Shown: positions 1 through 64,000, counted from the stretch's first letter. The stretch is DNA of 64,000 nucleotides from an uncultured cyanobacterium (GCA_963718615.1 OY970368.1:5216001-5280000), one strand, 5' to 3'. The notes: generated from the letters alone by a model not told the origin. Numbers and translations: made by a program.

Positions 1-3000
1 CATTCAATTGGTTTCCCCAGCGAGTGGGGAGCCACGGGTACACCAGAGAAGTTACACCGGACTCTTGAGTTTCCATTCAATTGGTTTCCCCAGCGAGTGG
101 GGAGTCGTCAGAGCATCCAGCGTTAGGCCCAGCGTCAGCATCGTTTCCATTCAATTGGTTTCCCCAGCGAGTGGGGAGTATAAGTAACCAACGAAGTTTT
201 TTTGATGACCTGAGGTTTCCATTCAATTGGTTTCCCCAGCGAGTGGGGAGAATCGCTTCTCTGGCGATCCGTGTTGATGGGCTGACGCCAGTTTCCATTC
301 AATTGGTTTCCCCAGCGAGTGGGGAGCCAGTGGGAAGCGATCAGCCTGCGGCTTTGCCAATGGGCGTTTCCATTCAATTGGTTTCCCCAGCGAGTGGGGA
401 GATACTCGCCGCCTACTGGAGCAGACGAGAACGGAGACCCTCTGTTTCCATTCAATTGGTTTCCCCAGCGAGTGGGGAGATAATAAGGAACGTCTCCATA
501 TACTAGAGTCTTTATGTTTCCATTCAATTGGTTTCCCCAGCGAGTGGGGAGAAAATAACTGTTGACATTATTGCTGATATCAGCAAAGTTTCCATTCAAT
601 TGGTTTCCCCAGCGAGTGGGGAGTGTTTACGGGACAATTATTTGTAGCGTAGGGGATAAAATGTTTCCATTCAATTGGTTTCCCCAGCGAGTGGGGAGAA
701 GATTGTGGATTTAGTCTGTGTCAGGGTCGTTAGCATGGTTTCCATTCAATTGGTTTCCCCAGCGAGTGGGGAGTGACGAAGTTGACACGCCTTACTTGCC
801 TGAGGTGGCATCCGACGGGTTTCCATTCAATTGGTTTCCCCAGCGAGTGGGGAGAATGGGCTTCTGCGGGGGGTCTACGGGCATTGTAGCTAGGTTTCCA
901 TTCAATTGGTTTCCCCAGCGAGTGGGGAGGGGCAACTGCAACCACAGGCACCGAACCCGATCTGAGTGTTTCCATTCAATTGGTTTCCCCAGCGAGTGGG
1001 GAGACGTAGATATGAAGCTTAAATTCTCGAAACCTGATGTTTCCATTCAATTGGTTTCCCCAGCGAGTGGGGAGCAAAGGTATGGATCGCCCATCCATTA
1101 CCCAAGTATTTTGGTTTCCATTCAATTGGTTTCCCCAGCGAGTGGGGAGTCGTTTTTTCAAATGCTTTATTCTCGGCAGATAGATAGTTTCCATTCAATT
1201 GGTTTCCCCAGCGAGTGGGGAGTTACCCTATCGAATCTTTAGACGAGCTCGAATTTAGCGACATCGTTTCCATTCAATTGGTTTCCCCAGCGAGTGGGGA
1301 GGCTGTCGATTGATGCCCCGCCCCGCATTGCCCAAGTGGTTTCCATTCAATTGGTTTCCCCAGCGAGTGGGGAGTTACTGCTGCTGCTAATGCGGTCGTA
1401 GTGAATGCACTTGTTTCCATTCAATTGGTTTCCCCAGCGAGTGGGGAGCGATTACATTCCCGGCGATAGCTTTCTGTGTCGCTTCCTCAAGTTTCCATTC
1501 AATTGGTTTCCCCAGCGAGTGGGGAGCCTTTTGTATTGGGCCACGATGCATTTCGCCATGTAAAGTTTCCATTCAATTGGTTTCCCCAGCGAGTGGGGAG
1601 TCAATAGGTACAAATAGGGTGTTTTTTAAGCCTTGGCAAATGTTTCCATTCAATTGGTTTCCCCAGCGAGTGGGGAGGATGACAAAGCATCTTTACCGTT
1701 TAACGTCTCCCATGTTTCCATTCAATTGGTTTCCCCAGCGAGTGGGGAGTCAAAAAGGTGGGGCTTACTTTCTCCAATCTGGTGGCCCTAGTTTCCATTC
1801 AATTGGTTTCCCCAGCGAGTGGGGAGTATAGATGATAAGGATACTCCATCGTTTACTGTAGTTTCCATTCAATTGGTTTCCCCAGCGAGTGGGGAGCTGA
1901 AGGTATCCAAAAGTGGTGAGATCAGGATGATGGTTTCCATTCAATTGGTTTCCCCAGCGAGTGGGGAGAGGTTGTGTACCTAACTTTAAATCTAACAAAC
2001 TATAGTTTCCATTCAATTGGTTTCCCCAGCGAGTGGGGAGTTAATAAGGATAGACTTAAATAAATTTAAACCTATAAACGATGTTTCCATTCAATTGGTT
2101 TCCCCAGCGAGTGGGGAGAAAAGACAAGCTAAGCAAGTTGTAGAACAAGCCCTAGTTTCCATTCAATTGGTTTCCCCAGCGAGTGGGGAGCTACGTCTTT
2201 TTCAACAAAGGGTTAGGACTACCCGAAGTTTCCATTCAATTGGTTTCCCCAGCGAGTGGGGAGTCACCAGAAAAGCTAAGAATAGACAGGAAAAAAGACA
2301 AGTTTCCATTCAATTGGTTTCCCCAGCGAGTGGGGAGGGTAGTTGTATTTTTATATGGAAATGTTTTATATGTATAGTTTCCATTCAATTGGTTTCCCCA
2401 GCGAGTGGGGAGTTACAGGAACCGGTCAAGTCAACGAACGGTAAGAGTTTCCATTCAATTGGTTTCCCCAGCGAGTGGGGAGCAGCAACCGCCCCGGCCC
2501 CCGACTTCAAGTTGCCAAGTTTCCATTCAATTGGTTTCCCCAGCGAGTGGGGAGGCGACTCGTCTGGCAACTTTATAGTGTAAACACCCTGTGTTTCCAT
2601 TCAATTGGTTTCCCCAGCGAGTGGGGAGCCGTATTGAGTCTTTTCTTTCTTTCGGCAGGTTTAGTTTCCATTCAATTGGTTTCCCCAGCGAGTGGGGAGT
2701 TTGCAATCGATCTTGACCAAACCGACCCGCCGGTTTATAAAGTTTCCATTCAATTGGTTTCCCCAGCGAGTGGGGAGGCTAAACGAATCAATCAGGTTGA
2801 GAGATTTGTGCAAAGTTTCCATTCAATTGGTTTCCCCAGCGAGTGGGGAGACTGTTAGTGGCTAAGCTGCCACTAGATAATGTTACTGTTTCCATTCAAT
2901 TGGTTTCCCCAGCGAGTGGGGAGAGGATATTATCATGAGTTTAGATACCAGAATTAACGAAGCGTTTCCATTCAATTGGTTTCCCCAGCGAGTGGGGAGG

Positions 3001-3344
3001 AAAACGCGATACAAGGATGCTGATGTGGCACCTCTACGTTTCCATTCAATTGGTTTCCCCAGCGAGTGGGGAGTTGGCAGTCACGCTCTGAGCCGCTACA
3101 CCAGCGGTTTTGTTGTTTCCATTCAATTGGTTTCCCCAGCGAGTGGGGAGAAAAACTTATACTCAATAAGTAATATCTTTTTACCATCACTAGTAGTTTC
3201 CATTCAATTGGTTTCCCCAGCGAGTGGGGAGGTGGTGGCAAGATGGCCAGAGAGATCGGGTGATTGAGTTTCCATTCAATTGGTTTCCCCAGCGAGTGGG
3301 GAGTAGTAGGTTTTGTGGATGTTTCCACCCGAACGATACGAAGT
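1..3344 (-). CRISPR. CRISPR array, leader-distal segment (1 partial + 44 full 36-bp repeats; continues beyond window start)
   Basis: Repeat GTTTCCATTCAATTGGTTTCCCCAGCGAGTGGGGAG with unique spacers of about 34-45 nt. The reverse complement ends in ATGGAAAC and has a 5' TCCCCA/TGGGGA hairpin, so transcription is inferred on minus. Counted by eye. Confidence 0.98.
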
Positions 3345-3513
3345 TGTTAGACGACAATAGCATTGGCGGCTGCTCGACATTTCCTGGCGGGAGTTGTCGC
3401 GAAAGCGTGGCTTGGATCGTGAGACAGACGTGAGACTTTGACAGCTCACTGGCGTGGCGATCGACAAAAAAAGACACTCATAGGGTCCCCCTGGAAAGAA
3501 AGGACTCTAACGA

Positions 3514-5304
3514 GTGTCGAGAGTAATAATGTATCAACAGCGAGTGTACATGAATGCAAAGGAGCATGGCCTGTCGCAGCAAGATGCGGCAGCGGTGGCG
3601 GAATTTTCGGTGCGAACCGCGCAACGAATGGATGCCAACGAGTGGCAGCAGGGGAGTGGAGAGGGCACCGGGGTGCGGACCCGGCCAGATCCACTCAACG
3701 GTCTTTGGGAAGCCGAACTAGAGGCGATGCTGCGAGCTGAGCCAAGACTGAAACCGACGACGTTATTTGAGCATTTGCAGGACAAATATCCGGGTCAATA
3801 TCCGCAAGTGCTCAGGACGCTTCAGCGGCGAGTGAGAACCTGGAAAGCACTGTATGGTCCAGCTCCCGAGGTGATGTTTGAGCTGCGTCACGAGCCGGGG
3901 GTGCAAGGATTTTCCGACTTCACCGAACTCAAAGGGACGGTGGTGACGATAAATGGAAAGCCCTATGAGCACTTGATTTATCACTACCGCTTGGGCTACA
4001 GCGGCTGGTCCTACGCGGAGTTAATCGAGGGGGGTGAAAGCTTTGTCGCCCTATCCGAAGGATTGCAGAATGCCCTGTTTGCCTGCGGCGGGGCTCCAAA
4101 GCAGCATCGCACCGATAGCCTGAGTGCGGCCTATCGAAATCTGGGTGGGAAGAAGACCAAACCGCTGACGCGCTTGTATGACGACCTGTGTGAGCACTAT
4201 CGGTTGCAACCGACGCGAAACAACCGGGGAATCGCCCACGAGAACGGTTCTATTGAAGGCCCCCACGGTCATCTGAAGAACCGCATTGTCCAAGCGATGT
4301 ACCTGCGCGGCAGCACCGACTTCGCTAGCGTCAGCGACTATCAAGACCTGCTCAATGACTGTGTGGCCAAGCTCAATGCCCAGCATCAGGATAAGTATGA
4401 GCATGAGAAAGCGCATCTCCAGGCGTTGCCCAAATACCGGGCTGCGGACTACGAACTCCTCACCGCTAAGGTGAGCAGCAACAGCACGATTGATATCCGC
4501 TGCATGCTCTACAGCGTGCCGTCTCGCTTAATTGGCCGGTCCCTGGAAGTGCATCTGCACCACAACCGCCTGATGGGCTACCTCGAAGGCCATGAAGTGT
4601 TCAGGTTGAAACGGATTCGTTCTACTGACAAGGACAAGCGGCGCGCCCGCTCGGTGGACTATCACCATGTCATCGAAGGGTTGCGCAAAAAGCCCTTGGC
4701 CTTCCTCCACAGCACCTGGCGAGAGGACCTCCTGCCCAATGAGCGCTATCACCAACTCTGGAAACAGCTCCAGGCTGGCTTTGAGCTTGATTCTGCCGCC
4801 GTGCTCATGGTCGAAGCCCTCTATATTGCGGCGACCCAAAACAAGGAAGCGGCGGTCGCTGACTACCTCTTCCCAGAGATTGAGGCCAAAACCCTCACCC
4901 TCTCAAGGCTCAGACTCCATTTTCAGTTGCTCACCAAACTCGAATTCCCCACCGTGAATGTCCAACAACATGACCTCAACGACTACGATGCCCTTCTGTT
5001 CACCCACAGCAGCGTCATCCCAGATGCAGAACCAGAGCTCGTCTCAACCGGAGCTGAGCCCTTACCAAAGCCTCAGCGCTCAGCTCAAGCACCTGCGCTT
5101 ATCCCATATGCTCAACCACTGGGAGACCTTGGAGCAGCAAGCCATGCGAGAGACCTGGTCCTACGCGCAATTTCTCTTGGCCCTGTGCCAACTCGAAACA
5201 GACCGCCGCAAGGCTTTGCGCCTCCAAAGAGCCATCACCGAAGCTCAACTGCCCAACGCCAAAACGGTTTCCAATTTCGATTGGACACACCTGCCCCTGG
5301 TTAA
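3514..5304 (+). CDS. istA: IS21 transposase IstA
   Basis: N-terminal HTH, integrase-like DDE core (SDFT, HRTDSL, HENGSIEG), YSVPSRLIG motif. Confidence 0.93.
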   Translation: MSRVIMYQQRVYMNAKEHGLSQQDAAAVAEFSVRTAQRMDANEWQQGSGEGTGVRTRPDPLNGLWEAELEAMLRAEPRLKPTTLFEHLQDKYPGQYPQVLRTLQRRVRTWKALYGPAPEVMFELRHEPGVQGFSDFTELKGTVVTINGKPYEHLIYHYRLGYSGWSYAELIEGGESFVALSEGLQNALFACGGAPKQHRTDSLSAAYRNLGGKKTKPLTRLYDDLCEHYRLQPTRNNRGIAHENGSIEGPHGHLKNRIVQAMYLRGSTDFASVSDYQDLLNDCVAKLNAQHQDKYEHEKAHLQALPKYRAADYELLTAKVSSNSTIDIRCMLYSVPSRLIGRSLEVHLHHNRLMGYLEGHEVFRLKRIRSTDKDKRRARSVDYHHVIEGLRKKPLAFLHSTWREDLLPNERYHQLWKQLQAGFELDSAAVLMVEALYIAATQNKEAAVADYLFPEIEAKTLTLSRLRLHFQLLTKLEFPTVNVQQHDLNDYDALLFTHSSVIPDAEPELVSTGAEPLPKPQRSAQAPALIPYAQPLGDLGAASHARDLVLRAISLGPVPTRNRPPQGFAPPKSHHRSSTAQRQNGFQFRLDTPAPG

Positions 5305-5872
5305 CCCTCTCCCGATTCAAAAACTCGCCACTGAACCCCAGTGGATTGATGACGCCCAAAACTGTCTCTTCTTCGGACCTTCTGGGGTCGGCAAAACCCA
5401 TCTGGCCGCTGGCATCGCTCGTGCCGCCCTGGAAGCGGGCAAGCGCGTCAAATTCTTCTGTGCCACCACCCTGGTGCAGTATCTCCAAAAAGAAAAGCTT
5501 CATCTCCAGCTTCAGCCTGCCCTGAAAAAGCTCGACCGCTTTGACCTCGTGATCATTGATGACCTCGGCTATGTCCAAAAATCCGAGGCAGAAACCTCCG
5601 TTCTCTTTGAACTCATTGCCTATCGCTATGAGCGCAAAAGCATCATGGTCACTGCCAATCAGCCGTTCAGTGAGTGGAACTCCATCTTTGGTGATTCCAT
5701 GATGACCGTCGCCGCCGTTGACCGCCTCATTCACCATGCGGTCATTCTCGAAATCAAGGCGGACAGTTTTCGTAAACGCTCCGCTCACCAGCGCTCTGAG
5801 AACTTGAAGGCACTCCCGGCAAAATCCTCTGAATCTGACTCCCAAACATCGACACACCAGAAGCGATCTTAG
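4958..5872 (+). CDS. istB: IS21 helper AAA+ ATPase IstB (true start may be downstream)
   Basis: Walker A GPSGVGKT, Walker B LVIIDDLG, AAVDRLIHH motif. Confidence 0.93.
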   Translation: MSNNMTSTTTMPFCSPTAASSQMQNQSSSQPELSPYQSLSAQLKHLRLSHMLNHWETLEQQAMRETWSYAQFLLALCQLETDRRKALRLQRAITEAQLPNAKTVSNFDWTHLPLVNPLPIQKLATEPQWIDDAQNCLFFGPSGVGKTHLAAGIARAALEAGKRVKFFCATTLVQYLQKEKLHLQLQPALKKLDRFDLVIIDDLGYVQKSEAETSVLFELIAYRYERKSIMVTANQPFSEWNSIFGDSMMTVAAVDRLIHHAVILEIKADSFRKRSAHQRSENLKALPAKSSESDSQTSTHQKRS

Positions 5873-5982
5873 ATTGTCGTCTTGACCTGAGATTGCCGCT
5901 TCTCATTTCCTTTTGCCAATTCAGTGGGCTCCCCGCCTTCTAATTGTCGCGACAGGCAAATGTCTTGACACTTGATAACGAA

Positions 5983-8420
5983 GTTTCCATTCAATTGGTT
6001 TCCCCAGCGAGTGGGGAGACGTAACCCAGAGAACGGATTAACAGAGGTAGATGCAGTTTCCATTCAATTGGTTTCCCCAGCGAGTGGGGAGTCGAAGCTT
6101 TCACGATCACGGGCGGCGGCATGGACAGCGGTTTCCATTCAATTGGTTTCCCCAGCGAGTGGGGAGCCGGGGCCGTCGTCGAAACCATCCAGGAGGACGC
6201 CTACGAAGTTTCCATTCAATTGGTTTCCCCAGCGAGTGGGGAGATCATAAACTTTCAGAAGGGCCAAAAAGTCATCGTTGATTTGGTTTCCATTCAATTG
6301 GTTTCCCCAGCGAGTGGGGAGGTAAATCAAGCCATGCTCGATGAAACGATGTCGTCCGGGTTTCCATTCAATTGGTTTCCCCAGCGAGTGGGGAGAGTTC
6401 ATGCGAAACAGCCACAACGCGCAAATCATTTGTGTTTCCATTCAATTGGTTTCCCCAGCGAGTGGGGAATTGAAAGCTAAGGGGATGTTACCGAGCAATT
6501 TCGCTCGGGATGGGTTTCCATTCAATTGGTTTCCCCAGCGAGTGGGGAGTGTTGCAATGGTACCGCTGCAACATCTGCCAACCACGACCGTGTTTCCATT
6601 CAATTGGTTTCCCCAGCGAGTGGGGAGTTTAGATAATTTTGTGAGGCTGAATAATGAAAGTATTGCCGGTTTCCATTCAATTGGTTTCCCCAGCGAGTGG
6701 GGAGCAAAATTGTGGATCCGGATTCTTTTGTTACGTCGAGGTTTCCATTCAATTGGTTTCCCCAGCGAGTGGGGAGAGCTAGTTAAGTTAATGGACTCGA
6801 TGTAAACACTAATACGTTTCCATTCAATTGGTTTCCCCAGCGAGTGGGGAGCTGATGGGTGATGACCGGGCGTTCCGGGCATTAGGATTGGTTTCCATTC
6901 AATTGGTTTCCCCAGCGAGTGGGGAGAGCTCAACAGTGCCGACGATCCGAGCCCCAGGTTACGACGTTTCCATTCAATTGGTTTCCCCAGCGAGTGGGGA
7001 GCCAGGGAAATACGTAGTTAAGGTTTCAGATACCACTAATCTAGTTTCCATTCAATTGGTTTCCCCAGCGAGTGGGGAGGTGACAGGTCCTCCCGCGCGG
7101 ATAGATCACCCAGTTCCAGGTTTCCATTCAATTGGTTTCCCCAGCGAGTGGGGAGTCAGCCCGATGGATACCTTAGTCAAAGCGCTGTATAGTTTCCATT
7201 CAATTGGTTTCCCCAGCGAGTGGGGAGAAAAAGGTAGAAGAGTTACAGGCGGCGCTAGACACAAGTTTCCATTCAATTGGTTTCCCCAGCGAGTGGGGAG
7301 TTAAAAGGAATATAGTTGTCGATGAGCCCACTACGAGTTTCCATTCAATTGGTTTCCCCAGCGAGTGGGGAGTTGATGTGTCGTTATCGCGCGCTAGCGC
7401 GGAGTACGTTTCCATTCAATTGGTTTCCCCAGCGAGTGGGGAGGTTTTACGCGGAGTTTCTTTCCGATACTTTAATGCCCCAGTTTCCATTCAATTGGTT
7501 TCCCCAGCGAGTGGGGAGGAACTAGTCTGTCTACTTGAACAAGCTCTAGTTCTAGAGTTTCCATTCAATTGGTTTCCCCAGCGAGTGGGGAGTGTTCAGC
7601 TTTCTTTAGTTGTAAGGAATTAGCTACAGTACGGTTTCCATTCAATTGGTTTCCCCAGCGAGTGGGGAGAAGCATTAACAGCCGGTAACCTATCCTCCCC
7701 GGTTCGTAGGTTTCCATTCAATTGGTTTCCCCAGCGAGTGGGGAGTTTAAATGCAGCCGTGGTAATAGCGTCAGAAAACCACTCTAAAGTTTCCATTCAA
7801 TTGGTTTCCCCAGCGAGTGGGGAGACGCCCGCTGCATCCGCTAAATCGGCTGTGTTCCAGCCGTGTTTCCATTCAATTGGTTTCCCCAGCGAGTGGGGAG
7901 CATTGCTTGTTGAGCTTCTGGATCTTCGTTGTGAACGTTTCCATTCAATTGGTTTCCCCAGCGAGTGGGGAGTAGATTATTATCAGCCACAAGAGAAACT
8001 GATGTTGTTTCTAGTTTCCATTCAATTGGTTTCCCCAGCGAGTGGGGAGATTTGCCATTGCCGCATTGCAGGCTGGCATACAGGGGCAAGTTTCCATTCA
8101 ATTGGTTTCCCCAGCGAGTGGGGAGCTGGGTGTAGATTACAACACATCTAACCTTCCTGAGGAGGTGTTTCCATTCAATTGGTTTCCCCAGCGAGTGGGG
8201 AGAAAAATGGTCTTTGGGGTGTCTGGACGGTCCCAGGAGGTTTCCATTCAATTGGTTTCCCCAGCGAGTGGGGAGCCCCAAAGCTTGATCAAGTTCGCAG
8301 CTCAACAGTGCCGGTTTCCATTCAATTGGTTTCCCCAGCGAGTGGGGAGTTAGAGGAGCCCCGGAGCTGTACGGAGAAGCCCTGGTTTCCATTCAATTGG
8401 TTTCCCCAGCGAGTGGGGAG
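5983..8420 (-). CRISPR. CRISPR array, leader-proximal segment (33 repeats, 32 spacers)
   Basis: Same 36-bp repeat from 5983 to 8420; one variant repeat at 6434-6469 ends in A instead of G. Confidence 0.98.
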
Positions 8421-8602
8421 CCCCCCCATTCTAGCCCCCTCTAGGCAAGGATTTCAAGCCCCCAGCGCGAGCCTCAAGCCGCCCAGAGCCAAAAGCCCCC
8501 CGCCCAAGCCCACAAAAAAGCCCAAAACCCTCACCCAGCATACCATCGAGCCTCCCAACGCAAAAACAACATCCCAGCCCCCTCCCCCCCAGCCTCGCAC
8601 CC
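8421..8602 (-). promoter_or_regulatory. CRISPR leader
   Basis: Non-coding segment between the cas2 stop and the first repeat, upstream of the array in the inferred orientation. Confidence 0.8.
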
Positions 8603-8881
8603 TCAAATCACAATCGACCCCGACGGCGAACTCAACGGCACCCCACCCCAAATCTCCACCTGATCCCGCGTATGACTCGACATCGGATAAAACCGCACCG
8701 AATCCTCCGGCAACTTCACATATCGCCCCAACTTTCGCTTCAATTCCTGATACTTTTTAGCCTCCAAACAACACTCAAAAACACTAAACTGCACCCGCCT
8801 GCCATAGCCCTCCAAAACATCAGCAACCTTCTTCCGACGACGATTACAAGAAACATCATAAACCACCACATACAACAACAT
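8603..8881 (-). CDS. cas2: CRISPR-associated Cas2
   Basis: YVVVYDVS...RRRKKVA...GRRVQFSVFEC...DSVRFYP. Confidence 0.97.
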   Translation of the reverse strand: MLLYVVVYDVSCNRRRKKVADVLEGYGRRVQFSVFECCLEAKKYQELKRKLGRYVKLPEDSVRFYPMSSHTRDQVEIWGGVPLSSPSGSIVI

Positions 8882-8893
8882 CAGTCCCACCCC

Positions 8894-9886
8894 CTAACGA
8901 ATTTGATAAGAGCGATAACTGCGGTGGTGATTCACCACACAATCCCGAAACACCTTCACCTGCTCATTCAACACCCCCCAACGCACCGACCTCACCCCCG
9001 GACTCACCTCAATCTCCTCCTCCATCCGCCGCACAAATGCCTGTAAATACTTACGCCGCCCCGACCCATTTAAGTAACATCCCCCCTCCGCCGACACCGT
9101 AAAATCATCCACCGCATCCATCATTCCGCGATTAATCAAATACAAAACCAACGAATCCACCACCGGAGCCCGAAACCCCTCCAACAAATCCGACGCCAAC
9201 GCCGCATGGCGCTCCGTCCCCTGATGCAAACAAGCCTCATAGGGATCCAAGCCCTGCATCTCAATCAAACACAGCAAATGGTTCCAGAGAATCTGATAGC
9301 CAAAACTCAGCATCGCATTCACCGGATTGCGCGGCGGACGCTTCGATCGCTCTCCAAAGACAAAATCCGGATGATCAAGACAAACATCCAACACCCCAAA
9401 ATAGGCCGAAGCCCCCGCCCCCTCATAGCCCATCAGCTCCGGAATCGACCTCGCCCGCAGCGCCTGATTACAAGCCATCTCCAACCGACTAATCGCCTCC
9501 ACCAACGCCTCCTGAGGCCGTCGTCGATGCTGCCGCTGCAAAACCGTCCGACTATTGCGCAACTTCGCAAACACCAACCGCTGAGCAATCTGCAACCGCC
9601 GTTCCGGGCTCAGCTCCCGCTGCAACCGCGCCAACTGCCGATAGCCCCGCGCCAGCGGCAACACCCGCCCATAGCAGCGCCCCGCCGACGAGAGATAGGC
9701 GATCGGCACATCCCGCTCCAAACAAGCACAAATCAACTGCGTCGTCAGCTGCGATTTCCCCAAAACCACAATTTGCTCAATCGACGGCAACGGAATCCGC
9801 TGGGCCTCATCGCCCTGCTTCAGCACCATCTGCTCCTGCTGAAGCGACAGATAGCAGCCATGCTGGGTAATATAGATAGTTTTCAT
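8894..9886 (-). CDS. cas1: CRISPR-associated integrase Cas1 (no RT or Cas4 fusion)
   Basis: LMGYEGAG, RSKRPPRNPVNAMLSFGY, LH, ALASDLLEGFRAPVVD; ATG at 9886 chosen as start. Confidence 0.97.
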   Translation of the reverse strand: MKTIYITQHGCYLSLQQEQMVLKQGDEAQRIPLPSIEQIVVLGKSQLTTQLICACLERDVPIAYLSSAGRCYGRVLPLARGYRQLARLQRELSPERRLQIAQRLVFAKLRNSRTVLQRQHRRRPQEALVEAISRLEMACNQALRARSIPELMGYEGAGASAYFGVLDVCLDHPDFVFGERSKRPPRNPVNAMLSFGYQILWNHLLCLIEMQGLDPYEACLHQGTERHAALASDLLEGFRAPVVDSLVLYLINRGMMDAVDDFTVSAEGGCYLNGSGRRKYLQAFVRRMEEEIEVSPGVRSVRWGVLNEQVKVFRDCVVNHHRSYRSYQIR

Positions 9887-9932
9887 AAACCTTAGACTGA
9901 GAGATCTTACCTTTCTCAATCAAGGCCAAAGC

Positions 9933-10196
9933 TCAAAAATCGGGAAAGGAAAATACTGACTTTTTGGAGCAATAGAACAGATTTTCTTCGACGCAATTGC
10001 AGACCGTAAAGCCGTGAAGGTATTGAGACAACAAGTGCTCCCTGAGCCAACGGTGAAACTGACGGAATAGAGTTGTATCATCCATTTCCCCCCGGTTGTA
10101 GATCACACGGATGGGGCGATCGCTCAATACAGCCAGCAGGGCCTCATAGCCTTCCCAGCTCGTATCATAGAGCATCAGTCGCTCCGTCTCTGGCAT
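9933..10196 (-). pseudogene. Internally deleted Uma2/DUF820-family endonuclease remnant
   Basis: N-terminus SWEGYEALL...RVIYNRGE resembles the Uma2 start and joins directly to a C-terminal-like DDTTLFRQFHRWLRE; nuclease core absent. Confidence 0.65.
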
Positions 10197-10252
10197 TCAG
10201 TACCGTTTTACCTGAGGACTGAGGAGTATGGTTGGATAATTTTATGAGTAGG

Positions 10253-11734
10253 TTAGAGTTGAGCGATCGCCTCTTTTAACTCTCGATGGATCTCAGCCAT
10301 AAAACTTGCTGCTTCTAAGGAATCAAACGATTGCCCCGTCACAAAATTCAAACAAGACAACACACAACTTTGCCAATCAGCCTCATTCTCCGTCTTCCAA
10401 GCCCGAAAAACCTCCTCCTTCTGTAAACCCTCAATTGTATGAAACGCACTATTACGCTGATCTTTTGCCTCCTCCCATACAATTTGGATCTTGCCATGAG
10501 TCTTCCAATTGGTTTTCTCTTGTCTTAGTAACTCGTATAAAGGGTCACCAAATAATCCGATATTTCCATACCTCTCAAGTTTCTTCTGATTGGGCTCTGA
10601 CAATTCAGTTTTATAGTTATCGAAGACCGTCAAAATTGAATCCTTTAACTGCAATCCAAATCTAGGATGTTCTTGGATGTGGTTACTATATTCACTTTTT
10701 GCCCAAGCCAGAATTGTTCCCTCTAACCCCCGAAAGCTATGGAATAAAGCTTCTACTGTGTTTTCCTGCTGTAACCGGACCCAAGCTAGATAAGCTGACT
10801 CATATCCCAACCGCCACCAAGGAAATGAATTCTTTGCAATCACATTGCCCTTCACGAGCTTATTCTTAAACTTATGAAACTCTGCATGATTCCACTCGAT
10901 CGCCGCATCTAGCAGCACCTTGATCCGCTTTTCCTTGGATTCCCTCGTATCTAAATACCGCCCCAATAACCGCTCTATCCCCGAATAGTCATAGCGTTCG
11001 AGCAGAGCCTTCACCTCCTGCAACCGCAATGCACTCAAATAAGTAGAACCCTCAATCACCCTAGTACGATCGGGCCGATACTCATTACTCACTAAAAACT
11101 CAACGCGATCTTCAAATTTCGCCAAACAAGAAAACTGAACCGCTGACGAAATAGCTGGAGTCCCCGCCTGATGACTCACAAATACCTTCTGTGGCTCCAC
11201 CTCAAACTTCAGCATCCCAATCTCCCGACGAACCACCTTCAACACCGCATCCCAATCATCTAGCCCCTCATCCAAAGAATCCGGAAACAAAACCAACTGC
11301 GAGATCTTCGCCGCTGGTAATAATGACTGCAAATACTGAGACACGATCGGATATAACAAGCAAGTATCCTGCCAATAAGGACAGCGATAGCTTTCTCGGC
11401 TCTCCTCCTCAAAAATATTACTTTGGTCACTCGTCAACACGACAATTTGATTAATCGATTCCGTCGGCAGCTTTTCACAGAATTCCTTCAAGAGTGGAAA
11501 TTCTAACTGTGGCTTTACCTCTTCTTCTAGTTCTTGATACGCAAGCCCCAGAACCCTAGATGCTATCCGATAAGGAACTCCATCATCATCGTCTGTACGA
11601 CTTGGCTCAAATCGTTTACGTTCGATATTGTAAATCGATCGCTTTATCTGTCGATGCCAATCCGGCCAGACATCCGCATCTCGAATTTGAACATCACTAC
11701 TTCCCAGCGTTACGAGCCATAGAGCCATGAGCAT
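10253..11734 (-). CDS. csm6: Csm6-like CARF-helical-HEPN ancillary ribonuclease
   Basis: CARF-like motifs LVTLGSSD, LTSDQ, VSHQAGTPAIS; helical LLERYDYSG; HEPN R-x4-H motif RNSAFH; directly after cmr6. Confidence 0.7.
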   Translation of the reverse strand: MLMALWLVTLGSSDVQIRDADVWPDWHRQIKRSIYNIERKRFEPSRTDDDDGVPYRIASRVLGLAYQELEEEVKPQLEFPLLKEFCEKLPTESINQIVVLTSDQSNIFEEESRESYRCPYWQDTCLLYPIVSQYLQSLLPAAKISQLVLFPDSLDEGLDDWDAVLKVVRREIGMLKFEVEPQKVFVSHQAGTPAISSAVQFSCLAKFEDRVEFLVSNEYRPDRTRVIEGSTYLSALRLQEVKALLERYDYSGIERLLGRYLDTRESKEKRIKVLLDAAIEWNHAEFHKFKNKLVKGNVIAKNSFPWWRLGYESAYLAWVRLQQENTVEALFHSFRGLEGTILAWAKSEYSNHIQEHPRFGLQLKDSILTVFDNYKTELSEPNQKKLERYGNIGLFGDPLYELLRQEKTNWKTHGKIQIVWEEAKDQRNSAFHTIEGLQKEEVFRAWKTENEADWQSCVLSCLNFVTGQSFDSLEAASFMAEIHRELKEAIAQL

Positions 11735-11737
11735 CCT

Positions 11738-13405
11738 CTACCAAAGTTGTTTAAAGTCTGTTTCTTGATCTAAAAACTTGAGGAAATTCTGTACAGTTTG
11801 CTGCTGTTCAGTCCCCTGGACATGGGGAAACATCGTCAACAGCTCCACATATTGCCCAGTCTCCCGCCAAATATTCTTACCCTCAGCAGTCTTTCTAATC
11901 TGAAATCGCGGATACATGCGATGCCAAAGTCGGCCTATTTTCCCCATCTCTCCAGTTAAGTCTGATTTTTTAATCGTCTTCTCTCGGGCATAATTTCTAT
12001 GCAACCAGTCGATTGCCACACTGTCCAATTCATCCTCCGCAATCCTCCCCCAAACTTGGACATTCCCCTTTCGCCAAGCTTCTCGGATTCCAGCCTGTGG
12101 TTGACCTGGATTCTGTAACCACGAAAACTCAGCCCCTTTCTGTACAAAAACATCTAAGAACTTAGTAATACCCGTCATCTCATCGTTCCCCGGTGAAATA
12201 TAAAACGGGTGCGATCGCTTTAGAAACTCCCAGTGACATCCAATCATCTGGTCCTTGTAGTTAGGACAAAACAATCGATGGTCCGCCCGTCGCCAAGATT
12301 TACCAAACCCCCCCAGCAACATTGCAAATTTCATTAGCCGCATAACAAAAGCCTTTAAATCATCCTGCTGAGCCTGGGTCAGGTTCAATCGCATGAGCAA
12401 AATATCCAGCCTCGCATCTCCTGTTTCATAGATTGGGGCAATATTTTTCGGATTGGTTTCGCTCTTCCACCAATCCACCTCTAAAGCAGGTGCATTAAAG
12501 GCGATACCTAATAGCCCCACTGTCGCCTCTTCCCCCTTACCAATTCCACCCCAAAGGAGTTTCGTCATCCGCTCAGCCGTTGCTTCATCCGTAATTCCGC
12601 TAAATAATCGTCGCGTATGTCCACGCAAAGTCGCTTTGAACAAATTAGGTCGAAACTCACCATCGGCGTAGCGATCGATCTGCCGAGAAGCCATGCCCTG
12701 ACCCGATAGACCAAAACCAACAAGTTTATTTTCCGTATGGGTTGCGATCTGTCCATAGCCAGCACTTACCCGAGAACCAATACCTTGCTCTAGCGCTACT
12801 TGCCAGATATCCCAGACTGTTTTCCATTGTTCTTGAGAGAGCTCTTTTGTACTAGAAATACCAAAGACGAACATAGGCTTGTAGAGAGAAATCTGGATAA
12901 AAGCACCATTGCTTTTCTCTCCATCAAGCTGCCAATTTTCCTGGGGATGAACAATATCCACCAGAGAATTCTTTAACCATTCAGTATTTTTGGGATAGCC
13001 TCCATGAAAGCGCAAACAACCGGGATGTAAATCTCCATCGTTCCCCTCACCACCGCAAAATTCTAAGACTTCGCTGGGTGAACAAAGACGTTTACAGGCC
13101 CGCAAAAAAGCTCCCTTCATGCTAGATCCTGGGAAAAAGGCCCAACCACGCTCCCCAATCACTGGACGGATGACACCTACATCCTGCCCACTATTCGTTA
13201 CCATGCGCCAGGGAAAGCGATAGGTTCGTGTTTGAATATGGGGATCAAACTGCGGTACTTGACTAATATCACAGGCTTCTTGCCATTGTTTTGCCCAGTC
13301 ATAGGCTTGTTGCCGATTAGCCTTTGGAATCAATCGTTGAATCTGCGATCGCCCCTCAACCTGGGCCTGAAACATTAAAGGTACTCGCTCATACTCTGAT
13401 GGCAT
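11738..13405 (-). CDS. cmr6: Cmr6-Cmr1 fusion RAMP protein (type III-B variant)
   Basis: Two RAMP units: FPGSSMKGAF...DIVHPQ...GIGSRVSAGYG (Cmr6-like), then FRPNLFKATLR...LLGGFGKSWRR (Cmr1-like). Confidence 0.85.
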   Translation of the reverse strand: MPSEYERVPLMFQAQVEGRSQIQRLIPKANRQQAYDWAKQWQEACDISQVPQFDPHIQTRTYRFPWRMVTNSGQDVGVIRPVIGERGWAFFPGSSMKGAFLRACKRLCSPSEVLEFCGGEGNDGDLHPGCLRFHGGYPKNTEWLKNSLVDIVHPQENWQLDGEKSNGAFIQISLYKPMFVFGISSTKELSQEQWKTVWDIWQVALEQGIGSRVSAGYGQIATHTENKLVGFGLSGQGMASRQIDRYADGEFRPNLFKATLRGHTRRLFSGITDEATAERMTKLLWGGIGKGEEATVGLLGIAFNAPALEVDWWKSETNPKNIAPIYETGDARLDILLMRLNLTQAQQDDLKAFVMRLMKFAMLLGGFGKSWRRADHRLFCPNYKDQMIGCHWEFLKRSHPFYISPGNDEMTGITKFLDVFVQKGAEFSWLQNPGQPQAGIREAWRKGNVQVWGRIAEDELDSVAIDWLHRNYAREKTIKKSDLTGEMGKIGRLWHRMYPRFQIRKTAEGKNIWRETGQYVELLTMFPHVQGTEQQQTVQNFLKFLDQETDFKQLW

Positions 13406-13827
13406 TACTTTTTCTCCTTACTCTTTGGTTTTTTGTAACGCTGCGTCCACCAAACTAAGCTGTCACATAATTCAATTAAAATCGCTAAAGCAACCTTACG
13501 CTGCTCAATATCAAAACCCCAGAGCTTTTCAGACATTGCTTTGATTGAACTCGTATCTTTGAGATTTATCTTTTCATTCGGCAGTTTTATGCCTGCCTGC
13601 TTCATGATCTTGCACAGTTCATCCCAGGTCGCCTTCCAAAACTCCGACTTCGCCTGCTCTTCATCTTTCTTGCTCTGGGCCAGTCGCAAATGCTCACCCC
13701 AAAAGCGCTCTAAGCCATAGGGCGTCGTCATTCGCATTTTATGACTTTCACCCAAAACCTCGCGATCGCGAAACTTCAGCACCAAATCATGGGCTACACG
13801 ATCAATCTCATACATTTGCCAACTCAT
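13405..13827 (-). CDS. cmr5: Type III-B small subunit Cmr5 (Cas11)
   Basis: About 140-aa helical protein between cmr4 and cmr6, ATGA overlap with cmr4 stop; call rests mainly on position. Confidence 0.7.
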   Translation of the reverse strand: MSWQMYEIDRVAHDLVLKFRDREVLGESHKMRMTTPYGLERFWGEHLRLAQSKKDEEQAKSEFWKATWDELCKIMKQAGIKLPNEKINLKDTSSIKAMSEKLWGFDIEQRKVALAILIELCDSLVWWTQRYKKPKSKEKK

Positions 13828-14651
13828 GCTGCTACTCCTGCGCCCTTTAGCGTGATCATGCAATTTCCAAAGCCGATTGACTCCAAACCTCCCAGATAAA
13901 TCTCACCACTCTGATTCTTAGCTCCAAAAGGCTGCCAGGATTTCGAAGTATCTCTGGTTTCACGAATCGCGATCGGGAACACCATGATCGTTCCTTCCGG
14001 CAGTGCTTCCGTATTAAAAAAGCCCCCACCATCTACCCGTTTCTCCTCGTCTAGCAATCGCACCCGACTTTGACGATAGAGCGCCATGTCATGAATCATC
14101 CCAATTTCATCATCCCCAACCACCACTGCTGGTAGTTCTTCTCCATCAGGGAACCATGCCTTCAAATTCTCAGTTTTCTTCAGCTCTAAAAAGCCAAAGT
14201 TGAAAAACAGTTTTTTCTTATTCTCAACATTCATAGTCTTGAGTGTTGACGAGCCTGTATATGCCTTAGGGACAGTTGCCGCTTTCATCTCACCACCGAC
14301 AATACGCTGGTATCGTTTCAACAGCTTTGGTGAACTCACCCAAACCACCGGCTGCCCAGGGCAAAACACCGGCAACCATACCACAGAAGCATACTCAAAC
14401 TTGACGACTGATTCCGTTGTAGAATTCGACTCTCCGGTTTCTGCAGGTGCACCGTACCAGTGGTTGACATCACCTTCATCCTGTCGCATTTCCGATCGAA
14501 ATCGACCCCGAATCGAGCTACCTGGAATAATCCCCGTTTGGGTAAACTGATCGCGAAAAATTAAATTTAGGTTACCGCTTTCTTCCCCCGCTGTTGCACC
14601 CACATGCAGTGGTGCAAGGGCTTCAATAATGCCATAAGCGCGTTTGTACAT
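13824..14651 (-). CDS. cmr4: Cmr4 (Cas7 backbone RAMP)
   Basis: PLHVGA...IIPGSSIRGRFR, FFNTEALPEGT, YLGGLESIGFG. Confidence 0.92.
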   Translation of the reverse strand: MYKRAYGIIEALAPLHVGATAGEESGNLNLIFRDQFTQTGIIPGSSIRGRFRSEMRQDEGDVNHWYGAPAETGESNSTTESVVKFEYASVVWLPVFCPGQPVVWVSSPKLLKRYQRIVGGEMKAATVPKAYTGSSTLKTMNVENKKKLFFNFGFLELKKTENLKAWFPDGEELPAVVVGDDEIGMIHDMALYRQSRVRLLDEEKRVDGGGFFNTEALPEGTIMVFPIAIRETRDTSKSWQPFGAKNQSGEIYLGGLESIGFGNCMITLKGAGVAA

Positions 14652-14663
14652 GTTCCTTTCTCC

Positions 14664-15692
14664 TTATGTAAGACCTTGAATTGCCACCGGAAGGCACAAA
14701 CCACAGCCCAAATGCTTGAGCGGAAACCCCTCCCGAGGAAACCACTCCTCCGGAAATTCCCACCATGTTTTGTCTAAGGGTTCCTTCAGCGCATACACCG
14801 TCCCCGCTGGAACACCATAGCGCCCTCGCCCCAATCTTCCTCGCTCTGTCGCTCGATGCCCAATCCGATAACGAAACGGCACGGGCTTATCCGTTAACGT
14901 TTGCATACCACCACGCGGAAATGCTTCATGCTTCGGATAGCGATAGGACAAGTTCTTAGAACCCCATACTCCCGGCGTAATCAGGGCAAATGCCTTCTGG
15001 ATTTTGGTATTCAGCAACTTGTTAATTTTGCTTTCCGGCGCGATCGCTTGACTGCTAATCTCCACCATATGCCCCTCCCCTCCAAAGCGATACCACCCAT
15101 CAGGGATTGCATGGGTAGATAGATACACCAGGCAACTATCCTCATCCATCTGCACTGCACTTTCTAGAAATAAACCATCTTGTTCCAAAACATGACGCTG
15201 TTCCTGTTGCATTTGAGGATGTAGAAACGTCAGAGGTAGCCAAGGAACTTTCTCCGCTGATTCCTTACGAATTTGCCGGGTTGATTGACTCCAAGAATCA
15301 ATTCGCTGCCAGCGATACTCTGCCTCTAGCTCTTGCTTTTTAGGATCTGAATCGCGCTGCCACTTGCGCCGCTCATCCAGTCGCCACTCATCCTCATCCC
15401 CCTGGGCGATAATACGATGTCTGGGAATTGGCACATAAAACGATTCTGCATCTTCCAAAGACTTCGCCCAAAATGGCCCAGCGACATGGAGCTGATACTT
15501 CAGCGTTTCATGGTCAGCAATCTCCATCTGCTTATTCGCTCCAAAAAATAGGCCCGCTAACGTTGCCGCATCTGGAGGAAACTTCGCACCCGACCGCCCG
15601 ACTAAGTTATCCGGTGATAGAAAAGCACCTGCACTGCCATATAGCAGTCCCAAGGGCATCACCGTAATCAAATATTTGAACATAGTTGCCAT
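14664..15692 (-). CDS. cmr3: Cmr3 (Cas5 family)
   Basis: FPPDAATLAG, GPF, RFGGEGH, LITPG, VPAGTVY, terminal G-rich loop. Confidence 0.92.
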   Translation of the reverse strand: MATMFKYLITVMPLGLLYGSAGAFLSPDNLVGRSGAKFPPDAATLAGLFFGANKQMEIADHETLKYQLHVAGPFWAKSLEDAESFYVPIPRHRIIAQGDEDEWRLDERRKWQRDSDPKKQELEAEYRWQRIDSWSQSTRQIRKESAEKVPWLPLTFLHPQMQQEQRHVLEQDGLFLESAVQMDEDSCLVYLSTHAIPDGWYRFGGEGHMVEISSQAIAPESKINKLLNTKIQKAFALITPGVWGSKNLSYRYPKHEAFPRGGMQTLTDKPVPFRYRIGHRATERGRLGRGRYGVPAGTVYALKEPLDKTWWEFPEEWFPREGFPLKHLGCGLCLPVAIQGLT

Positions 15693-17218
15693 CCCACTTG
15701 GACTAAATCATCCACCCACTGCACAATCGCGGCATCCTCACTGTCTCCCACTACCGCCGACAATCTAGGAATTTCCTGTTTCCATCCTTCAAAATACAAA
15801 TCCAGCATCGATTCTGCCAAGGCACGATCGACCGAGCATTTGCCGACATCTTGAAAGCGAATGGCGTGACGGAACTTCAAATAAGCCCAGTCCTTATACA
15901 AATGGGTCCAATTACGACTGTCATCTCGTCCACTATAGCGATCGAGAACTTTCAAGCAATCCCAGGGACAGGTCCATTGCACATACTGGCCACTATTAAA
16001 TACCACTCGAATCGTGATGCGATCGCGCCCCTTTAGTTTCGAAAGCTTTTCTGCTTCTCGACAATGCTGAAGAATATCCCGCTGTGGTACTCGATTGGCT
16101 GCCCAGACAAAACCCATACTGACATTGATTTTCTGTTTATGGGTTTTCCATTGTTGTTTAAATTGCTTAAGCCATGTAAATACTTCTTTAACCAAATCTT
16201 GTGTCGTTAAATCGTTGTTATAAATAACTCCAAGAAAATCATCACCCCCCGCATAAATTACCCGTCCAAAACTCTTAGGGAACGATGATTTAAAGTCTTG
16301 CCCCCAGGCTCGCATCGCATGACTAAACGCCTCCTGTGCCGTATTATCATTTCCGATCGCCTTCAGCATCGCTCCCACTTGATCCCCATCTCCCATAAAC
16401 CAACCGGTCCAGTTTCCTGTTTCCCGATTAATTTCCGTAAACCCTTCATCTAACTCCTTCAATCCAATTTTTTTCGCGAGTGGCGCATATGTAATTAAAC
16501 GCTTAGCTAATTCTGGAATACTTAATCGTTCATTGGCAGCAATAAACTTGCCTTCGATGGCTCGCTCGTCTACCGGCGTGTCTTCGGCACGATGTTGACT
16601 TGGATTATCGAGAACCCAAGCTAATTGGCGGTAGAAAGTCTTGAGTTCCTGGGCTTCCTGCGAATTCAGCGATCGACCTGGCTCCGAGTTAAAAGCCCCC
16701 AAACCATGCCAAGCGATCGCATCCGTTCCTGTCAGACTCGAACTTTCCCCAATCCAGTTCACCCCCACCCAGTCCCGTCTTAACTTGCGTTGCTCTAAAT
16801 CCACCATGGCAGCATTTGGAGAACAACCCTGTCCCCAAAACACCTCCCAACTATAGCGGTGGCACTTTTCCCATTCCTGCTGCCAACAAAAAGCGTCTAC
16901 GGGAAAATCAAGCTGTTGTTCCAGCCATTTTTGACAGTTGATAAGAATATCACGCCAAGCTGCCGTCAAAGTATTGCTAACAACATTACGGTTGAGATCG
17001 CCCATAACCAAAATCCGGTTTGGCATTCCCTCTTGCACATGAATTAATGCCGGAGAAATGACTCGACAACCATCAATCTCATCAATTGCTTGCGCAATCT
17101 TCTGACTCAAATACGACAGAATCAACGAAGCCCCGTATAGATCCCGCAACTTCCGCGATTTCTCAATAAAGCCCTGCACCGGAGCAAAGCTAATGGCAGT
17201 ATAGACAACAGACGACAT
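15668..17218 (-). CDS. cmr2: Cas10/Cmr2 large subunit, HD-less, GGDD intact
   Basis: Begins at ISFAPVQGFIEKSRKLRDLYGASLILSYL; MPNR; MGDGDQVG; VIYAGGDDFLG. Confidence 0.95.
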   Translation of the reverse strand: MSSVVYTAISFAPVQGFIEKSRKLRDLYGASLILSYLSQKIAQAIDEIDGCRVISPALIHVQEGMPNRILVMGDLNRNVVSNTLTAAWRDILINCQKWLEQQLDFPVDAFCWQQEWEKCHRYSWEVFWGQGCSPNAAMVDLEQRKLRRDWVGVNWIGESSSLTGTDAIAWHGLGAFNSEPGRSLNSQEAQELKTFYRQLAWVLDNPSQHRAEDTPVDERAIEGKFIAANERLSIPELAKRLITYAPLAKKIGLKELDEGFTEINRETGNWTGWFMGDGDQVGAMLKAIGNDNTAQEAFSHAMRAWGQDFKSSFPKSFGRVIYAGGDDFLGVIYNNDLTTQDLVKEVFTWLKQFKQQWKTHKQKINVSMGFVWAANRVPQRDILQHCREAEKLSKLKGRDRITIRVVFNSGQYVQWTCPWDCLKVLDRYSGRDDSRNWTHLYKDWAYLKFRHAIRFQDVGKCSVDRALAESMLDLYFEGWKQEIPRLSAVVGDSEDAAIVQWVDDLVQVGWQLCSNI

Positions 17219-17414
17219 TAGTAATCGTACCCAGTCACTACGAGTAATCTCTGAACACAGAGTAACAGTAGTCACCAGCATCAGGCTAGAGAAAAGACAA
17301 TATTCTTAAAATAAGTCTAACTTACTCAAAAACTTACTTTACAGGACATTCAACTCCTATACTCTAAAACATTATTATTGCCTTTTCCAAATCTGGAAAA
17401 CCTATCTGGAAACC

Positions 17415-18614
17415 ATGCCACGACCGCCGGAGCTCCATCCCCATAGCGATCGCCCCGCCTTCACCCGCCTAATGTTGCTCATTGCTACATTAGTCCAGTA
17501 TCCCGGCATCGGCTGCCCAGACCCAGACCCCCTTTCAAACTCAAAACAGCATCACAATGCCCTGGCACTAGTGCGCGATCGCCTCCTACAACTCGCCGCA
17601 GAACTCAAACTCGATCTCCCCGCCTACTCCGTCCCCATCCTGCGCAAAGACCTCGAAACCCTACGAGACTATGGCATCCTAGAACAGCGGATGTACCGCT
17701 GGGGCTACTATTTAGGAACCGGAGCATTAAACCGCGAGGAACTGGCTGCGGCCCTCACCGCCTTGGCCACCCAGGCGAAAATCCAGGGCGATCCACAACT
17801 GCGTTCTATGTACCAACAACTTGAGCGTCGACTGCGAGGCTTGTACCCCACATCAGACCCAGCATCAGCCCAAACGTTGGTCTATCCCATTCGCTCCCAA
17901 TTGGATCAGCTCATTATCCATACCGACCCAGAAGAACTGCGGCGCTTGGGCCATTACCAAGAAACCCTCTTTGATCACTTAGAACAGGTGGAGCAGGCGA
18001 TCGCCCAAGGCCAAGCCCTAGCGTTGTATCAGCGAAGTACACCCTACAGCAGCGGCTCCCTTGGTCCCTATCAGGTTTTTCCGCTTCAGTTGCTCTACCA
18101 TGAAATCGCTTGGTATCTGCTCTATGAGGAATGTGAAACAGAGCATTTAGCGATCCGGCGACTCGATCGGTTATCAGCTCAGATTCAGCTCCTTCAGGGC
18201 GTGACGCGATCGCAGATGGAGCAACTCGCCAGCTTAAAGTTGGCCAAGCGACTGTTGCACGATGGCTGGGGATTGTTTTTAGGGAAACCAGAACCACAGC
18301 GCCTAGAGCGCTTAGGGCAGGCGGAGTTCCGGTTGGTCAAGGTTCGTTTTTTTGAGCAAGTGGTGCAGTTTATTGTGGAGGGGGAACGGCGGCATCCCAA
18401 ACAGCGGATTCGGCTAGGACCAAAGGATGAGGCAGGGCGATTGTTGTTTGTGGATTATGAGGTGATGTTGCCGGAGCGATCGCTCCCAGAATTCTTTCGT
18501 TGGGTCAATCGTTTTTTTGAACAGGCCCAAGTTTTAGCCCCAGCAGATTGGGTAGAACAATATCGTAAAAACCTAGAAGTTATGGGACAACATTACGGGC
18601 CTATGTCAGGATAA
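17415..18614 (+). CDS. WYL-domain transcriptional regulator divergent from the cas operon
   Basis: N-terminal HTH (ILRKDLETLRDYG); WYL core VFPLQLLYHEIAWYLLY...RRLDRL; WCX-like tail QVLAP. Confidence 0.9.
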   Translation: MPRPPELHPHSDRPAFTRLMLLIATLVQYPGIGCPDPDPLSNSKQHHNALALVRDRLLQLAAELKLDLPAYSVPILRKDLETLRDYGILEQRMYRWGYYLGTGALNREELAAALTALATQAKIQGDPQLRSMYQQLERRLRGLYPTSDPASAQTLVYPIRSQLDQLIIHTDPEELRRLGHYQETLFDHLEQVEQAIAQGQALALYQRSTPYSSGSLGPYQVFPLQLLYHEIAWYLLYEECETEHLAIRRLDRLSAQIQLLQGVTRSQMEQLASLKLAKRLLHDGWGLFLGKPEPQRLERLGQAEFRLVKVRFFEQVVQFIVEGERRHPKQRIRLGPKDEAGRLLFVDYEVMLPERSLPEFFRWVNRFFEQAQVLAPADWVEQYRKNLEVMGQHYGPMSG

Positions 18615-18809
18615 AACTGCATCCATACCCACACACTACCTTGCGGGTTTAAGTCTAAATTCAGGCTGGCTCGTCATTTTTGATCAGCGTTCCAATTTGC
18701 CACCTGTGAGTGAGCGCACAATCTATGATCTGGTAACCCTAGACAGTGGCAGAACCATTACGGTTATTCGGGGCTGATCAAAAATGCCTTAAGTTCTATG
18801 TCTTAAGTT

Positions 18810-19703
18810 CTATGCCTTCAACGTCTCGGCAAAAAACGCAACGGTTTTCTCCCAAGCGTCCATCGCAGCTTCAGCGTTATAGCGCGTACCGGAAGGATTC
18901 GCAAAGGCATGGTCCGCGTCTTCATAAATGTAGATTTCTGCGGGTTTATTGAGATCCTGCAAGGCCGCTTCAAAGGCTTTCACATCGGCGACCGGAATTC
19001 CCTGATCTTGGCCTGCAAAGAATCCGGCGATCGGCATCTCTAGAGTCTCCAGTTTTGCCTGATCCGTCACCACCTGACCGTAATACATGACCAGTGCATC
19101 CAGATCTTGCGGCAGCAACAATCCCGTCCGCAAGGACCAGCCCCCGCCAAAACACCAGCCAATCGAACCGACTTTCGTCGCCTGTTGTGCCGTCGTCAGA
19201 TACCCATAGGCCTGCTTGAGATTCTCCTGGGCTGGCTCCGGCGTTTGCATCACCGACTGCATCAGCGTCCGGGCTTGATCCGGTTGTTCTGCAACTTGGC
19301 CGTTGTACAAATCCACCGCGAGGACCGTATAGCCCTCTCCCGCTAGTCGCTGGGCGATCGCCCGAATATTATCATTGAGTCCCCACCATTCATGAATCGC
19401 AATGATCGCCGGGAGGGGCTCTGTCGCAACCTCGGGCTTGGCCAGAAAGCCCTTGACGACTTGGTCACCAATAGTTGCGTACTCGACTTCTTCTGTGGTG
19501 ACGGGTTGAGCTGGGTCCATCCTGGAAACCTCCGTTGCTATGGGTTTGTCCCCTTGGTGCTCTTGGGCCATGCGATCGGTCAGCGTGGCTTCTGGCCTGG
19601 GGCTTTGGGCCTGGGTGGATGCGGGGCCGCAGGCTTGGAGAAATAGCGTGGTGCTGAGGGCGATCGCAAATAAACCCACCAGCCAAGACCGTAAACGAAA
19701 CAT
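18810..19703 (-). CDS. Dienelactone hydrolase family lipoprotein
   Basis: IHEWWGLN, GWCFGG nucleophile, HAFANP; signal peptide with lipobox LQAC. Confidence 0.92.
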   Translation of the reverse strand: MFRLRSWLVGLFAIALSTTLFLQACGPASTQAQSPRPEATLTDRMAQEHQGDKPIATEVSRMDPAQPVTTEEVEYATIGDQVVKGFLAKPEVATEPLPAIIAIHEWWGLNDNIRAIAQRLAGEGYTVLAVDLYNGQVAEQPDQARTLMQSVMQTPEPAQENLKQAYGYLTTAQQATKVGSIGWCFGGGWSLRTGLLLPQDLDALVMYYGQVVTDQAKLETLEMPIAGFFAGQDQGIPVADVKAFEAALQDLNKPAEIYIYEDADHAFANPSGTRYNAEAAMDAWEKTVAFFAETLKA

Positions 19704-19845
19704 GGTTAGTCCTCCCTAGACTAAAATATGAACCTTGGGATGTTTCCGCTAGGTTCGAGCGCTTTGTTTTTTGCTGCGCCCTTTGTACCCTAGCAAGGCT
19801 GCCTGAGGAAATAATCTATCTCTCAGGAGTGATTTGAAATTTCCT

Positions 19846-21324
19846 ATGACCTTTGCCAACCTGGGCCTCCGGGCCGAATTACTTCAGGCGATCGCCGACC
19901 AAGGCTACACAACGCCCACACCCATCCAACAGCAGGCCATCCCGGTCGTCCTAGAGGGACATGATGTCTTGGCCGGGGCTCAGACCGGCACAGGCAAAAC
20001 CGCTGGCTTCACGCTGCCCTTGCTCCAGCGGCTGATGGCCAACGCCCCAGAACCGCGCAGTGCTGACTCCCCTGGGTCTCCGAAGCGGTTGCCTAGCCGT
20101 CCCCCGATTCGTGCCTTAATTCTGACCCCGACCCGTGAGCTCGCAGCCCAGGTGGCCGAAAATGTCAGTCTTTACAGTCAGCATTTGCCGCTGAAATGTA
20201 CGGTGATGTTTGGGGGGGTGAATATCAATCCCCAGATGGCGCGGCTGCGGCGGGGAGTGGACATTCTGGTGGCGACGCCGGGACGCTTGCTTGACCATGT
20301 GGGACGGGGGACGGCGGATCTATCCCAGGTGGAGATCTTGGTGTTGGATGAGGCCGATCGCATGCTCGACATGGGCTTTATCCACGACATTCGCAAAATT
20401 CTGGCCCTCTTACCCAAACAGCGGCAGAATTTGCTGTTCTCGGCGACGTTTTCTCGGGAAATCAAACAGCTCGCTGATGGCTTTTTGAAAGACCCGGTAA
20501 TGCTAGAAGCGGCGCGGCAAAATACCGCAGCGGAAACGGTGGAGCAGGTGGTTTATCCGGTGGATCGCAAACGCAAACGGGAATTGCTTTCCTATCTGAT
20601 TGGCTCCCGCAACTGGGATCAGGTTTTGGTGTTTACGCGGACCAAGCACGGGGCCAACCGCTTGGCCCAGCAACTGGAAGAGGATGGCTTGCGATCGGCA
20701 GCCATCCATGGCAACAAGAGCCAAGGGGCTCGAACGCGGGCCTTGGCTGGGTTTAAGGAGGGTGCAGTCCGGGTGCTCGTAGCCACGGATATTGCGGCGC
20801 GAGGGCTAGATATTGACCAGTTGCCCCATGTGGTCAATTTTGAGTTGCCCAATGTGCCGGAGGACTATGTGCACCGGATTGGTCGCACCGGGCGAGCGGG
20901 TCATGTGGGGGTGGCGGTGTCGCTGCTGTCCTCCGATGAAACTAAGTTTATGCAAGATATCGAGCGGTTGCTAAAGCAAAAGATTGAGCGGGAGACGATT
21001 CCGGGGTTTGAGCTCAATTCCATGCCTTCTCGGGGAGAGGGGGATGAACGGGAGCGATCGCCCGACCGAGACTATCCCCGCCGAGGCCCCCGCACCGGTC
21101 GCAGCGATAAACCTCGCCATGCGGAAAAACGTAGCACGAGTGCCCCACCGCGTGAAAAAAATCATGCTGAAGCGCAGGGGACAGCAAAAGCCTCGCCCAA
21201 AATTACCCCCAAATCCGGTGCACAACCCAAGCCGAAGAGTCGAGGTTCTGAAGCGAATTATTCTGGGGAGATGCAGCCTAAGGCACGGCGGCGATCGCGT
21301 CCTACAGGTCGGAAAGCCCACTGA
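19846..21324 (+). CDS. rhlE: DEAD-box RNA helicase, RhlE/CrhC-like
   Basis: Q motif, [31 protein letters not shown]. Confidence 0.92.
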
Positions 21325-21373
21325 GTAAAAGGGTGATCAAAAAACAACAAGAAGGAGTAAAGGGTTAGTTTTC

Positions 21374-21423
21374 GTGAATCCACTTAGTGAGTTCGTTCCG
21401 GGTCTTAAACTGAGTGGATTCAC
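21374..21423. repeat. 15-bp inverted repeat between convergent genes
   Basis: GTGAATCCACTTAGT-N20-ACTGAGTGGATTCAC (1 mismatch). Confidence 0.75.
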
Positions 21424-21491
21424 ACCATAACCCAGCTAGGATCTGGTTGATAAATTGCCTCCAACACACCCAGCCCCAAAACCAATGTCAT

Positions 21492-21802
21492 TTAAGGTCG
21501 CTGAAGACGATAGGATGCGAGAAGTTGCTCTACAAGACCTGTAGAGACTCGAAAAGATGTTTTTTGCAGGTTCACAATCGCCGTTGGAAAATCCAATAAA
21601 CCAGCAAGCCCCGCCTGGTAAAGAATGCCAAGGGTGCCAGTTATAGTAAGTTTATAGCTTTGCGCCGCGAGTCTAGCATCTAGGTCGTCAATGATAATAA
21701 GCTGTGATTGGAGGGAAACTGCCAGTGAGATGGCTTCACATTCCCCGTCACACAAATTCGTCGGCAAATTTTTATGGGTGAAGTATCACTGATGATGATC
21801 AT
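21492..21802 (-). pseudogene. DUF3368 PIN-like toxin, internally deleted and frameshifted
   Basis: ATG at 21802 reads MIIISDTSPI, out of frame with LCDGECEAISLA...IIDDLDAR...GTLGIL; middle of the protein missing. Confidence 0.8.
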
Positions 21803-22067
21803 GCTGATTGATTACCTGGGCGATCGCTTGAACATCGTTTTCAACCTCTTCTAAGGTGTAAGGAAGATAGGCTTCATACTGCTTGAGAAAAGCATCCGTC
21901 GCGAGGCGAGAGGGAAACTGAAGCAGACGTTGAACCTCTGTAGCAGTCATGAGACGTGCCTTATAAGCCTCAACCGCCACAGCTTCGATGGCTCGACGAG
22001 ACAGTGCATCCGCATGTCCCTGAAGGCGCTGCTCTAAATCCTGGGGAATGGGAAGGGTAATTTGCAT
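21786..22067 (-). CDS. UPF0175-family antitoxin-like protein
   Basis: MQITLPIP...AIEAVAVEAY...SRLATDAFLK...YLPYTLEEVEND; overlaps the toxin start. Confidence 0.8.
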   Translation of the reverse strand: MQITLPIPQDLEQRLQGHADALSRRAIEAVAVEAYKARLMTATEVQRLLQFPSRLATDAFLKQYEAYLPYTLEEVENDVQAIAQVINQHDHHQ

Positions 22068-22197
22068 GGCTTGCAAGTCTAGACGCGAAGTCCGGCATTA
22101 TTCTGGGATATTTCCATTGTCCTACACCAACCCAAAGCTGGCCACAGCGATACAATAAACAGGCATCGTCACCAAACTTTACCTTCTGCCCCTCCCT

Positions 22198-23043
22198 ATG
22201 CGCCGCTTGTTTTCCCGCCTAACCGCTTTCTGTCTGAGCTTACTCTTAGGCATTTTGGTGGGCTGCGGGGTTCCTCAACCTGCCCAGGCCGCTAGCCCTG
22301 ATCCAGAACTGCAAGCGATCTACCAAGACCTGGGTAACTTGTATCAGCAAGCCATGGTCGCCACCCAAAGCGGCGACTTTAACCAGGCCGAAGCCCTCTG
22401 GACCGAGGCCATCGAGCGCATGCCCAGCAACCCCGCAACCTGGAGCAATCGAGGCAATTCGCGGGTGAGTCAGTTTAAGTTGGAGGAGGCGATCGCCGAC
22501 TTTAATCAGGCTGTGGAATTGGCCCCGGATCAACCGGATCCCTATCTCAATCGCGGGACCGCCTGGGAAGGGTTGGGGGAATGGGATCGGGCGATCGCCG
22601 ACTACAACAAAGCCTTAGAAATCGCCCCTGATGACCCGATCGCCCTGAATAATCGTGGCAATGCCCAGGGCGGAAAAGGCGATTGGGAAGCAGCATTAGC
22701 AGACTTTCATCAGGCCGCAGAACTAGCACCGGGGGTTGCGTTACCCAATATCAACTATGCCCTGGCGACTTATCAGCTAGGCGATAAGCAAGCCGGAACT
22801 CGGTTTATTCGCAACTTGGTTCGGCGCTATGGCCAAGCAGCAGATCCTCGCGCCGCCTTGACAGCGGTGTTGTGGGACCAAGGCATGCAGGGGGAAGCGG
22901 AAAGCAATTGGGTGGCGGCGATCGGCTTGGATAATCGCTATCGGGATCTGGATTGGGTAGCCCATATTCGCCGTTGGCCACCGGTTTTGGTCCAAGCGCT
23001 GGAACGGTTTTTGAAATTGGAATCGGTTCCCCAAAATTCCTAA
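22198..23043 (+). CDS. TPR-repeat protein with signal peptide
   Basis: Repeated NRGN...AIADFN/YNKA TPR units. Confidence 0.9.
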   Translation: MRRLFSRLTAFCLSLLLGILVGCGVPQPAQAASPDPELQAIYQDLGNLYQQAMVATQSGDFNQAEALWTEAIERMPSNPATWSNRGNSRVSQFKLEEAIADFNQAVELAPDQPDPYLNRGTAWEGLGEWDRAIADYNKALEIAPDDPIALNNRGNAQGGKGDWEAALADFHQAAELAPGVALPNINYALATYQLGDKQAGTRFIRNLVRRYGQAADPRAALTAVLWDQGMQGEAESNWVAAIGLDNRYRDLDWVAHIRRWPPVLVQALERFLKLESVPQNS

Positions 23044-23049
23044 GCGAGA

Positions 23050-23547
23050 ATGCTTAATCCTATGGTGCATCTGCCTGACGATTATCAGCTCCGACCTGCC
23101 CAAGCCGAGGATTTACCAGAGATTCGGCGGTTGGTTTTATCGGAATGGCTGGATCCAACCCAATTGCAATGGCAACAGTTTTGGGTCATTGTCACCCGCC
23201 CAACCGGTGAAAGTTTCACCCCAGCACTCATCGCCTGCGGCCAATTGCGGTCCTTTGAAGGTGCCCAGGAATTGGGCAGTGTGGTCGTGCGCAAAGATCT
23301 GCGCGGGAAAGGATTAGGCAGCGATTTAATTCAGCATTTAATTGCCCAAGCAACCCAGCCATTGTACTTAGAATGCTTGGGCAAAGGTCGCACTAGGTTT
23401 TACGAGCGGTTTGGATTTGTGCCCGTGCGGTGGGGAGCGTTACCGCGATCGCTCCGGTTCAAATTTGGCCCCTCGGCGATCGCCTCCCAAGTGCTACGCC
23501 TCCCCATCACATTGATGCACTACTCTCCACTCACACCCGGCTCATAA
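23050..23547 (+). CDS. GNAT-family N-acetyltransferase
   Basis: ELGSVVV...RGKGLGS, FYERFGF. Confidence 0.88.
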   Translation: MLNPMVHLPDDYQLRPAQAEDLPEIRRLVLSEWLDPTQLQWQQFWVIVTRPTGESFTPALIACGQLRSFEGAQELGSVVVRKDLRGKGLGSDLIQHLIAQATQPLYLECLGKGRTRFYERFGFVPVRWGALPRSLRFKFGPSAIASQVLRLPITLMHYSPLTPGS

Positions 23548-24664
23548 GATACTGGCCGTTACCGTTATACTCACCCTCACAGGTCGAAAAAATGGTTCCA
23601 GTCAGCAGGAGATAGAACCGCCATATTCGGCGGAATTTAGCGTAGTCCATGCCATAGTCTAGAGCACAAACGCTGTCTTGAGCATCATCAAATCGCTGCA
23701 ACCACACAGTCAAGGTTTTGTGATAATTCATCCCATTCATGTACCACCGGTTAACCGTTTTGAGATCGCGGCTATGGCTGGGAACAGCATCATAATTCCA
23801 GTAGCGACCGTGGGGGAAAATGTATTTGTGCGTAAAGCCAGACGACATTGGGTTGGGGATACGGGCGGTAATGATATGAATGAAGACTTTACCGTCGGGT
23901 TTAAGCAAAGAGGCTAGCTTTTGAAAGGCATTTGTGAGATTACCCACATGACAAAAGACGCCAATAGAGAGAATCTTATCAAATTTCTCATCAAACTCTA
24001 CCTCGTTCAAATCGCCTTCATACAAGCTAAACCGGCCAGAACTTAGGTAACTCTCCGGATCTTGCATTTTGTGACGCATGTATTCGCACTGTTGATGGCT
24101 TAGGTTCAGCCCGGTAAAGCGAACATTGGGAAACTTAGACAGGATATAATTGGGTACGCAGCCCCAGCCACAGCCAAAATCTAAAATGTGGTCGCCATCG
24201 CGGATTTCAAACCGTTCAATGATCTGATCGATCATGTGCATTTGGGATTGCTCTAGATCGATCGCCCCACGCTCCCAAAACCCAGTGCTGTATTTGGGAT
24301 AAATCACTGGCCAGTCTCCCAACATACGATTTAGCAACGCTTGAGGCAAGTCATACTGCACCTTCATCAGTTCTGTTGAGGATTCAGCCAAATGCTCAGA
24401 TTCCTGGAGTACCCACTCATAGGGAGCCAGCAAAGCGGGGCAATGTTGAAACAAAATGGGCATTGACTGGTGGATCAACGCCCGAAAGGCAGAATCTGAG
24501 ATTTCTAAACCATTGATATAAGCTTCTGCCAAAGCCATTTGAGCCCCATTGCAAGCTCTGGCCATGAGTCGCGTTGCTTGGTAGGCGATCGGATCCTTAA
24601 GGTTGATATCTCCAACAGCGGGGATATGCTTTTGGAGACCTGATAGTAGATTCGTAGAAGTCAT
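23531..24664 (-). CDS. SAM-dependent methyltransferase, cyclopropane-fatty-acyl-phospholipid synthase-like
   Basis: KYSTGFW, ILDFGCGWG, FDKILSIG, YIFPHG, YHKTLTVW. Confidence 0.85.
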   Translation of the reverse strand: MTSTNLLSGLQKHIPAVGDINLKDPIAYQATRLMARACNGAQMALAEAYINGLEISDSAFRALIHQSMPILFQHCPALLAPYEWVLQESEHLAESSTELMKVQYDLPQALLNRMLGDWPVIYPKYSTGFWERGAIDLEQSQMHMIDQIIERFEIRDGDHILDFGCGWGCVPNYILSKFPNVRFTGLNLSHQQCEYMRHKMQDPESYLSSGRFSLYEGDLNEVEFDEKFDKILSIGVFCHVGNLTNAFQKLASLLKPDGKVFIHIITARIPNPMSSGFTHKYIFPHGRYWNYDAVPSHSRDLKTVNRWYMNGMNYHKTLTVWLQRFDDAQDSVCALDYGMDYAKFRRIWRFYLLLTGTIFSTCEGEYNGNGQYLMSRV

Positions 24665-24744
24665 TTTGGTTTCTCTAAGCTCAGAAAAAACTCAGCGAAC
24701 AGACCACGAAAGACATCAACTTGAGAAATATTGGGCTTGTAACC

Positions 24745-24772
24745 ACTCAAGTGCCATATATGGCACTTGAGT
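24745..24772. repeat. Perfect 28-bp palindrome
   Basis: ACTCAAGTGCCATATATGGCACTTGAGT. Confidence 0.9.
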
Positions 24773-24823
24773 CATCATCCACAGTATGGGGCTTAGTATA
24801 ACAAGCCTTTTATTTCTCGATGA

Positions 24824-25741
24824 TTAAGAATCTACCGATGTTTCTACAGCAACTGAAAACTCCAAATGCTGATTTTCTGTATTTTTGTGCCGAGCACGCC
24901 CCAGCAGCTTCGCCTCACTGGGCACCTTGATATGGGAGGCCAACGAGACCGACTCCAGCCCCTGGATCAACCAAAACGTAGGATCCGGTAAATAGACCAC
25001 TTTGCCATCCCGAATCGTAATGCCATGGCGGCAGGAGGCTTGAAAAGCATGATGAAGATTATGCCAGCCTTCACCGACAGTTAAAAACGCAACAAACCCA
25101 TTATTGCGGCTGTGGTCATCGGTGATAAAGGGCTGATCCCCCACCAAATGCGCCAGGGAATTAACCGTTTGAATCCCGTGAAACAGTAGGGTTGTACTGA
25201 GGAAAAACGCACCGAGATATTCAAGTCCCCCGATGCCATAGGACAGTAACCCCAAAGCCACCAGTGGGACAAAGTGAAGGCGATCGAGCGTTTTTAACAC
25301 CCTGTCATTTTCCACATCCATCGGCAGCTGCGCCGGGAAAAATTGACGGGAGAGCAGCCACCCCCCCTGAGCCCAATAAAATCCCTTGCCTCCCGCAGCC
25401 GGAGCATGGGGGGAGTGGGGATCCAGCTCCGTATCGACCTGTTGGTGATGGACCAGATGATGAGCCTTCCACCAGCTCGGCCCCATTTGTCCTGCGGCAG
25501 CGGCCAAAACACACCCCACCCACAAAACGCCAATCGGCGCTTGGTAAGCCCGATGGGTCAGTAACCGATGGTAAACCGTGCTGGTGGCCAAGGCGCGAAT
25601 GACATACAGCAGCACTATCCAGAGAACAGCCCCCCAGGAGAGGCCCGTGAATAACAGCAGCAGTGAGCCGAGATGACTGACAATGATGAACGTTGGGCCT
25701 AAAAGGTAGGAAACCAACGTGAGTGTAGAGTAATGCCTCAT
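24824..25741 (-). CDS. Delta-9-type membrane fatty-acid desaturase
   Basis: His boxes HRLLTH, HHLVHH, GEGWHNLHH; DPHSP; ATG at 25741 chosen as start. Confidence 0.9.
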   Translation of the reverse strand: MRHYSTLTLVSYLLGPTFIIVSHLGSLLLLFTGLSWGAVLWIVLLYVIRALATSTVYHRLLTHRAYQAPIGVLWVGCVLAAAAGQMGPSWWKAHHLVHHQQVDTELDPHSPHAPAAGGKGFYWAQGGWLLSRQFFPAQLPMDVENDRVLKTLDRLHFVPLVALGLLSYGIGGLEYLGAFFLSTTLLFHGIQTVNSLAHLVGDQPFITDDHSRNNGFVAFLTVGEGWHNLHHAFQASCRHGITIRDGKVVYLPDPTFWLIQGLESVSLASHIKVPSEAKLLGRARHKNTENQHLEFSVAVETSVDS

Positions 25742-26137
25742 GATTAATTTTCTACGGTGCCTCGACGGATAAGAGAGCAAAAAACGAAAACGAGAAAGAC
25801 AATGGACAAAGCTCCCTAGATGCTAGGCATCAGAATAAAGACAGGAAAGGTCAATGGGCGTCAGGTTTTATTGAAATAGTGATATGCTCAAAACCCTCAA
25901 AACCCGACCCTATCAGTCAATATAGCGAACTCGGTGTACTCCTGTTGAGGCTGGCCAGCGCAAGATAATCAAGGTTCAGCCCTAGGGCCGAGGCTTACTG
26001 CGCGTAAACACCTGCCAACCAATAAACAGCGCAAAGGCACAATAGCTACCGAGGGCTAGGGCATCTTGCCAATGGGTCAAAAATCCGGGATGCAGGGGTT
26101 CCATGGGAATAGCGATCGCTCATACTCATTCATAAGA

Positions 26138-28343
26138 TTAGGCCAATGGCGCGGTGGCGACAATCCAGGCGATCGCCCCCTCCAAAACCCGCTCCTGCCC
26201 CACCCATTGCCCAAACTGTGCCTTGACTTGCTGCAACGATTGCGGCGATAGGTGCTGAGCCAAAAGCGACCCGTAGCTGCGCGATCGCCCATCAAACCAC
26301 CGCTCCACCAAGGCCTCTGTCACCCGCAGGGGCACCGCCGTCCGCTCCACCGTCACCGTGATCGCTAACCCCGCCCGCTGAAACCAAACCTCCAACTCCG
26401 CCACCCCCCAAAATAACGAGACGTCTTGGTCATAAAACATCGACTCCGCCCTTCTGGAGCTGCTTCAGCAACTTGGAGTCAGTCTCCCGATTGTCTAGCC
26501 AAGCCGATAGCCGTTGACCCAACCGAGGCACATTTTCCACTAGGACACACCGTCCCGCTGGAGCCAGCAACGCTGAAATTTCCTGCACCCTGGCCGCTGG
26601 GTTTTCCAACCCACTCAAGCCATTGCGCCCCACAATCCGCTCAAACACAGGCTGGGGCTGAACGTCCTCCGGTTGGACTCCGCCTTGCTCCTGTCTCACG
26701 TCTACCCCAGGCCGGAGCAACTCGGGCAAATCCAGCGCTTGCTGCCGCAACTGCTCCGCCTCCGCCTCCGTTCGCACCCAGGCCCAAACCCCTCCCTCCG
26801 GGACCCGACGCAGGGCCTCCCAGGTGAGTAAACCACTACCGGCATTCATGTCCAAAACGCGGTGATGGCGTTGACATTGGGTAAGTTCGAAGAGGCGATC
26901 GCGCACCCCTCCCAACCGCTCCCCCGACTGCCCCATCGCCCGCTGCAACCACCGATCCGCCTGACGATTCACTGGCCCAAAACTCAACACCTCCGGAATC
27001 CCCAAATCCCCATCCGCAAGGGCTGCAATCTGAGCCTCCCGCCGCTGACTAATTTGCATCGCCAACCGACCTTCCCAACCCTGATCCGCAGGCTGATAAA
27101 ACGCCTGTCCCTGTAGCCCATTCGGCAAATATTGTTGCGCCACCCAGTGGTCCCGGTAGGCATGGGGATATTTGTAGTTGGCCCCATGGCCAAAGCTGTG
27201 TTTGTCGCGGTTGCTGTCCTTGAGGTGATTGGGAATATCCTCGGCGCGCTCCTGCTGAACGACCTTGAGCGCCTCAAAAAAGCCCATGGTGCTGTTGGAT
27301 TTTGGGGCATTGGCCAAATACAGAGTTGCCTGGGCCAGGGGATACTGCCCCTCCGGGAGGCCAATGCGATCGAACGCTGCCGCACAGGCCATCACCACGC
27401 CCACCGCCTGGGGATCCGCTAGGCCAATATCCTCGCTGGCCAGAATGATCAACCGCCGAAAAATAAAACGCGGGTCCTCACCGCTATAAACCATCCGCGC
27501 CAGCCAATAGAGCGCCGCATCAGGATCCGAGCCCCGCACACTTTTAATCAAGGCACTGATCGTATCGAAATGGGCATCTCCCTCTTTGTCATACAACACA
27601 GCTCGCTGCTGGATCGATTCCTCCGCCACTTCCAGGGTGATGGAAACCTGGCCATCGGCAGCGGGTGGCGTGGTTTCCACCGCCAGTTCTAGGGCATTGA
27701 GCAGGGCGCGGGCATCGCCGTTGGCCACATTGACGAGATGATTGCGGGCGTCGGGGGTGATTTGGACCAGGCGATCGCCATACCCCCGCTGCGAATCCGC
27801 CAAAGCCTGATCCAAAACCCGCTGCAAATCTGCATCCTGAAGCGACTGGAGCTGGAATAGACGCGATCGCGACACCAGCGCCTTATTTACCTCAAAATAG
27901 GGATTTTCCGTAGTTGCACCAATCAAAATAATCGTGCCATTTTCCACCCAGGGCAAAAGCGCATCCTGCTGGGCTTTGTTAAACCGATGGACTTCATCCA
28001 CAAACAAAATCGTGCGCTGACCAAAACGGCCCCGGTGATCCTGGGCGGTGGCGATCGCCTCGCGAATCTCCTTAACCCCCGCCAGCACAGCATTAATGGC
28101 GATGAAATGGGCTCGGGTTGTATTGGCAATAATCTGAGCTAGGGTGGTTTTGCCCGTACCGGGGGGACCGTAGAAAATCAGCGACGAGAGTTGGTCGGCG
28201 GCGATCGCCCGTCTCAACAACCGACCCGGCCCAATAATTCCATCCTGCCCCACAAACTCATCCAGCGTACGGGGACGCATCCGAGCCGCAAGCGGGGCAT
28301 CGGTTTGGCTGAGCTGATGGCTGTGGTGCTGAAAGAGGTCCAT
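26138..28343 (-). CDS. rarA: RarA/MgsA AAA+ ATPase with C-terminal methyltransferase-like domain; frameshift near 26450 separates the last ~100 aa
   Basis: [47 protein letters not shown]; ORFs 26430-28343 and 26138-26440 join if one base is removed. Confidence 0.85.
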
Positions 28344-28393
28344 GGGGCAGGATCACAGCGTGCCCGCTGTAGCGGCAGTTCCGTTTGCCTAGC

Positions 28394-29185
28394 CTAGGGC
28401 TCAGCCAGCGTGGCCGTCAATCCTGAAGCTTGCTCCAATTGACGTTTCAGGTCAAAGCCCCACTCGCGCTCCGTTAGAATCTTTAAGACCGCTGTAGGTG
28501 TTTCCAGGGATTCTGTCAATTCAGATTCTGCCGATCCAGATTCTGCCGATCCAGATTCTGTCGATCCAGATTCTGTGACTTCTGTCCCTTCTGTCGCCAC
28601 CGGATTGTAATCCAAGCTAATTTCCAACAGCTTTTCAGACTGGGTCATAAAGAGCCCAGAAACCCCAAATAGCAAGGTTTTTGCGACCCGTTCTCCCGTT
28701 TTATGATTAATTTCCTCCCGAGCAGAAAGGGCACGGAGCTGGTCGGTTTTTAGCGTCAGGCTGCGCGTACTTTTCTGCCCTTCTAACACCGTTAACCCCT
28801 CCCCCACTTCGTAATAGACCGTGAGCGAATTTTGGTCCAGCATAAACTTGCAGTTTTCGGTTTTCGCGGTTCCTTCCAGGGTCAAGGTACAGCGCCCTTC
28901 TTGTCCACTGCGGGTTTTGAGCGCGACGGGCGCAACATAGCCCTCACAGCGACTGTTGTAGGGAAATCTGGAGCAAAGCTGATACAGTTGCTCTTCATTG
29001 AGGGACTCGGCGGCGATCGCCCGAGACGACATTACCCCATCCCTCAGCCCGATCCCCAGTCCTGCCAGGAGCAATAGGCCAAGCGCCCGATGGGAGAGGG
29101 GCTGAAATAACCAGGGGGTCAGTCTGCATAGGGGCCCAACCGCAGGGTTCGTCATCATCATGGTTACTCCTAAAACGGCAGCCAA
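28394..29185 (-). CDS. Hypothetical exported protein with short ESGSA/ESGST repeats
   Basis: Signal-like hydrophobic segment, CSRFPYNSRC motif, 15-bp tandem repeat at about 28509-28576. Confidence 0.65.
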   Translation of the reverse strand: MAAVLGVTMMMTNPAVGPLCRLTPWLFQPLSHRALGLLLLAGLGIGLRDGVMSSRAIAAESLNEEQLYQLCSRFPYNSRCEGYVAPVALKTRSGQEGRCTLTLEGTAKTENCKFMLDQNSLTVYYEVGEGLTVLEGQKSTRSLTLKTDQLRALSAREEINHKTGERVAKTLLFGVSGLFMTQSEKLLEISLDYNPVATEGTEVTESGSTESGSAESGSAESELTESLETPTAVLKILTEREWGFDLKRQLEQASGLTATLAEP

Positions 29186-29246
29186 ATCTGGCTAGAGACA
29201 GTTACTGTCCGTTTATCAGGAGACAAAAGAAAATTTATACGGTAAA

Positions 29247-29987
29247 TCACGAGAAATTACGGCCCATTTTCTGACCCAGGAGACGGAAATATTCTCGCTT
29301 AACGATCTTATAGCACTCACAGGAAGCCGATTCCAAGGCAACCACATCCAAAATCGTAATCTTGCCCCGCGAGTAGCGAATAATTCCCCGCTCCTGCAAA
29401 AGGCTAGCGGCCACGGTCACCCCAGAGCGACGAATCCCCAGCATTTGGGCAATAAATTCTTGGGTCAAATGCAATTCATCGGAGGCTAAACAGTCCTCCA
29501 CCGAAAGCAGCCAACGCGCCAGACGTTCTTCAATGGTGTGCTGGCGATTGCAAGCTGCATTCTGCCCCACCTGAATCAATCGTGCCTGGGTGTATAGCAG
29601 CATGATCTTCTGAAACGTTTTGCCCTGCTGAAATTGCTTGATGAGCAACCCAGGATTCAAACGCAACGCAGTTCCAGAAACCTGAACAATAATCTGATTG
29701 AGCGATAGCTCTCCCCCAAGGATAATCGGCAGCCCAATCATCCCCTCCTTCCCGACCAAACTAATTTCGGTCGTTGCGCCATTCTCCATGATCGACACCA
29801 AAGAAATCATGGCAGTCAACGGAAAGTAAGCCGATTCAATAGGGGAACCAATTTCACAGAGTACGGAGCCAGACTCTAACGGTAAAAATTCCAGATGGGG
29901 CGCGATCGCATCATATTCATCGGGAGGCAACGCAGTAAGCAGATGATTATGGGGAGCTGAAAACTGAGACGGGATAGACGCTGGCAT
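29247..29987 (-). CDS. Crp/Fnr-family transcriptional regulator
   Basis: NHLLTALP, VGKEGMIG, ACNRQHTIEERLARWLL, HTH LTQEFIAQMLGIRRSGVT. Confidence 0.92.
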   Translation of the reverse strand: MPASIPSQFSAPHNHLLTALPPDEYDAIAPHLEFLPLESGSVLCEIGSPIESAYFPLTAMISLVSIMENGATTEISLVGKEGMIGLPIILGGELSLNQIIVQVSGTALRLNPGLLIKQFQQGKTFQKIMLLYTQARLIQVGQNAACNRQHTIEERLARWLLSVEDCLASDELHLTQEFIAQMLGIRRSGVTVAASLLQERGIIRYSRGKITILDVVALESASCECYKIVKREYFRLLGQKMGRNFS

Positions 29988-30152
29988 TACAACCGTAAGG
30001 AAAGATATCGTTGACTCAGCCCAAACTGCAACCGCGCCTTATCACAGCACGTTCTAAACCAATAGCCTCGTTCACATCCCTGCAGTCTAAAGCCTACTTC
30101 GCTTTAGTCTCAGTACGGTAGCGTACGGAAGGACCTGTAAACCCTCTATTTA

Positions 30153-31463
30153 GGGACTTCCAGGGAAATAATCATGCCAATAGTGGTTCAGGGCGATAGC
30201 CAATATCGATAAACCATTTGCCGAGATTCAAGGGTTTGCCGTTGACCTCGAACTCGGGGAGGCGCTGAATCTGCGTTTCCACCTCAGCCATCGCCAGTTT
30301 GGTCAGTTTGACGCCAGTTTGATAAGTTTGGGTTACGAGTTTAACCACTGGATGGTGACCGTTCCAAGTCATGGATTGGGCGAATTTCAAAACAGTGTCA
30401 ATGTCATCGAGAATGGTGCCATTCCAGTGATTTTCGAGAACGCCCCAGGTTCTTTCTATTGGATTGTATTTACTGTGATAGGGCGGATAATAAGCCAAGC
30501 GGAGATTTATCTGATGACGCTGGGCAAAGTCCACCATCCGTTTCATGAACTGCGTGCGTCGAGAATGATTTTCTGGACCATTATCCTGGTGGAGTAATAA
30601 CGTCTGAACCGCCGAGAACCGCTGCCGATGCTCCAACCACCAATCTTCCAAAGCATCGACGATGAAGTCACTGGTCACGTTTGAGGTAGTGCAATAGAGA
30701 AATAGTTCGTCCCATTGCGGTAGGAAAATACCGTAGGGGATGACCGTCGCTTGAGGTTGAAAATCATGGTCGCAGGCTTCGGTCAGGAGCCGATTTTTGC
30801 CCTTTCGGGAGAACGGCCCTACTTTCACAGCGGCTTTGGCGTCCAACGAGAGTCGTAATACTGTGGGGTCGTCGAGGGCGACGGCATTGACGACAGCCAT
30901 CTGGTCAAAAATGGCATCGGTCAAGGCAATTTTTTTTGAGGTTTCGTTTTCCCGACCTTGCTGGGGTAATAGCCCAATTGATTCAGCCGCGTTCGGATGG
31001 TTTCGGTCGTGGGCAATTCCTCGTCGCGATAGCCGTTTTGGGCAATCAGTTGACGGCGCACTTCGGCGGCACTCAGACGGGTGTACAAGCGATTTGTCGT
31101 GAATTTCGGATCGCTCTGGCTTTGGCTATCCACGAGCGCTTGAATATCCCTCAGCAAGTTGGGTAAACGGCTCTCTGTTCGCTTGCGACCACGCATCTTA
31201 AAGGCATCGACACAAATCACGCCGTTCTCGATTTCGCGTTGCCCTTTGCGAATCAAGTCACGATGCCAACCTAATTCGCGCTCGGCGAGGCGCTGTCCTC
31301 CTCGCCCTAGCTCTGCTACAGTTTGGGCCATAAACCGACGACGCTCGTGGCCTTGCAGACACTCGGCGGTCTCTTTCAATAACACTTTGAGGGAGTCTGT
31401 GAGTTTCAACATGAACTCAGTTTAGTTCATGCCTGCTGGGACGATTTATTTATTGGAAGTCCC
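30153..31463 (-). mobile_element. ISAzo13-family insertion sequence
   Basis: Terminal IRs GGGACTTCCA / TGGAAGTCCC, TTA duplication at 30150-30152 and 31464-31466, split transposase. Confidence 0.9.
30172..31412 (-). CDS. ISAzo13 DDE transposase in two frames joined by a -1 shift at an A8 run
   Basis: ORF1 ends KTKPQKKLP*; the -1 frame continues KKIALTDAIF...SLDAKA...DNGPEN...YPPYHSKYNPIE. Confidence 0.85.
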
Positions 31464-31510
31464 TTATGCCCATCACAAGCTCACCTTCTCCATCCCTCAC
31501 CCATTACCTA

Positions 31511-32263
31511 TTACCCATTTAGTAAACGAGCAAAGGTATCCTTAAGATAGCTATAGCATGGACAGGCCGATCGTACCAGACCTGGACGATTAAGAATTGT
31601 TATGAAATTGGTATTGTAGCGAATCAGTCCTCGGTCCTGGAGGGCGATCGCAGCAATTTGAAGACGTACCCAATCAATCCCAAGGGTCTCAGCAAGGGCT
31701 TGGGAAGAAAGGGCCAGCTCATCCGTCTGCACAAAGTCCTGCACCATCAGCAAACTGCGGGCAAGGCGTTGCTCAAGACTATGCCAAGCTTGGCAGGCGG
31801 ATAGCTGAGAAATTTGCATCAAGCGGACCTCTGTATAACGCAGCAAGCGACGTTGCAACATGCCGCCCCGCTGAAATTCACCGCTCATGGCTTCTGCGCT
31901 AAGGGCGAGGGCGCTCCCGCCCAGCCTGACCTTGACCTCATGGTTCATGTATTGTCCACCCAGAATAATCGGCAACCCCACCATGCCTTCAAGACCCACC
32001 CACAGCGATTCGCTGCTAATTTGGCCATCGAGTAAAAATCGCAGGGCTAGGACGCTTGTGAGGGGAAAGAATATCGTTTGGATGCGATCGCCAGGGCGAT
32101 ACAAAATTTGCCCAACCTCAAGCTCCACCAAGGATAGAAGCCGTGCCAGACTTTGACACTCACTGTCCGGCAGTGTTGCAAGCAGCTTGTTTCGTCGAAT
32201 GATTTGACAGTCCACAGCTCTTTCCTCAACACCTATCCCAGCAGCAAAGAAATCAAACAACAC
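31511..32263 (-). CDS. Crp/Fnr-family regulator with diverged HTH
   Basis: NKLLATLP, VGLEGMVG, HSLEQRLARSLL; paralog of 29247-29987. Confidence 0.85.
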   Translation of the reverse strand: MLFDFFAAGIGVEERAVDCQIIRRNKLLATLPDSECQSLARLLSLVELEVGQILYRPGDRIQTIFFPLTSVLALRFLLDGQISSESLWVGLEGMVGLPIILGGQYMNHEVKVRLGGSALALSAEAMSGEFQRGGMLQRRLLRYTEVRLMQISQLSACQAWHSLEQRLARSLLMVQDFVQTDELALSSQALAETLGIDWVRLQIAAIALQDRGLIRYNTNFITILNRPGLVRSACPCYSYLKDTFARLLNG

Positions 32264-32486
32264 TGACTCGTTAACGTTAATGATGACAAACTCAGATCTT
32301 GCACTGAAGCGATTTATTTATTTACTGACCGTCTTTAACTTAATTCAATTGTAATTCATAAATTCTATGCTCAAGCAAAAGTATCAAGTGTCAAGACATT
32401 TGCCTGTCGCGACAATTAGAAGGCGGGGAGCCCACTGAATTGGCAAAAGGAAATGAGAAGCGGCAATCTCAGGTCAAGACGACAAT

Positions 32487-33401
32487 CTAAGATCGCTTCT
32501 GGTGTGTCGATGTTTGGGAGTCAGATTCAGAGGATTTTGCCGGGAGTGCCTTCAAGTTCTCAGAGCGCTGGTGAGCGGAGCGTTTACGAAAACTGTCCGC
32601 CTTGATTTCGAGAATGACCGCATGGTGAATGAGGCGGTCAACGGCGGCGACGGTCATCATGGAATCACCAAAGATGGAGTTCCACTCACTGAACGGCTGA
32701 TTGGCAGTGACCATGATGCTTTTGCGCTCATAGCGATAGGCAATGAGTTCAAAGAGAACGGAGGTTTCTGCCTCGGATTTTTGGACATAGCCGAGGTCAT
32801 CAATGATCACGAGGTCAAAGCGGTCGAGCTTTTTCAGGGCAGGCTGAAGCTGGAGATGAAGCTTTTCTTTTTGGAGATACTGCACCAGGGTGGTGGCACA
32901 GAAGAATTTGACGCGCTTGCCCGCTTCCAGGGCGGCACGAGCGATGCCAGCGGCCAGATGGGTTTTGCCGACCCCAGAAGGTCCGAAGAAGAGACAGTTT
33001 TGGGCGTCATCAATCCACTGGGGTTCAGTGGCGAGTTTTTGAATCGGGAGAGGGTTAACCAGGGGCAGGTGTGTCCAATCGAAATTGGAAACCGTTTTGG
33101 CGTTGGGCAGTTGAGCTTCGGTGATGGCTCTTTGGAGGCGCAAAGCCTTGCGGCGGTCTGTTTCGAGTTGGCACAGGGCCAAGAGAAATTGCGCGTAGGA
33201 CCAGGTCTCTCGCATGGCTTGCTGCTCCAAGGTCTCCCAGTGGTTGAGCATATGGGATAAGCGCAGGTGCTTGAGCTGAGCGCTGAGGCTTTGGTAAGGG
33301 CTCAGCTCCGGTTGAGACGAGCTCTGGTTCTGCATCTGGGATGACGCTGCTGTGGGTGAACAGAAGGGCATCGTAGTCGTTGAGGTCATGTTGTTGGACA
33401 T
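32487..33401 (-). CDS. istB: IS21 helper ATPase IstB
   Basis: Protein identical to copy 1. Confidence 0.93.
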   Translation of the reverse strand: MSNNMTSTTTMPFCSPTAASSQMQNQSSSQPELSPYQSLSAQLKHLRLSHMLNHWETLEQQAMRETWSYAQFLLALCQLETDRRKALRLQRAITEAQLPNAKTVSNFDWTHLPLVNPLPIQKLATEPQWIDDAQNCLFFGPSGVGKTHLAAGIARAALEAGKRVKFFCATTLVQYLQKEKLHLQLQPALKKLDRFDLVIIDDLGYVQKSEAETSVLFELIAYRYERKSIMVTANQPFSEWNSIFGDSMMTVAAVDRLIHHAVILEIKADSFRKRSAHQRSENLKALPAKSSESDSQTSTHQKRS

Positions 33402-34845
33402 TCACGGTGGGGAATTCGAGTTTGGTGAGCAACTGAAAATGGAGTCTGAGCCTTGAGAGGGTGAGGGTTTTGGCCTCAATCTCTGGGAAGAGGTAGTCAG
33501 CGACCGCCGCTTCCTTGTTTTGGGTCGCCGCAATATAGAGGGCTTCGACCATGAGCACGGCGGCAGAATCAAGCTCAAAGCCAGCCTGGAGCTGTTTCCA
33601 GAGTTGGTGATAGCGCTCATTGGGCAGGAGGTCCTCTCGCCAGGTGCTGTGGAGGAAGGCCAAGGGCTTTTTGCGCAACCCTTCGATGACATGGTGATAG
33701 TCCACCGAGCGGGCGCGCCGCTTGTCCTTGTCAGTAGAACGAATCCGTTTCAACCTGAACACTTCATGGCCTTCGAGGTAGCCCATCAGGCGGTTGTGGT
33801 GCAGATGCACTTCCAGGGACCGGCCAATTAAGCGAGACGGCACGCTGTAGAGCATGCAGCGGATATCAATCGTGCTGTTGCTGCTCACCTTGGCGGTGAG
33901 GAGTTCGTAGTCCGCAGCCCGGTATTTGGGCAACGCCTGGAGATGCGCTTTCTCATGCTCATACTTATCCTGATGCTGGGCATTGAGCTTGGCCACACAG
34001 TCATTGAGCAGGTCTTGATAGTCGCTGACGCTAGCGAAGTCGGTGCTGCCGCGCAGGTACATCGCTTGGACAATGCGGTTCTTCAGATGACCGTGGGGGC
34101 CTTCAATAGAACCGTTCTCGTGGGCGATTCCCCGGTTGTTTCGCGTCGGTTGCAACCGATAGTGCTCACACAGGTCGTCATACAAGCGCGTCAGCGGTTT
34201 GGTCTTCTTCCCACCCAGATTTCGATAGGCCGCACTCAGGCTATCGGTGCGATGCTGCTTTGGAGCCCCGCCGCAGGCAAACAGGGCATTCTGCAATCCT
34301 TCGGATAGGGCGACAAAGCTTTCACCCCCCTCGATTAACTCCGCGTAGGACCAGCCGCTGTAGCCCAAGCGGTAGTGATAAATCAAGTGCTCATAGGGCT
34401 TTCCATTTATCGTCACCACCGTCCCTTTGAGTTCGGTGAAGTCGGAAAATCCTTGCACCCCCGGCTCGTGACGCAGCTCAAACATCACCTCGGGAGCTGG
34501 ACCATACAGTGCTTTCCAGGTTCTCACTCGCCGCTGAAGCGTCCTGAGCACTTGCGGATATTGACCCGGATATTTGTCCTGCAAATGCTCAAATAACGTC
34601 GTCGGTTTCAGTCTTGGCTCAGCTCGCAGCATCGCCTCTAGTTCGGCTTCCCAAAGACCGTTGAGTGGATCTGGCCGGGTCCGCACCCCGGTGCCCTCTC
34701 CACTCCCCTGCTGCCACTCGTTGGCATCCATTCGTTGCGCGGTTCGCACCGAAAATTCCGCCACCGCTGCCGCATCTTGCTGCGACAGGCCATGCTCCTT
34801 TGCATTCATGTACACTCGCTGTTGATACATTATTACTCTCGACAC
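33055..34845 (-). CDS. istA: IS21 transposase IstA
   Basis: Protein identical to copy 1. Confidence 0.93.
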   Translation of the reverse strand: MSRVIMYQQRVYMNAKEHGLSQQDAAAVAEFSVRTAQRMDANEWQQGSGEGTGVRTRPDPLNGLWEAELEAMLRAEPRLKPTTLFEHLQDKYPGQYPQVLRTLQRRVRTWKALYGPAPEVMFELRHEPGVQGFSDFTELKGTVVTINGKPYEHLIYHYRLGYSGWSYAELIEGGESFVALSEGLQNALFACGGAPKQHRTDSLSAAYRNLGGKKTKPLTRLYDDLCEHYRLQPTRNNRGIAHENGSIEGPHGHLKNRIVQAMYLRGSTDFASVSDYQDLLNDCVAKLNAQHQDKYEHEKAHLQALPKYRAADYELLTAKVSSNSTIDIRCMLYSVPSRLIGRSLEVHLHHNRLMGYLEGHEVFRLKRIRSTDKDKRRARSVDYHHVIEGLRKKPLAFLHSTWREDLLPNERYHQLWKQLQAGFELDSAAVLMVEALYIAATQNKEAAVADYLFPEIEAKTLTLSRLRLHFQLLTKLEFPTVNVQQHDLNDYDALLFTHSSVIPDAEPELVSTGAEPLPKPQRSAQAPALIPYAQPLGDLGAASHARDLVLRAISLGPVPTRNRPPQGFAPPKSHHRSSTAQRQNGFQFRLDTPAPG

Positions 34846-35059
34846 TCGTTAGAGTCCTTTCTTTCCAGGGGGACCCTATGAGTGTCTTTTTTTGTCGATC
34901 GCCACGCCAGTGAGCTGTCAAAGTCTCACGTCTGTCTCACGATCCAAGCCACGCTTTCGCGACAACTCCCGCCAGGAAATGTCGAGCAGCCGCCAATGCT
35001 ATTGTCGTCTAACACAAAAGTATCAGTCAGATATGTAGTAAGACATATTTTCAAACCCA

Positions 35060-35140
35060 TGTAGGGGTCTGCATCCCTGCCCCAGGCAGATTAAGGTGCA
35101 TCACGAATCCTGCATTGGGTGTGGAATTCTCACCCCTACA
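35060..35140. repeat. GTAG-type REP doublet (REPIN-like)
   Basis: TGTAGGGGTCTGCATCCCTGCCCC...GGGTGTGGAATTCTCACCCCTACA: inverted pair of GTAG-headed imperfect hairpins. Confidence 0.6.
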
Positions 35141-35443
35141 ATTCGATCTAAATTAATTCTCATTTCTTAGGTTTTCGTAAAATTCATTCGCCGAGAATCA
35201 ATTCCATTCAATGCGCGATATCGTACAGACTGAAGGGATCAAAAAGTGCTTCCTTAAGGAGATAAAGCTTGAATTCCTCTTTAATATCTAAGTAAAAATG
35301 CTATACAGAAACTATCATGACTAGTCGCATTATAGACAAATAATAATAGAAAAACAATATCCATCCAATCCTATCGATCCATCTAGGCCATACAGGCGGC
35401 AAGTATTTTTACTCATCACAATAGACTCCACGAGGCTGCTGAT

Positions 35444-35719
35444 ATGCCACATCTTCAAGCAAAATCTACTCAACGATCCCTGGAACTCAGAATCGACGAG
35501 ATTCTTCAGGAGTACCCTGAGGGCCATGTTTACATTCTTGCTTTTTCTGTGGAATGTCTATACGAGAGGCTGGTTTCCTACGCCATCATTCAAAGTTTGA
35601 AACATTGTCATTTGTCGTTAGAAGGATCTGAAAAAACACAACTTCGAACAGATAAAATCATTCTTCAAGGTATGAAGCAGCTTACCCATCCGCCCAAGCA
35701 ATTTTTTGTTCACCCTTAA
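35444..35719 (+). CDS. Small hypothetical protein
   Basis: 91-aa ATG ORF directly upstream of the Crp-like gene. Confidence 0.5.
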   Translation: MPHLQAKSTQRSLELRIDEILQEYPEGHVYILAFSVECLYERLVSYAIIQSLKHCHLSLEGSEKTQLRTDKIILQGMKQLTHPPKQFFVHP

Positions 35720-35737
35720 ATCCCAAGAGAGCACCCT

Positions 35738-36348
35738 GTGATTAGCATTCGAGAAAACCATACCAGATTTAATCGTCATTCTGCCCTCTCAAGCCCATTC
35801 AACCGCTTCTGGAAAATCCAAATTGGATATATACGAAGCATTATCCTGGATGAAAATGGCAATGTAGTCGTCTTAGGCATTTGGGGACCCGGTGACATCA
35901 TTGGCAATCTCTCTAACTCCCCCATTACTTTCGATTTGAATGCCTAACCGATGTCAATGCAACGTTGCTTCCTGAAGAGTATGAATACACGATAGAAGAT
36001 CTCGTAACGCAAATTCGTCAACTTGAAGAATTATTGATCATCAAGCAAGCTAAACCCCTGCAAGATTGCTTACTCCTCACCTTGACTTGGTTAGCTAAAC
36101 GCTTTGGCTACGTGAAAGATCAAAAGATGATTATTGATCTAAAGTTAACCCATCAAGATTTAGCCGATTTAATTGGCAGCAATCGGGTCACCGTCACTCA
36201 TTTACTCAAGCAGTTGGAACAGGATCAAAAAATTGAACGGACAGACAAGGATTTCATCCTTATTCCCATAAACAACTTGGCCCTCAGAAACCATGCCTCA
36301 AAGCATTCTCAAGGCCATCGGCAACCGGATAGCTATCCTTTCTACTAA
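35738..36348 (+). pseudogene. Frameshifted short Crp-family regulator
   Basis: WKIQIG...LGIWGPGDIIG in one frame; FECLTDV...LTHQDLADLIGSNRVTVT in another; shift at or near the C5 run 35919-35923. Confidence 0.8.
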
Positions 36349-36386
36349 CCCCATTGACTAGAACCCACCGACTGGACCAAGGGCCA

Positions 36387-37718
36387 TTAAAAGAATAAGG
36401 CTTGGCTAAACTGAGTGTTTTCAATTTTGGCATCCCGAAAGTCCACATCCAGGAGATCTGCTTCCCGAAAGTCGGTGTTTGTCAGATTGCAAAAGCCAAG
36501 GTCCGCGCCTTGCAAATTCGCCCCGCGCAAATCGGCATCCTGCAAATTGGTCCCCCGCAAATTTGCCCCGCGCAAATCAGCTCCTCTAAAGTCAGCGCTG
36601 ACCAAATTGGCTCCATAGAAAATACAGCCCTGGAGGTCCGCCCCATAGAAATCCACACTGGCCAAATGGGCTCGATATAAATTTGAACCCTGCAACTGAG
36701 TTTGCGAACAGTTGGCCCCTTGGAGATTGGCTCGCACAAAATTGGCATTCAGCGCCTTGGCTTGGCTTAAGTCTGCATCGATCAAGCAGCTTTGGTAGAA
36801 CCTTGCATCACTCAAATTCGCTCGATTCAACCGCGCGCCGGTCAAATTTGCCTCATGAAATAAGGCGAGTTGTAGTTGGGTTTGGCCCAGATCTGCGCCC
36901 TGCAAATCCCCATAGCTAAAATCTGCCCCGATTAGCACCGCCTGGTTGAGATTGGCGTGGATGAGCTTTGCCTCGCGCAACAGTGCATCTTGGAGATTCG
37001 AGCGGATCAGTTTGGTATCAGAAAGCTGGCTCCGGCAAAGATCCGCTTGGCGCAGGTCTGCCTCCGACAGATTCGCCCCCTGAAGATTCGCATCACAGAG
37101 GATCGCCTCCCGCAAATCCGCCTGCCACAGTTCCGCCCGCTGCAAATTCGCGCCCGTAAGATTGGCCGTGTAGAGCACCGCTTGGCGCAGAGAGGCTCCC
37201 GTCAGCAGCGCACCGCTTAGATCCGCCAGACTCAGGTCCACTTCCGCCAAATCCGCATAGGCAAGATTGGCATCCCGCAGATTGGCTTCCTTGAGCTTCG
37301 CCGTGTAGAGATCGGCAATGCGCAGGTCCGCTTCCCGCAGATTGGCCGAGCTGAGATCCGCCAAGCTAAAGTTGGCCTCCCGCAAATCCGCCAGACGCAG
37401 GGAAGCCGCTTGGAGATTGGCACCACAGAGATTTGCGGTATAAAGAATCGCCTCCGTTAGGTTCGCTCCGGTCAGACGAGCATTGATAAAACTGGCCAGC
37501 TTGAGGTGAGTCAAACTGAAGTTGGCCTCACTGAGCTCCGCGCAATCGAACGCGGCCCGGTTTAAATTGGGTTTTTCTTGAAGATGGGTTTCCCGCCAGT
37601 GATTCCACGCGGGTAGATCCTGGTGGATCAACGCTATAGATTGTTGGGCGGATGCCGTCACCTGCGTACTACTTCCCATTGGATCGCCCCCTGATGATGT
37701 CGAGACCATAATTGCCAC
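36387..37718 (-). CDS. Pentapeptide-repeat protein
   Basis: A(D/N)LxX repeats throughout, preceded by a WNHWR motif. Confidence 0.95.
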   Translation of the reverse strand: MAIMVSTSSGGDPMGSSTQVTASAQQSIALIHQDLPAWNHWRETHLQEKPNLNRAAFDCAELSEANFSLTHLKLASFINARLTGANLTEAILYTANLCGANLQAASLRLADLREANFSLADLSSANLREADLRIADLYTAKLKEANLRDANLAYADLAEVDLSLADLSGALLTGASLRQAVLYTANLTGANLQRAELWQADLREAILCDANLQGANLSEADLRQADLCRSQLSDTKLIRSNLQDALLREAKLIHANLNQAVLIGADFSYGDLQGADLGQTQLQLALFHEANLTGARLNRANLSDARFYQSCLIDADLSQAKALNANFVRANLQGANCSQTQLQGSNLYRAHLASVDFYGADLQGCIFYGANLVSADFRGADLRGANLRGTNLQDADLRGANLQGADLGFCNLTNTDFREADLLDVDFRDAKIENTQFSQALFF

Positions 37719-37958
37719 GCTACGAGCTATTCAAAGGATAATTAGTTACACAGGTGAATTTGGTAAATTCACGCAAAAAACACAAATCTGGCGATCGCAA
37801 TCTACCTTGATTTTACGATGACAATAAATACTATCGCAAAAAATTCAAATTAGCGTTACAAACCTGAAGGACGGGCTGCCATGCTGTGCACTATGCCGTG
37901 ATCAAAGCCAAGGATTGACTCCTATCGGCCCATCAAAATTTATCCAGATTTTTCTACG

Positions 37959-38006
37959 GTTTAAAGGTTTGAGGGTTTGAGAGTTTGAGGGTTTGAGAAC
38001 TGAGGG
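37959..38006. repeat. Short tandem 8-mer repeat (GGTTTGAG-like, about 5 copies)
   Basis: GGTTTAAA GGTTTGAG GGTTTGAG AGTTTGAG GGTTTGAG. Confidence 0.75.
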
Positions 38007-38318
38007 CGGGCGATCGCCAATCCCCGATCCCCTATGGGGTAGGCAAGCCCCCTGAGGCCGAAATATTCGTTTCTTACCCATAAATTGGGTTTGGCTTGCT
38101 ACAGAATATTCACCTTGATGTTTGAAACGATTCATCACGGCCCCCAAAATTACGCTCTAAAAAAGTTGTCTTAGCATCTCCCATCCCTTGATCGCAGTTA
38201 CTGAAGCCCCAGGCCGGGTTGCGTCCTGCGCAAAAGTTTCGCATTTCCGCACGGATCTGACAGGATAAAAGGTGAAGGGAGATAAACACTGACCCAAGCT
38301 GACCTGCTGTTCTCCACC

Positions 38319-39791
38319 ATGCCGCAAGCCAACCCGATGCGCCGCATCAACCGTCCAGAACTGGCCGTTAGCCATCCACAGTACCGTCTACAAAGCCAGC
38401 TCGGCAGCGCACCGGGGCGGCAAACTTGGCTGGCCCAAGACCTCAGCAGCACCCCACCCGAGCCCGTCATTCTCAAGCTTCTGGCCTTCAGCGATGAAAT
38501 GGGTTGGCAATCCCTCACGCTCTTTGAACGAGAAGCCCAAGTGCTACAAACCCTCCAGCACCCGCGCCTGCCCCGCTATCGCGCCAGCTTTTCCCTGGAC
38601 TCAGCCCACCTGCCCACCGCTAATGCTTCCCCACTTTCCCCACTCCCCCCAGCCTCGCCAAGGCCCACCTCCCCCAGCCCCATTCAATGGTTTGGTCTTG
38701 CCCAGGATTATATTCCCGGCCAAAGCCTCAAAACGCTGCTCCAACAAGGCCACCGCTTCAAACCCGACCAAATCTGCACCATCGCCACCCAAGTTCTCGA
38801 CATCCTCGCCTACCTCCACAGCCGCACCCCCCAGGTCCTACACCGCGACATCAAACCCAGCAATTTAATTCTGGGTGAAGACCAGCAGATTTATCTCATT
38901 GACCTGGGAGCTGCCCAGACCCAAACCCGAGATCTGGAGGAGTCTTTGGGCGATCGCAGCTTCACCATTGTCGGCACCTACGGCTACACCCCCCTCGAAC
39001 AATTTGGTGGACGTCCCATTCCCGCCTCCGACCTCTACGCCCTCGGAGCCACCCTCATCCATTTGCTCACCGGCATCCCCCCCGCCGACCTGCCCCAACA
39101 AAACCTCCAGTTACAATTTGCCGATCGCACCCCCCATCCCCTCAACCCTGCCCTCATCCACTGGCTCCAAACCCTCACCCACCCCGATCCCCACCAGCGC
39201 TACCCCAACGCCACCAGCGCCCGCCAAGCTCTCCACCACCCCATCCCCCCATCCCCCCATTCCCCCATTCCCCGCCCCTCCGGCAGCAACCTCCACATCC
39301 AACACAGCCCCCAACGCCTCCTCATCGAACTCCCCGGCAACGACCTCGGTATCGTCCTGAGCGGTCTGGCAATCGTTTTCTTTGGAGCTGGGCTGCTGCT
39401 CAATCCCTGGCTCATGGCCTTAGCCCTTGGCCTTGGACCCTGGGGACTCTGGCTCGCCGCTCCCCATTTCATTCGGTTAGAACGTGAATTTTCTGACCTG
39501 CATTTAATTCTGTTCAAAACCCTTTTCGGCCAAATTTTGCGACGCACCCACGAAAACCGCGTCCACATTCAGCACCTTTTCCATACACTGCGTTCCGCTG
39601 AACAGCGCCTAGCCCTGCATCAATCCAACCGCACCCTCGTCATCCAAACCGCCCGCCGAGAATATGCCCTAGGCACCACCCTAAGTCGTGAAGAAAGCGC
39701 CTGGCTCATGCAGGAGATCCAGGCTTGGCTAGAGAGATCACCGAACCCTGTTGAACCCATACAGAAGCGGGGCACTCTAGCAGAAGGATAG
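38319..39791 (+). CDS. Ser/Thr protein kinase with C-terminal membrane domain
   Basis: VILKLL, HRDIKPSN, LIDLG, GTYGYTPLEQ, SDLYALG; hydrophobic helices near the C-terminus. Confidence 0.92.
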   Translation: MPQANPMRRINRPELAVSHPQYRLQSQLGSAPGRQTWLAQDLSSTPPEPVILKLLAFSDEMGWQSLTLFEREAQVLQTLQHPRLPRYRASFSLDSAHLPTANASPLSPLPPASPRPTSPSPIQWFGLAQDYIPGQSLKTLLQQGHRFKPDQICTIATQVLDILAYLHSRTPQVLHRDIKPSNLILGEDQQIYLIDLGAAQTQTRDLEESLGDRSFTIVGTYGYTPLEQFGGRPIPASDLYALGATLIHLLTGIPPADLPQQNLQLQFADRTPHPLNPALIHWLQTLTHPDPHQRYPNATSARQALHHPIPPSPHSPIPRPSGSNLHIQHSPQRLLIELPGNDLGIVLSGLAIVFFGAGLLLNPWLMALALGLGPWGLWLAAPHFIRLEREFSDLHLILFKTLFGQILRRTHENRVHIQHLFHTLRSAEQRLALHQSNRTLVIQTARREYALGTTLSREESAWLMQEIQAWLERSPNPVEPIQKRGTLAEG

Positions 39792-39903
39792 TGTTGATCT
39801 GGTTCTAGCCCAGAATTCTTCTTAGATCCTGGCTCAGTCCTACCCTCAGCCCGTCCATCCTGGCTCAATTGAGTTCGTTCTTGCATCTATCTGTGTCACC
39901 GTA

Positions 39904-41187
39904 ATGACTAGTGCCTCTACCGAAAAAGAAACGGTATATCAAGTTCCGCATGGGACCGAGCCGTTGCAGCTTGCAGGTACGATCCAGCAAATTGTGCAGG
40001 CTGAAATCAATGGCCGCCTAGCCCTGATGACCGAAGCGGGCCAAAGTTGGAATCTTTATTTCCAAGTGGGTCGGATTGTCTGGGCCTCAGGGGGAGAACA
40101 TCGTTTTCGTCGCTGGCATCGGGTGCTCCGACAGCTCGGTATTTCTCCGGCCAGCATTCAAATTCGCGAGCGCGTTCTGCCTGCCCAATGGGAGCATTTG
40201 GTGCTGACGGTGCTGCTCAAACGCCAGCGGATTCAGAAGGAAGCTGCGATCGCCGCCATCGAGACCAACATCACAGAAGTCCTGTTTGATATTCTCCAGG
40301 CCGCACCCTTCATCACCCAAATCGCCTGTAACGTTACCCATAAAACCATTGGAGACTCCCCCGTCACCATCCATGGTACCCCTGACGATTTCATTGCCAA
40401 AGCACGAAAAATCCTGAAAGCATGGCAGGCGACTCCCCTGGGCGATGTTTCTCCCAACCTGGCTCCGGTGATCATTTCCCACGAAGCCCTAAAGAAAAAA
40501 TCCAGCCCCCAACTGTATGTAGAACTGGCGAGCAGTCTCACAGGCAAGCTCTCGATACGGGATTTGGCGGTGAGCAAAAATCAGTCTTTGCCCAGCTTGG
40601 CGCAGTTTTTGGATCAGTATCGGTGCGATCGCCTGATTGCCTTCCAGCCCATTGCCGATATTCCGGCACCCACTCCGGCAGCGGGAGCGGGCGATCGCCG
40701 AGGCAGCGAAGCAGAAAGTGGCAGTGCAGCAACCCCCCCGCCCGTTGCACCGTTTCCCACCTCCGCCAAGAAGGGTCCGCTGGTGCTCTGCATTGATGAC
40801 AGTCCTCAGGTGGGCTACATCATGGAGCAAATTCTCATGCCCTTGGGCTATCAGGTTCTGACCTTACAGGACCCAGTGGAAGCCCTGTCGGTGATCATGC
40901 GACGCAAGCCAGCGTTTATCTTTCTGGATCTCGTCATGCCGGTGGTCAACGGCTATGAGCTTTGCAGCCAGGTTCGCCGGGTTTCCAGCCTCAAATCCAT
41001 TCCTATCGTGATTTTGACCGGTAATGATGGGGTGATCGATCGCGTGCGCGCCAAAATGGTCGGAGCAACAGACTTTATGGGAAAACCCGTCGTGCCCGAC
41101 AAGGTTCTACAATTGTTGCAGCAACATCTCGACTATGAGCCAGCCAGTATGGAAATGAACCGCAGAATTAACCCTAGCCTCGCCTAG
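39904..41187 (+). CDS. PatA-type response regulator (PATAN + receiver)
   Basis: N-terminal W.LYFQVGRIVWA; receiver CIDDS, LDLVMP, ILTG, KP. Confidence 0.88.
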   Translation: MTSASTEKETVYQVPHGTEPLQLAGTIQQIVQAEINGRLALMTEAGQSWNLYFQVGRIVWASGGEHRFRRWHRVLRQLGISPASIQIRERVLPAQWEHLVLTVLLKRQRIQKEAAIAAIETNITEVLFDILQAAPFITQIACNVTHKTIGDSPVTIHGTPDDFIAKARKILKAWQATPLGDVSPNLAPVIISHEALKKKSSPQLYVELASSLTGKLSIRDLAVSKNQSLPSLAQFLDQYRCDRLIAFQPIADIPAPTPAAGAGDRRGSEAESGSAATPPPVAPFPTSAKKGPLVLCIDDSPQVGYIMEQILMPLGYQVLTLQDPVEALSVIMRRKPAFIFLDLVMPVVNGYELCSQVRRVSSLKSIPIVILTGNDGVIDRVRAKMVGATDFMGKPVVPDKVLQLLQQHLDYEPASMEMNRRINPSLA

Positions 41188-41272
41188 GAAGACCCGAGGA
41201 AAGCCCTGGGGATCACAGCGCTGTCTGGCGCGCTGCTTTCGCCTTTGCCTGTAAGGCTTAAGCGGTTCCAGC

Positions 41273-42454
41273 TCAGCCCGACCTCTGCCAATACTTACAA
41301 ATGGCATGGGCCATCGTCACAACCCCCGTCAGCAAACAGCGTTCATCCACCGCAAACTTAGGATGGTGGAGGGGATAGTTGGTCCCCTGGTCAAAGCCAA
41401 CCCCCAGGCGAAACATCGTCCCAGGGGCATATTTGAGATAGACCGAAAAATCCTCCGCACCCAAGGACGGCTCCCGTAGGTTTAAAACAGCAGCTTTGCC
41501 AAAGGCTTCTTCAACAGCCTCTTGCACCAGTTGAGTTAGGATATCGTCGTTATGAACCGGAGGCACGCGCCGCTGATAGTTAAATTGATACCTAGCTCCA
41601 TGGGTTCGACAAACATTGGCCACAATATCTTCGATCCAACCCGGAATATTGGAATAGGTTTCAGGGTGCAAACAGCGCACGGTTCCTAACAGTTTGACCT
41701 GGTCCGCAATCACATTGGGTGCGCGTCCCCCTTTGATTTGGCCAAAGGTGAGAACGACCGGGTGGAGCGGGTTTTGGGTACGGCTAATGGCCTGCTGTAG
41801 CGTCGTCACGAGCTGCGCTGCAATCCAAACCGCATCGGTGGCTTCGTGGGGCCGAGCACCATGGCCCGATTCTCCTAAGACCACAATCTCAATGTCATCC
41901 GCCGCCGCCGTCAGCTCACCATAGCGAATGCCAATCTGGCCTGCCGGAATCGAGGGAAAGACATGCACCCCCAAGATGGCATCTACGCCCTCCATCACGC
42001 CATCATTGACCATCCATTGAGCACCTTGAGCAATTTCTTCAGCAGGCTGAAACAGAAATCGGACGGTTCCCGGCAACTGTATTCTAGACTCGGCCAGGAG
42101 CATGACGGTACCCAGACCAACAGTTGTATGAACATCGTGACCACAGGCATGCATAATGCCCTGCTGACGCGAGGCAAATTCTAAGCCGGTCAGTTCCTCA
42201 ATGGGCAGGGCATCCATGTCGGTGCGAACCGCGAGGAGTCGGGCATCTTGGCCCTGGCCTTGGAATTCTGCCACCACACCGGTTCGGCCCACGGATTCCT
42301 GCACTTGTAGCCCGCAGGAGGAGAGCACCCCAGCCACATAGGCAGCGGTTTGATATTCGTGACCGCTCAACTCCGGATGGGCGTGGAGGTGGCGGCGCAT
42401 TTCCAGAAGTCGAGGGGCGATTCGAGCTGCCGTAGCTTGTAGAACATCGAGCAT
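41273..42454 (-). CDS. M20 amidohydrolase
   Basis: HAHPELSG, RTDMDALP, MHACGHDVH, QPAEE, AEDF, HHP. Confidence 0.93.
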   Translation of the reverse strand: MLDVLQATAARIAPRLLEMRRHLHAHPELSGHEYQTAAYVAGVLSSCGLQVQESVGRTGVVAEFQGQGQDARLLAVRTDMDALPIEELTGLEFASRQQGIMHACGHDVHTTVGLGTVMLLAESRIQLPGTVRFLFQPAEEIAQGAQWMVNDGVMEGVDAILGVHVFPSIPAGQIGIRYGELTAAADDIEIVVLGESGHGARPHEATDAVWIAAQLVTTLQQAISRTQNPLHPVVLTFGQIKGGRAPNVIADQVKLLGTVRCLHPETYSNIPGWIEDIVANVCRTHGARYQFNYQRRVPPVHNDDILTQLVQEAVEEAFGKAAVLNLREPSLGAEDFSVYLKYAPGTMFRLGVGFDQGTNYPLHHPKFAVDERCLLTGVVTMAHAICKYWQRSG

Positions 42455-42575
42455 GAATTAAGAGAAGAAGGGAAGCTTTCTTAGCATAACGATTTCAATA
42501 TTTTCCCAGGTATTCACGGTATAGGAATTGTACTATTAAGAATCATCAATCAATTGACCTGGTTCATTGACCTGG

Positions 42576-44489
42576 CTAATTGGCCTTGCTGAGCATCGCT
42601 TCTATCAAATTCAGCAACTCGTCGAGATCCATCGGTTTGCTCAAGTAGGCATCCGCTCCCGCCTCTAGACATTTGGCTCGGTCTTCCGGCATCGCCATGG
42701 CGGTTATGGCGATCGCAGGCACCTTTCTCCAAAGGTCACTGGCTTTGAGCCGCCCCAATAGTGTTAGACCATCGACCTTCGGTAATTGAATATCGACCAA
42801 AATTAAATCTGGCAACGCGATCGCCGAGACGACTTCCCCCTCCAGGGCATCCAGACGATGGAGCATTTTTTCACCATCATCAATTATTTCGACCTGGTAT
42901 CCTTCAGGCTCCAGAAGCTCCTGCATCAGCTGTTGGTTAAAGGGCTGATCTTCTAAGACTAAAATTAAAGGGGGCTGAAGGGATTTTGCAGACTGTAAAT
43001 CAGGCGATTGTGTTTGAATATTCGATGCTTGAAGAGGCTGCGCTGCCGAATTTACATAGACTGCTTCATGCAAGGGTATCCAGATTCGAAATGTACTCCC
43101 CTGGCCCTCAAGCGAGTGCAGGGAAACCGTTCCACCATGGAGTTCTGCAAGCTGTTTCGTTAGGGATAAACCTAGCCCTGTTCCCTCATGTTCACGGCTG
43201 AGTTCGGCATTAATTTGTTGAAAGGGACGAAAGAGCTGATGTTGGCGATCGCTCGGAATTCCAATACCGGAATCTATCACTTCTAAACAAAGATAGGGGA
43301 GTTGATTGGCGATCGCACTCGGGTCAGGTCGAGAGTCCGCCGCAATTTCTGTTGCCGCCTCGTAGGAAAGCCTAGCATTCAACCGAATTTGTCCCTGTTG
43401 AGGCGTAAATTTAATAGCATTGGATAACAAGTTGAGTAAAATTTGATTGATTCGTCGCTCATCTGCGAGCAAAGGCTGTAGCCTAGAATCAACCTCATAG
43501 GTGAGCTGAATTCGCTTCATTTCAGCCCGAGGCCGAACCATTTCAATACAGGTTTGACAGAGTTCATTGAGATTTACAGCTTGCAAATTTAGCTCTAACT
43601 TGCCAGCCTCGATTTTAGAAAGATCCAAAATCTCATCAATGAGCTGAAGCAAGTGCTGGCCACTACGCTTGATCGTATCTAAAAACCCTAGCTGCCTTGC
43701 CTCTAAACGATCTTTGGCTTGGCGCTTGAGCAAACTGGTAAAGCCCAGAATACTATTCAGCGGCGTCCGTAGCTCGTGGGACATAGAAGCTAAAAATTCG
43801 GATTTGAGGCGAGAGGCTCGTTCTAATTCCTGATTGGATTGCTGTAATTTCGCTTGATTTTGTAAACGCTCAATTGTCATGCCCAACAGTCGATTGGCTG
43901 CTGCGAGTAAATCCTGTTGAGGAGCATCCTGCAATCGTTGACAACGAGACTCCAACGTTAGTATGCCAATAATTTCACCCTTAGCAGATGGAATCGGAAA
44001 AATGCCTAACTGTCCAATACTCGGATGCTTAAAGGCAGCAACAGCTTGGGCCTGAAGGGCGTAGTCTTCGACAAATAGGGGCTGTTTCGTTTCTACCACT
44101 TGCCACAGCAGACCTTGACCATAGGGAAGTCCTTGGGCCAAAACCTCCTCCATGGCTTGGATAGCAGGCTCTCCATGGGTGGCAACAAACTGGGCGGAGA
44201 CTTCATTGACGAGGGTAGCGGCATGGCGATCGCCTGCATCGCCATCAATCACCTTCACATCACCAAAGGCCGCCCCCATTTCTTTAACCAGATAACACAA
44301 GGCAAACTGGGCAACACTTTTCAGGCCGTCGATTTCGGTCGCCTGTAGTTGTTCGGTTAATTCTAGGAGGAAGGTCAGACGCTTGACCTCTTGATTCATC
44401 GCGTGCTCTGCTTGCACCTCGCTCACAGGTTGTTGCGACCTCGAAACGGCTTCAGCAGCAGATACAGACCCCTCGGCAGAATTATCCAT
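42576..44489 (-). CDS. Hybrid sensor histidine kinase (GAF-HisKA-HATPase-REC)
   Basis: MSHELRTPLN, NLLSNAIKFT, DSGIGI, GTGLGL, receiver DIQLP...KP; ATG at 44489 chosen as start. Confidence 0.92.
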   Translation of the reverse strand: MDNSAEGSVSAAEAVSRSQQPVSEVQAEHAMNQEVKRLTFLLELTEQLQATEIDGLKSVAQFALCYLVKEMGAAFGDVKVIDGDAGDRHAATLVNEVSAQFVATHGEPAIQAMEEVLAQGLPYGQGLLWQVVETKQPLFVEDYALQAQAVAAFKHPSIGQLGIFPIPSAKGEIIGILTLESRCQRLQDAPQQDLLAAANRLLGMTIERLQNQAKLQQSNQELERASRLKSEFLASMSHELRTPLNSILGFTSLLKRQAKDRLEARQLGFLDTIKRSGQHLLQLIDEILDLSKIEAGKLELNLQAVNLNELCQTCIEMVRPRAEMKRIQLTYEVDSRLQPLLADERRINQILLNLLSNAIKFTPQQGQIRLNARLSYEAATEIAADSRPDPSAIANQLPYLCLEVIDSGIGIPSDRQHQLFRPFQQINAELSREHEGTGLGLSLTKQLAELHGGTVSLHSLEGQGSTFRIWIPLHEAVYVNSAAQPLQASNIQTQSPDLQSAKSLQPPLILVLEDQPFNQQLMQELLEPEGYQVEIIDDGEKMLHRLDALEGEVVSAIALPDLILVDIQLPKVDGLTLLGRLKASDLWRKVPAIAITAMAMPEDRAKCLEAGADAYLSKPMDLDELLNLIEAMLSKAN

Positions 44490-44720
44490 GGCTGAATTCA
44501 CAGGAATACATAAGAAGATTGAAGGCTCAGCAAATGCTGAGCTTTTTCTATATTCCCATAATGGCGCATCAGGTTTCAGCTTGAAAGCGCATAATTGACA
44601 AACGGCGGTCAGAAAAGGTCGGTAGAAATTAGTAGAAGCCAAATACTCCACAAAAAAAACCACAGGGTCTGGCGTCGCCATCTCCCTGTAGCAGTAAATA
44701 CTAGTGGCTGTATAGTCCAA

Positions 44721-44764
44721 GAAACTTTCGGGAAACCTTCAGGAAACCTTTAGAAAACCCTCAA
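44721..44764. repeat. Four degenerate 11-bp tandem repeats
   Basis: GAAACTTTCGG GAAACCTTCAG GAAACCTTTAG AAAACCCTCAA. Confidence 0.7.
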
Positions 44765-44771
44765 GACTCTA

Positions 44772-45263
44772 CTAATTGTTAGAATTACTTCCCTTTGCTA
44801 ATGAATTCAACATTCTATCTACTGAACTGATATAGCTTTCATCCATCATCATAGACGAGTCCAATCGGTTGCTATCGATCGCAACTTTCACTAAATCACG
44901 ACCCGACAAACTGCCACTGCGATAATCCTGGATTAGACCCGCATAACCAGGAATACCTTGCTCTTCAAAGTAACCAAAACGAGCTAGATACGCCAGCTCA
45001 AAGGGATTAATTTGATAGTCGCTTACTGAGGTGATGCTAGCCATTGTGGGAGAGGGCGTTGCAGAATTCATCGGCTGCATGGTCTCTGGCTGCATGGTCT
45101 CTGGCTGCATGGTCTCTGGCTGCATGATCTCTGGCTGCATCATGGGCTGAGGTACAGGTGCCAGATTTTGATCTTGCATTTCTGCTTTTGCCGGAGAGGG
45201 GGCGATCGCCACCACAGCAAGCAATGCAAAAGTAGAAAGACTGCCAAAAAGTAGACCTTTCAT
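44772..45263 (-). CDS. Secreted hypothetical protein with MQPET repeats
   Basis: Signal peptide ending AKA, 15-bp tandem repeat, PFELAYLARFGYFEEQGIPG motif. Confidence 0.8.
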   Translation of the reverse strand: MKGLLFGSLSTFALLAVVAIAPSPAKAEMQDQNLAPVPQPMMQPEIMQPETMQPETMQPETMQPMNSATPSPTMASITSVSDYQINPFELAYLARFGYFEEQGIPGYAGLIQDYRSGSLSGRDLVKVAIDSNRLDSSMMMDESYISSVDRMLNSLAKGSNSNN

Positions 45264-45565
45264 AAACAGATTACTCCAATAAGCTACAGGAAAATACGGG
45301 GGTTAATCAAACCAGAACTTTTCTAAAAAAGTACGATTGAACTTGCCTAATTACCAATCAATCAATCAATTAGTGAAGCATTGATGGAGAAGGCTCTATA
45401 GAGAAGATTCGATCGCAGATTTCACAGTTCTCTTAGCAACCCTATGCCTCTGTTTTAGAAGAGTTAAAGCAGGGTTACTTCTGTCAAAGGTTGTGGATAA
45501 GCTGGTTGCAAGCCTAAAATCTTGGCATACAGTAGAAAATAATAGGATGGGTAAGCGACAAACCA

Positions 45566-46171
45566 ATGCATTCTCAAGACGGCCATTCACAGGCAGACCC
45601 TGCAAAGGCAGGTCATTCTCAAGCGGGCAACCTTGCCTCAAAGGCCCAGACCAAGGCCCAGACCAAGGCCCAGAGCGAGCTAGACAATTTTTTAGCTCAG
45701 CTAGACGAGATCGATCGCACCACTCAACATCTCAAACCCCCACCCAATTCTGCCCAGACCAATCCCGTCCCGCCCAACCCCACTAACCCCAAGGCCCAGG
45801 TCAATTCCATCAGTAATTCTGCTCCCCCCTCACCCCATTACCCATTACCGCCTCACCTCTCACCCCCGCCCGCCAGCACCTATCCCATTCCCAGCCTAAT
45901 CGAACAACTTAGCCAATACGCCAAGGAAAAACTAGCCGCACGGGCTGAACGACAGCGGCAGCAGCAAGCTCGAGCGGCCCTAGAGGCCAGCGTCAACACC
46001 TGGTTAGAACGCTTAGATCCCTATAGTGACGATGGCTTTTGGTTTGAGCAGTTTGCGGCGGGTTATGCTTCGCGATTGGAGGCAGCGATCGCCTTCCTCT
46101 ACCCGGATACCGTGGCATCCAGCATGGCATCCGCAGAAAACGAATCGAAACGCCCGAATCGAGGAGTTTGA
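45566..46171 (+). CDS. Hypothetical protein resembling the Slr1339 salt-stress family
   Basis: C-terminal WLERLDPYSDDGFWFEQFA..Y.SRLEAAI; family recalled, not searched. Confidence 0.65.
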   Translation: MHSQDGHSQADPAKAGHSQAGNLASKAQTKAQTKAQSELDNFLAQLDEIDRTTQHLKPPPNSAQTNPVPPNPTNPKAQVNSISNSAPPSPHYPLPPHLSPPPASTYPIPSLIEQLSQYAKEKLAARAERQRQQQARAALEASVNTWLERLDPYSDDGFWFEQFAAGYASRLEAAIAFLYPDTVASSMASAENESKRPNRGV

Positions 46172-46220
46172 ATAAAGGGGGTAAAGTGGACTAGAGAATA
46201 GCATCAGCCTTTGAATTTCT

Positions 46221-48110
46221 ATGCAAACGCTTCATTCCACTCCATCGCCCAAGTCCCATCGAATTCTCCGCCAAACCTGGGACAATCAAAGCTTTTTTAG
46301 CGGTAGCGATGACCCTCGGATTGCGGCGGAAGTCACGCAAATCAAAACAGATATTGCTACCCTCACCGCCGATTGTGAACCCGTTTCCGGTTGGATTGAA
46401 GGGGCTGAAAGCCTTGATAATTCTCAATTTGACGAGCGCATCGCCCAGCTCAAATCCATTCATTTACAAGAAAGTAGCATCATTGAACGGCTCAGCAATG
46501 TGCAAACCTTTATCTCGACTCTGTTGAGCGTCGATTCTCAAGATGCAAACGCTAATACTTGGCTGCCAACCCTACAGCAAATTTGGGCAACCCTAGGCCA
46601 GGCCACGACGCCTGTGGATGTGTTTCTCACCCGCACAAGTGATGAATTTATCCAAGAATTTCTCAAGGAACCCGAACTGGAAGAATTGAGTTTTTCGATT
46701 CGACATCAGCGGCAGTTAAAGGACCACTTACTGAGTGTGGCAGAAGAGCAATTGATTACGGGCTTTGCGGTCACCGGTCTGCACGCCTGGGGCAATCTTT
46801 ATGATGATTTGGCAGGTCGGCTCAACTGCGAGGTCGAAGGCGAAACTGTGGGCTTGGCTAAGGCCGCAAATCTGCTCAGCAGCAACCGTCGCGACACCCG
46901 TGAAGCGGCTTGGCGGGGGATTCATAGCGCTTGGAGCAGTCGTCAAGAAACCGTTGCCACGATTCTCAATGCAATCAATGGCTGGCGGTTAGAGGAGGCC
47001 CAGCAGCGCAGCCAAATTCGCCCGCTGCATTATCTCGACAAAAGCTGTCATCAAAGCCGCATTGAGCGCGCCACGCTGGATGCATTGATAGAGACGACCT
47101 ATCAGCAACGGGCGATCGGCCAGCGGGCGCTGAAAGCCATGGGGCAGGCGCTGGGGCTCAAACAAATGGCCCCTTGGGATGTCACAGCTCCGGCTCCAGC
47201 GGCCTCTCCTAGGGACCCTGGGCAGGAGGAGGAGATTTCCTTTGAAGGGGCGATCGCCATCGTCTCCCAAGCCTTTAACCGGCTCACCCCAGCCATGGGA
47301 GACTTTGCGATCATGATGGCAGAAAAAGGCTGGATCGATGCCCAACCTACCCCTAATCGCACCACTGGGGCCTACTGCACCAAATTTACCAATCCCCGTG
47401 AGCCACGCATCTTCATGACGTTTGAAGGCTCGATGAATAATGTCATGACGCTAGCCCATGAACTGGGTCACGCTTGGCACAATTGGGTCATGGGTGATTT
47501 GCCTTTGCCCAAAACGCGATATTCCATGACCCTGGCAGAAACGGCCAGTATCTTTGCAGAAACCTTGGTTCGAGATGCGCTCTTAGCCGAGGCCCAAAGC
47601 CCCGCTCAGCAACTAGAAATCGCTTGGCAAAACGCGGAGAGTGCGGCGGTCTTTTTGCTCAATATTCCCGCTCGGTTTGAGTTTGAAAAGCGCTTGGTTG
47701 AGGCTCGCAAACAGGGCTTTGTCATTGCCGATCGCCTCAGTCAGATGATGGAAGAGAGCTGGGAATATTGGTTTGAAGACAGTTTGTCGGAATACGATGA
47801 CCTCTTTTGGGCGAGTAAGCTACACTTTTCGATCTCCCAGCTCGGGTTCTATAACTACCCCTATCTCTTTGGTTATTTATTTAGCCTCGGGATCTATGCC
47901 CAGCGGGATCGGTTTGGCGTAGGCTTTAATCAGCTTTATACCAATCTCCTACGGGATACGGGCACGATGACAGCGGAGGAGGTTGTGGCCCACCATCTCC
48001 AGCAAGATATTCGTCAGCCGCAGTTTTGGAACGATAGCTTGGCGATCGTAGAGAAGTCCGTCTCCCAGTTTGAGGCCCTCGTCGCACAACAGGCGACTAC
48101 CAAAAGCTAA
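46221..48110 (+). CDS. pepF: M3 oligoendopeptidase F
   Basis: GAYCT, TLAHELGHAWH, LAETAS, FYNYPY. Confidence 0.9.
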   Translation: MQTLHSTPSPKSHRILRQTWDNQSFFSGSDDPRIAAEVTQIKTDIATLTADCEPVSGWIEGAESLDNSQFDERIAQLKSIHLQESSIIERLSNVQTFISTLLSVDSQDANANTWLPTLQQIWATLGQATTPVDVFLTRTSDEFIQEFLKEPELEELSFSIRHQRQLKDHLLSVAEEQLITGFAVTGLHAWGNLYDDLAGRLNCEVEGETVGLAKAANLLSSNRRDTREAAWRGIHSAWSSRQETVATILNAINGWRLEEAQQRSQIRPLHYLDKSCHQSRIERATLDALIETTYQQRAIGQRALKAMGQALGLKQMAPWDVTAPAPAASPRDPGQEEEISFEGAIAIVSQAFNRLTPAMGDFAIMMAEKGWIDAQPTPNRTTGAYCTKFTNPREPRIFMTFEGSMNNVMTLAHELGHAWHNWVMGDLPLPKTRYSMTLAETASIFAETLVRDALLAEAQSPAQQLEIAWQNAESAAVFLLNIPARFEFEKRLVEARKQGFVIADRLSQMMEESWEYWFEDSLSEYDDLFWASKLHFSISQLGFYNYPYLFGYLFSLGIYAQRDRFGVGFNQLYTNLLRDTGTMTAEEVVAHHLQQDIRQPQFWNDSLAIVEKSVSQFEALVAQQATTKS

Positions 48111-48138
48111 ACCATCCCAAAAAGCTTACACAGAAAGG

Positions 48139-48163
48139 AACCCAGCCTAAAAAACTGGGTTTT
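48139..48163. terminator. Probable intrinsic terminator between convergent pepF and dnaN
   Basis: AACCCAG-loop-CTGGGTTTT. Confidence 0.5.
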
Positions 48164-48195
48164 CTCTAGGCAAGTTCCTGGTCAATGGTAAAGCC

Positions 48196-49344
48196 TTAAG
48201 CCCGAATCTGCACCGGCATCACCAGATAGGTCATCTTGATCGCCCCCAAGGGATTAATCACCACCGGACTCGTTGCCGAATTGAGCTGAATCTGAATCTC
48301 CGAGGCATTGAGCGCTTTGAGTCCATCCATCAAGTACCGCACATTAAAGGCAATCTCCAAGGCATCACCGGAAATTTGCGCCGGTAAAGATTCCTGACCG
48401 CTCCCCACATCCTGGGCATCTGCCGAGAGCGTCACCTGCTCCTGGACTCCGTCCAGCAAGAGCTTAACCACGCTGTTTTTCTGATCCGCCAAGACCGCAA
48501 CCCGCTCCAACGCCCCCAACAAAACCCGCCGGTCCACCGTTACCTGGCGCTCAAACGTTGCAGGAATCAACTGCCCATAATTGGGATATTGACCATCTAG
48601 CGTCCGGCTGGTGAGGTACTGATCTCCCCACTGAAACACTGTCTGTCCTTGGTCAAAATACAGCGCCACCGGTTCATCCGACGTCCGCGCCGTCATCATG
48701 CGCTCTAGGTCTCGCAGCGCCCGAGCCGGAACCGTCACCTCAAAAGTTTCCGTCGGTGTGGAAGCCGGATCGCTCGCACAGCTCGGCGTCACCACCACCG
48801 AAAGCCGATGACCATCCGTGGCTGCAAACTCCAATTGCTCAGGATTCACCTTGAGATGAACGCCCGTCAAGACCTGCTTGGTCTCATCGCCACTGGTGGC
48901 AAACAACGTTCCCCGCAGCCCATCAATCAACGCCTCAATCGGCAACTGCACCGCTTCCCCCGTCTGCACCAGCGGCAGCTCCGGAAACTCATCGGGCGGC
49001 AACCCTCGCACCTGATACCGACCTGCATTGGCCGTCAGGGAGACCATCGCACCCAGCTCAGTTTCGTCCAAGACAATCTGGCTATCGGCAGGCAGGCGCG
49101 AAACGATGTCGCTGAGCAGCTTAGCAGGCAGGGTAATCGCACCACTCGCCTCAACCTCAGCCGCAAACGTTGTCTGAATCCCCAGGGTCAAGTCAAACGC
49201 CGCTAGACTGACCCGCTGGGTACCCGCATCCGCCGTGAGTAAGACATTGGCCAAAATCGGCTGGGTCGGTCGAGAGGGCACCGCCCGGCTCACCAAAGAC
49301 AGGTGGGTGTTGAGATCGCTTTGGTGGCAAGTCAGCTTCATCAT
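48196..49344 (-). CDS. dnaN: DNA polymerase III beta clamp
   Basis: PILANVLL, ATDGHRL, GQYPNY, IAFNVRYL, YLVMPVQIR. Confidence 0.97.
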   Translation of the reverse strand: MMKLTCHQSDLNTHLSLVSRAVPSRPTQPILANVLLTADAGTQRVSLAAFDLTLGIQTTFAAEVEASGAITLPAKLLSDIVSRLPADSQIVLDETELGAMVSLTANAGRYQVRGLPPDEFPELPLVQTGEAVQLPIEALIDGLRGTLFATSGDETKQVLTGVHLKVNPEQLEFAATDGHRLSVVVTPSCASDPASTPTETFEVTVPARALRDLERMMTARTSDEPVALYFDQGQTVFQWGDQYLTSRTLDGQYPNYGQLIPATFERQVTVDRRVLLGALERVAVLADQKNSVVKLLLDGVQEQVTLSADAQDVGSGQESLPAQISGDALEIAFNVRYLMDGLKALNASEIQIQLNSATSPVVINPLGAIKMTYLVMPVQIRA

Positions 49345-49779
49345 CGGGGATTGGACCGGGGAACGAAAACGGGGTGAGTAAAATCTACAACGAGAATCAA
49401 GGGCTAACCGAATCTGGACAAATTTGGGGGCGAATCTGGGGTAAACCTGGGGAAAACCCTGGGGAAAATGGGGATAACCTCAGGCGGAAACAGGCTTTTT
49501 GCTTTGGCCGTTTCTGGGCTTTTGATTTTTCCCTTGAGCCAAGGTTTCAGCGAAGGTTTTTTTGGCTCCCTGGAGCGATTTTTGGGATCGAGGTTTTCTG
49601 ACTGGGTTTTTTGACTGGGGTTTTTAGGCTGAGGTTTTTGGGACTGATTTGCGGGGTTTTGGTTCGGGGTTTTGGTTCGGGGTTTTGGACAGAGGCCATG
49701 TACAAGCTGCCTGAGCATCCTATCACCGGTTTTCCCTCCGGTTCAAATCGCGTTTCGTCAGGCCTTTAAAGACTAAGAA

Positions 49780-50060
49780 GGCTGTTTTTTAAAATTTTAA
49801 ATACAGTAGTAGTAGGGCCTGTGGAAAATGTGGAAAACTCTTTAAAACCTATACGCTGTATTTCATTGAGCGATCGCCCCTCTGTGGAAAACCTGTGGAA
49901 AAACCCCCTCACTTTTCCACAGGGTATTTATACCTAGTCGAGTTTTCCACAGACAACCCCGACTTTTCCACATAGTTATCCACAGGTTTTCCACAGAAAA
50001 AGCGGGTTTTTCCACAGGATAAAGGCCAAAAAATAGAGAAAAAAATTTAAAATTTCTCGA
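49780..50060. other. Probable replication origin oriC
   Basis: Ten DnaA boxes (nine TTTTCCACA, one TTATCCACA) at 49820-50016; tandem boxes + GGGCC + TAGTAGTAG trios + AT-rich tract; upstream of dnaN. Confidence 0.9.
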
Positions 50061-50544
50061 AAAATGGCTCACCGATTCTTCAAAAAAATTAGCGATCGCA
50101 GCCTCCCCGATGCCCGATCGCGACCCTGTTTTCAGTCCCAGTTCAGTACTGACTTTGATTTTAGCAATAAAAGTTACATGCTTAAGGTAATTGTGCTAAG
50201 GGATCACGCAATAACGTTGTTTTATACGGAATTTATATCTCTATTGAAGTATTAAATATTGCTTTTTGCGCGTTTGAAAGGGCGATCCAATAAAATCCTT
50301 GAACCCTCGTCCGGTTGGCCCCTGGGTGAGGGGATGAATCCATCAATTTTTTGAAAAGAAGTTTTCTGTGTAGAAAGACTGGTAGCAAAACTGATCTGTA
50401 AAGAGTTGGCTTTATTTTTTATGCCTATGCGGGATATCAGAACGAAACGTAGTATTAAGCAATACGGGGGCTATCTCTGATCTGCCCCTCATGCTGGCAT
50501 GCCCAGTCTGCTCTACCCTCGCTCAAGTAACAAGCTGAACGCCT

Positions 50545-51336
50545 GTGACTACCTTTATTTTTGACTTTGACGGTACTTTAGCGGATACCGTCGGTCCCTT
50601 ATTAAGCATCGCCAATGACTTATCCCGTGAGTTTGGGTTTGCGCCGCTCAATGACGCGGAGTTCCAGCGCCTGCGTGCGTTGGGCACCCGAGAAATTTTG
50701 AGTGAAGGACGGATTTCTGTCTGGAAAATACCAGCACTAGTCCGGCGCGTCAAACAGGAGCAGCATTTGCTGATGGCACAGATCCAAATTGTCCCCGGCA
50801 TGGCAGAAGTGCTCTGGGCCTTGAAAGCTCGGGGCGATCGCCTCGGGATTGCCACCTCTAATTCGGCGGACAATGTAGAAATATTTTTAACCAAGTATGG
50901 TCTCAACGACGTCTTCGACTTTACGACCACAGGCATCACGCTGTTTGGCAAAGCTCGTGTTCTGCGGAAGATTTTGCGACAGCACCAGCTTGATCCCAGT
51001 CGGACAATCTATGTAGGTGACGAAGTTCGGGACATGGTAGCGGCCAAGGCTGTGGGGATGCATTCCTTGGGGGTTGCCTGGGGGTTTAATACCGTGTCTG
51101 CCTTAGAACAGGTCGAAGCTGATTTTGTCATTGAGGCACCAGCGGACTTTTTGCGTCTTTCGTTCAGCGCGCTTCTGCAAGATCATCACTCCAGCAGTCC
51201 AGCCTCTTCGCAAGAGCTCCAGCCCTGGCAGCCCTGCCGTGATACTTCCGCCTATCCTGCCGACTCGGCTGCGACTTGGCCTCTGGAATGGTCGATTCTG
51301 CCGTCCTTGGCTCCCTCAGGACAGCCTTTTATGTAA
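50545..51336 (+). CDS. HAD-family hydrolase (phosphoglycolate phosphatase-like)
   Basis: FDFDGTLADT, IATSN, YVGDEVRD. Confidence 0.88.
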   Translation: MTTFIFDFDGTLADTVGPLLSIANDLSREFGFAPLNDAEFQRLRALGTREILSEGRISVWKIPALVRRVKQEQHLLMAQIQIVPGMAEVLWALKARGDRLGIATSNSADNVEIFLTKYGLNDVFDFTTTGITLFGKARVLRKILRQHQLDPSRTIYVGDEVRDMVAAKAVGMHSLGVAWGFNTVSALEQVEADFVIEAPADFLRLSFSALLQDHHSSSPASSQELQPWQPCRDTSAYPADSAATWPLEWSILPSLAPSGQPFM

Positions 51337-51410
51337 AATTTTGTGATCTGAAATTTTGTGATCTGAAATTTTGTTACCTGGAGTTTTGTTACCTGAAATT
51401 TTGTGAAATC
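51336..51410. repeat. Five 15-bp tandem repeats upstream of glgE
   Basis: AAATTTTGTGATCTG x2, AAATTTTGTTACCTG, GAGTTTTGTTACCTG, AAATTTTGTGAAATC. Confidence 0.85.
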
Positions 51411-51500
51411 TTTCTTCTGATAGGTGATTGAGACGACGATTAAAAGCGACAGTAACGGGGCGACAATAAGCTTGCAGGCAGAATTTAGGATCACTAAACC

Positions 51501-53474
51501 GTGAAAACGCTACCGAAAGAAGGCCGTAGTCGGGTTGTTATCGAACAGGTGTGGCCACAAATCGATGGCGGACGTTTTCCTGTTAAGCGCGTGCAGGGGG
51601 ACAGTCTCACCGTAGAAGCCAATCTCATCGCCGATGGCCATGATGCTATCGCTGCTGTCATTCGCTATCGGCCAAAGTCTGCCGTTACCTGGCAAGAGGC
51701 TCCCCTCTACAGCCGGATGGATGGTAGCGATCGCTGGTGGGGAACCTTCTCCGTCTCAGAAATTGGTCCCTATCTGTACACCATTCAGGGGTGGATCGAT
51801 CACTTCGCTACCTGGCAACAGGGATTTGTCAAGAAAGCCGCTGCGGACCAAGACCTCACTGTTGAACTTCAACTCGGACGCAGTTTGATTCAGCAAACCC
51901 TTACTCGCTGTCCTGAGCAGAGCGATCGCCATCACTTGGAAGGTTATCTAGCCAAGATCGATGGGTTCAAGCCGGCGGATTCTGGGGCGCTGGTGGAGTT
52001 GCTGAGTGGAGAAGCGGTGCGATCGCTGATGCAGCGCTATCCCGATCGTAGTTTTGCCAGCACCTATGGTCTGGAATTAGAACTTTGGATCGATCGCAAA
52101 CGCGCGGAATTCAGCACCTGGTACGAATTTTTTCCGCGTTCCTGTGGCCAACCCAACCAGCATGGAACGTTTCGAGATGCGATCGAACGGTTGCCCTATG
52201 TTGCTGACATGGGGTTTGATGTGGTGTACTTGCCACCGATTCATCCCATTGGCCAGCAGTTTCGCAAAGGCAAAAACAATGCCGTCGCCGCAGAACCCGA
52301 CGATGTTGGGGTGCCCTGGGGCATTGGCAGTCTTGAAGGGGGACACAAGGCGATTCATCCGGAGTTAGGAACACTGGCCGATTTTCAGGCACTGGTTGCG
52401 GCAGCCCAGGGTCACGGTTTAGAAATTGCGCTGGATCTAGCCTACCAGTGTTCGCCGGACCATCCCTATGTGCGCGAAAATCCGCAGTGGTTTAAGCATC
52501 GACCCGATGGCACCATCCAATACGCCGAAAATCCACCCAAAAAATACCAAGATATCTATCCCCTTGACTTTGAAACCGATGATTGGGAGAACCTTTGGCA
52601 AGAACTGAAAAGTGTTGTGCTCTTCTGGGTGGCTCAAGGGGTCAAAATTTTTCGAGTAGACAATCCCCACACCAAATCCCTAGCCTTTTGGGAATGGGTG
52701 ATTGCTGAAGTCCATGATCAGGATCCAGAGGTGTTGTTCCTGGCGGAAGCCTTTACCCGGCCCACGCTGATGTATCGATTGGCTAAACTTGGCTTTTCCC
52801 AGTCCTACACCTATTTCACTTGGCGCAATCATAAGCAAGAGCTGATTGACTATATGGTCGAGCTCACCCAAACATCCGTTCAGGATTTTTTCCGGCCTAA
52901 TTTCTGGCCGAATACGCCGGATATTTTACATGCCTATTTGCAACAGGGTGGGCGACCGGCCTTTGTGATTCGCTTGGTGCTAGCGGCGACTTTGACCAGC
53001 AACTATGGTATCTATGGACCGGCCTACGAAGTCTGCGAGAATCGGGCTGTTCGTGAAGGCAGTGAAGAGTATTTGAACTCTGAAAAATATCAGCTTCGCA
53101 GTTGGGATTTAGATAGTCCCTACTCCATTCAAGACTTTGTGACTCGGCTTAACTGGGCTAGACGAGAGCATCTTTCGTTACAGACAAACCGTGCTTTAAG
53201 GTTTCATTATGTAAATAATAGTCAAATACTTTGCTACAGCAAGCAAACCTCCGACTATCAAGATGTAATGCTAGTTGTGGTGAGTTTGAATCCCCATGAA
53301 GTGCAGATGGGGTATGTGGATCTTCCCCTCGAATCCCTGGGGCTCGATCCTGCTCGGGAGTATAAACTGCACGATATTCTCAACCTAGAGACCTACACTT
53401 GGTTTGGGGGACATAACTACATCGAACTTCACCCCCATTGGCGACCGGCCCACGTTTTTTGGATAGAACAATAA
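51501..53474 (+). CDS. glgE: Alpha-1,4-glucan:maltose-1-phosphate maltosyltransferase
   Basis: [42 protein letters not shown]. Confidence 0.95.
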
Positions 53475-53478
53475 ATTT

Positions 53479-56400
53479 ATGGTATCTGAATCCTCACCCT
53501 TCCTCTCAGACGATCCCCTGTGGTTTAAAGATTCGATCATTTATGAGGTACCGGTACGGGCCTTTGCAGATAGCGATAAAGATGGCATTGGCGACTTTAA
53601 GGGGCTCACGGAAAAGCTCGACTATATTCAAGACCTAGGGGTGACGGCGGTTTGGATTTTACCCTTCTTTCCGTCACCCCTGCGGGACGATGGCTACGAT
53701 ATTGCGGACTACTATAGTGTCAATCCCATTTATGGTACATTAGACGACTTTAAGGAGTTTTTGGATGCGGCGCACGATCGCGGTATTCGCGTCATCATTG
53801 AACTGATTGTTAACCATACCTCCGATCAGCATCCCTGGTTTCAACGAGCGCGTCGGGCCAAACCTGGCTCCACAGAACGGGATTTTTATGTATGGAGCGA
53901 TACCCCGAAAAAATATCCGGATGTGCGCATTATTTTCAAGGATTTTGAAACGTCTAATTGGACCTGGGATCCGATCGCCAATACCTATTACTGGCACCGT
54001 TTCTATTCCCATCAACCTGATATTAACTATGACAATTCAGCGGTTCAAAAGGCCGTTTTTGATGTCATGGATTTTTGGTTGGATTTGGGGGTAGATGGTC
54101 TGCGTTTGGACGCAGTTCCCTATCTCTATGAGCGGGAAGGGACCAACTGTGAAAATTTGCCCGAAACCCACGAGTTTCTCAAAAAACTGCGGACTCATAT
54201 TGACGAGCATTTCCCCAACCGGATGCTTTTAGCAGAGGCGAATCAATGGCCTGAGGATGCGGTGGAATACTATGGCCAAGGCGATGAGTGCCACATGGAT
54301 TTTCATTTTCCGCTGATGCCGCGTCTGTTTATGGCGCTGCAAATGGAAGATAGTTTTCCCATTGTCGATATCCTGCAACAAACGCCGTCCATTCCCGATA
54401 ATTGTCAGTGGGCGTTGTTTTTGCGTAACCATGACGAGCTCACGCTGGAAATGGTGAGCGATGAAGACCGAGACTATATGTATCGGGTTTATGCTCAGGA
54501 TCCGCAGGCACGCATCAATTTGGGCATTCGCCGCCGTCTAGCACCCTTGTTGGGGAACGATCGCCGCCGTATTGAATTGCTCAATGCTTTGCTCATGGCG
54601 TTGCCGGGAACGCCCGTGCTGTATTACGGCGATGAGATTGGCATGGGGGATAACTTTTATTTGGGCGATCGCCACGGCGTCCGAACTCCCATGCAATGGA
54701 GCGCCGATCGCAATGGGGGATTTAGTCAAGCCAACCCGCAAAAACTCTATGCGCCGTTGATTGTCGATCCGGAGTACAACTACGAGACTATTAATGTTGA
54801 AGCCCAGCGCTCCAATCCCAACTCATTGTGGTGGTGGATGAAGCGGTTGATTGCCACCAGAGGCCGGTTTAAGGCCTTTGGGCGGGGCTCGTTTGAGTTT
54901 TTGTATCCTGAAAATCGCAAGGTCCTAGCCTTTACACGCACCTATCAGGGTGAACATATTCTGGTGGTCGCGAATCTGTCCCGCTTTGTGCAAACCGTTG
55001 AGCTGGATATGGGGGCGTTTGTGGGCATGGTTCCCGTTGAAATCTTTGGCCAGGTCAAGTTTCCGGAGATTAGCGATCGCAACTATTTTCTCAGTCTGGG
55101 ACCCTACGCCTTCTATTGGTTTACGCTGGAGGTCTTTGAGAGCGAGACGGTTTTTGGCACCCCTTGGCAAGCTCCCCTGGTGAAAGTTTCCGGCAGGGTG
55201 GAAACACTCTGGACCAAGGCCGAGTCCAGAACGGCGTTGGAAAAGGTTCTGCCCGGTTATTTGATGACCTGTCGCTGGTTTGGGGGAAAAGCTCGCGGCA
55301 TTCAGGCGCTGACACTGGAGGAAGTGATTCCCTTACCGTCCACGGAGCAATCCTCCGATATCAAAGAGCATTATTTGCTGATGCTCAAAGTGGACTATGC
55401 GGAAGGTTTGCCGGAAACCTATTTATTGGCGTTGAGCTACGTAGAGTCGGCGGATACCGATGAAGTTCCGGCCTATGCCGTTGTACGATTGCAAGGCCGA
55501 GGGACGAAGGGCTATTTAGTAGAAGCTTTCCATCAAGAAGCATTTTTGTCGATTCCGCTGCGGGCGATCGCCCAACAAACGCGCTTTAAGGGTCTGGAAG
55601 GTGAACTCGTTGCGACTCAAACTTCTGCCTTTGTCTCGCTCTGTGGCGAAGCCTATGATCCTTCAAAACCCTTGCATTTGCCTGCACAACCAATGCGGGG
55701 AGAGCAAAGCAATTCATCGGTGGTGTATGGCGATCGCCTCATTCTCAAGCTATTTCGTCGGGTCGAAGAAGGGGTGAACCCGGATCTAGAAATCGGTAGC
55801 TTTTTAACCCAACTTTCCGCCAAAAAAGGGCTACCCCGCACAGACAACTTTGCTCCCATTGCAGGTTCCTTGGAATATCGATGTCGTGGTAAGGAACCTA
55901 TAACTTTAGGCTTAATGCAGCGGTTTGTTCCAGATATTCGAGATGCCTGGACGTTTAGTCTAGACAGTTTGCGGGACTGTTTTGATAAGGTTTTAGCCTT
56001 GGATCTGGAGATAGGCGAAATTGCGATCGCTCCGCTGCCGATGGCGGCTATCAGTGGTGAAGTTCCGGCCCTAGCCCTTGAAGTGATGGGGGCATATCTC
56101 AGCAATATGGGATTGCTTGGACAGCGAACTGCCGAGTTGCACATTGCCCTCACGCTAGATTCGGATAATCCATCCTTCCGACCCGAGCCCTTTAATTCCT
56201 TTGACCAACGCTCGGTTTATCAATCGATGCGGAATCTAACCGGTCAATCGTTTATTCTGCTCAAGAAACAGCTAGGGCAGCTTCCGCCAGAGCTGCAAAG
56301 CCTTGGCCAAACTTTACTCAATCATCGTGAGATTCTAATGAGTCGATTTAAGGCTCTCTTAGATTTAAAGATGACCTCGCTACGCACCCGCTGTCATGGT

Positions 56401-56877
56401 GACTATCACCTGGGGCAAGTGCTGTACACCGGTAAGGATTTTGTCATCATCGATTTTGAAGGAGAACCGGCTCGGCCTTTAAGTGAGCGGCGGATGAAGC
56501 GATCGCCCCTACGGGATGTTGCGGGTATGCTGCAATCGTTTTACTACGCCAGCCAAATGGCTCTCCGTAGAGAAGTTGAAACAGGGCTGATTCGCGATGA
56601 AAATTTGCCGTTGATGGAGCAATGGACGCGCTTTTTCTATACTTGGTCTAGTGCTGCGTTCCTCAAGGAATATCTGGCCACAGCAAAGGACGCAGAAACT
56701 GCCTTTTTACCTAAGACGACTCCAGAACTACAGATTCTTCTGGATGCCTATTTGTTAGAAAAGGCGGTGTACGAACTCAGTTATGAACTTAATAACCGAC
56801 CCACATGGGCTGGGATTCCGATGCAGCGTATTTTGGAGTTGCTGGAAGCTGTAAAAATGACCTATTGGCAGCTCTAG
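53479..56877 (+). CDS. treS: Trehalose synthase-maltokinase fusion (TreS-Mak/Pep2)
   Basis: [23 protein letters not shown]; C-terminal [22 protein letters not shown]. Confidence 0.95.
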
Positions 56878-56893
56878 ATAGGGTTGAGACCTA

Positions 56894-56926
56894 GAGAAAC
56901 AGGTTACTTCTAGTAGCCTGTTTCTC
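56894..56926. terminator. Stem-loop after treS
   Basis: GAGAAACAGGTTAC-TTCTA-GTAGCCTGTTTCTC. Confidence 0.55.
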
Positions 56927-57023
56927 CTGTGGTTCTCTTTTACTTAAATCTCTTTCCCTTGGTAGAGAGGCTTCGGGTAAGACGACTGTAAAAATGTTGT
57001 CAGGCACTTTAGACATCTTCCCC

Positions 57024-58679
57024 ATGGAAAGTTCTATCGAATTTAAGCTGTTCGCTCCTTACAACTCAGCAGCTTTTCTAAAAGGATGCTTTTCTGATTG
57101 GCAAGATCTTCCCATGGAAAAGGATTCAGATGGCTACTTTCGTGTCAATGTTGGTCTAGGAGATGGTGTTTATTACTATAAGTTTTGCCTTCAGTCTCAG
57201 TCTTGGTTTTTGGCAGAAAATTCCTGGGTTGAAATTACCGATCCTTACGCCACCGAGATTGACGATGCGACTCAGAATAGCGTTTTGAGGATAAAGGAGG
57301 GCGATCGCATCATCGACACCTACCTATGGCAGCATGATGACCAGCCATTACCTGCGGACGATGAGCTGGTGATTTATGAGCTTCATGTGGGTGACTTTTC
57401 CGGTGGCGAAGCCGATCGGTGGGCACGGGGGCAATTTAGACATGTGCTTGAAAAGCTCGATTATCTCTGCGATTTAGGGATTAACGCGATCGAGCTCATG
57501 CCGATCAACGAATATCCAGGAGACCACAGTTGGGGATACAATCCTCGTCATTTCTTCGCTGTAGAGTCCAGCTACGGCTCAACTACGGATCTAAAACGAT
57601 TAATTGACGAATGCCATGGAAGAGGGATTCGGGTTTTCCTTGATGGGGTCTATAACCATAGTGAATCTGAGTGTCCGCTGACAAAAATTGACTCTGATTA
57701 TTGGTTCCACCACGAAGCTCGGGATCCAGATAACTACTGGGGACCGGAATTTAATTATGATCTTTATGATGAGTCATTAAAGATATATCCTGCCCGGAGT
57801 TTTATTCGCGATGTAGTTTGCTTTTGGATTAAGGAATATCACATTGATGGCATTCGCTACGATGCTGTTAAACAAATTGATAACTATGATGTTCTCCACC
57901 ACCTAGCGGCGGAAACCAAGAAAACTGCAGGATTAAAACCCTTCTTCAATATTGCCGAGCATATTCCAGATACACCAAAAATTACCAATCTCGAAGGCCC
58001 TATGGATGCCTGTTGGCATGATACGTTTTATCATACGCTGACTGACTACTTATGCCAAAATCAATTGGATTGGGAGCAGTTCAAAGCCATTCTCGAACCT
58101 CGGCGACGGGGCTATATGGGCGTTACTAATATTGTTAACTATTTGACCAATCATGATCATAATCATCTCATGGCTGAACTCGGAGATCATGAGATTTTTG
58201 CAGCAGCAGCCTTTAAGCGAGTCAAGTTGGGAGCCGTTCTTTTATTTACCGCTGTAGGTGTGCCGATGGTGTGGATGGGGGAAGAGTTTGGGGAGTATAA
58301 GCCTAAAACAATTGAACAGGCTAAACTCGACTGGCTGTTGTTAGGAAATGCAGACAACGAGGAGTTGTTTCAGTTTTATCGAGGGCTGGTCCATTTACGT
58401 CGGGAGAATCATGCTTTGCGATCGCCCAACATCGACTTTTTCCACGAAGACCCCGACTACCGCGTTTTAGCATTTGTCCGCTGGGATAGCGAGGGTTCAC
58501 GGGTGGTCGTCATTGCTAACCTTTCAAATCAATTTTTGGCGGACTACTGCGTCTCGCATTTCCCAGCCGTCGGTCGATGGCATGAGTGGACGAGTGACTA
58601 TGATCTACAAGCCGAGGCAGATCAGCTGTACCTTGATTTACCCGCATGTGAGGCTAAAGTCCTGGTTTTTTCTAACTAA
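57024..58679 (+). CDS. GH13 alpha-amylase-family enzyme with N-terminal CBM48-like domain
   Basis: IYELHVGDF, IELMP, WGYNP, GIRYDAV, IAEH, NHDH. Confidence 0.88.
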   Translation: MESSIEFKLFAPYNSAAFLKGCFSDWQDLPMEKDSDGYFRVNVGLGDGVYYYKFCLQSQSWFLAENSWVEITDPYATEIDDATQNSVLRIKEGDRIIDTYLWQHDDQPLPADDELVIYELHVGDFSGGEADRWARGQFRHVLEKLDYLCDLGINAIELMPINEYPGDHSWGYNPRHFFAVESSYGSTTDLKRLIDECHGRGIRVFLDGVYNHSESECPLTKIDSDYWFHHEARDPDNYWGPEFNYDLYDESLKIYPARSFIRDVVCFWIKEYHIDGIRYDAVKQIDNYDVLHHLAAETKKTAGLKPFFNIAEHIPDTPKITNLEGPMDACWHDTFYHTLTDYLCQNQLDWEQFKAILEPRRRGYMGVTNIVNYLTNHDHNHLMAELGDHEIFAAAAFKRVKLGAVLLFTAVGVPMVWMGEEFGEYKPKTIEQAKLDWLLLGNADNEELFQFYRGLVHLRRENHALRSPNIDFFHEDPDYRVLAFVRWDSEGSRVVVIANLSNQFLADYCVSHFPAVGRWHEWTSDYDLQAEADQLYLDLPACEAKVLVFSN

Positions 58680-58806
58680 AGGTCCGCTACGGCTTGATTT
58701 TAAGGCTTATCTAGCATCTATTTTGCCAAATGGTTCGGTATCCAGAACCTAGTCTAGCTGAAAGTCGGTCTACACTAGAGACGTTCAAGGTGTCGGAGAA
58801 GCGTCC

Positions 58807-60960
58807 ATGTATCTGTCTCTATGGCCTGGAAAACCCTATCCCTTGGGTGCTGCTTGGGATGGCAAGGGCACAAACTTTGCCATTTTTTCAGAACATGCCA
58901 CGGGGGTTGATCTCTGCCTGTTCGATAAACGAGGGCGAGAAACACGTCTGCCTTTGAATGAGGTGACCAATTTTGTATGGCACGGCTATGTGCCTTCTGT
59001 GGGGCCGGGACAGCGCTACGGTTTTCGAGTCCATGGACCCTTTTCACCGGAGGAGGGCCATCGTTTCAACCCTCACAAATTACTGATCGATCCCTATGCC
59101 AAGGCCCTAGATGGCGATATTGCCTTTTCGGAGGAGATCTTTGGCTATCGCTGGAATGATCCCAAAGAAGATCTCGGATTTTCAGAATTAGATAGTGCGC
59201 CCTACGTACCCAAAGCTTTAGTTGTAGATGAATCTTTTGACTGGGAAGGGGACGAACGGCTGCAATTACCCTGGTACGAGACCGTTATTTATGAAACCCA
59301 TGTTCGTGGTTTCACTAAACTCCATCCAGAAATCCCCCGAAAATTGCGAGGAACCTATGCTGGACTCGCCCACCCCGCTTCTATTTCCCATCTCCAATCC
59401 TTGGGCATTACTGCGGTTGAGTTGATGCCCATTCATCATTTTCTCAGTCAACCAGGACATCTTGCTAATCAGGGTCTACGCAACTATTGGGGATATGACT
59501 CGATCGCCTTTTTGGCCCCCCATGCGGCCTATTGTTCGACCACGACTCCGGGTCGGCAGGTACAAGAATTTAAGGAGATGGTGAAAGCGCTGCACAAAGC
59601 GGGAATTGAAGTGATTTTGGACGTGGTTTATAACCATACGGGCGAAGGCAATCACATGGGGCCAACCCTCTCACTGCGAGGGATTGACAATGCGGCTTAC
59701 TATCGGCTGCTGGATGGTGATCCGCGTTACTACATGGATTATACGGGCTGCGGCAACTCGCTCAATGCGCGCAACCCTCAGGGGCTCAAGCTGATTATGG
59801 ATAGCCTACGCTACTGGGTGCTGGAAATGCATGTGGATGGCTTCCGATTTGACCTTGCTTCGGCTCTGGCTCGGGAATTACATGCGGTTGATCGGCTATC
59901 AGCTTTCTTTGATATTATTCACCAGGATCCAGTCCTTGCCGATGTGAAGCTGATTGCAGAACCTTGGGATGTGGGAGAAGGGGGCTATCAGGTGGGTGGT
60001 TTCCCATTACTGTGGTCGGAATGGAACGGTAAGTATCGGGATACTGTTCGTGATTTCTGGCGGGGTGAAGACAGTCGTCTAGCAGAGTTTGCCTATCGTT
60101 TTACCGGTAGCTCAGATCTATATATGAGTAATGGCCGTAGCCCCCATGCCAGCATTAATTTCATCACGGCTCATGATGGATTTACGCTCAATGATCTCGT
60201 TAGCTATAATCACAAACATAATGATGCCAATGGCGAAGGTAATCGCGATGGAGATGATCATAATCGCTCTTGGAATTGTGGGGTTGAAGGCGAAACTAAT
60301 GATTCCAAAGTTCTAAAGTTGCGAGAACGACAGCGTCGAAATTTTCTGGCAACTATGTTTTTATCCCAAGGAATTCCGATGTTACTGAGCGGCGACGAAA
60401 TGGGGCGCACTCAACAAGGAAATAACAATCCTTACTGTCAGGATAACGAAACTTCTTGGTTAGATTGGGAGTTACAAGAAGAAAACGAAGCGTTCTTAGA
60501 CTTTACGCGGCAACTCATTGACTTTCGACGACAGCATCCGATTTTTCGGCGTCGTAAATGGTTTATGGGTCGTGCGATTCATGGTTCTGGGGTGCATGAT
60601 ATCGGTTGGTTCAATCCCGACGGTCATGAAATGACTGAAAAGCAGTGGAATGACGGCCTGACCAAGGCGATTAGCATTTTCCTCAATGGGGAAGAGATTG
60701 CAACCTTGGGTACCCGAGGCGAGCGCGTTATTGATGACAGTTTTCTGATTTTATTTAATGCCCATTACGAGATGCTGGAGTTTGTCCTGCCGGAGGGCTT
60801 GCAAAAGTGGGAATGGGTAGTTCAGATCGATACAACGCGGCCTCGATTTGTACGGCGGGGGCGGCGATATCAGGAAGATAAAGGGATTACGGTGGAGGGG
60901 CGATCGCTCATGCTTCTCCAGCGGTTGGGCCGGATTGCATCGACGGAGGATGAGGATTAG
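58807..60960 (+). CDS. glgX: Glycogen debranching enzyme (isoamylase)
   Basis: PYPLGA, NYWGY, GFRFDLAS, IAEPWD, TAHDGFTL. Confidence 0.95.
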   Translation: MYLSLWPGKPYPLGAAWDGKGTNFAIFSEHATGVDLCLFDKRGRETRLPLNEVTNFVWHGYVPSVGPGQRYGFRVHGPFSPEEGHRFNPHKLLIDPYAKALDGDIAFSEEIFGYRWNDPKEDLGFSELDSAPYVPKALVVDESFDWEGDERLQLPWYETVIYETHVRGFTKLHPEIPRKLRGTYAGLAHPASISHLQSLGITAVELMPIHHFLSQPGHLANQGLRNYWGYDSIAFLAPHAAYCSTTTPGRQVQEFKEMVKALHKAGIEVILDVVYNHTGEGNHMGPTLSLRGIDNAAYYRLLDGDPRYYMDYTGCGNSLNARNPQGLKLIMDSLRYWVLEMHVDGFRFDLASALARELHAVDRLSAFFDIIHQDPVLADVKLIAEPWDVGEGGYQVGGFPLLWSEWNGKYRDTVRDFWRGEDSRLAEFAYRFTGSSDLYMSNGRSPHASINFITAHDGFTLNDLVSYNHKHNDANGEGNRDGDDHNRSWNCGVEGETNDSKVLKLRERQRRNFLATMFLSQGIPMLLSGDEMGRTQQGNNNPYCQDNETSWLDWELQEENEAFLDFTRQLIDFRRQHPIFRRRKWFMGRAIHGSGVHDIGWFNPDGHEMTEKQWNDGLTKAISIFLNGEEIATLGTRGERVIDDSFLILFNAHYEMLEFVLPEGLQKWEWVVQIDTTRPRFVRRGRRYQEDKGITVEGRSLMLLQRLGRIASTEDED

Positions 60961-61324
60961 TCGAAATTTTCTAGCTTTGGGGTGAATCCGAGGCCGGGAT
61001 CTGCGGAGACTTTTGCCGTTGTACTGTCGTAATTTTGCGATCGCCCCCTCGGTTTTTATCCAAGTAGTATTTCAGAGAACATAGAAACTCCAGAGATGAG
61101 ACAGCAGGTTCTCGGAATCTCGACCAAGCTGAGCATTCCAGTTTTGGAAAAATCTCGACAAGACTACCGAGACGAGCGAGATTTAAGTTGATGTCTGAGA
61201 AAAAATCAAGATTAATGAGACATAGGGATAAAGCTTTGATAAATGGCGCGGTTCTCGGTTCTACTTTGCCGTAATCCGCCGTTATGACAGAGAAGTTAGT
61301 CTCGTACTTCTTGCTTGTCCTACT

Positions 61325-64000
61325 ATGTCTTTCTCCGCTGCCAACGGTGCTCAGAATGCTTTTACCCCGCTGTCTGCTGCGTTTGCAATTGGGGCAGAAC
61401 TGGAGCCTCGCGATCGGAGCCTGAACGGCCTCGGGGGAAATGTCGATGAATTGCTGGGTCTGGCGGTACAACAGTCCTACAGCGCATTGGTGGCGTTTGC
61501 GCAGCGCCAGGATTTTGAGCAGCAGATGCAAGTTGCCTTTGGCGCGGCATATGACCGGGAACAGGCGGGGCAATTTTTCGCAACCTTGGACAAAGTGGGT
61601 TTAGAGGCTTTGCCCCGGTTGGAGGTGCTGGAGGACGAGATTCTCCAGGGGGCCTTGGGAGTCTATGCAAAGGATGTGGATACGGTCTATGTATCGCGGG
61701 ATTTTGTTGAGTCAGCAAGTATTGATCAGTTGACGGGGGTTTTGTTAGAAGAGTTTGGCCATGGGATTGATGCGCGGATTAACCAAAGCGATGCGGCGGG
61801 GGATGAGGGAGATATTTTCTCGCGGTTGGTGTTGGGGAAAGGGATTGCTGAAGGGGAGTTGCGATCGATCAAGGCCGAAGACGACTCCAGCCAGATCACG
61901 GTGAATGGCAAACTGCTGGCTGTGGAGCAGGCTCAGCAGGATTTTGATGGGGATGGCAAGGCAGACCTGTTTTGGCGTAATGAAAAGACCGGGGCAAATA
62001 AGATTGCCTTTAGCTATGGCACGAATGCAGAAACTGAGACAAACATCTTGGCTCTGAGTGACACGCAGTGGAAAGTTGCTGGAACGGGCGATTTTGATGG
62101 CGATGGGAAAAGTGATATTCTCTGGCGTCACTATGGCAGGGGTGAAAACCAAATTTGGTTTATGAATGGCTCGGTGCGCAAGGCTGAGCAGAAGTTGATG
62201 AGTATTGGGGATGTGAATTGGGCGATCGCCGGAACCAATGATTTTAATGGAGATAATAAGACGGATATTGTCTGGAGAAATGAGCAGACTGGGCAAAATT
62301 TGGTTTGGTATATGAATGGGGCTGTGCCTCAGAAGGCTGAGAATTTGCAGGCAGTGACGGGGAAGGGGTGGGCGATCGCCGCCACCGCCGACTTCAACAA
62401 TGACAATCAAACTGATATTCTTTGGCGTCACCAAGAGTCAGATCAAAATGTGTTGTGGCTAATGAATGGCAAGGAATGTACAGAGACAAAATTACTGCCC
62501 CAGCTCGGAAAAAGTACGCTGCGGATTGAGGGAACAAGTGATTTTAATCAGGATGGTCAGATGGATCTCCTGGTGCGTGATGATAGTACAGGACAGCAGA
62601 CTACTTGGCTAATGAATGGGGGGAGTACAGAAGTTTCCAGCAAGATTACGATTGGCACGGCTGCTGGTCAAGGCTGGTCATCTTTAATGCAGTCTCACAA
62701 TATCAAGGCTGGCAATTCTGATACAGTGCAGATTAAGAATGGATTTCAAATTGAAATTGACTATAGTTTTGATACAAAAGGATGGTTTACAGCGGAACGC
62801 AAAAAAACCTTAGAGGATGCGGCAAAAATCTGGTCTTCTATTATTCAGGATGAATTTGAAAACACACCGGTTGGGTATAAAATCTGGGTACAAAATCCTG
62901 AAACAGGAATAGCTCAGGATGTCATTGTCGATCGTCCTATTGATGACATCAGAATTTATGTTGGAGCGAGACAACTAGGAGACTCTGTTCTAGGGCGTGG
63001 AGGTGCAGCAGGCTACCAAGAAACACGCTATACCGGAAATGACTTTGAGCCTCGTAGCGGAATGGTTGTTTTTGATGAGGATTCAAATTGGTTCTTTGAA
63101 AGTAACTGGAAAACAAATAATGTTGTTCCCGTAGGAAAATCAGATTTCTTGTCTGTTGCGCTTCATGAGATAGCACATGCTTTAGGCTTTAGCCAGGGAA
63201 CAGATGCCTTTGAACGCTTGACTCAAAATGGCTATTTCATTGGTGAAAATGCAAAACGAGAGAACAATGGACAATCGGTTGCTCTATCAGGTGACCTAAG
63301 CCATATTGAACCTTCAGGAGGAGCTGTAATTGGTGTAGTTGAGGAGTTGATGGATCCATCAACTATGTCTGGCACAAGAAGTTTGCCCTCTCGTTTGGAT
63401 GCTGCAATCCTAGATGATATTGGCTATGAAATTGACTACAATGCGATCTCTGCTCTAATTAATCCGATCCAACCGAAGATCACGATTACTTCTCCAAATG
63501 GGGGAAATCAGCTTACTGCTGGTTCCACATACTCAATCACATGGGCTGACAACCTTGGCGAGAATGTCAGCATCGGTCTTTACAAAGGTGCTACCAAAGT
63601 ACAAACACTATTTACCTCTACCGCCAGTGACGGTAGCGAATCCTGGATTGTGCCCAGCAATCTAGTGGCGGGAAATGATTACAAGCTAAGAATTTCCAAC
63701 GTCAATAATAGTCAGATTTTTGATGAAAGTGACAGTTTCTTTAGTATCACAGCTTCTCCAAAGCCAGATTTGGTTGTACAGAATCCCTCGGCACTCTCTT
63801 CGGTCACAGTCGGTGACTCAATCACAATAGGCGCTTCTACTCAGAATATTGGCAACACGATTGCAGGCACTAGTACAATCCGTTACTGGCTATCCAATGA
63901 TACTTTGCTATCGAGTGATGACATTTCATTAGGTAGCGACCCTGTCGGGGGACTTGGAATTAACGGAAGTGAAGCAGATACCCATACCTTTACTTATAGC
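61325..64000 (+). CDS. Large secreted/surface protein, partial: LEEFGH domain, FG-GAP repeats, HExxH metalloprotease, Ig/CARDB-like domains
   Basis: Frame from ATG 61325 appears open to the window end (missing from the ORF track); LLEEFGHGID...GDEG, DFDGDGKSDILWR repeats, VALHEIAHALGF, ITITSPNGG, PDLVV. Confidence 0.88.
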   Translation, partial: MSFSAANGAQNAFTPLSAAFAIGAELEPRDRSLNGLGGNVDELLGLAVQQSYSALVAFAQRQDFEQQMQVAFGAAYDREQAGQFFATLDKVGLEALPRLEVLEDEILQGALGVYAKDVDTVYVSRDFVESASIDQLTGVLLEEFGHGIDARINQSDAAGDEGDIFSRLVLGKGIAEGELRSIKAEDDSSQITVNGKLLAVEQAQQDFDGDGKADLFWRNEKTGANKIAFSYGTNAETETNILALSDTQWKVAGTGDFDGDGKSDILWRHYGRGENQIWFMNGSVRKAEQKLMSIGDVNWAIAGTNDFNGDNKTDIVWRNEQTGQNLVWYMNGAVPQKAENLQAVTGKGWAIAATADFNNDNQTDILWRHQESDQNVLWLMNGKECTETKLLPQLGKSTLRIEGTSDFNQDGQMDLLVRDDSTGQQTTWLMNGGSTEVSSKITIGTAAGQGWSSLMQSHNIKAGNSDTVQIKNGFQIEIDYSFDTKGWFTAERKKTLEDAAKIWSSIIQDEFENTPVGYKIWVQNPETGIAQDVIVDRPIDDIRIYVGARQLGDSVLGRGGAAGYQETRYTGNDFEPRSGMVVFDEDSNWFFESNWKTNNVVPVGKSDFLSVALHEIAHALGFSQGTDAFERLTQNGYFIGENAKRENNGQSVALSGDLSHIEPSGGAVIGVVEELMDPSTMSGTRSLPSRLDAAILDDIGYEIDYNAISALINPIQPKITITSPNGGNQLTAGSTYSITWADNLGENVSIGLYKGATKVQTLFTSTASDGSESWIVPSNLVAGNDYKLRISNVNNSQIFDESDSFFSITASPKPDLVVQNPSALSSVTVGDSITIGASTQNIGNTIAGTSTIRYWLSNDTLLSSDDISLGSDPVGGLGINGSEADTHTFTYS

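What the first reader, a model, noticed from the sequence alone, without database searches (positions are those of the whole stretch)
3304..6018. IS21 insertion at a spacer/repeat junction creates a chimeric anti-IS guide
Seen: the duplication ACGAAGT spans 5 nt of spacer plus 2 nt of repeat, so the repeat at 5983-6018 is intact. On the transcribed strand it is followed by TTCGT and then the IS end (TATCAAGTGTCAAGACATTTGCC...). Inference: processing would give a tag-bearing crRNA complementary to istB read-through RNA from either IS copy, and pre-crRNA read-through is antisense to istAB. The array could thus act as a transposon trap without Cas1. Copy 2 mismatches the first 5 guide positions, which might allow binding with little Cas10 activation.
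Basis: partly seen in the sequence, partly recalled or inferred. Interest (0 to 1): 0.7.

Follow-up and report, generated by a model that had tools for sequence, protein, structure and literature searches.

The report
Jumping gene inside a CRISPR array
A recently active IS21-type jumping gene has landed in one spacer of a cyanobacterial type III CRISPR array, so the array may now make a hybrid guide RNA against the jumping gene's own tail, but nothing here suggests this is more than a tolerated accident.

Summary
A 2,633-bp IS21-family element (window 3345-5977, istA-istB on +) sits in spacer 33 of a 107-repeat array. It is flanked by a 7-bp duplication, ACGAAGT (3338-3344 and 5978-5984), and the repeat at 5983-6018 is intact.

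The array is read on the minus strand. Its repeat (28/36 identical), leader, promoter position and cas1-cas2 layout match the studied Synechocystis CRISPR3 (III-Bv) system. Four Cas6 models find nothing in this complete genome, and RNase E is present. The tag is therefore probably a 13-14-nt RNase E handle rather than an 8-nt Cas6 tag.

The predicted hybrid guide is TTCGT plus the antisense IS end. Its positions 6-35 pair perfectly with all 14 IS right ends in the genome. Positions 1-5 pair fully only with the in-array copy, whose flank also pairs with the whole handle, so it reads as self.

In Thermus Cmr, mismatches at positions 1-5 abolish cOA signalling. The expected outcome is therefore at most slicing of a 3' tail about 76 nt past the istB stop. 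Two stable hairpins, one terminator-like, lie before or over that target.

Intact cas1 and cas2 adjoin the leader. Twelve near-identical IS copies show no sign of restraint. No RNA data were available. I judge it a real but ordinary, recent insertion; the "transposon trap" remains untested.

The parts
1..8420 (-). Part of the CRISPR array inside the window. The whole array has 107 repeats of 36 nt and runs from window -2861 to 8420. It is read on the minus strand, from right to left.
   Evidence: The degenerate repeats (5 and 4 mismatches) lie only at the far left end.
8421..8602 (-). Leader. A promoter-like site, TTGAAA-18-TAGAAT (8457 to 8428), ends 7 nt before the first repeat.
   Evidence: The motif CGTTGGGAG(G/C)CTCGATGG and TA(G/A)AATGGGGG just before repeat 1 are shared with the pSYSA CRISPR3 leader. 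The transcribed leader of CRISPR3 is 2 nt (figure legend in PMC12464536).
8603..8890 (-). cas2
   Evidence: TIGR01573, 59.4 bits against a cut-off of 24.5. 55% identical to pSYSA Cas2.
8894..9919 (-). cas1
   Evidence: Pfam Cas_Cas1, E 1.6e-87. TIGR00287, 220 bits. 52% identical to pSYSA CRISPR3 Cas1.
10253..17281 (-). Effector operon: Cas10/Cmr2 (15668-17281, GGDD present, no HD domain hit), Cmr3 (14664-15692), Cmr4 (13824-14651), a 152-aa Cmr5-like protein (13405-13863), a 555-aa large RAMP-like protein (11738-13405), and a 493-aa Csm6-like protein with an RNSAFH motif (10253-11734).
3268..3303 (-). Repeat 34 from the leader, the next repeat downstream of the IS in the direction of transcription.
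3304..3342 (-). Complete original spacer 33 (39 nt). It is now cut off from its upstream repeat and so has no 5' handle.
3338..3344 (.). Left copy of the target-site duplication, ACGAAGT. The last 2 nt, GT, are a stub of the repeat.
3345..5977 (+). IS21-family element, 2,633 bp.
   Evidence: 12 full copies with at most 1 mismatch or indel, 1 interrupted copy and 1 113-bp end fragment in the genome. The ends are set by the flanking duplications.
3514..5304 (+). istA, the transposase. This is the longest ORF; the true start was not determined.
   Evidence: NF033546 (IS21 family transposase), 215 bits against a cut-off of 160.
4958..5872 (+). istB, the helper ATPase. This is the longest ORF; the model match begins at residue 43.
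   Evidence: NF038214, 270 bits against a cut-off of 200. Pfam IstB_IS21, E 4.6e-66.
5859..5903 (+). Hairpin across the istB stop codon, followed by UCAUUUCCUUUUG. A candidate terminator upstream of the guide's target.
   Evidence: -16.9 kcal/mol, z -3.5, 0 of 200 shuffles fold as well.
5904..5962 (+). Second hairpin in the IS 3' tail. It pairs positions 5950-5962 of the target.
   Evidence: -19.5 kcal/mol, z -3.74, 2 of 200 shuffles fold as well.
5965..5970 (+). TTGACA facing outward, 7 nt from the IS right end. It lies inside the guide's target.
   Evidence: Read. That IS21 uses such a -35 box in a junction promoter is my recollection, not from any call.
5948..5982 (-). Predicted guide of the hybrid crRNA, in its 35-nt form (the 29-nt form ends at 5954). 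It is TTCGT followed by 30 nt of antisense IS right end.
   Evidence: Sequence. The lengths are inferred from the 48- and 42-nt CRISPR3 crRNAs with a 13-14-nt handle (PMC12464536).
5978..5984 (.). Right copy of the target-site duplication, ACGAAGT: 5 nt of spacer plus 2 nt of repeat.
5983..6018 (-). Intact repeat 33. Its last 13 nt on the minus strand (5983-5995, ATTGAATGGAAAC) are the predicted 5' handle.
   Evidence: The stem-loop folds as expected.
32382..35014 (-). Second IS copy in the window, with a 6-bp duplication CTTTTG.

Best explanation
An IS21-family element that is in a recent burst of transposition has inserted, probably by chance, into spacer 33 of a type III-B array of the Cas6-less, RNase E-processed kind (III-Bv-like). 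Transcription starts at a promoter that abuts repeat 1, next to cas2-cas1. It runs on the minus strand through 32 intact units and the intact repeat 33, then into 5 nt of old spacer and the IS right end in antisense.

Shown here:
- the insertion, its duplication and its orientation;
- the integrity of the repeat, the cas genes and the leader.

Inferred by homology with Synechocystis CRISPR3:
- RNase E cuts repeat 33 and leaves a 13-14-nt handle.
- Trimming leaves a 42- or 48-nt hybrid crRNA whose guide is TTCGT plus 24 or 30 nt of antisense IS end.

Inferred from studies of other type III complexes:
- The guide can pair with the last 30 nt of sense RNA from any IS copy.
- On the 13 other right ends, guide positions 1-5 are mismatched, so Cas10 should make no cOA.
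- On the in-array copy the flank also pairs with the handle, so it is read as self.

The net effect is at most slicing of a non-coding 3' tail, together with loss of crRNA 33 and probably weaker expression of the 73 older spacers. I read the hybrid guide as a tolerated by-product, not as a defence.
For: The insertion is real and recent:
- 7-bp duplication.
- 12 full copies with at most 1 difference in 2,633 bp, 3 of them 100% identical including this one.
- The 13 target sites share no consensus.

Direction and type of the array:
- Degenerate repeats occur only at the far end.
- A promoter-like site ends 7 nt before repeat 1.
- The repeat is 28/36 identical to the pSYSA CRISPR3 repeat, and one difference is a compensatory stem pair.
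- The leader shares motifs with pSYSA.
- Cas1 is 52%, Cas2 55% and Cmr4 32% identical to pSYSA.
- 4 of 4 Cas6 models find nothing in a genome rated 100% complete, and RNase E is present.

CRISPR3 maturation (passages of PMC12464536):
- The repeat has a stem-loop at nt 2-18.
- RNase E produces a 13/14-nt handle.
- Mature crRNAs are 42 and 48 nt long.

Pairing, across all 14 right ends:
- Positions 6-35 pair perfectly with all 14.
- Positions 1-5 and the handle pair fully only with the in-array copy.
- The other 13 have 0-3 Watson-Crick pairs in positions 1-5.

Signalling parts are present: Cas10 carries GGDD and the Csm6-like protein carries RNSAFH.

In Thermus Cmr, mismatches at nt 1-5 leave RNA cleavage intact but abolish cOA production (passages of PMC8376896).

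None of the 175 spacers from the three arrays matches the IS.
Against: - There are no RNA data of any kind for this organism, so neither the pre-crRNA nor the hybrid crRNA has been seen.
- The normal 3' end of III-Bv crRNAs begins with an RNase J cut near the spacer's 3' end. That site is missing here, so maturation of this unit could fail.
- The rule about positions 1-5 comes from Thermus Cmr, whose effector is only distantly related. This Cas10 is a short 537-aa form.
- By my own arithmetic, the chance that at least one of 13 random insertions hits the 8.6-kb array in a 6.1-Mb genome is about 2%. That is low, although insertions in dispensable DNA survive preferentially.
- I could not find an allele without the IS, so the age of the insertion is unknown.
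Confidence: 0.7

Rival explanations
1. The insertion gives the type III system a working anti-IS guide without Cas1-mediated adaptation. The hybrid crRNA, together with the long antisense read-through RNA, lowers istAB expression from all copies. The array would then act like a piRNA cluster.
For: - The geometry is right: an intact repeat, antisense orientation, and 30 nt of perfect pairing with all 14 right ends.
- The effector genes look intact.
- In Thermus Cmr, mismatches at nt 1-5 keep target cleavage, so slicing without toxicity is conceivable.
Against: - The target lies 76-110 nt downstream of the istB stop, so cutting there removes no coding sequence.
- A -16.9 kcal/mol hairpin with a U-rich tail lies before the target, and a -19.5 kcal/mol hairpin covers part of it.
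- 12 near-identical copies show a recent, unrestrained burst.
- This is a single case: none of 9 related plasmid arrays has an IS-size gap between neighbouring repeats; the one large gap (10.5 kb, Nostoc sp. C052) spans the cmr operon.
- Terminator-like sites on the minus strand at 5598-5585 and 5344-5328 could limit the antisense RNA to the 3' part of istB.
Confidence: 0.08
2. No hybrid crRNA accumulates at all. The insertion only destroys crRNA 33 and, through polarity, weakens or silences the 73 older spacers downstream.
For: - III-Bv maturation normally starts with a cut near the spacer's 3' end, next to the following repeat. That context is now 2.6 kb away.
- Terminator-like sites lie on the minus strand inside the IS.
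- No promoter-like site faces out of the IS left end.
Against: - RNase E recognises the repeat stem-loop itself, and that repeat is intact.
- The 42- and 48-nt sizes are thought to reflect protection by the complex, not the sequence.
Confidence: 0.3
3. The insertion was kept by selection because it removes a harmful spacer, or the older part of the array, for example one that targets the host's own genome.
For: None specific. Array 2 does carry a spacer with a perfect match to the chromosome, so spacers that match the genome do occur here.
Against: - Spacer 33 and the other spacers of this array have no match elsewhere in the genome beyond 16-17-nt chance hits.
- Spacer 33 has no match in the two public collections scanned.
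Confidence: 0.03
4. Assembly artefact: a repeated IS was wrongly placed inside the array.
For: The element is present in 12 identical copies, which can confuse assemblers.
Against: - The element has a clean 7-bp duplication made of the spacer-repeat junction.
- The genome is a single contig rated 100% complete.
Confidence: 0.02

Closest known systems
Synechocystis sp. PCC 6803 CRISPR3 (subtype III-Bv) on plasmid pSYSA
   Same: - 36-nt repeat, 28/36 identical, with the same 5' stem-loop and single-stranded 3' half.
- Homologous leader, with the promoter abutting repeat 1.
- cas1-cas2 next to the leader; Cas1 52% and Cas2 55% identical.
- Cmr2-3-4-5 plus a large RAMP protein, and no cas6.
   Different: - The effector proteins are distant: Cmr4 32%, Cmr3 26%, large RAMP 21%.
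- Cas10 is 537 aa against 979 aa, with only a 40-residue local match.
- The 87-aa ORF in the csx18 position matched no family and neither Csx18.
- The 39 repeats of pSYSA CRISPR3 have no large gap.
Leptolyngbya boryana plasmid pLBX type III-B locus
   Same: - Same gene order: WYL, Cas10, Cmr3, Cmr4, a small protein, a large protein, a CARF-like protein, then cas1-cas2.
- Identities range from 45% to 77% across these proteins.
- Its repeats end in AATTGAATGGAAAC.
   Different: - It has three uninterrupted arrays and no IS inside them.
- It is carried on a plasmid.
IS6110 insertions in the Mycobacterium tuberculosis type III-A CRISPR (DR) locus
   Same: - An active IS sits inside a type III array.
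- Short target duplications split a repeat-spacer unit (passages of PMC7708916).
   Different: - It is a different IS family and a Cas6-dependent III-A system.
- Most insertions lie within the repeat.
- The consequences discussed are deletions by IS recombination. The passages I read do not mention a hybrid guide.
IS-disrupted CRISPR2 array of E. coli ATCC 8739 (type I-E)
   Same: An array interrupted by an IS. The authors suggest a cis effect on transcription of the distal spacers (passage of PMC2886076).
   Different: It is a DNA-targeting type I system, so a guide against IS RNA would have no role.
Animal piRNA clusters (the trap model)
   Same: The concept only: a transposon that lands antisense in a guide-producing locus becomes a source of guides against its own family (search listing).
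   Different: - The machinery is unrelated.
- At most one guide would be made here, against a non-coding tail.
- Neither guide production nor silencing has been shown.

Membership tests
IS21 family insertion sequence | IstA DDE transposase | tested here: met
   NF033546, 215 bits against a cut-off of 160.
IS21 family insertion sequence | IstB AAA+ helper encoded downstream of istA on the same strand | tested here: met
   NF038214, 270 bits against a cut-off of 200. Pfam IstB_IS21, E 4.6e-66. Gene order.
IS21 family insertion sequence | Short direct target duplications (the 4-8 bp range is recalled, not from a call) | tested here: met
   6 bp at 11 of 13 sites, 7 bp at 1 site and 8 bp at 1 site.
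IS21 family insertion sequence | Terminal inverted repeats with repeated inner motifs | tested here: inconclusive
   Only an imperfect, gapped match of about 38 nt between the two ends, plus a shared TGTCGCGA motif. The left end starts with TG; the complement of the right end starts with TA.
Type III-B effector module | Cas10/Cmr2 with a cyclase palm domain, plus Cmr3 and Cmr4 | tested here: met
   Pfam Cmr2_N and Cas10 palm2 both exceed their gathering scores, as does Pfam Cas_Cmr3. The NCBIfam Cmr2 match is below its cut-off (55.3 against 79.4). Cmr4 TIGR02580 scores 91.7 against a cut-off of 87. A GGDD motif is seen in P0001.
Type III-B effector module | Cmr5 and Cmr6/Cmr1 subunits | tested here: inconclusive
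   The 152-aa and 555-aa proteins match no family. They do align with the syntenic proteins of L. boryana, of the genome's second system and, for the 555-aa protein at 21% identity, of pSYSA. The paralogue in the second system gives a weak Cmr6 hit.
Subtype III-Bv (Synechocystis CRISPR3 type) | No Cas6 associated with the system | tested here: met
   PF10040, PF01881, TIGR01877 and TIGR02807 give 0 matches in the whole genome, rated 100% complete. A very divergent Cas6 cannot be excluded.
Subtype III-Bv (Synechocystis CRISPR3 type) | 36-nt repeat with a stem-loop at nt 2-18 and a single-stranded 3' half | tested here: met
   28/36 identity to the pSYSA repeat, with a compensatory C-G to U-A change in the stem. 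The stem is predicted. The description of the repeat comes from PMC12464536.
Subtype III-Bv (Synechocystis CRISPR3 type) | RNase E cleavage giving a 13-14-nt 5' handle and 42/48-nt crRNAs | not testable with these tools
   An RNase E gene is present. No RNA data were available.
Subtype III-Bv (Synechocystis CRISPR3 type) | csx18-cas1-cas2 next to the leader | tested here: inconclusive
   cas1 and cas2 are present. The 87-aa ORF in the csx18 position has no family hit and no BLAST hit to either Csx18.
Transposon trap (piRNA-cluster-like) | A transposon inserted antisense in a guide-producing locus | tested here: met
   istAB lies on the + strand and the array is read on the - strand.
Transposon trap (piRNA-cluster-like) | Mature guides made from the inserted copy | not testable with these tools
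   No RNA holder was listed.
Transposon trap (piRNA-cluster-like) | Silencing of the other copies in trans | not testable with these tools
   Indirect evidence only: 12 near-identical copies give no sign of restraint.

The most novel reading that the evidence does not exclude
Type III arrays could gain immunity to a transposon without Cas1. An IS lands antisense just after a repeat, and the array then makes a handle-bearing guide against the IS end. The few spacer nucleotides left between the handle and the IS mismatch the Cas10-activating positions on every other copy. The guide would then slice IS RNA, and the read-through RNA would act as antisense, without triggering toxic cOA signalling. 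A weaker variant follows from the same logic: only insertions with such a "signalling-dead" geometry survive, so IS insertions in type III arrays should avoid placing an antisense IS end directly against the handle.
Probability: 0.07. Interest if true: 0.75.

Novelty: new member of a known kind. Interest (0 to 1): 0.3.

Why it matters
If the hybrid guide were made and active, it would be a Cas1-independent way for an RNA-targeting CRISPR system to acquire a guide against a transposon. That would be a bacterial parallel to piRNA-cluster traps.

As the evidence stands, the value is more modest. This is a cleanly defined natural case in which an intact repeat is fused to a 5-nt spacer stub and an IS end. 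The system resembles one whose crRNA maturation by RNase E and RNase J has been studied. The case could therefore be used to ask two questions:
- Does III-Bv maturation need the downstream repeat?
- Do mismatches at guide positions 1-5 protect a cell from self-targeting?

It also corrects the expected tag length and processing enzyme for this array.

Tried and rejected
RNA evidence:
- The look-up of sequencing runs listed no RNA holder. The three runs offered had shares of 0.00-0.03.
- Read laying placed only one 255-nt contig, on istA 3935-4189 in run X2, and one 33-nt piece on a repeat in X1. Neither says anything about the crRNA or about expression.

Allele without the IS:
- Exact scans for spacer 33 and spacer 34 in genome contigs and metagenome contigs gave 0 hits each. 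Records of the window's own genome may be left out of those collections.

Relatives:
- The family and the order each hold only 8 genomes, G000 included. 1 of the 7 others has a few repeats of this type.
- None of the 7 has the IS. One has only a 72-nt fragment like the right end, next to another transposase. Most of these genomes are incomplete.

Other searches:
- The IS has no near match in the plasmid collection.
- Rfam gave 0 matches at E up to 0.1 on 3200-8700.
- I fetched 7 cyanobacterial plasmid loci with related repeats or related Cmr4 genes, out of the 15 records and 26. None of their 9 arrays has an IS-size gap between neighbouring repeats. One, in Nostoc sp. C052, has a single 10.5-kb gap that spans the cmr operon and sets 3 repeats apart, next to an annotated transposase. 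The sample is too small to test for bias, and the PLSDB gene tables omit pseudogenes.

Target preference of the IS:
- The 13 sites share no consensus.

Literature:
- Of the 15 papers listed (of 30 found), 0 hold both "CRISPR array" and "transposon trap".
- The searches returned no title or abstract, and no passage, describing a guide made from an IS inserted in an array.

Full report
**What is there**

The left 8.4 kb of the window is part of one large CRISPR array. A search of the whole genome with the 36-nt repeat finds 107 copies, all on one strand, from window -2861 to 8420. Only three deviate from the consensus. Two, with 5 and 4 mismatches, lie at the far left end, and one, with a single mismatch, lies at 6434. 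Of the 106 intervals between repeats, 104 are 34-45 bp. One is 719 bp, near the left end. One is 2,679 bp (3304-5982) and is the 33rd interval counted from the right end.

**The insertion**

- The 2,679-bp interval holds an element with 12 full-length copies in the genome, one copy interrupted by another insertion, and one 113-bp right-end fragment.
- The full copies differ from this one by at most one mismatch or indel in 2,633 bp, and three, including this one, are identical.
- Comparison of flanks sets the element at 3345-5977.
- At 11 of 13 sites it is flanked by a 6-bp duplication, at one by 8 bp, and here by 7 bp: ACGAAGT at 3338-3344 and 5978-5984.
- The right-hand copy of the duplication is 5 nt of spacer plus GT, the first two bases of the repeat. 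The repeat at 5983-6018 is therefore complete, and the old 39-nt spacer (3304-3342) is also complete on the left side, followed by a GT stub.
- The element encodes an IS21-family transposase (NF033546, 215 bits, cut-off 160) and an IstB helper (NF038214, 270 bits, cut-off 200) on the + strand.
- Its terminal inverted repeats are imperfect.

**Which strand is read, and what kind of system it is**

On the minus strand, directly to the right of the array, lie:
- cas2 (8603-8890) and cas1 (8894-9919);
- a Csm6-like protein with an RNSAFH motif;
- two proteins without family hits;
- Cmr4, Cmr3 and a 537-aa Cas10 that has GGDD but no HD domain hit.

A promoter-like site, TTGAAA-18-TAGAAT, ends 7 nt before the first repeat.

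The closest studied system is CRISPR3 of Synechocystis 6803 plasmid pSYSA:
- Its repeat is 28/36 identical to this one, and one of the differences is a compensatory change in the stem.
- Its leader shares CGTTGGGAG(G/C)CTCGATGG and a TA(A/G)AATGGGGG box directly before repeat 1.
- Its Cas1 is 52%, Cas2 55% and Cmr4 32% identical.
- The gene layout is the same.

A closer effector relative, with the same short Cas10 and the same gene order, is on Leptolyngbya boryana pLBX. Its proteins are 45-77% identical.

Passages of PMC12464536 describe CRISPR3 as follows:
- It has no Cas6.
- Its repeat forms a stem-loop at nt 2-18, with nt 19-36 single-stranded.
- RNase E cuts downstream of the stem and leaves a 13- or 14-nt 5' handle.
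- An RNase J cut near the spacer's 3' end comes first.
- Mature crRNAs are 48 and 42 nt long.
- The transcribed leader is 2 nt.

The stem-loop position fits this repeat only when it is read on the minus strand. Four Cas6 models find nothing in this complete genome, and RNase E is present.

The tag, however, is more likely a 13-14-nt RNase E handle, (A)AUUGAAUGGAAAC, than a Cas6 tag.

The genome also has a second, paralogous Cmr set with its own 52-repeat array, and a type I-C system with a 22-repeat array.

**The hybrid unit**

After the insertion, repeat 33 is followed on the minus strand by TTCGT and then by the antisense IS right end. With a 35-nt guide the unit covers 5982 down to 5948. 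I compared this guide with all 14 IS right ends in the genome:
- Positions 6-35 pair perfectly with all 14.
- Positions 1-5 pair fully only with the in-array copy. The other 13 have 0-3 Watson-Crick pairs there, and copy 2 in the window has none.
- The 13 handle bases pair fully only with the in-array copy, because its flank is the repeat itself.

Passages of PMC8376896 report for Thermus Cmr that mismatches in nt 1-5 do not stop target cleavage. They do abolish cOA production and activation of the CARF nuclease. That pairing with the tag marks a target as self is my recollection of the type III literature, not the result of a call.

Taken together, no IS copy should trigger Cas10 signalling. 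At most, the tail of IS transcripts would be sliced.

**Is the target there?**

- The guide's target (5948-5982) begins 76 nt after the istB stop at 5872.
- A hairpin spanning the stop (5859-5903; -16.9 kcal/mol; 0 of 200 shuffles fold as well) is followed by UCAUUUCCUUUUG and could terminate transcription.
- A second hairpin (5904-5962; -19.5 kcal/mol; 2 of 200 shuffles fold as well) pairs 5950-5962. In Thermus Cmr the matching part of the guide would be the seed region.
- The consensus terminator scan found only a weak site, at 5924-5936.

Whether istAB RNA reaches the IS end therefore remains open, and the sequence gives some reason for doubt.

**Other consequences of the insertion**

- The old spacer 33 now lacks an upstream repeat and cannot receive a handle.
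- Pre-crRNA must cross 2.6 kb of antisense IS to reach the 73 older units.
- Two terminator-like sites lie on the minus strand at 5598-5585 and 5344-5328. No promoter-like site faces out of the IS left end.
- Any antisense RNA may therefore cover only the 3' part of istB.

**Is it more than an accident?**

- None of the 175 spacers from the three arrays matches the IS.
- The 13 target sites share no motif.
- The element is the most abundant long repeat in the genome, and its copies are nearly identical. It has been moving recently, and nothing suggests it is held in check.
- By my arithmetic, the array without the IS is about 8.6 kb of 6.1 Mb. The chance that at least one of 13 random insertions hits it is about 2%, and higher if only dispensable DNA tolerates insertions. 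This is a post-hoc figure for a single event and carries little weight.
- Among 9 related arrays on 7 cyanobacterial plasmid loci, none has an IS-size gap between neighbouring repeats. The one large gap (10.5 kb, Nostoc sp. C052) spans the cmr operon.
- I found no allele without the IS and no second occurrence.
- Expression could not be examined.

**Comparison with what is known**

IS elements inside CRISPR arrays are well documented:
- IS6110 sits at several positions in the type III-A locus of M. tuberculosis. There the discussion concerns deletions by IS recombination (passages of PMC7708916).
- An IS sits in E. coli ATCC 8739 CRISPR2. The authors suggest an effect on distal transcription (passage of PMC2886076).

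My searches returned no paper that describes a guide arising from such an insertion. Among the 15 papers listed, none combines "CRISPR array" with "transposon trap".

**Verdict**

The functional part, an anti-IS trap, is untested, and the geometry argues against a strong effect. The best reading is a recent, probably neutral or mildly harmful IS21 insertion whose hybrid crRNA, if made, cannot trigger signalling on any copy. Interest is modest at 0.3. The locus would nevertheless be a convenient natural test of III-Bv crRNA maturation and of tolerance to self-targeting.

Noticed in passing
G000:C1:2193474 (array 2 spacer, outside the window) against G000:C1:2569020-2569056 = L025:5021-5057: One 37-nt spacer of the genome's second III-B-like array matches the chromosome 37/37. 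The match lies inside a 501-aa ORF with DUF11 and SdrD B-like domains. The crRNA would have the same sense as the mRNA, so it should not pair with it.
   Followed up: partly
window -2753 to -2035 (G000:C1:5213247-5213965), the trailer end of the array: The 719-bp gap between repeats holds a small ORF that looks XisI-like to me (the name is recalled, not tested), a truncated repeat, and an element of about 105 bp with a long palindrome. The same element also lies at G000:C1:5133681-5133783 and inside the last interval of array 2 (2194081-2194189), so it sits at the trailer end of both type III arrays.
   Followed up: partly
window 5965-5970 (+): A perfect TTGACA faces outward 7 nt from the IS right end. 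It could form hybrid promoters with flanking DNA or with a neighbouring left end. The IS21 junction-promoter precedent is my recollection. In this array it would drive RNA antisense to crRNAs 32 to 1, but the flank offers only poor -10 candidates (read).
   Followed up: no
G000:C1:2184142-2194245 (L013, L014): The genome has a second, paralogous short-Cas10 Cmr set with a 52-repeat array of a different repeat and no adjacent cas1-cas2 among the proteins I scanned. Identities to the window's proteins are Cas10 37%, Cmr3 43% and Cmr4 52%.
   Followed up: partly
G000:C1:1557864-1561788: One IS21 copy is itself split by a 1,285-bp insertion, with a 7-nt overlap of the two halves. Another mobile element has therefore jumped into it.
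   Followed up: no
window 9933-10196 (-): An 87-aa ORF sits where csx18 lies in related loci. It matches no Pfam or NCBIfam family and neither of the two Csx18 proteins compared.
   Followed up: partly
L020:1350-2606 (Nostoc sp. C052 plasmid pC052_B): Three repeats of the same family lie beyond the cmr operon, next to an annotated transposase and an HTH gene. They are 10.5 kb from the main array.
   Followed up: no
L027:1490-1573 (G003:C361): A relative carries only a fragment of about 72 nt, 88% identical to this IS's right end, butted against what looks like another IS's zinc-finger transposase gene.
   Followed up: no

Follow-up and report, generated by a model that had tools for sequence, protein, structure and literature searches.

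The 64,000-nucleotide window, from an uncultured cyanobacterium (GCA_963718615.1 OY970368.1:5216001-5280000), carries on its minus strand (8603-17281) a complete type III-B CRISPR-Cas locus of the cyanobacterial III-Bv kind. Two usual III-B features are absent from it, the catalytic aspartate of Cmr4 and the HD domain of Cas10. As the complex lacks the usual RNA- and DNA-cutting residues, it probably makes only an alarm signal for a separate RNA-cutting enzyme. From sequence, we thus favor the reading that the Cmr complex is an RNA sensor only, the sole output of which would be cyclic oligoadenylate that activates a CARF-HEPN RNase. A first-pass annotation of the window had proposed a nuclease-dead, signalling-only complex; both nuclease signatures are indeed missing and the cyclase motifs and the CARF-HEPN protein are kept, whereas the loss of cleavage is a prediction.

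The effector genes are ordered cas10-cmr3-cmr4-cmr5-cmr1/6, with cas1-cas2 in the same locus, and encode the type III-B subunit set (Cas10/Cmr2 with two Palm domains, Cmr3, Cmr4, Cmr5, and Cmr6). All are on the minus strand. The cmr3 gene (Cas5; 14664-15692) matches Pfam PF09700 (1.1e-8), and cmr5 (Cas11 small subunit; 13405-13863) matches PADLOC PDLC01476 (3.4e-61) from residue 13 on; its true start is probably an internal Met. The next gene (11738-13405) encodes a large, 555-aa Cmr6-like protein, read as a two-RAMP protein of the Cmr1-Cmr6 fusion type, which is covered end to end by the PADLOC Cmr6 model (PDLC01212, 1e-195) and shares 21% identity with the 649-aa protein of Synechocystis. 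Its AF2 model (pLDDT 75) hits the double-Cas7 chain Cas7-2x as well as chains of Cmr1 (TMt 0.49-0.54) and of Cmr6, although the TM scores are modest, and the catalytic column is occupied by Arg80, not Asp. The adaptation genes cas1 (8894-9919; PF01867, 1.6e-87) and cas2 (8603-8890; PF09827, 4.9e-24) are also on the minus strand, as is an 87-aa ORF (9933-10196) that occupies the place of csx18 in relatives, matches no Pfam or NCBIfam family and gives no BLASTP alignment to Csx18 of L. boryana. We found no cas6 in the locus, and no match to PF01881, the one Cas6 family searched, in the complete 6.1-Mb genome. A divergent gene on the plus strand (17415-18614) encodes a WYL/WCX protein (Pfam WYL 1.4e-4, WCX 5e-4; PADLOC 'WYL/Csx1' PDLC01036, 2.7e-38), a probable transcription regulator of the locus that is found in the same divergent position in 13 of 29 related loci.

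The cmr4 gene (13824-14651) encodes the 275-aa Cas7 backbone subunit (NCBIfam TIGR02580, 91.7 bits, cut-off 87). The catalytic-loop region, residues P14-D34 (14550-14612), reads PLHVGATAGEESGNLNLIFRD; re-reading of the translation bears out the first-pass observation that no Asp lies between His16 and Arg33. Four alignment methods, including phmmer, MAFFT, and hhalign, place Asn29 (codon 14565-14567) in the column of the catalytic Asp. With phmmer, Asn29 lies opposite the loop Asp of Pyrococcus furiosus Cmr4 (4rdp) and of 6s6b_D (labelled Cmr-beta), and opposite the Asp of the Staphylococcus epidermidis Csm3 loop GAIDsPVVRD. In the MAFFT alignment of 99 sequences, every one of the 79 canonical rows has an acid in this column, Asp in 76 and Glu in three. 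When 12 III-Bv-type sequences were compared with 30 canonical ones by hhalign (probability 100%, E 2e-48), N29 fell on an invariant Asp column. In III-B complexes, the loop Asp of Cmr4 (P. furiosus D26) is what gives cleavage of target RNA with a 6-nt period. The catalytic Asp coordinates Mg2+ and has been described as common to all type III active sites (PMC11026444). In P. furiosus, the D26N substitution abolishes target cleavage while binding is retained and Cas10 is still activated (PMC4762429), and D26A likewise gives no cleavage (PMC4333402). Target RNA cleavage by the Cmr4 of the window is thus predicted to be lost.

Asn29 is present in all 120 close homologues among the matches listed (59-91% identity) and in 36 of 36 related loci whose sequence includes the Cmr4 N-terminus (37 loci examined), as shown by the alignment and clade-wide check that the first-pass annotation had suggested; this distribution argues that Asn29 does not reflect decay. 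Nowhere is the protein more conserved than around this loop, with a mean identity of 97.7% over residues 12-52 in the listed homologues compared with 77.0% over residues 53-275. Opposite the assembly residues of the Sulfolobus islandicus protein (K46/K50, E199, and glycines) stand invariant R48, R50, E215, and G254/255/260/262, and the best PDB matches to the AF2 model of Cmr4 are Cmr4 chains (TMq 0.61-0.71). The predicted Cmr4 fold and the columns of the assembly residues are therefore retained. The loop itself has a pLDDT below 50 in this model, so its geometry cannot be judged. In a quick tree, in which the columns dropped after re-alignment may not be exactly the loop columns meant for exclusion, a single branch with an SH-aLRT of 99 sets apart the 18 acid-less Cmr4 sequences, including the pSYSA Cmr4, together with one N-truncated fragment.

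The loop contains other acidic residues, and the first-pass annotation had named the Glu pair and the Asp after Arg as potential replacements. Asp34 is a weak candidate: it aligns with P. furiosus E32, and the E32A mutant cuts normally (PMC4333402). The Glu pair is conserved and its members are still possible substitutes. It is conceivable, if rather unlikely, that Cmr4 still slices with a metal bound by Glu23/Glu24 (GEESGN) in place of Asp, in which case the complex would have a normal built-in timer and be only HD-less, like other HD-less III-B systems. All 120 of the listed close homologues have Glu24, and all but one have Glu23; at least one Glu (E23) is invariant in both III-Bv branches, over the 12-sequence III-Bv-type alignment. 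Only 8 of 79 canonical Cmr4 sequences have an acid in the Glu23 column, so this Glu tends to accompany the loss of the Asp, and high loop conservation is what an active site might show. However, P. furiosus Cmr4 (g-t-e-l-g) and S. epidermidis Csm3 (GGESS) have a Glu at the aligned place in addition to their catalytic Asp, and despite this Glu both P. furiosus D26 substitutions abolish cleavage; mutants of S. epidermidis Csm3 behave in the same way. Moreover, a third Asp-less Cmr4 branch (P0176 and P0198) has no Glu in that column.

Many III-B systems, though not all, have an HD nuclease domain on Cas10. Here, the cas10/cmr2 gene (15668-17281, minus strand) matches Pfam Cmr2_N (1.1e-10) and Palm2 (1.5e-15) as well as PADLOC Cas10b (PDLC02051, 3.8e-203). 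The first-pass length of about 516 aa corresponds to the probable start at Met22 (17218), near which matches begin, while reading from the first ATG gives 537 aa; homologues and the PADLOC model align only from residue 17-27 on. The absence of the HD domain and the start at the Palm region were confirmed: position 9 of a profile of 17 clade members aligns with residue 241 of full-length P. furiosus Cmr2 (4w8y_A, 888 aa) and with residue 46 of 3ung_C, the depositors' Cmr2dHD construct, and the 537-aa ORF contains no HD dipeptide, CxxC, or CxC. Only 134 nt separate this ORF from the divergent WYL gene. GESSSLTG, without Cys, is present (16727-16750) in a stretch that the first-pass annotation took for the zinc-finger position and that none of the PDB alignments reached, and the conserved Cys columns in 30 clade Cas10 sequences are four only (95, 386, 417, and 513 in the 516-aa numbering), none as CxxC. 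The GGDD motif is intact (16238-16249), as first reported, and so is GDGD (16382-16393); both are kept in 32 of 33 related Cas10 pieces, the exception being a 118-aa C-terminal fragment. Near-invariant positions number 141 of 516 in 30 sequences. Cas10 is accordingly a candidate cyclase that would make the messenger, and the locus is part of a widespread sub-branch whose Cmr complexes have apparently given up both intrinsic nucleases.

The putative receiver of the messenger, a CARF-HEPN RNase of the Csx1/Csm6 type, is encoded downstream of cmr1-6 (10253-11734, minus strand). The 493-aa protein matches PADLOC PDLC01795 'CARF_HEPN' over residues 3-493 (6.3e-135) and Csx1 PDLC01508 (1e-99), and has a HEPN R-x4-6-H motif (RNSAFH, 10439-10456), in agreement with the first-pass assignment. 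All 19 full-length homologues retain R427-N428-x3-H432; we found no solved structure related to this protein by sequence. In all 30 related loci with room for it, cmr1-6 is followed by a CARF-HEPN gene of the same orientation, 25 of them with the type found in the window, four with PDLC01808 and one with PDLC01806. Several observations count against the sensor-only reading: a second, paralogous locus of this genome lacks a CARF-HEPN gene, no cmr1-6 was found by BLAST in two related loci (L028 and L032), Glu23/Glu24 are conserved in a loop as invariant as an active site might be, and RNase-dead Cmr4 is harmful elsewhere (see below).

The system looks live, with cas1, cas2, and a CRISPR array of 77 repeats, 76 of them identical (77 repeat matches observed in the window versus 0 expected). 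The 36-nt repeats lie in a distal part (69-3303, minus strand, 44 repeats) and a part adjoining cas2 (5983-8420, minus strand, 33 repeats, one with a single mismatch). Between repeats 3268-3303 and 5983-6018, the array is split by an IS21-family element (3345-5977, plus strand; istA 3514-5304, istB 4958-5872; Pfam IstB 4.6e-66 and a Mu-transposase C-terminal domain), of which a second copy, 99.96% identical, is found at 32382-35014. The crRNA strand is taken to be the minus strand because the repeat is homologous to, and can be aligned with, the pSYSA CRISPR3 repeat of Synechocystis, and because of its fold: minus-strand repeat RNA folds as.((((((.....)))))). followed by a tail (-10.8 kcal/mol, z -2.7).

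Under the sensor-only reading, minus-strand transcription would yield crRNA that, by analogy with Synechocystis CRISPR3, host RNase E cuts within the AU-rich 3' half of the repeat and that is then loaded into a Cas10-Cmr3-Cmr4(n)-Cmr5(n)-Cmr1/6 complex. Pairing with an invader transcript would activate Cas10 to make cyclic oligoadenylate, which would switch on the CARF-HEPN RNase, so that RNA is degraded and the infected cell stalls. The complex itself would neither slice the bound target nor cut DNA, and the signal would have to be ended by other means, such as release or decay of the target (through RNases of the cell or the HEPN RNase), possible breakdown of the messenger by the CARF domain itself, or a Csx3/Crn3-domain protein encoded elsewhere in the genome. 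The latter is a ring-nuclease domain protein (TIGR02579, 84.3 bits, cut-off 55.4), and Csm6-type proteins can break down their own activator through the CARF domain (PMC9676260); the first-pass proposal of a system with no visible off-switch is thus not supported. S. islandicus with RNase-dead Cmr4 shows autoimmunity (PMC9368842), which suggests that a naturally dead Cmr4 needs a safeguard.

Alternatively, and improbably in our view, the complex is inert but target cutting is still the timer, carried out by a non-Cas nuclease (host RNase E/J or the HEPN RNase once activated) that attacks target RNA in or beside the bound segment and thereby frees Cas10. The maturation of III-Bv crRNA needs RNase E and RNase J (PMC12464536), no Cas6 domain (PF01881) is encoded in the genome, and type VII pairs an inactive Cas7 with a recruited nuclease (PMC12669027). 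However, no gene for a recruited nuclease conserved in the operon was found in related loci, and the link between RNase E and target RNA is, like the rest of this proposal, inference. A role other than, or beyond, defence is highly improbable: the complex would be a crRNA-guided RNA binder that regulates host or plasmid transcripts, with signalling secondary. It is predicted to bind RNA and has no apparent means of cutting it, and a search of the spacers against 50,697 phage records gave no match, a blank that says little given the 28-nt exact words needed by megablast and the poor cyanophage coverage. Against such a role stand cas1-cas2, the diverse spacers of the 77-repeat array and the CARF-HEPN effector conserved alongside. 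That the locus is a decaying, non-functional remnant, as the IS21 element and the missing canonical catalytic residues might indicate, is close to refuted by its intact genes, near-uniform repeats and many near-invariant Cas10 positions, and by unusual residues that are invariant across genera of several cyanobacterial orders.

The locus has no cas6, a CRISPR3-type repeat and a Cmr4 of the CRISPR3 clade. It falls within the III-Bv lineage, which has been described before, and does not represent a new system. III-Bv corresponds to CRISPR3 of Synechocystis sp. PCC 6803, carried on pSYSA (Behler et al. 2018, as cited in PMC12464536 and PMC6546367). CRISPR3 has the same gene order (cas10-cmr3-cmr4-cmr5-cmr1/6 with cas1-cas2) and no cas6. 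Its homologous 36-nt repeat has a stem at positions 2-18 and a single-stranded AU-rich tail, which is cut by RNase E (PMC12464536). Its Cmr4, only 32% identical to the window's, groups with the latter in the tree across the Asp-less branch and has no Asp in the loop either (GNLLGIARE), and its Cas10 likewise lacks CxxC. In contrast, the CRISPR3 Cas10 is 979 aa long and keeps the HD domain with an N-terminal WGLLHDP, a motif found in four of five Synechocystis-type loci. Unlike CRISPR3, the branch of the window has a CARF-HEPN gene joined into the operon, whereas csx18, annotated in CRISPR3, was not found in the window locus. We consider it possible but doubtful that the whole III-Bv superclade, including CRISPR3, gave up Cas7 slicing, with the HD-less branch becoming a pure RNA sensor and crRNA maturation and the timer outsourced to RNase E/J and ring nucleases. 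If true, this would be a type III immune system whose effector complex contains no nuclease.

The best PDB sequence match to the Cas10 clade profile (E 5.8e-24) is the HD-less III-B Cas10 of 9arw ('guideless DtCmr Type III CRISPR complex', 612-aa chain; no paper under the name 'DtCmr' was found). It also begins at Palm1 (profile position 9 aligns with residue 25) and has GGED where the window's Cas10 has GGDD; the top structural hits of the predicted Cmr4 model include Cmr4 chains of 9arw. P. furiosus Cmr4 D26N has the same residue in the catalytic column as the window's Cmr4. However, D26N, D26A, and S. islandicus dCmr4-alpha are laboratory mutants whose complexes keep the HD domain, and dCmr4-alpha is toxic to its host (PMC9368842), whereas the Asp-less state here is fixed in a whole natural clade. 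We found no published description of a sensor-only Cmr complex in a search that did not extend to Behler et al. 2018 or to supplements. The first-pass suggestion of an undescribed mechanism is nevertheless overstated: the locus lies inside a described lineage, and subtypes III-G and III-H as well as type VII have already been reported to possess Cas7 proteins without the conserved catalytic aspartates (Makarova et al. 2025, PMC12669027). In III-G and III-H, which are predicted to cut DNA, the HD domain remains and seems active, whereas the window's Cas10 has no HD domain. Type VII cuts RNA with Cas14; the complex described here has no added nuclease, and combines intact cyclase motifs with a CARF-HEPN effector.

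The window carries a single CRISPR-Cas locus within its first 18.6 kb, with every cas gene on the minus strand. The effector genes are cas10 (15668-17281, 537 aa from the first ATG, or 516 aa from the probable start Met22 at 17218), cmr3 (14664-15692, 342 aa), cmr4 (13824-14651, 275 aa), cmr5 (13405-13863, 152 aa) and a gene for a Cmr6-like protein, here Cmr1-6 (11738-13405, 555 aa). These are followed by a CARF-HEPN gene (10253-11734, 493 aa), an ORF of 87 aa (9933-10196), cas1 (8894-9919, 341 aa) and cas2 (8603-8890, 95 aa), and a WYL/WCX protein gene (17415-18614) is divergent from the cas genes. Families were named by Pfam, NCBIfam and PADLOC. Cmr4 scores above its NCBIfam equivalog cut-off (91.7 vs 87 bits), and PADLOC models match Cmr5 (3e-61), Cmr6 (1e-195), Cas10b (4e-203) and CARF_HEPN (6e-135). 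The 87-aa ORF matches no family in Pfam or NCBIfam, and BLASTP does not align it with the Csx18 that occupies this position in L. boryana; an identity as Csx18 was rejected. Within Cmr1-6, residues 70-81 include the motif TNSGQD, which is invariant in the Cmr1-6 proteins of this branch.

Beyond cas2, the CRISPR array runs from 8420 down to 69 and comprises 77 repeats of 36 nt (77 matches vs 0 expected by chance), 76 of them identical. It is interrupted by an IS21-family element of 2,633 bp placed between two repeats. The two copies of this element in the window (3345-5977 and 32382-35014) share 99.96% identity, and this near-identity points to recent transposition. No phage target of the spacers was found when the whole array (1-8420) was compared by megablast with 50,697 phage records. 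Elsewhere in the window, alpha-glucan genes lie in a row at 51501-60960. They encode a GlgE-like maltosyltransferase, two further amylase/CBM48 enzymes and a possible TreS-Mak fusion (an amylase-family protein bearing a maltokinase N-terminal cap domain), and together they look like a GlgE-type pathway cluster.

The first-pass annotation had read the Cmr4 loop by eye as lacking the catalytic Asp, and had called for an alignment with characterised homologues and a survey of the clade. Both bear this reading out. Residues 14-34 of Cmr4 are PLHVGATAGEESGNLNLIFRD, and four independent alignments (two by phmmer, one by MAFFT and one by hhalign) place Asn29 in the catalytic Asp column. With phmmer, Asn29 falls on the Asp of the solved P. 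furiosus Cmr4 and of 6s6b_D (labelled Cmr-beta) and, when the N-terminal 55 residues are used, on the Asp of the S. epidermidis Csm3 loop GAIDsPVVRD. In the MAFFT alignment of 99 sequences, which were drawn from 1.84 billion scanned representatives, the column is acidic in all 79 canonical rows (76 Asp and 3 Glu). Comparison of 12 III-Bv-type with 30 canonical sequences by hhalign (probability 100%, E 2e-48) sets N29 on a column of invariant Asp. The catalytic Asp binds Mg2+ and has been described as common to all type III active sites (PMC11026444), and in P. furiosus Cmr4 the D26N substitution abolishes target cleavage while leaving binding unaffected (PMC4762429).

All 120 homologues listed (59-91% identity) carry Asn29, as do all 36 loci that include the N-terminus, from a set of 37 loci in cyanobacterial genomes and one plasmid (L037 is incomplete at this end). 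Mean identity is 97.7% over Cmr4 residues 12-52 vs 77.0% over residues 53-275. Every named record is cyanobacterial, with Leptolyngbya, Phormidesmis, Microcoleus, Nostoc, Anabaena, Planktothrix and Pseudanabaena among the genera represented. The Asp-less loop is thus a real and conserved feature. The protein that carries it is an intact backbone subunit, because the columns matching assembly residues of S. islandicus Cmr4 are invariant in the clade and the AF2 model finds Cmr4 chains as its best PDB matches (TMq 0.61-0.71).

In a quick IQ-TREE phylogeny of 98 Cmr4 proteins, for which the loop columns were intended for removal (perhaps inexactly after re-alignment), a branch with SH-aLRT 99 separates 18 of 18 acid-less sequences, along with the N-truncated fragment P0135, from the 79 canonical sequences. 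The Asp-less side comprises the branch of the window, a long-branched pair of Cmr4-like proteins (P0176 and P0198) and the branch of Synechocystis sp. PCC 6803 CRISPR3 on pSYSA. In all five Synechocystis-type loci fetched, the Cmr4 loop reads EGNL[LM]GIARE and lacks the Asp. Therefore, the loss is old and common to the branch of the window and the experimental model. P0176 and P0198 constitute a third Asp-less group, with the loop RGN-NNPI[YF]RLP.

Cas10 had been described from the sequence alone as starting at the Palm region without an HD domain and with an intact GGDD, and both points hold. The clade profile aligns to full-length P. furiosus Cmr2 from residue 241 onward and to the Cmr2dHD construct from residue 46 onward, and neither an HD dipeptide nor a CxxC was found in the 537-aa ORF. 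GGDD and GDGD are both kept in 32 of 33 related Cas10 pieces, the exception being a fragment of 118 aa. Across 30 full-length clade Cas10 proteins, 141 of 516 positions are near-invariant and only four scattered columns hold a conserved Cys. The region around GESSSLTG, at the proposed zinc-finger position, could not be aligned to any solved Cas10 (residues 150-260, as a single sequence or as a clade profile). Synechocystis-type Cas10 proteins are longer (979-1061 aa); four of the five have WGLLHDP at the N-terminus, all have GGDD and none has CxxC, so that HD loss is specific to the branch of the window and loss of the CxxC cysteines is common to both types. A Synechocystis-type Cas10 on a Microcystis aeruginosa NIES-2481 plasmid (L048, 3724-6720) has a full-length sequence of 998 aa whose N-terminus is without WGLLHDP, and its HD site may be degenerate.

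The CARF-HEPN gene lies downstream of cmr1-6 on the same strand in all 30 related loci with room downstream (25 of the window type, 4 PDLC01808 and 1 PDLC01806 by PADLOC); seven more are uninformative, as five end too early and two (L028 and L032) have no cmr1-6 by BLAST. All 19 full-length homologues retain the HEPN R, N and H. A search of the PDB by sequence with the CARF-HEPN protein returned no match. The exception to the linkage of cmr1-6 and CARF-HEPN is the second Cmr operon of this genome, a paralogue that likewise has neither the HD domain nor the Asp (L045, C1:2176000-2195900; genes at 8142-14072 and array at 14672-17994); there, the array directly follows cmr1-6. Its Cmr4 loop is the same as that of the window, its repeat is different and ends in GTTGGAAAC, and neither cas1/cas2 in the fetched stretch nor a downstream CARF-HEPN gene was seen; this operon may use the effector of the window in trans. 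Two loci with a different CARF-HEPN family of ~620 aa (PDLC01808) have a large Cas1-containing ORF in place of plain Cas1 (L022, 16397-18397, with Pfam reverse transcriptase and Cas1 domains; L027, 16275-18017). In Planktothrix paucivesiculata (L028) and Iningainema tapete (L032), the cmr3 and cmr4 of the clade are present, and there is further sequence downstream; L028 also gives no BLAST match for cas10, and both loci may be rearranged or very divergent.

From the motifs, the alignment to catalytic columns, the conservation and the gene linkage, all observed directly, we consider it moderately probable that the Cmr complex would bind target RNA without slicing it, would carry no DNase activity and would act solely through cyclic oligoadenylate and the CARF-HEPN RNase. 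In the main rival reading, which we regard as unlikely, metal binding has passed to Glu23/Glu24. Both III-Bv branches do have one invariant Glu, but P. furiosus Cmr4 and S. epidermidis Csm3 carry a Glu at the corresponding position in addition to the Asp, and in P. furiosus it does not rescue D26A or D26N. The AF2 model cannot decide whether Glu23/24 reach the scissile phosphate, since residues 19-30 are modelled at pLDDT <50. Asp34 was rejected as a substitute acid because it aligns with P. furiosus E32, whose alanine mutant is harmless where D26A kills cleavage (PMC4333402). Finally, Cmr1-6 was rejected as a substitute slicer, as it provides no canonical site: hhalign sets Arg80 in the column where Cmr4 proteins carry the catalytic Asp, and the invariant GQD Asp75 lies five columns earlier.

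Current models treat the slicing of target RNA by Cas7 as the timer that turns Cas10 off. Loss of Cas7 slicing by mutation leads to autoimmunity in S. islandicus (PMC9368842). The earlier suggestion that the system has no visible off-switch fails at the level of the genome, which encodes a Csx3/Crn3 ring-nuclease domain (TIGR02579, 84.3 bits vs a cut-off of 55.4) within a protein of 637 aa (L039, C1:1009544-1012765, ORF 877-2790 on the minus strand). This gene is 4.2 Mb from the locus of the window and far from both type III loci. The N-terminal part of the protein was read as an ATPase by eye, and TPR-type matches at its C-terminus are weak and do not reach the cut-off; the adjoining gene looks caspase-like by eye. 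No Csx3-ATPase homologues were found in the flanks of loci L001-L038. The Synechocystis CRISPR3 module likewise has a Csx3-AAA gene, and Csm6-type proteins can break down their own activator through the CARF domain (PMC9676260). III-Bv is also reported to fire only with at least 4 unpaired bases of the 13-14-nt handle (PMC6546366), which may add safety.

If the signalling-only reading is correct, signalling alone can be enough for type III immunity, and the question is raised of how such a system stays safe and switches off. Natural non-cutting sensors could also be of use in type III-based RNA detection, provided that a longer stay on the target strengthens the signal. Synechocystis CRISPR3, an established genetic model, makes a direct test of the reading possible. 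The subtype III-Bv, the PADLOC models of its proteins and an HD-less III-B Cas10 in a solved complex are already known. In the main texts searched, which did not include Behler et al. 2018, we found no paper on a III-B clade with neither the Asp nor the HD domain that still has the cyclase and a CARF-HEPN effector, and no statement that the Cmr4 of III-Bv or Synechocystis CRISPR3 lacks the Asp; Scholz 2013 does not mention Cmr4, the HD domain, Cmr6 or sll7087.

The locus matches the published subtype III-Bv, which is described as carrying a fusion of Cmr1 and Cmr6, as lacking Cas6 and as relying on RNase E and RNase J to mature its crRNAs (PMC6546367, PMC12464536). The AF2 model of Cmr1-6 resembles Cmr1 chains, Cmr6 chains and the double-Cas7 chain Cas7-2x at modest TM scores, and a search for Cas6 (PF01881) in the complete 6.1-Mb genome gave no match. 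The best solved sequence relative of the clade Cas10 is the 612-aa Cas10 of PDB 9arw, which likewise begins at Palm1; no paper on this complex was found under its label DtCmr. Cas7 proteins without the Asp have been noted in III-G, III-H and type VII, where cutting is by HD or Cas14 (PMC12669027). In Synechocystis CRISPR3, the order of the effector genes is identical to that of the window and the repeat is alignable with ours. The repeat RNA of the window (minus strand) is predicted to fold as a stem spanning positions 2-18 with an AU-rich tail after it (-10.8 kcal/mol, z -2.7), the same architecture as that published for the Synechocystis repeat.
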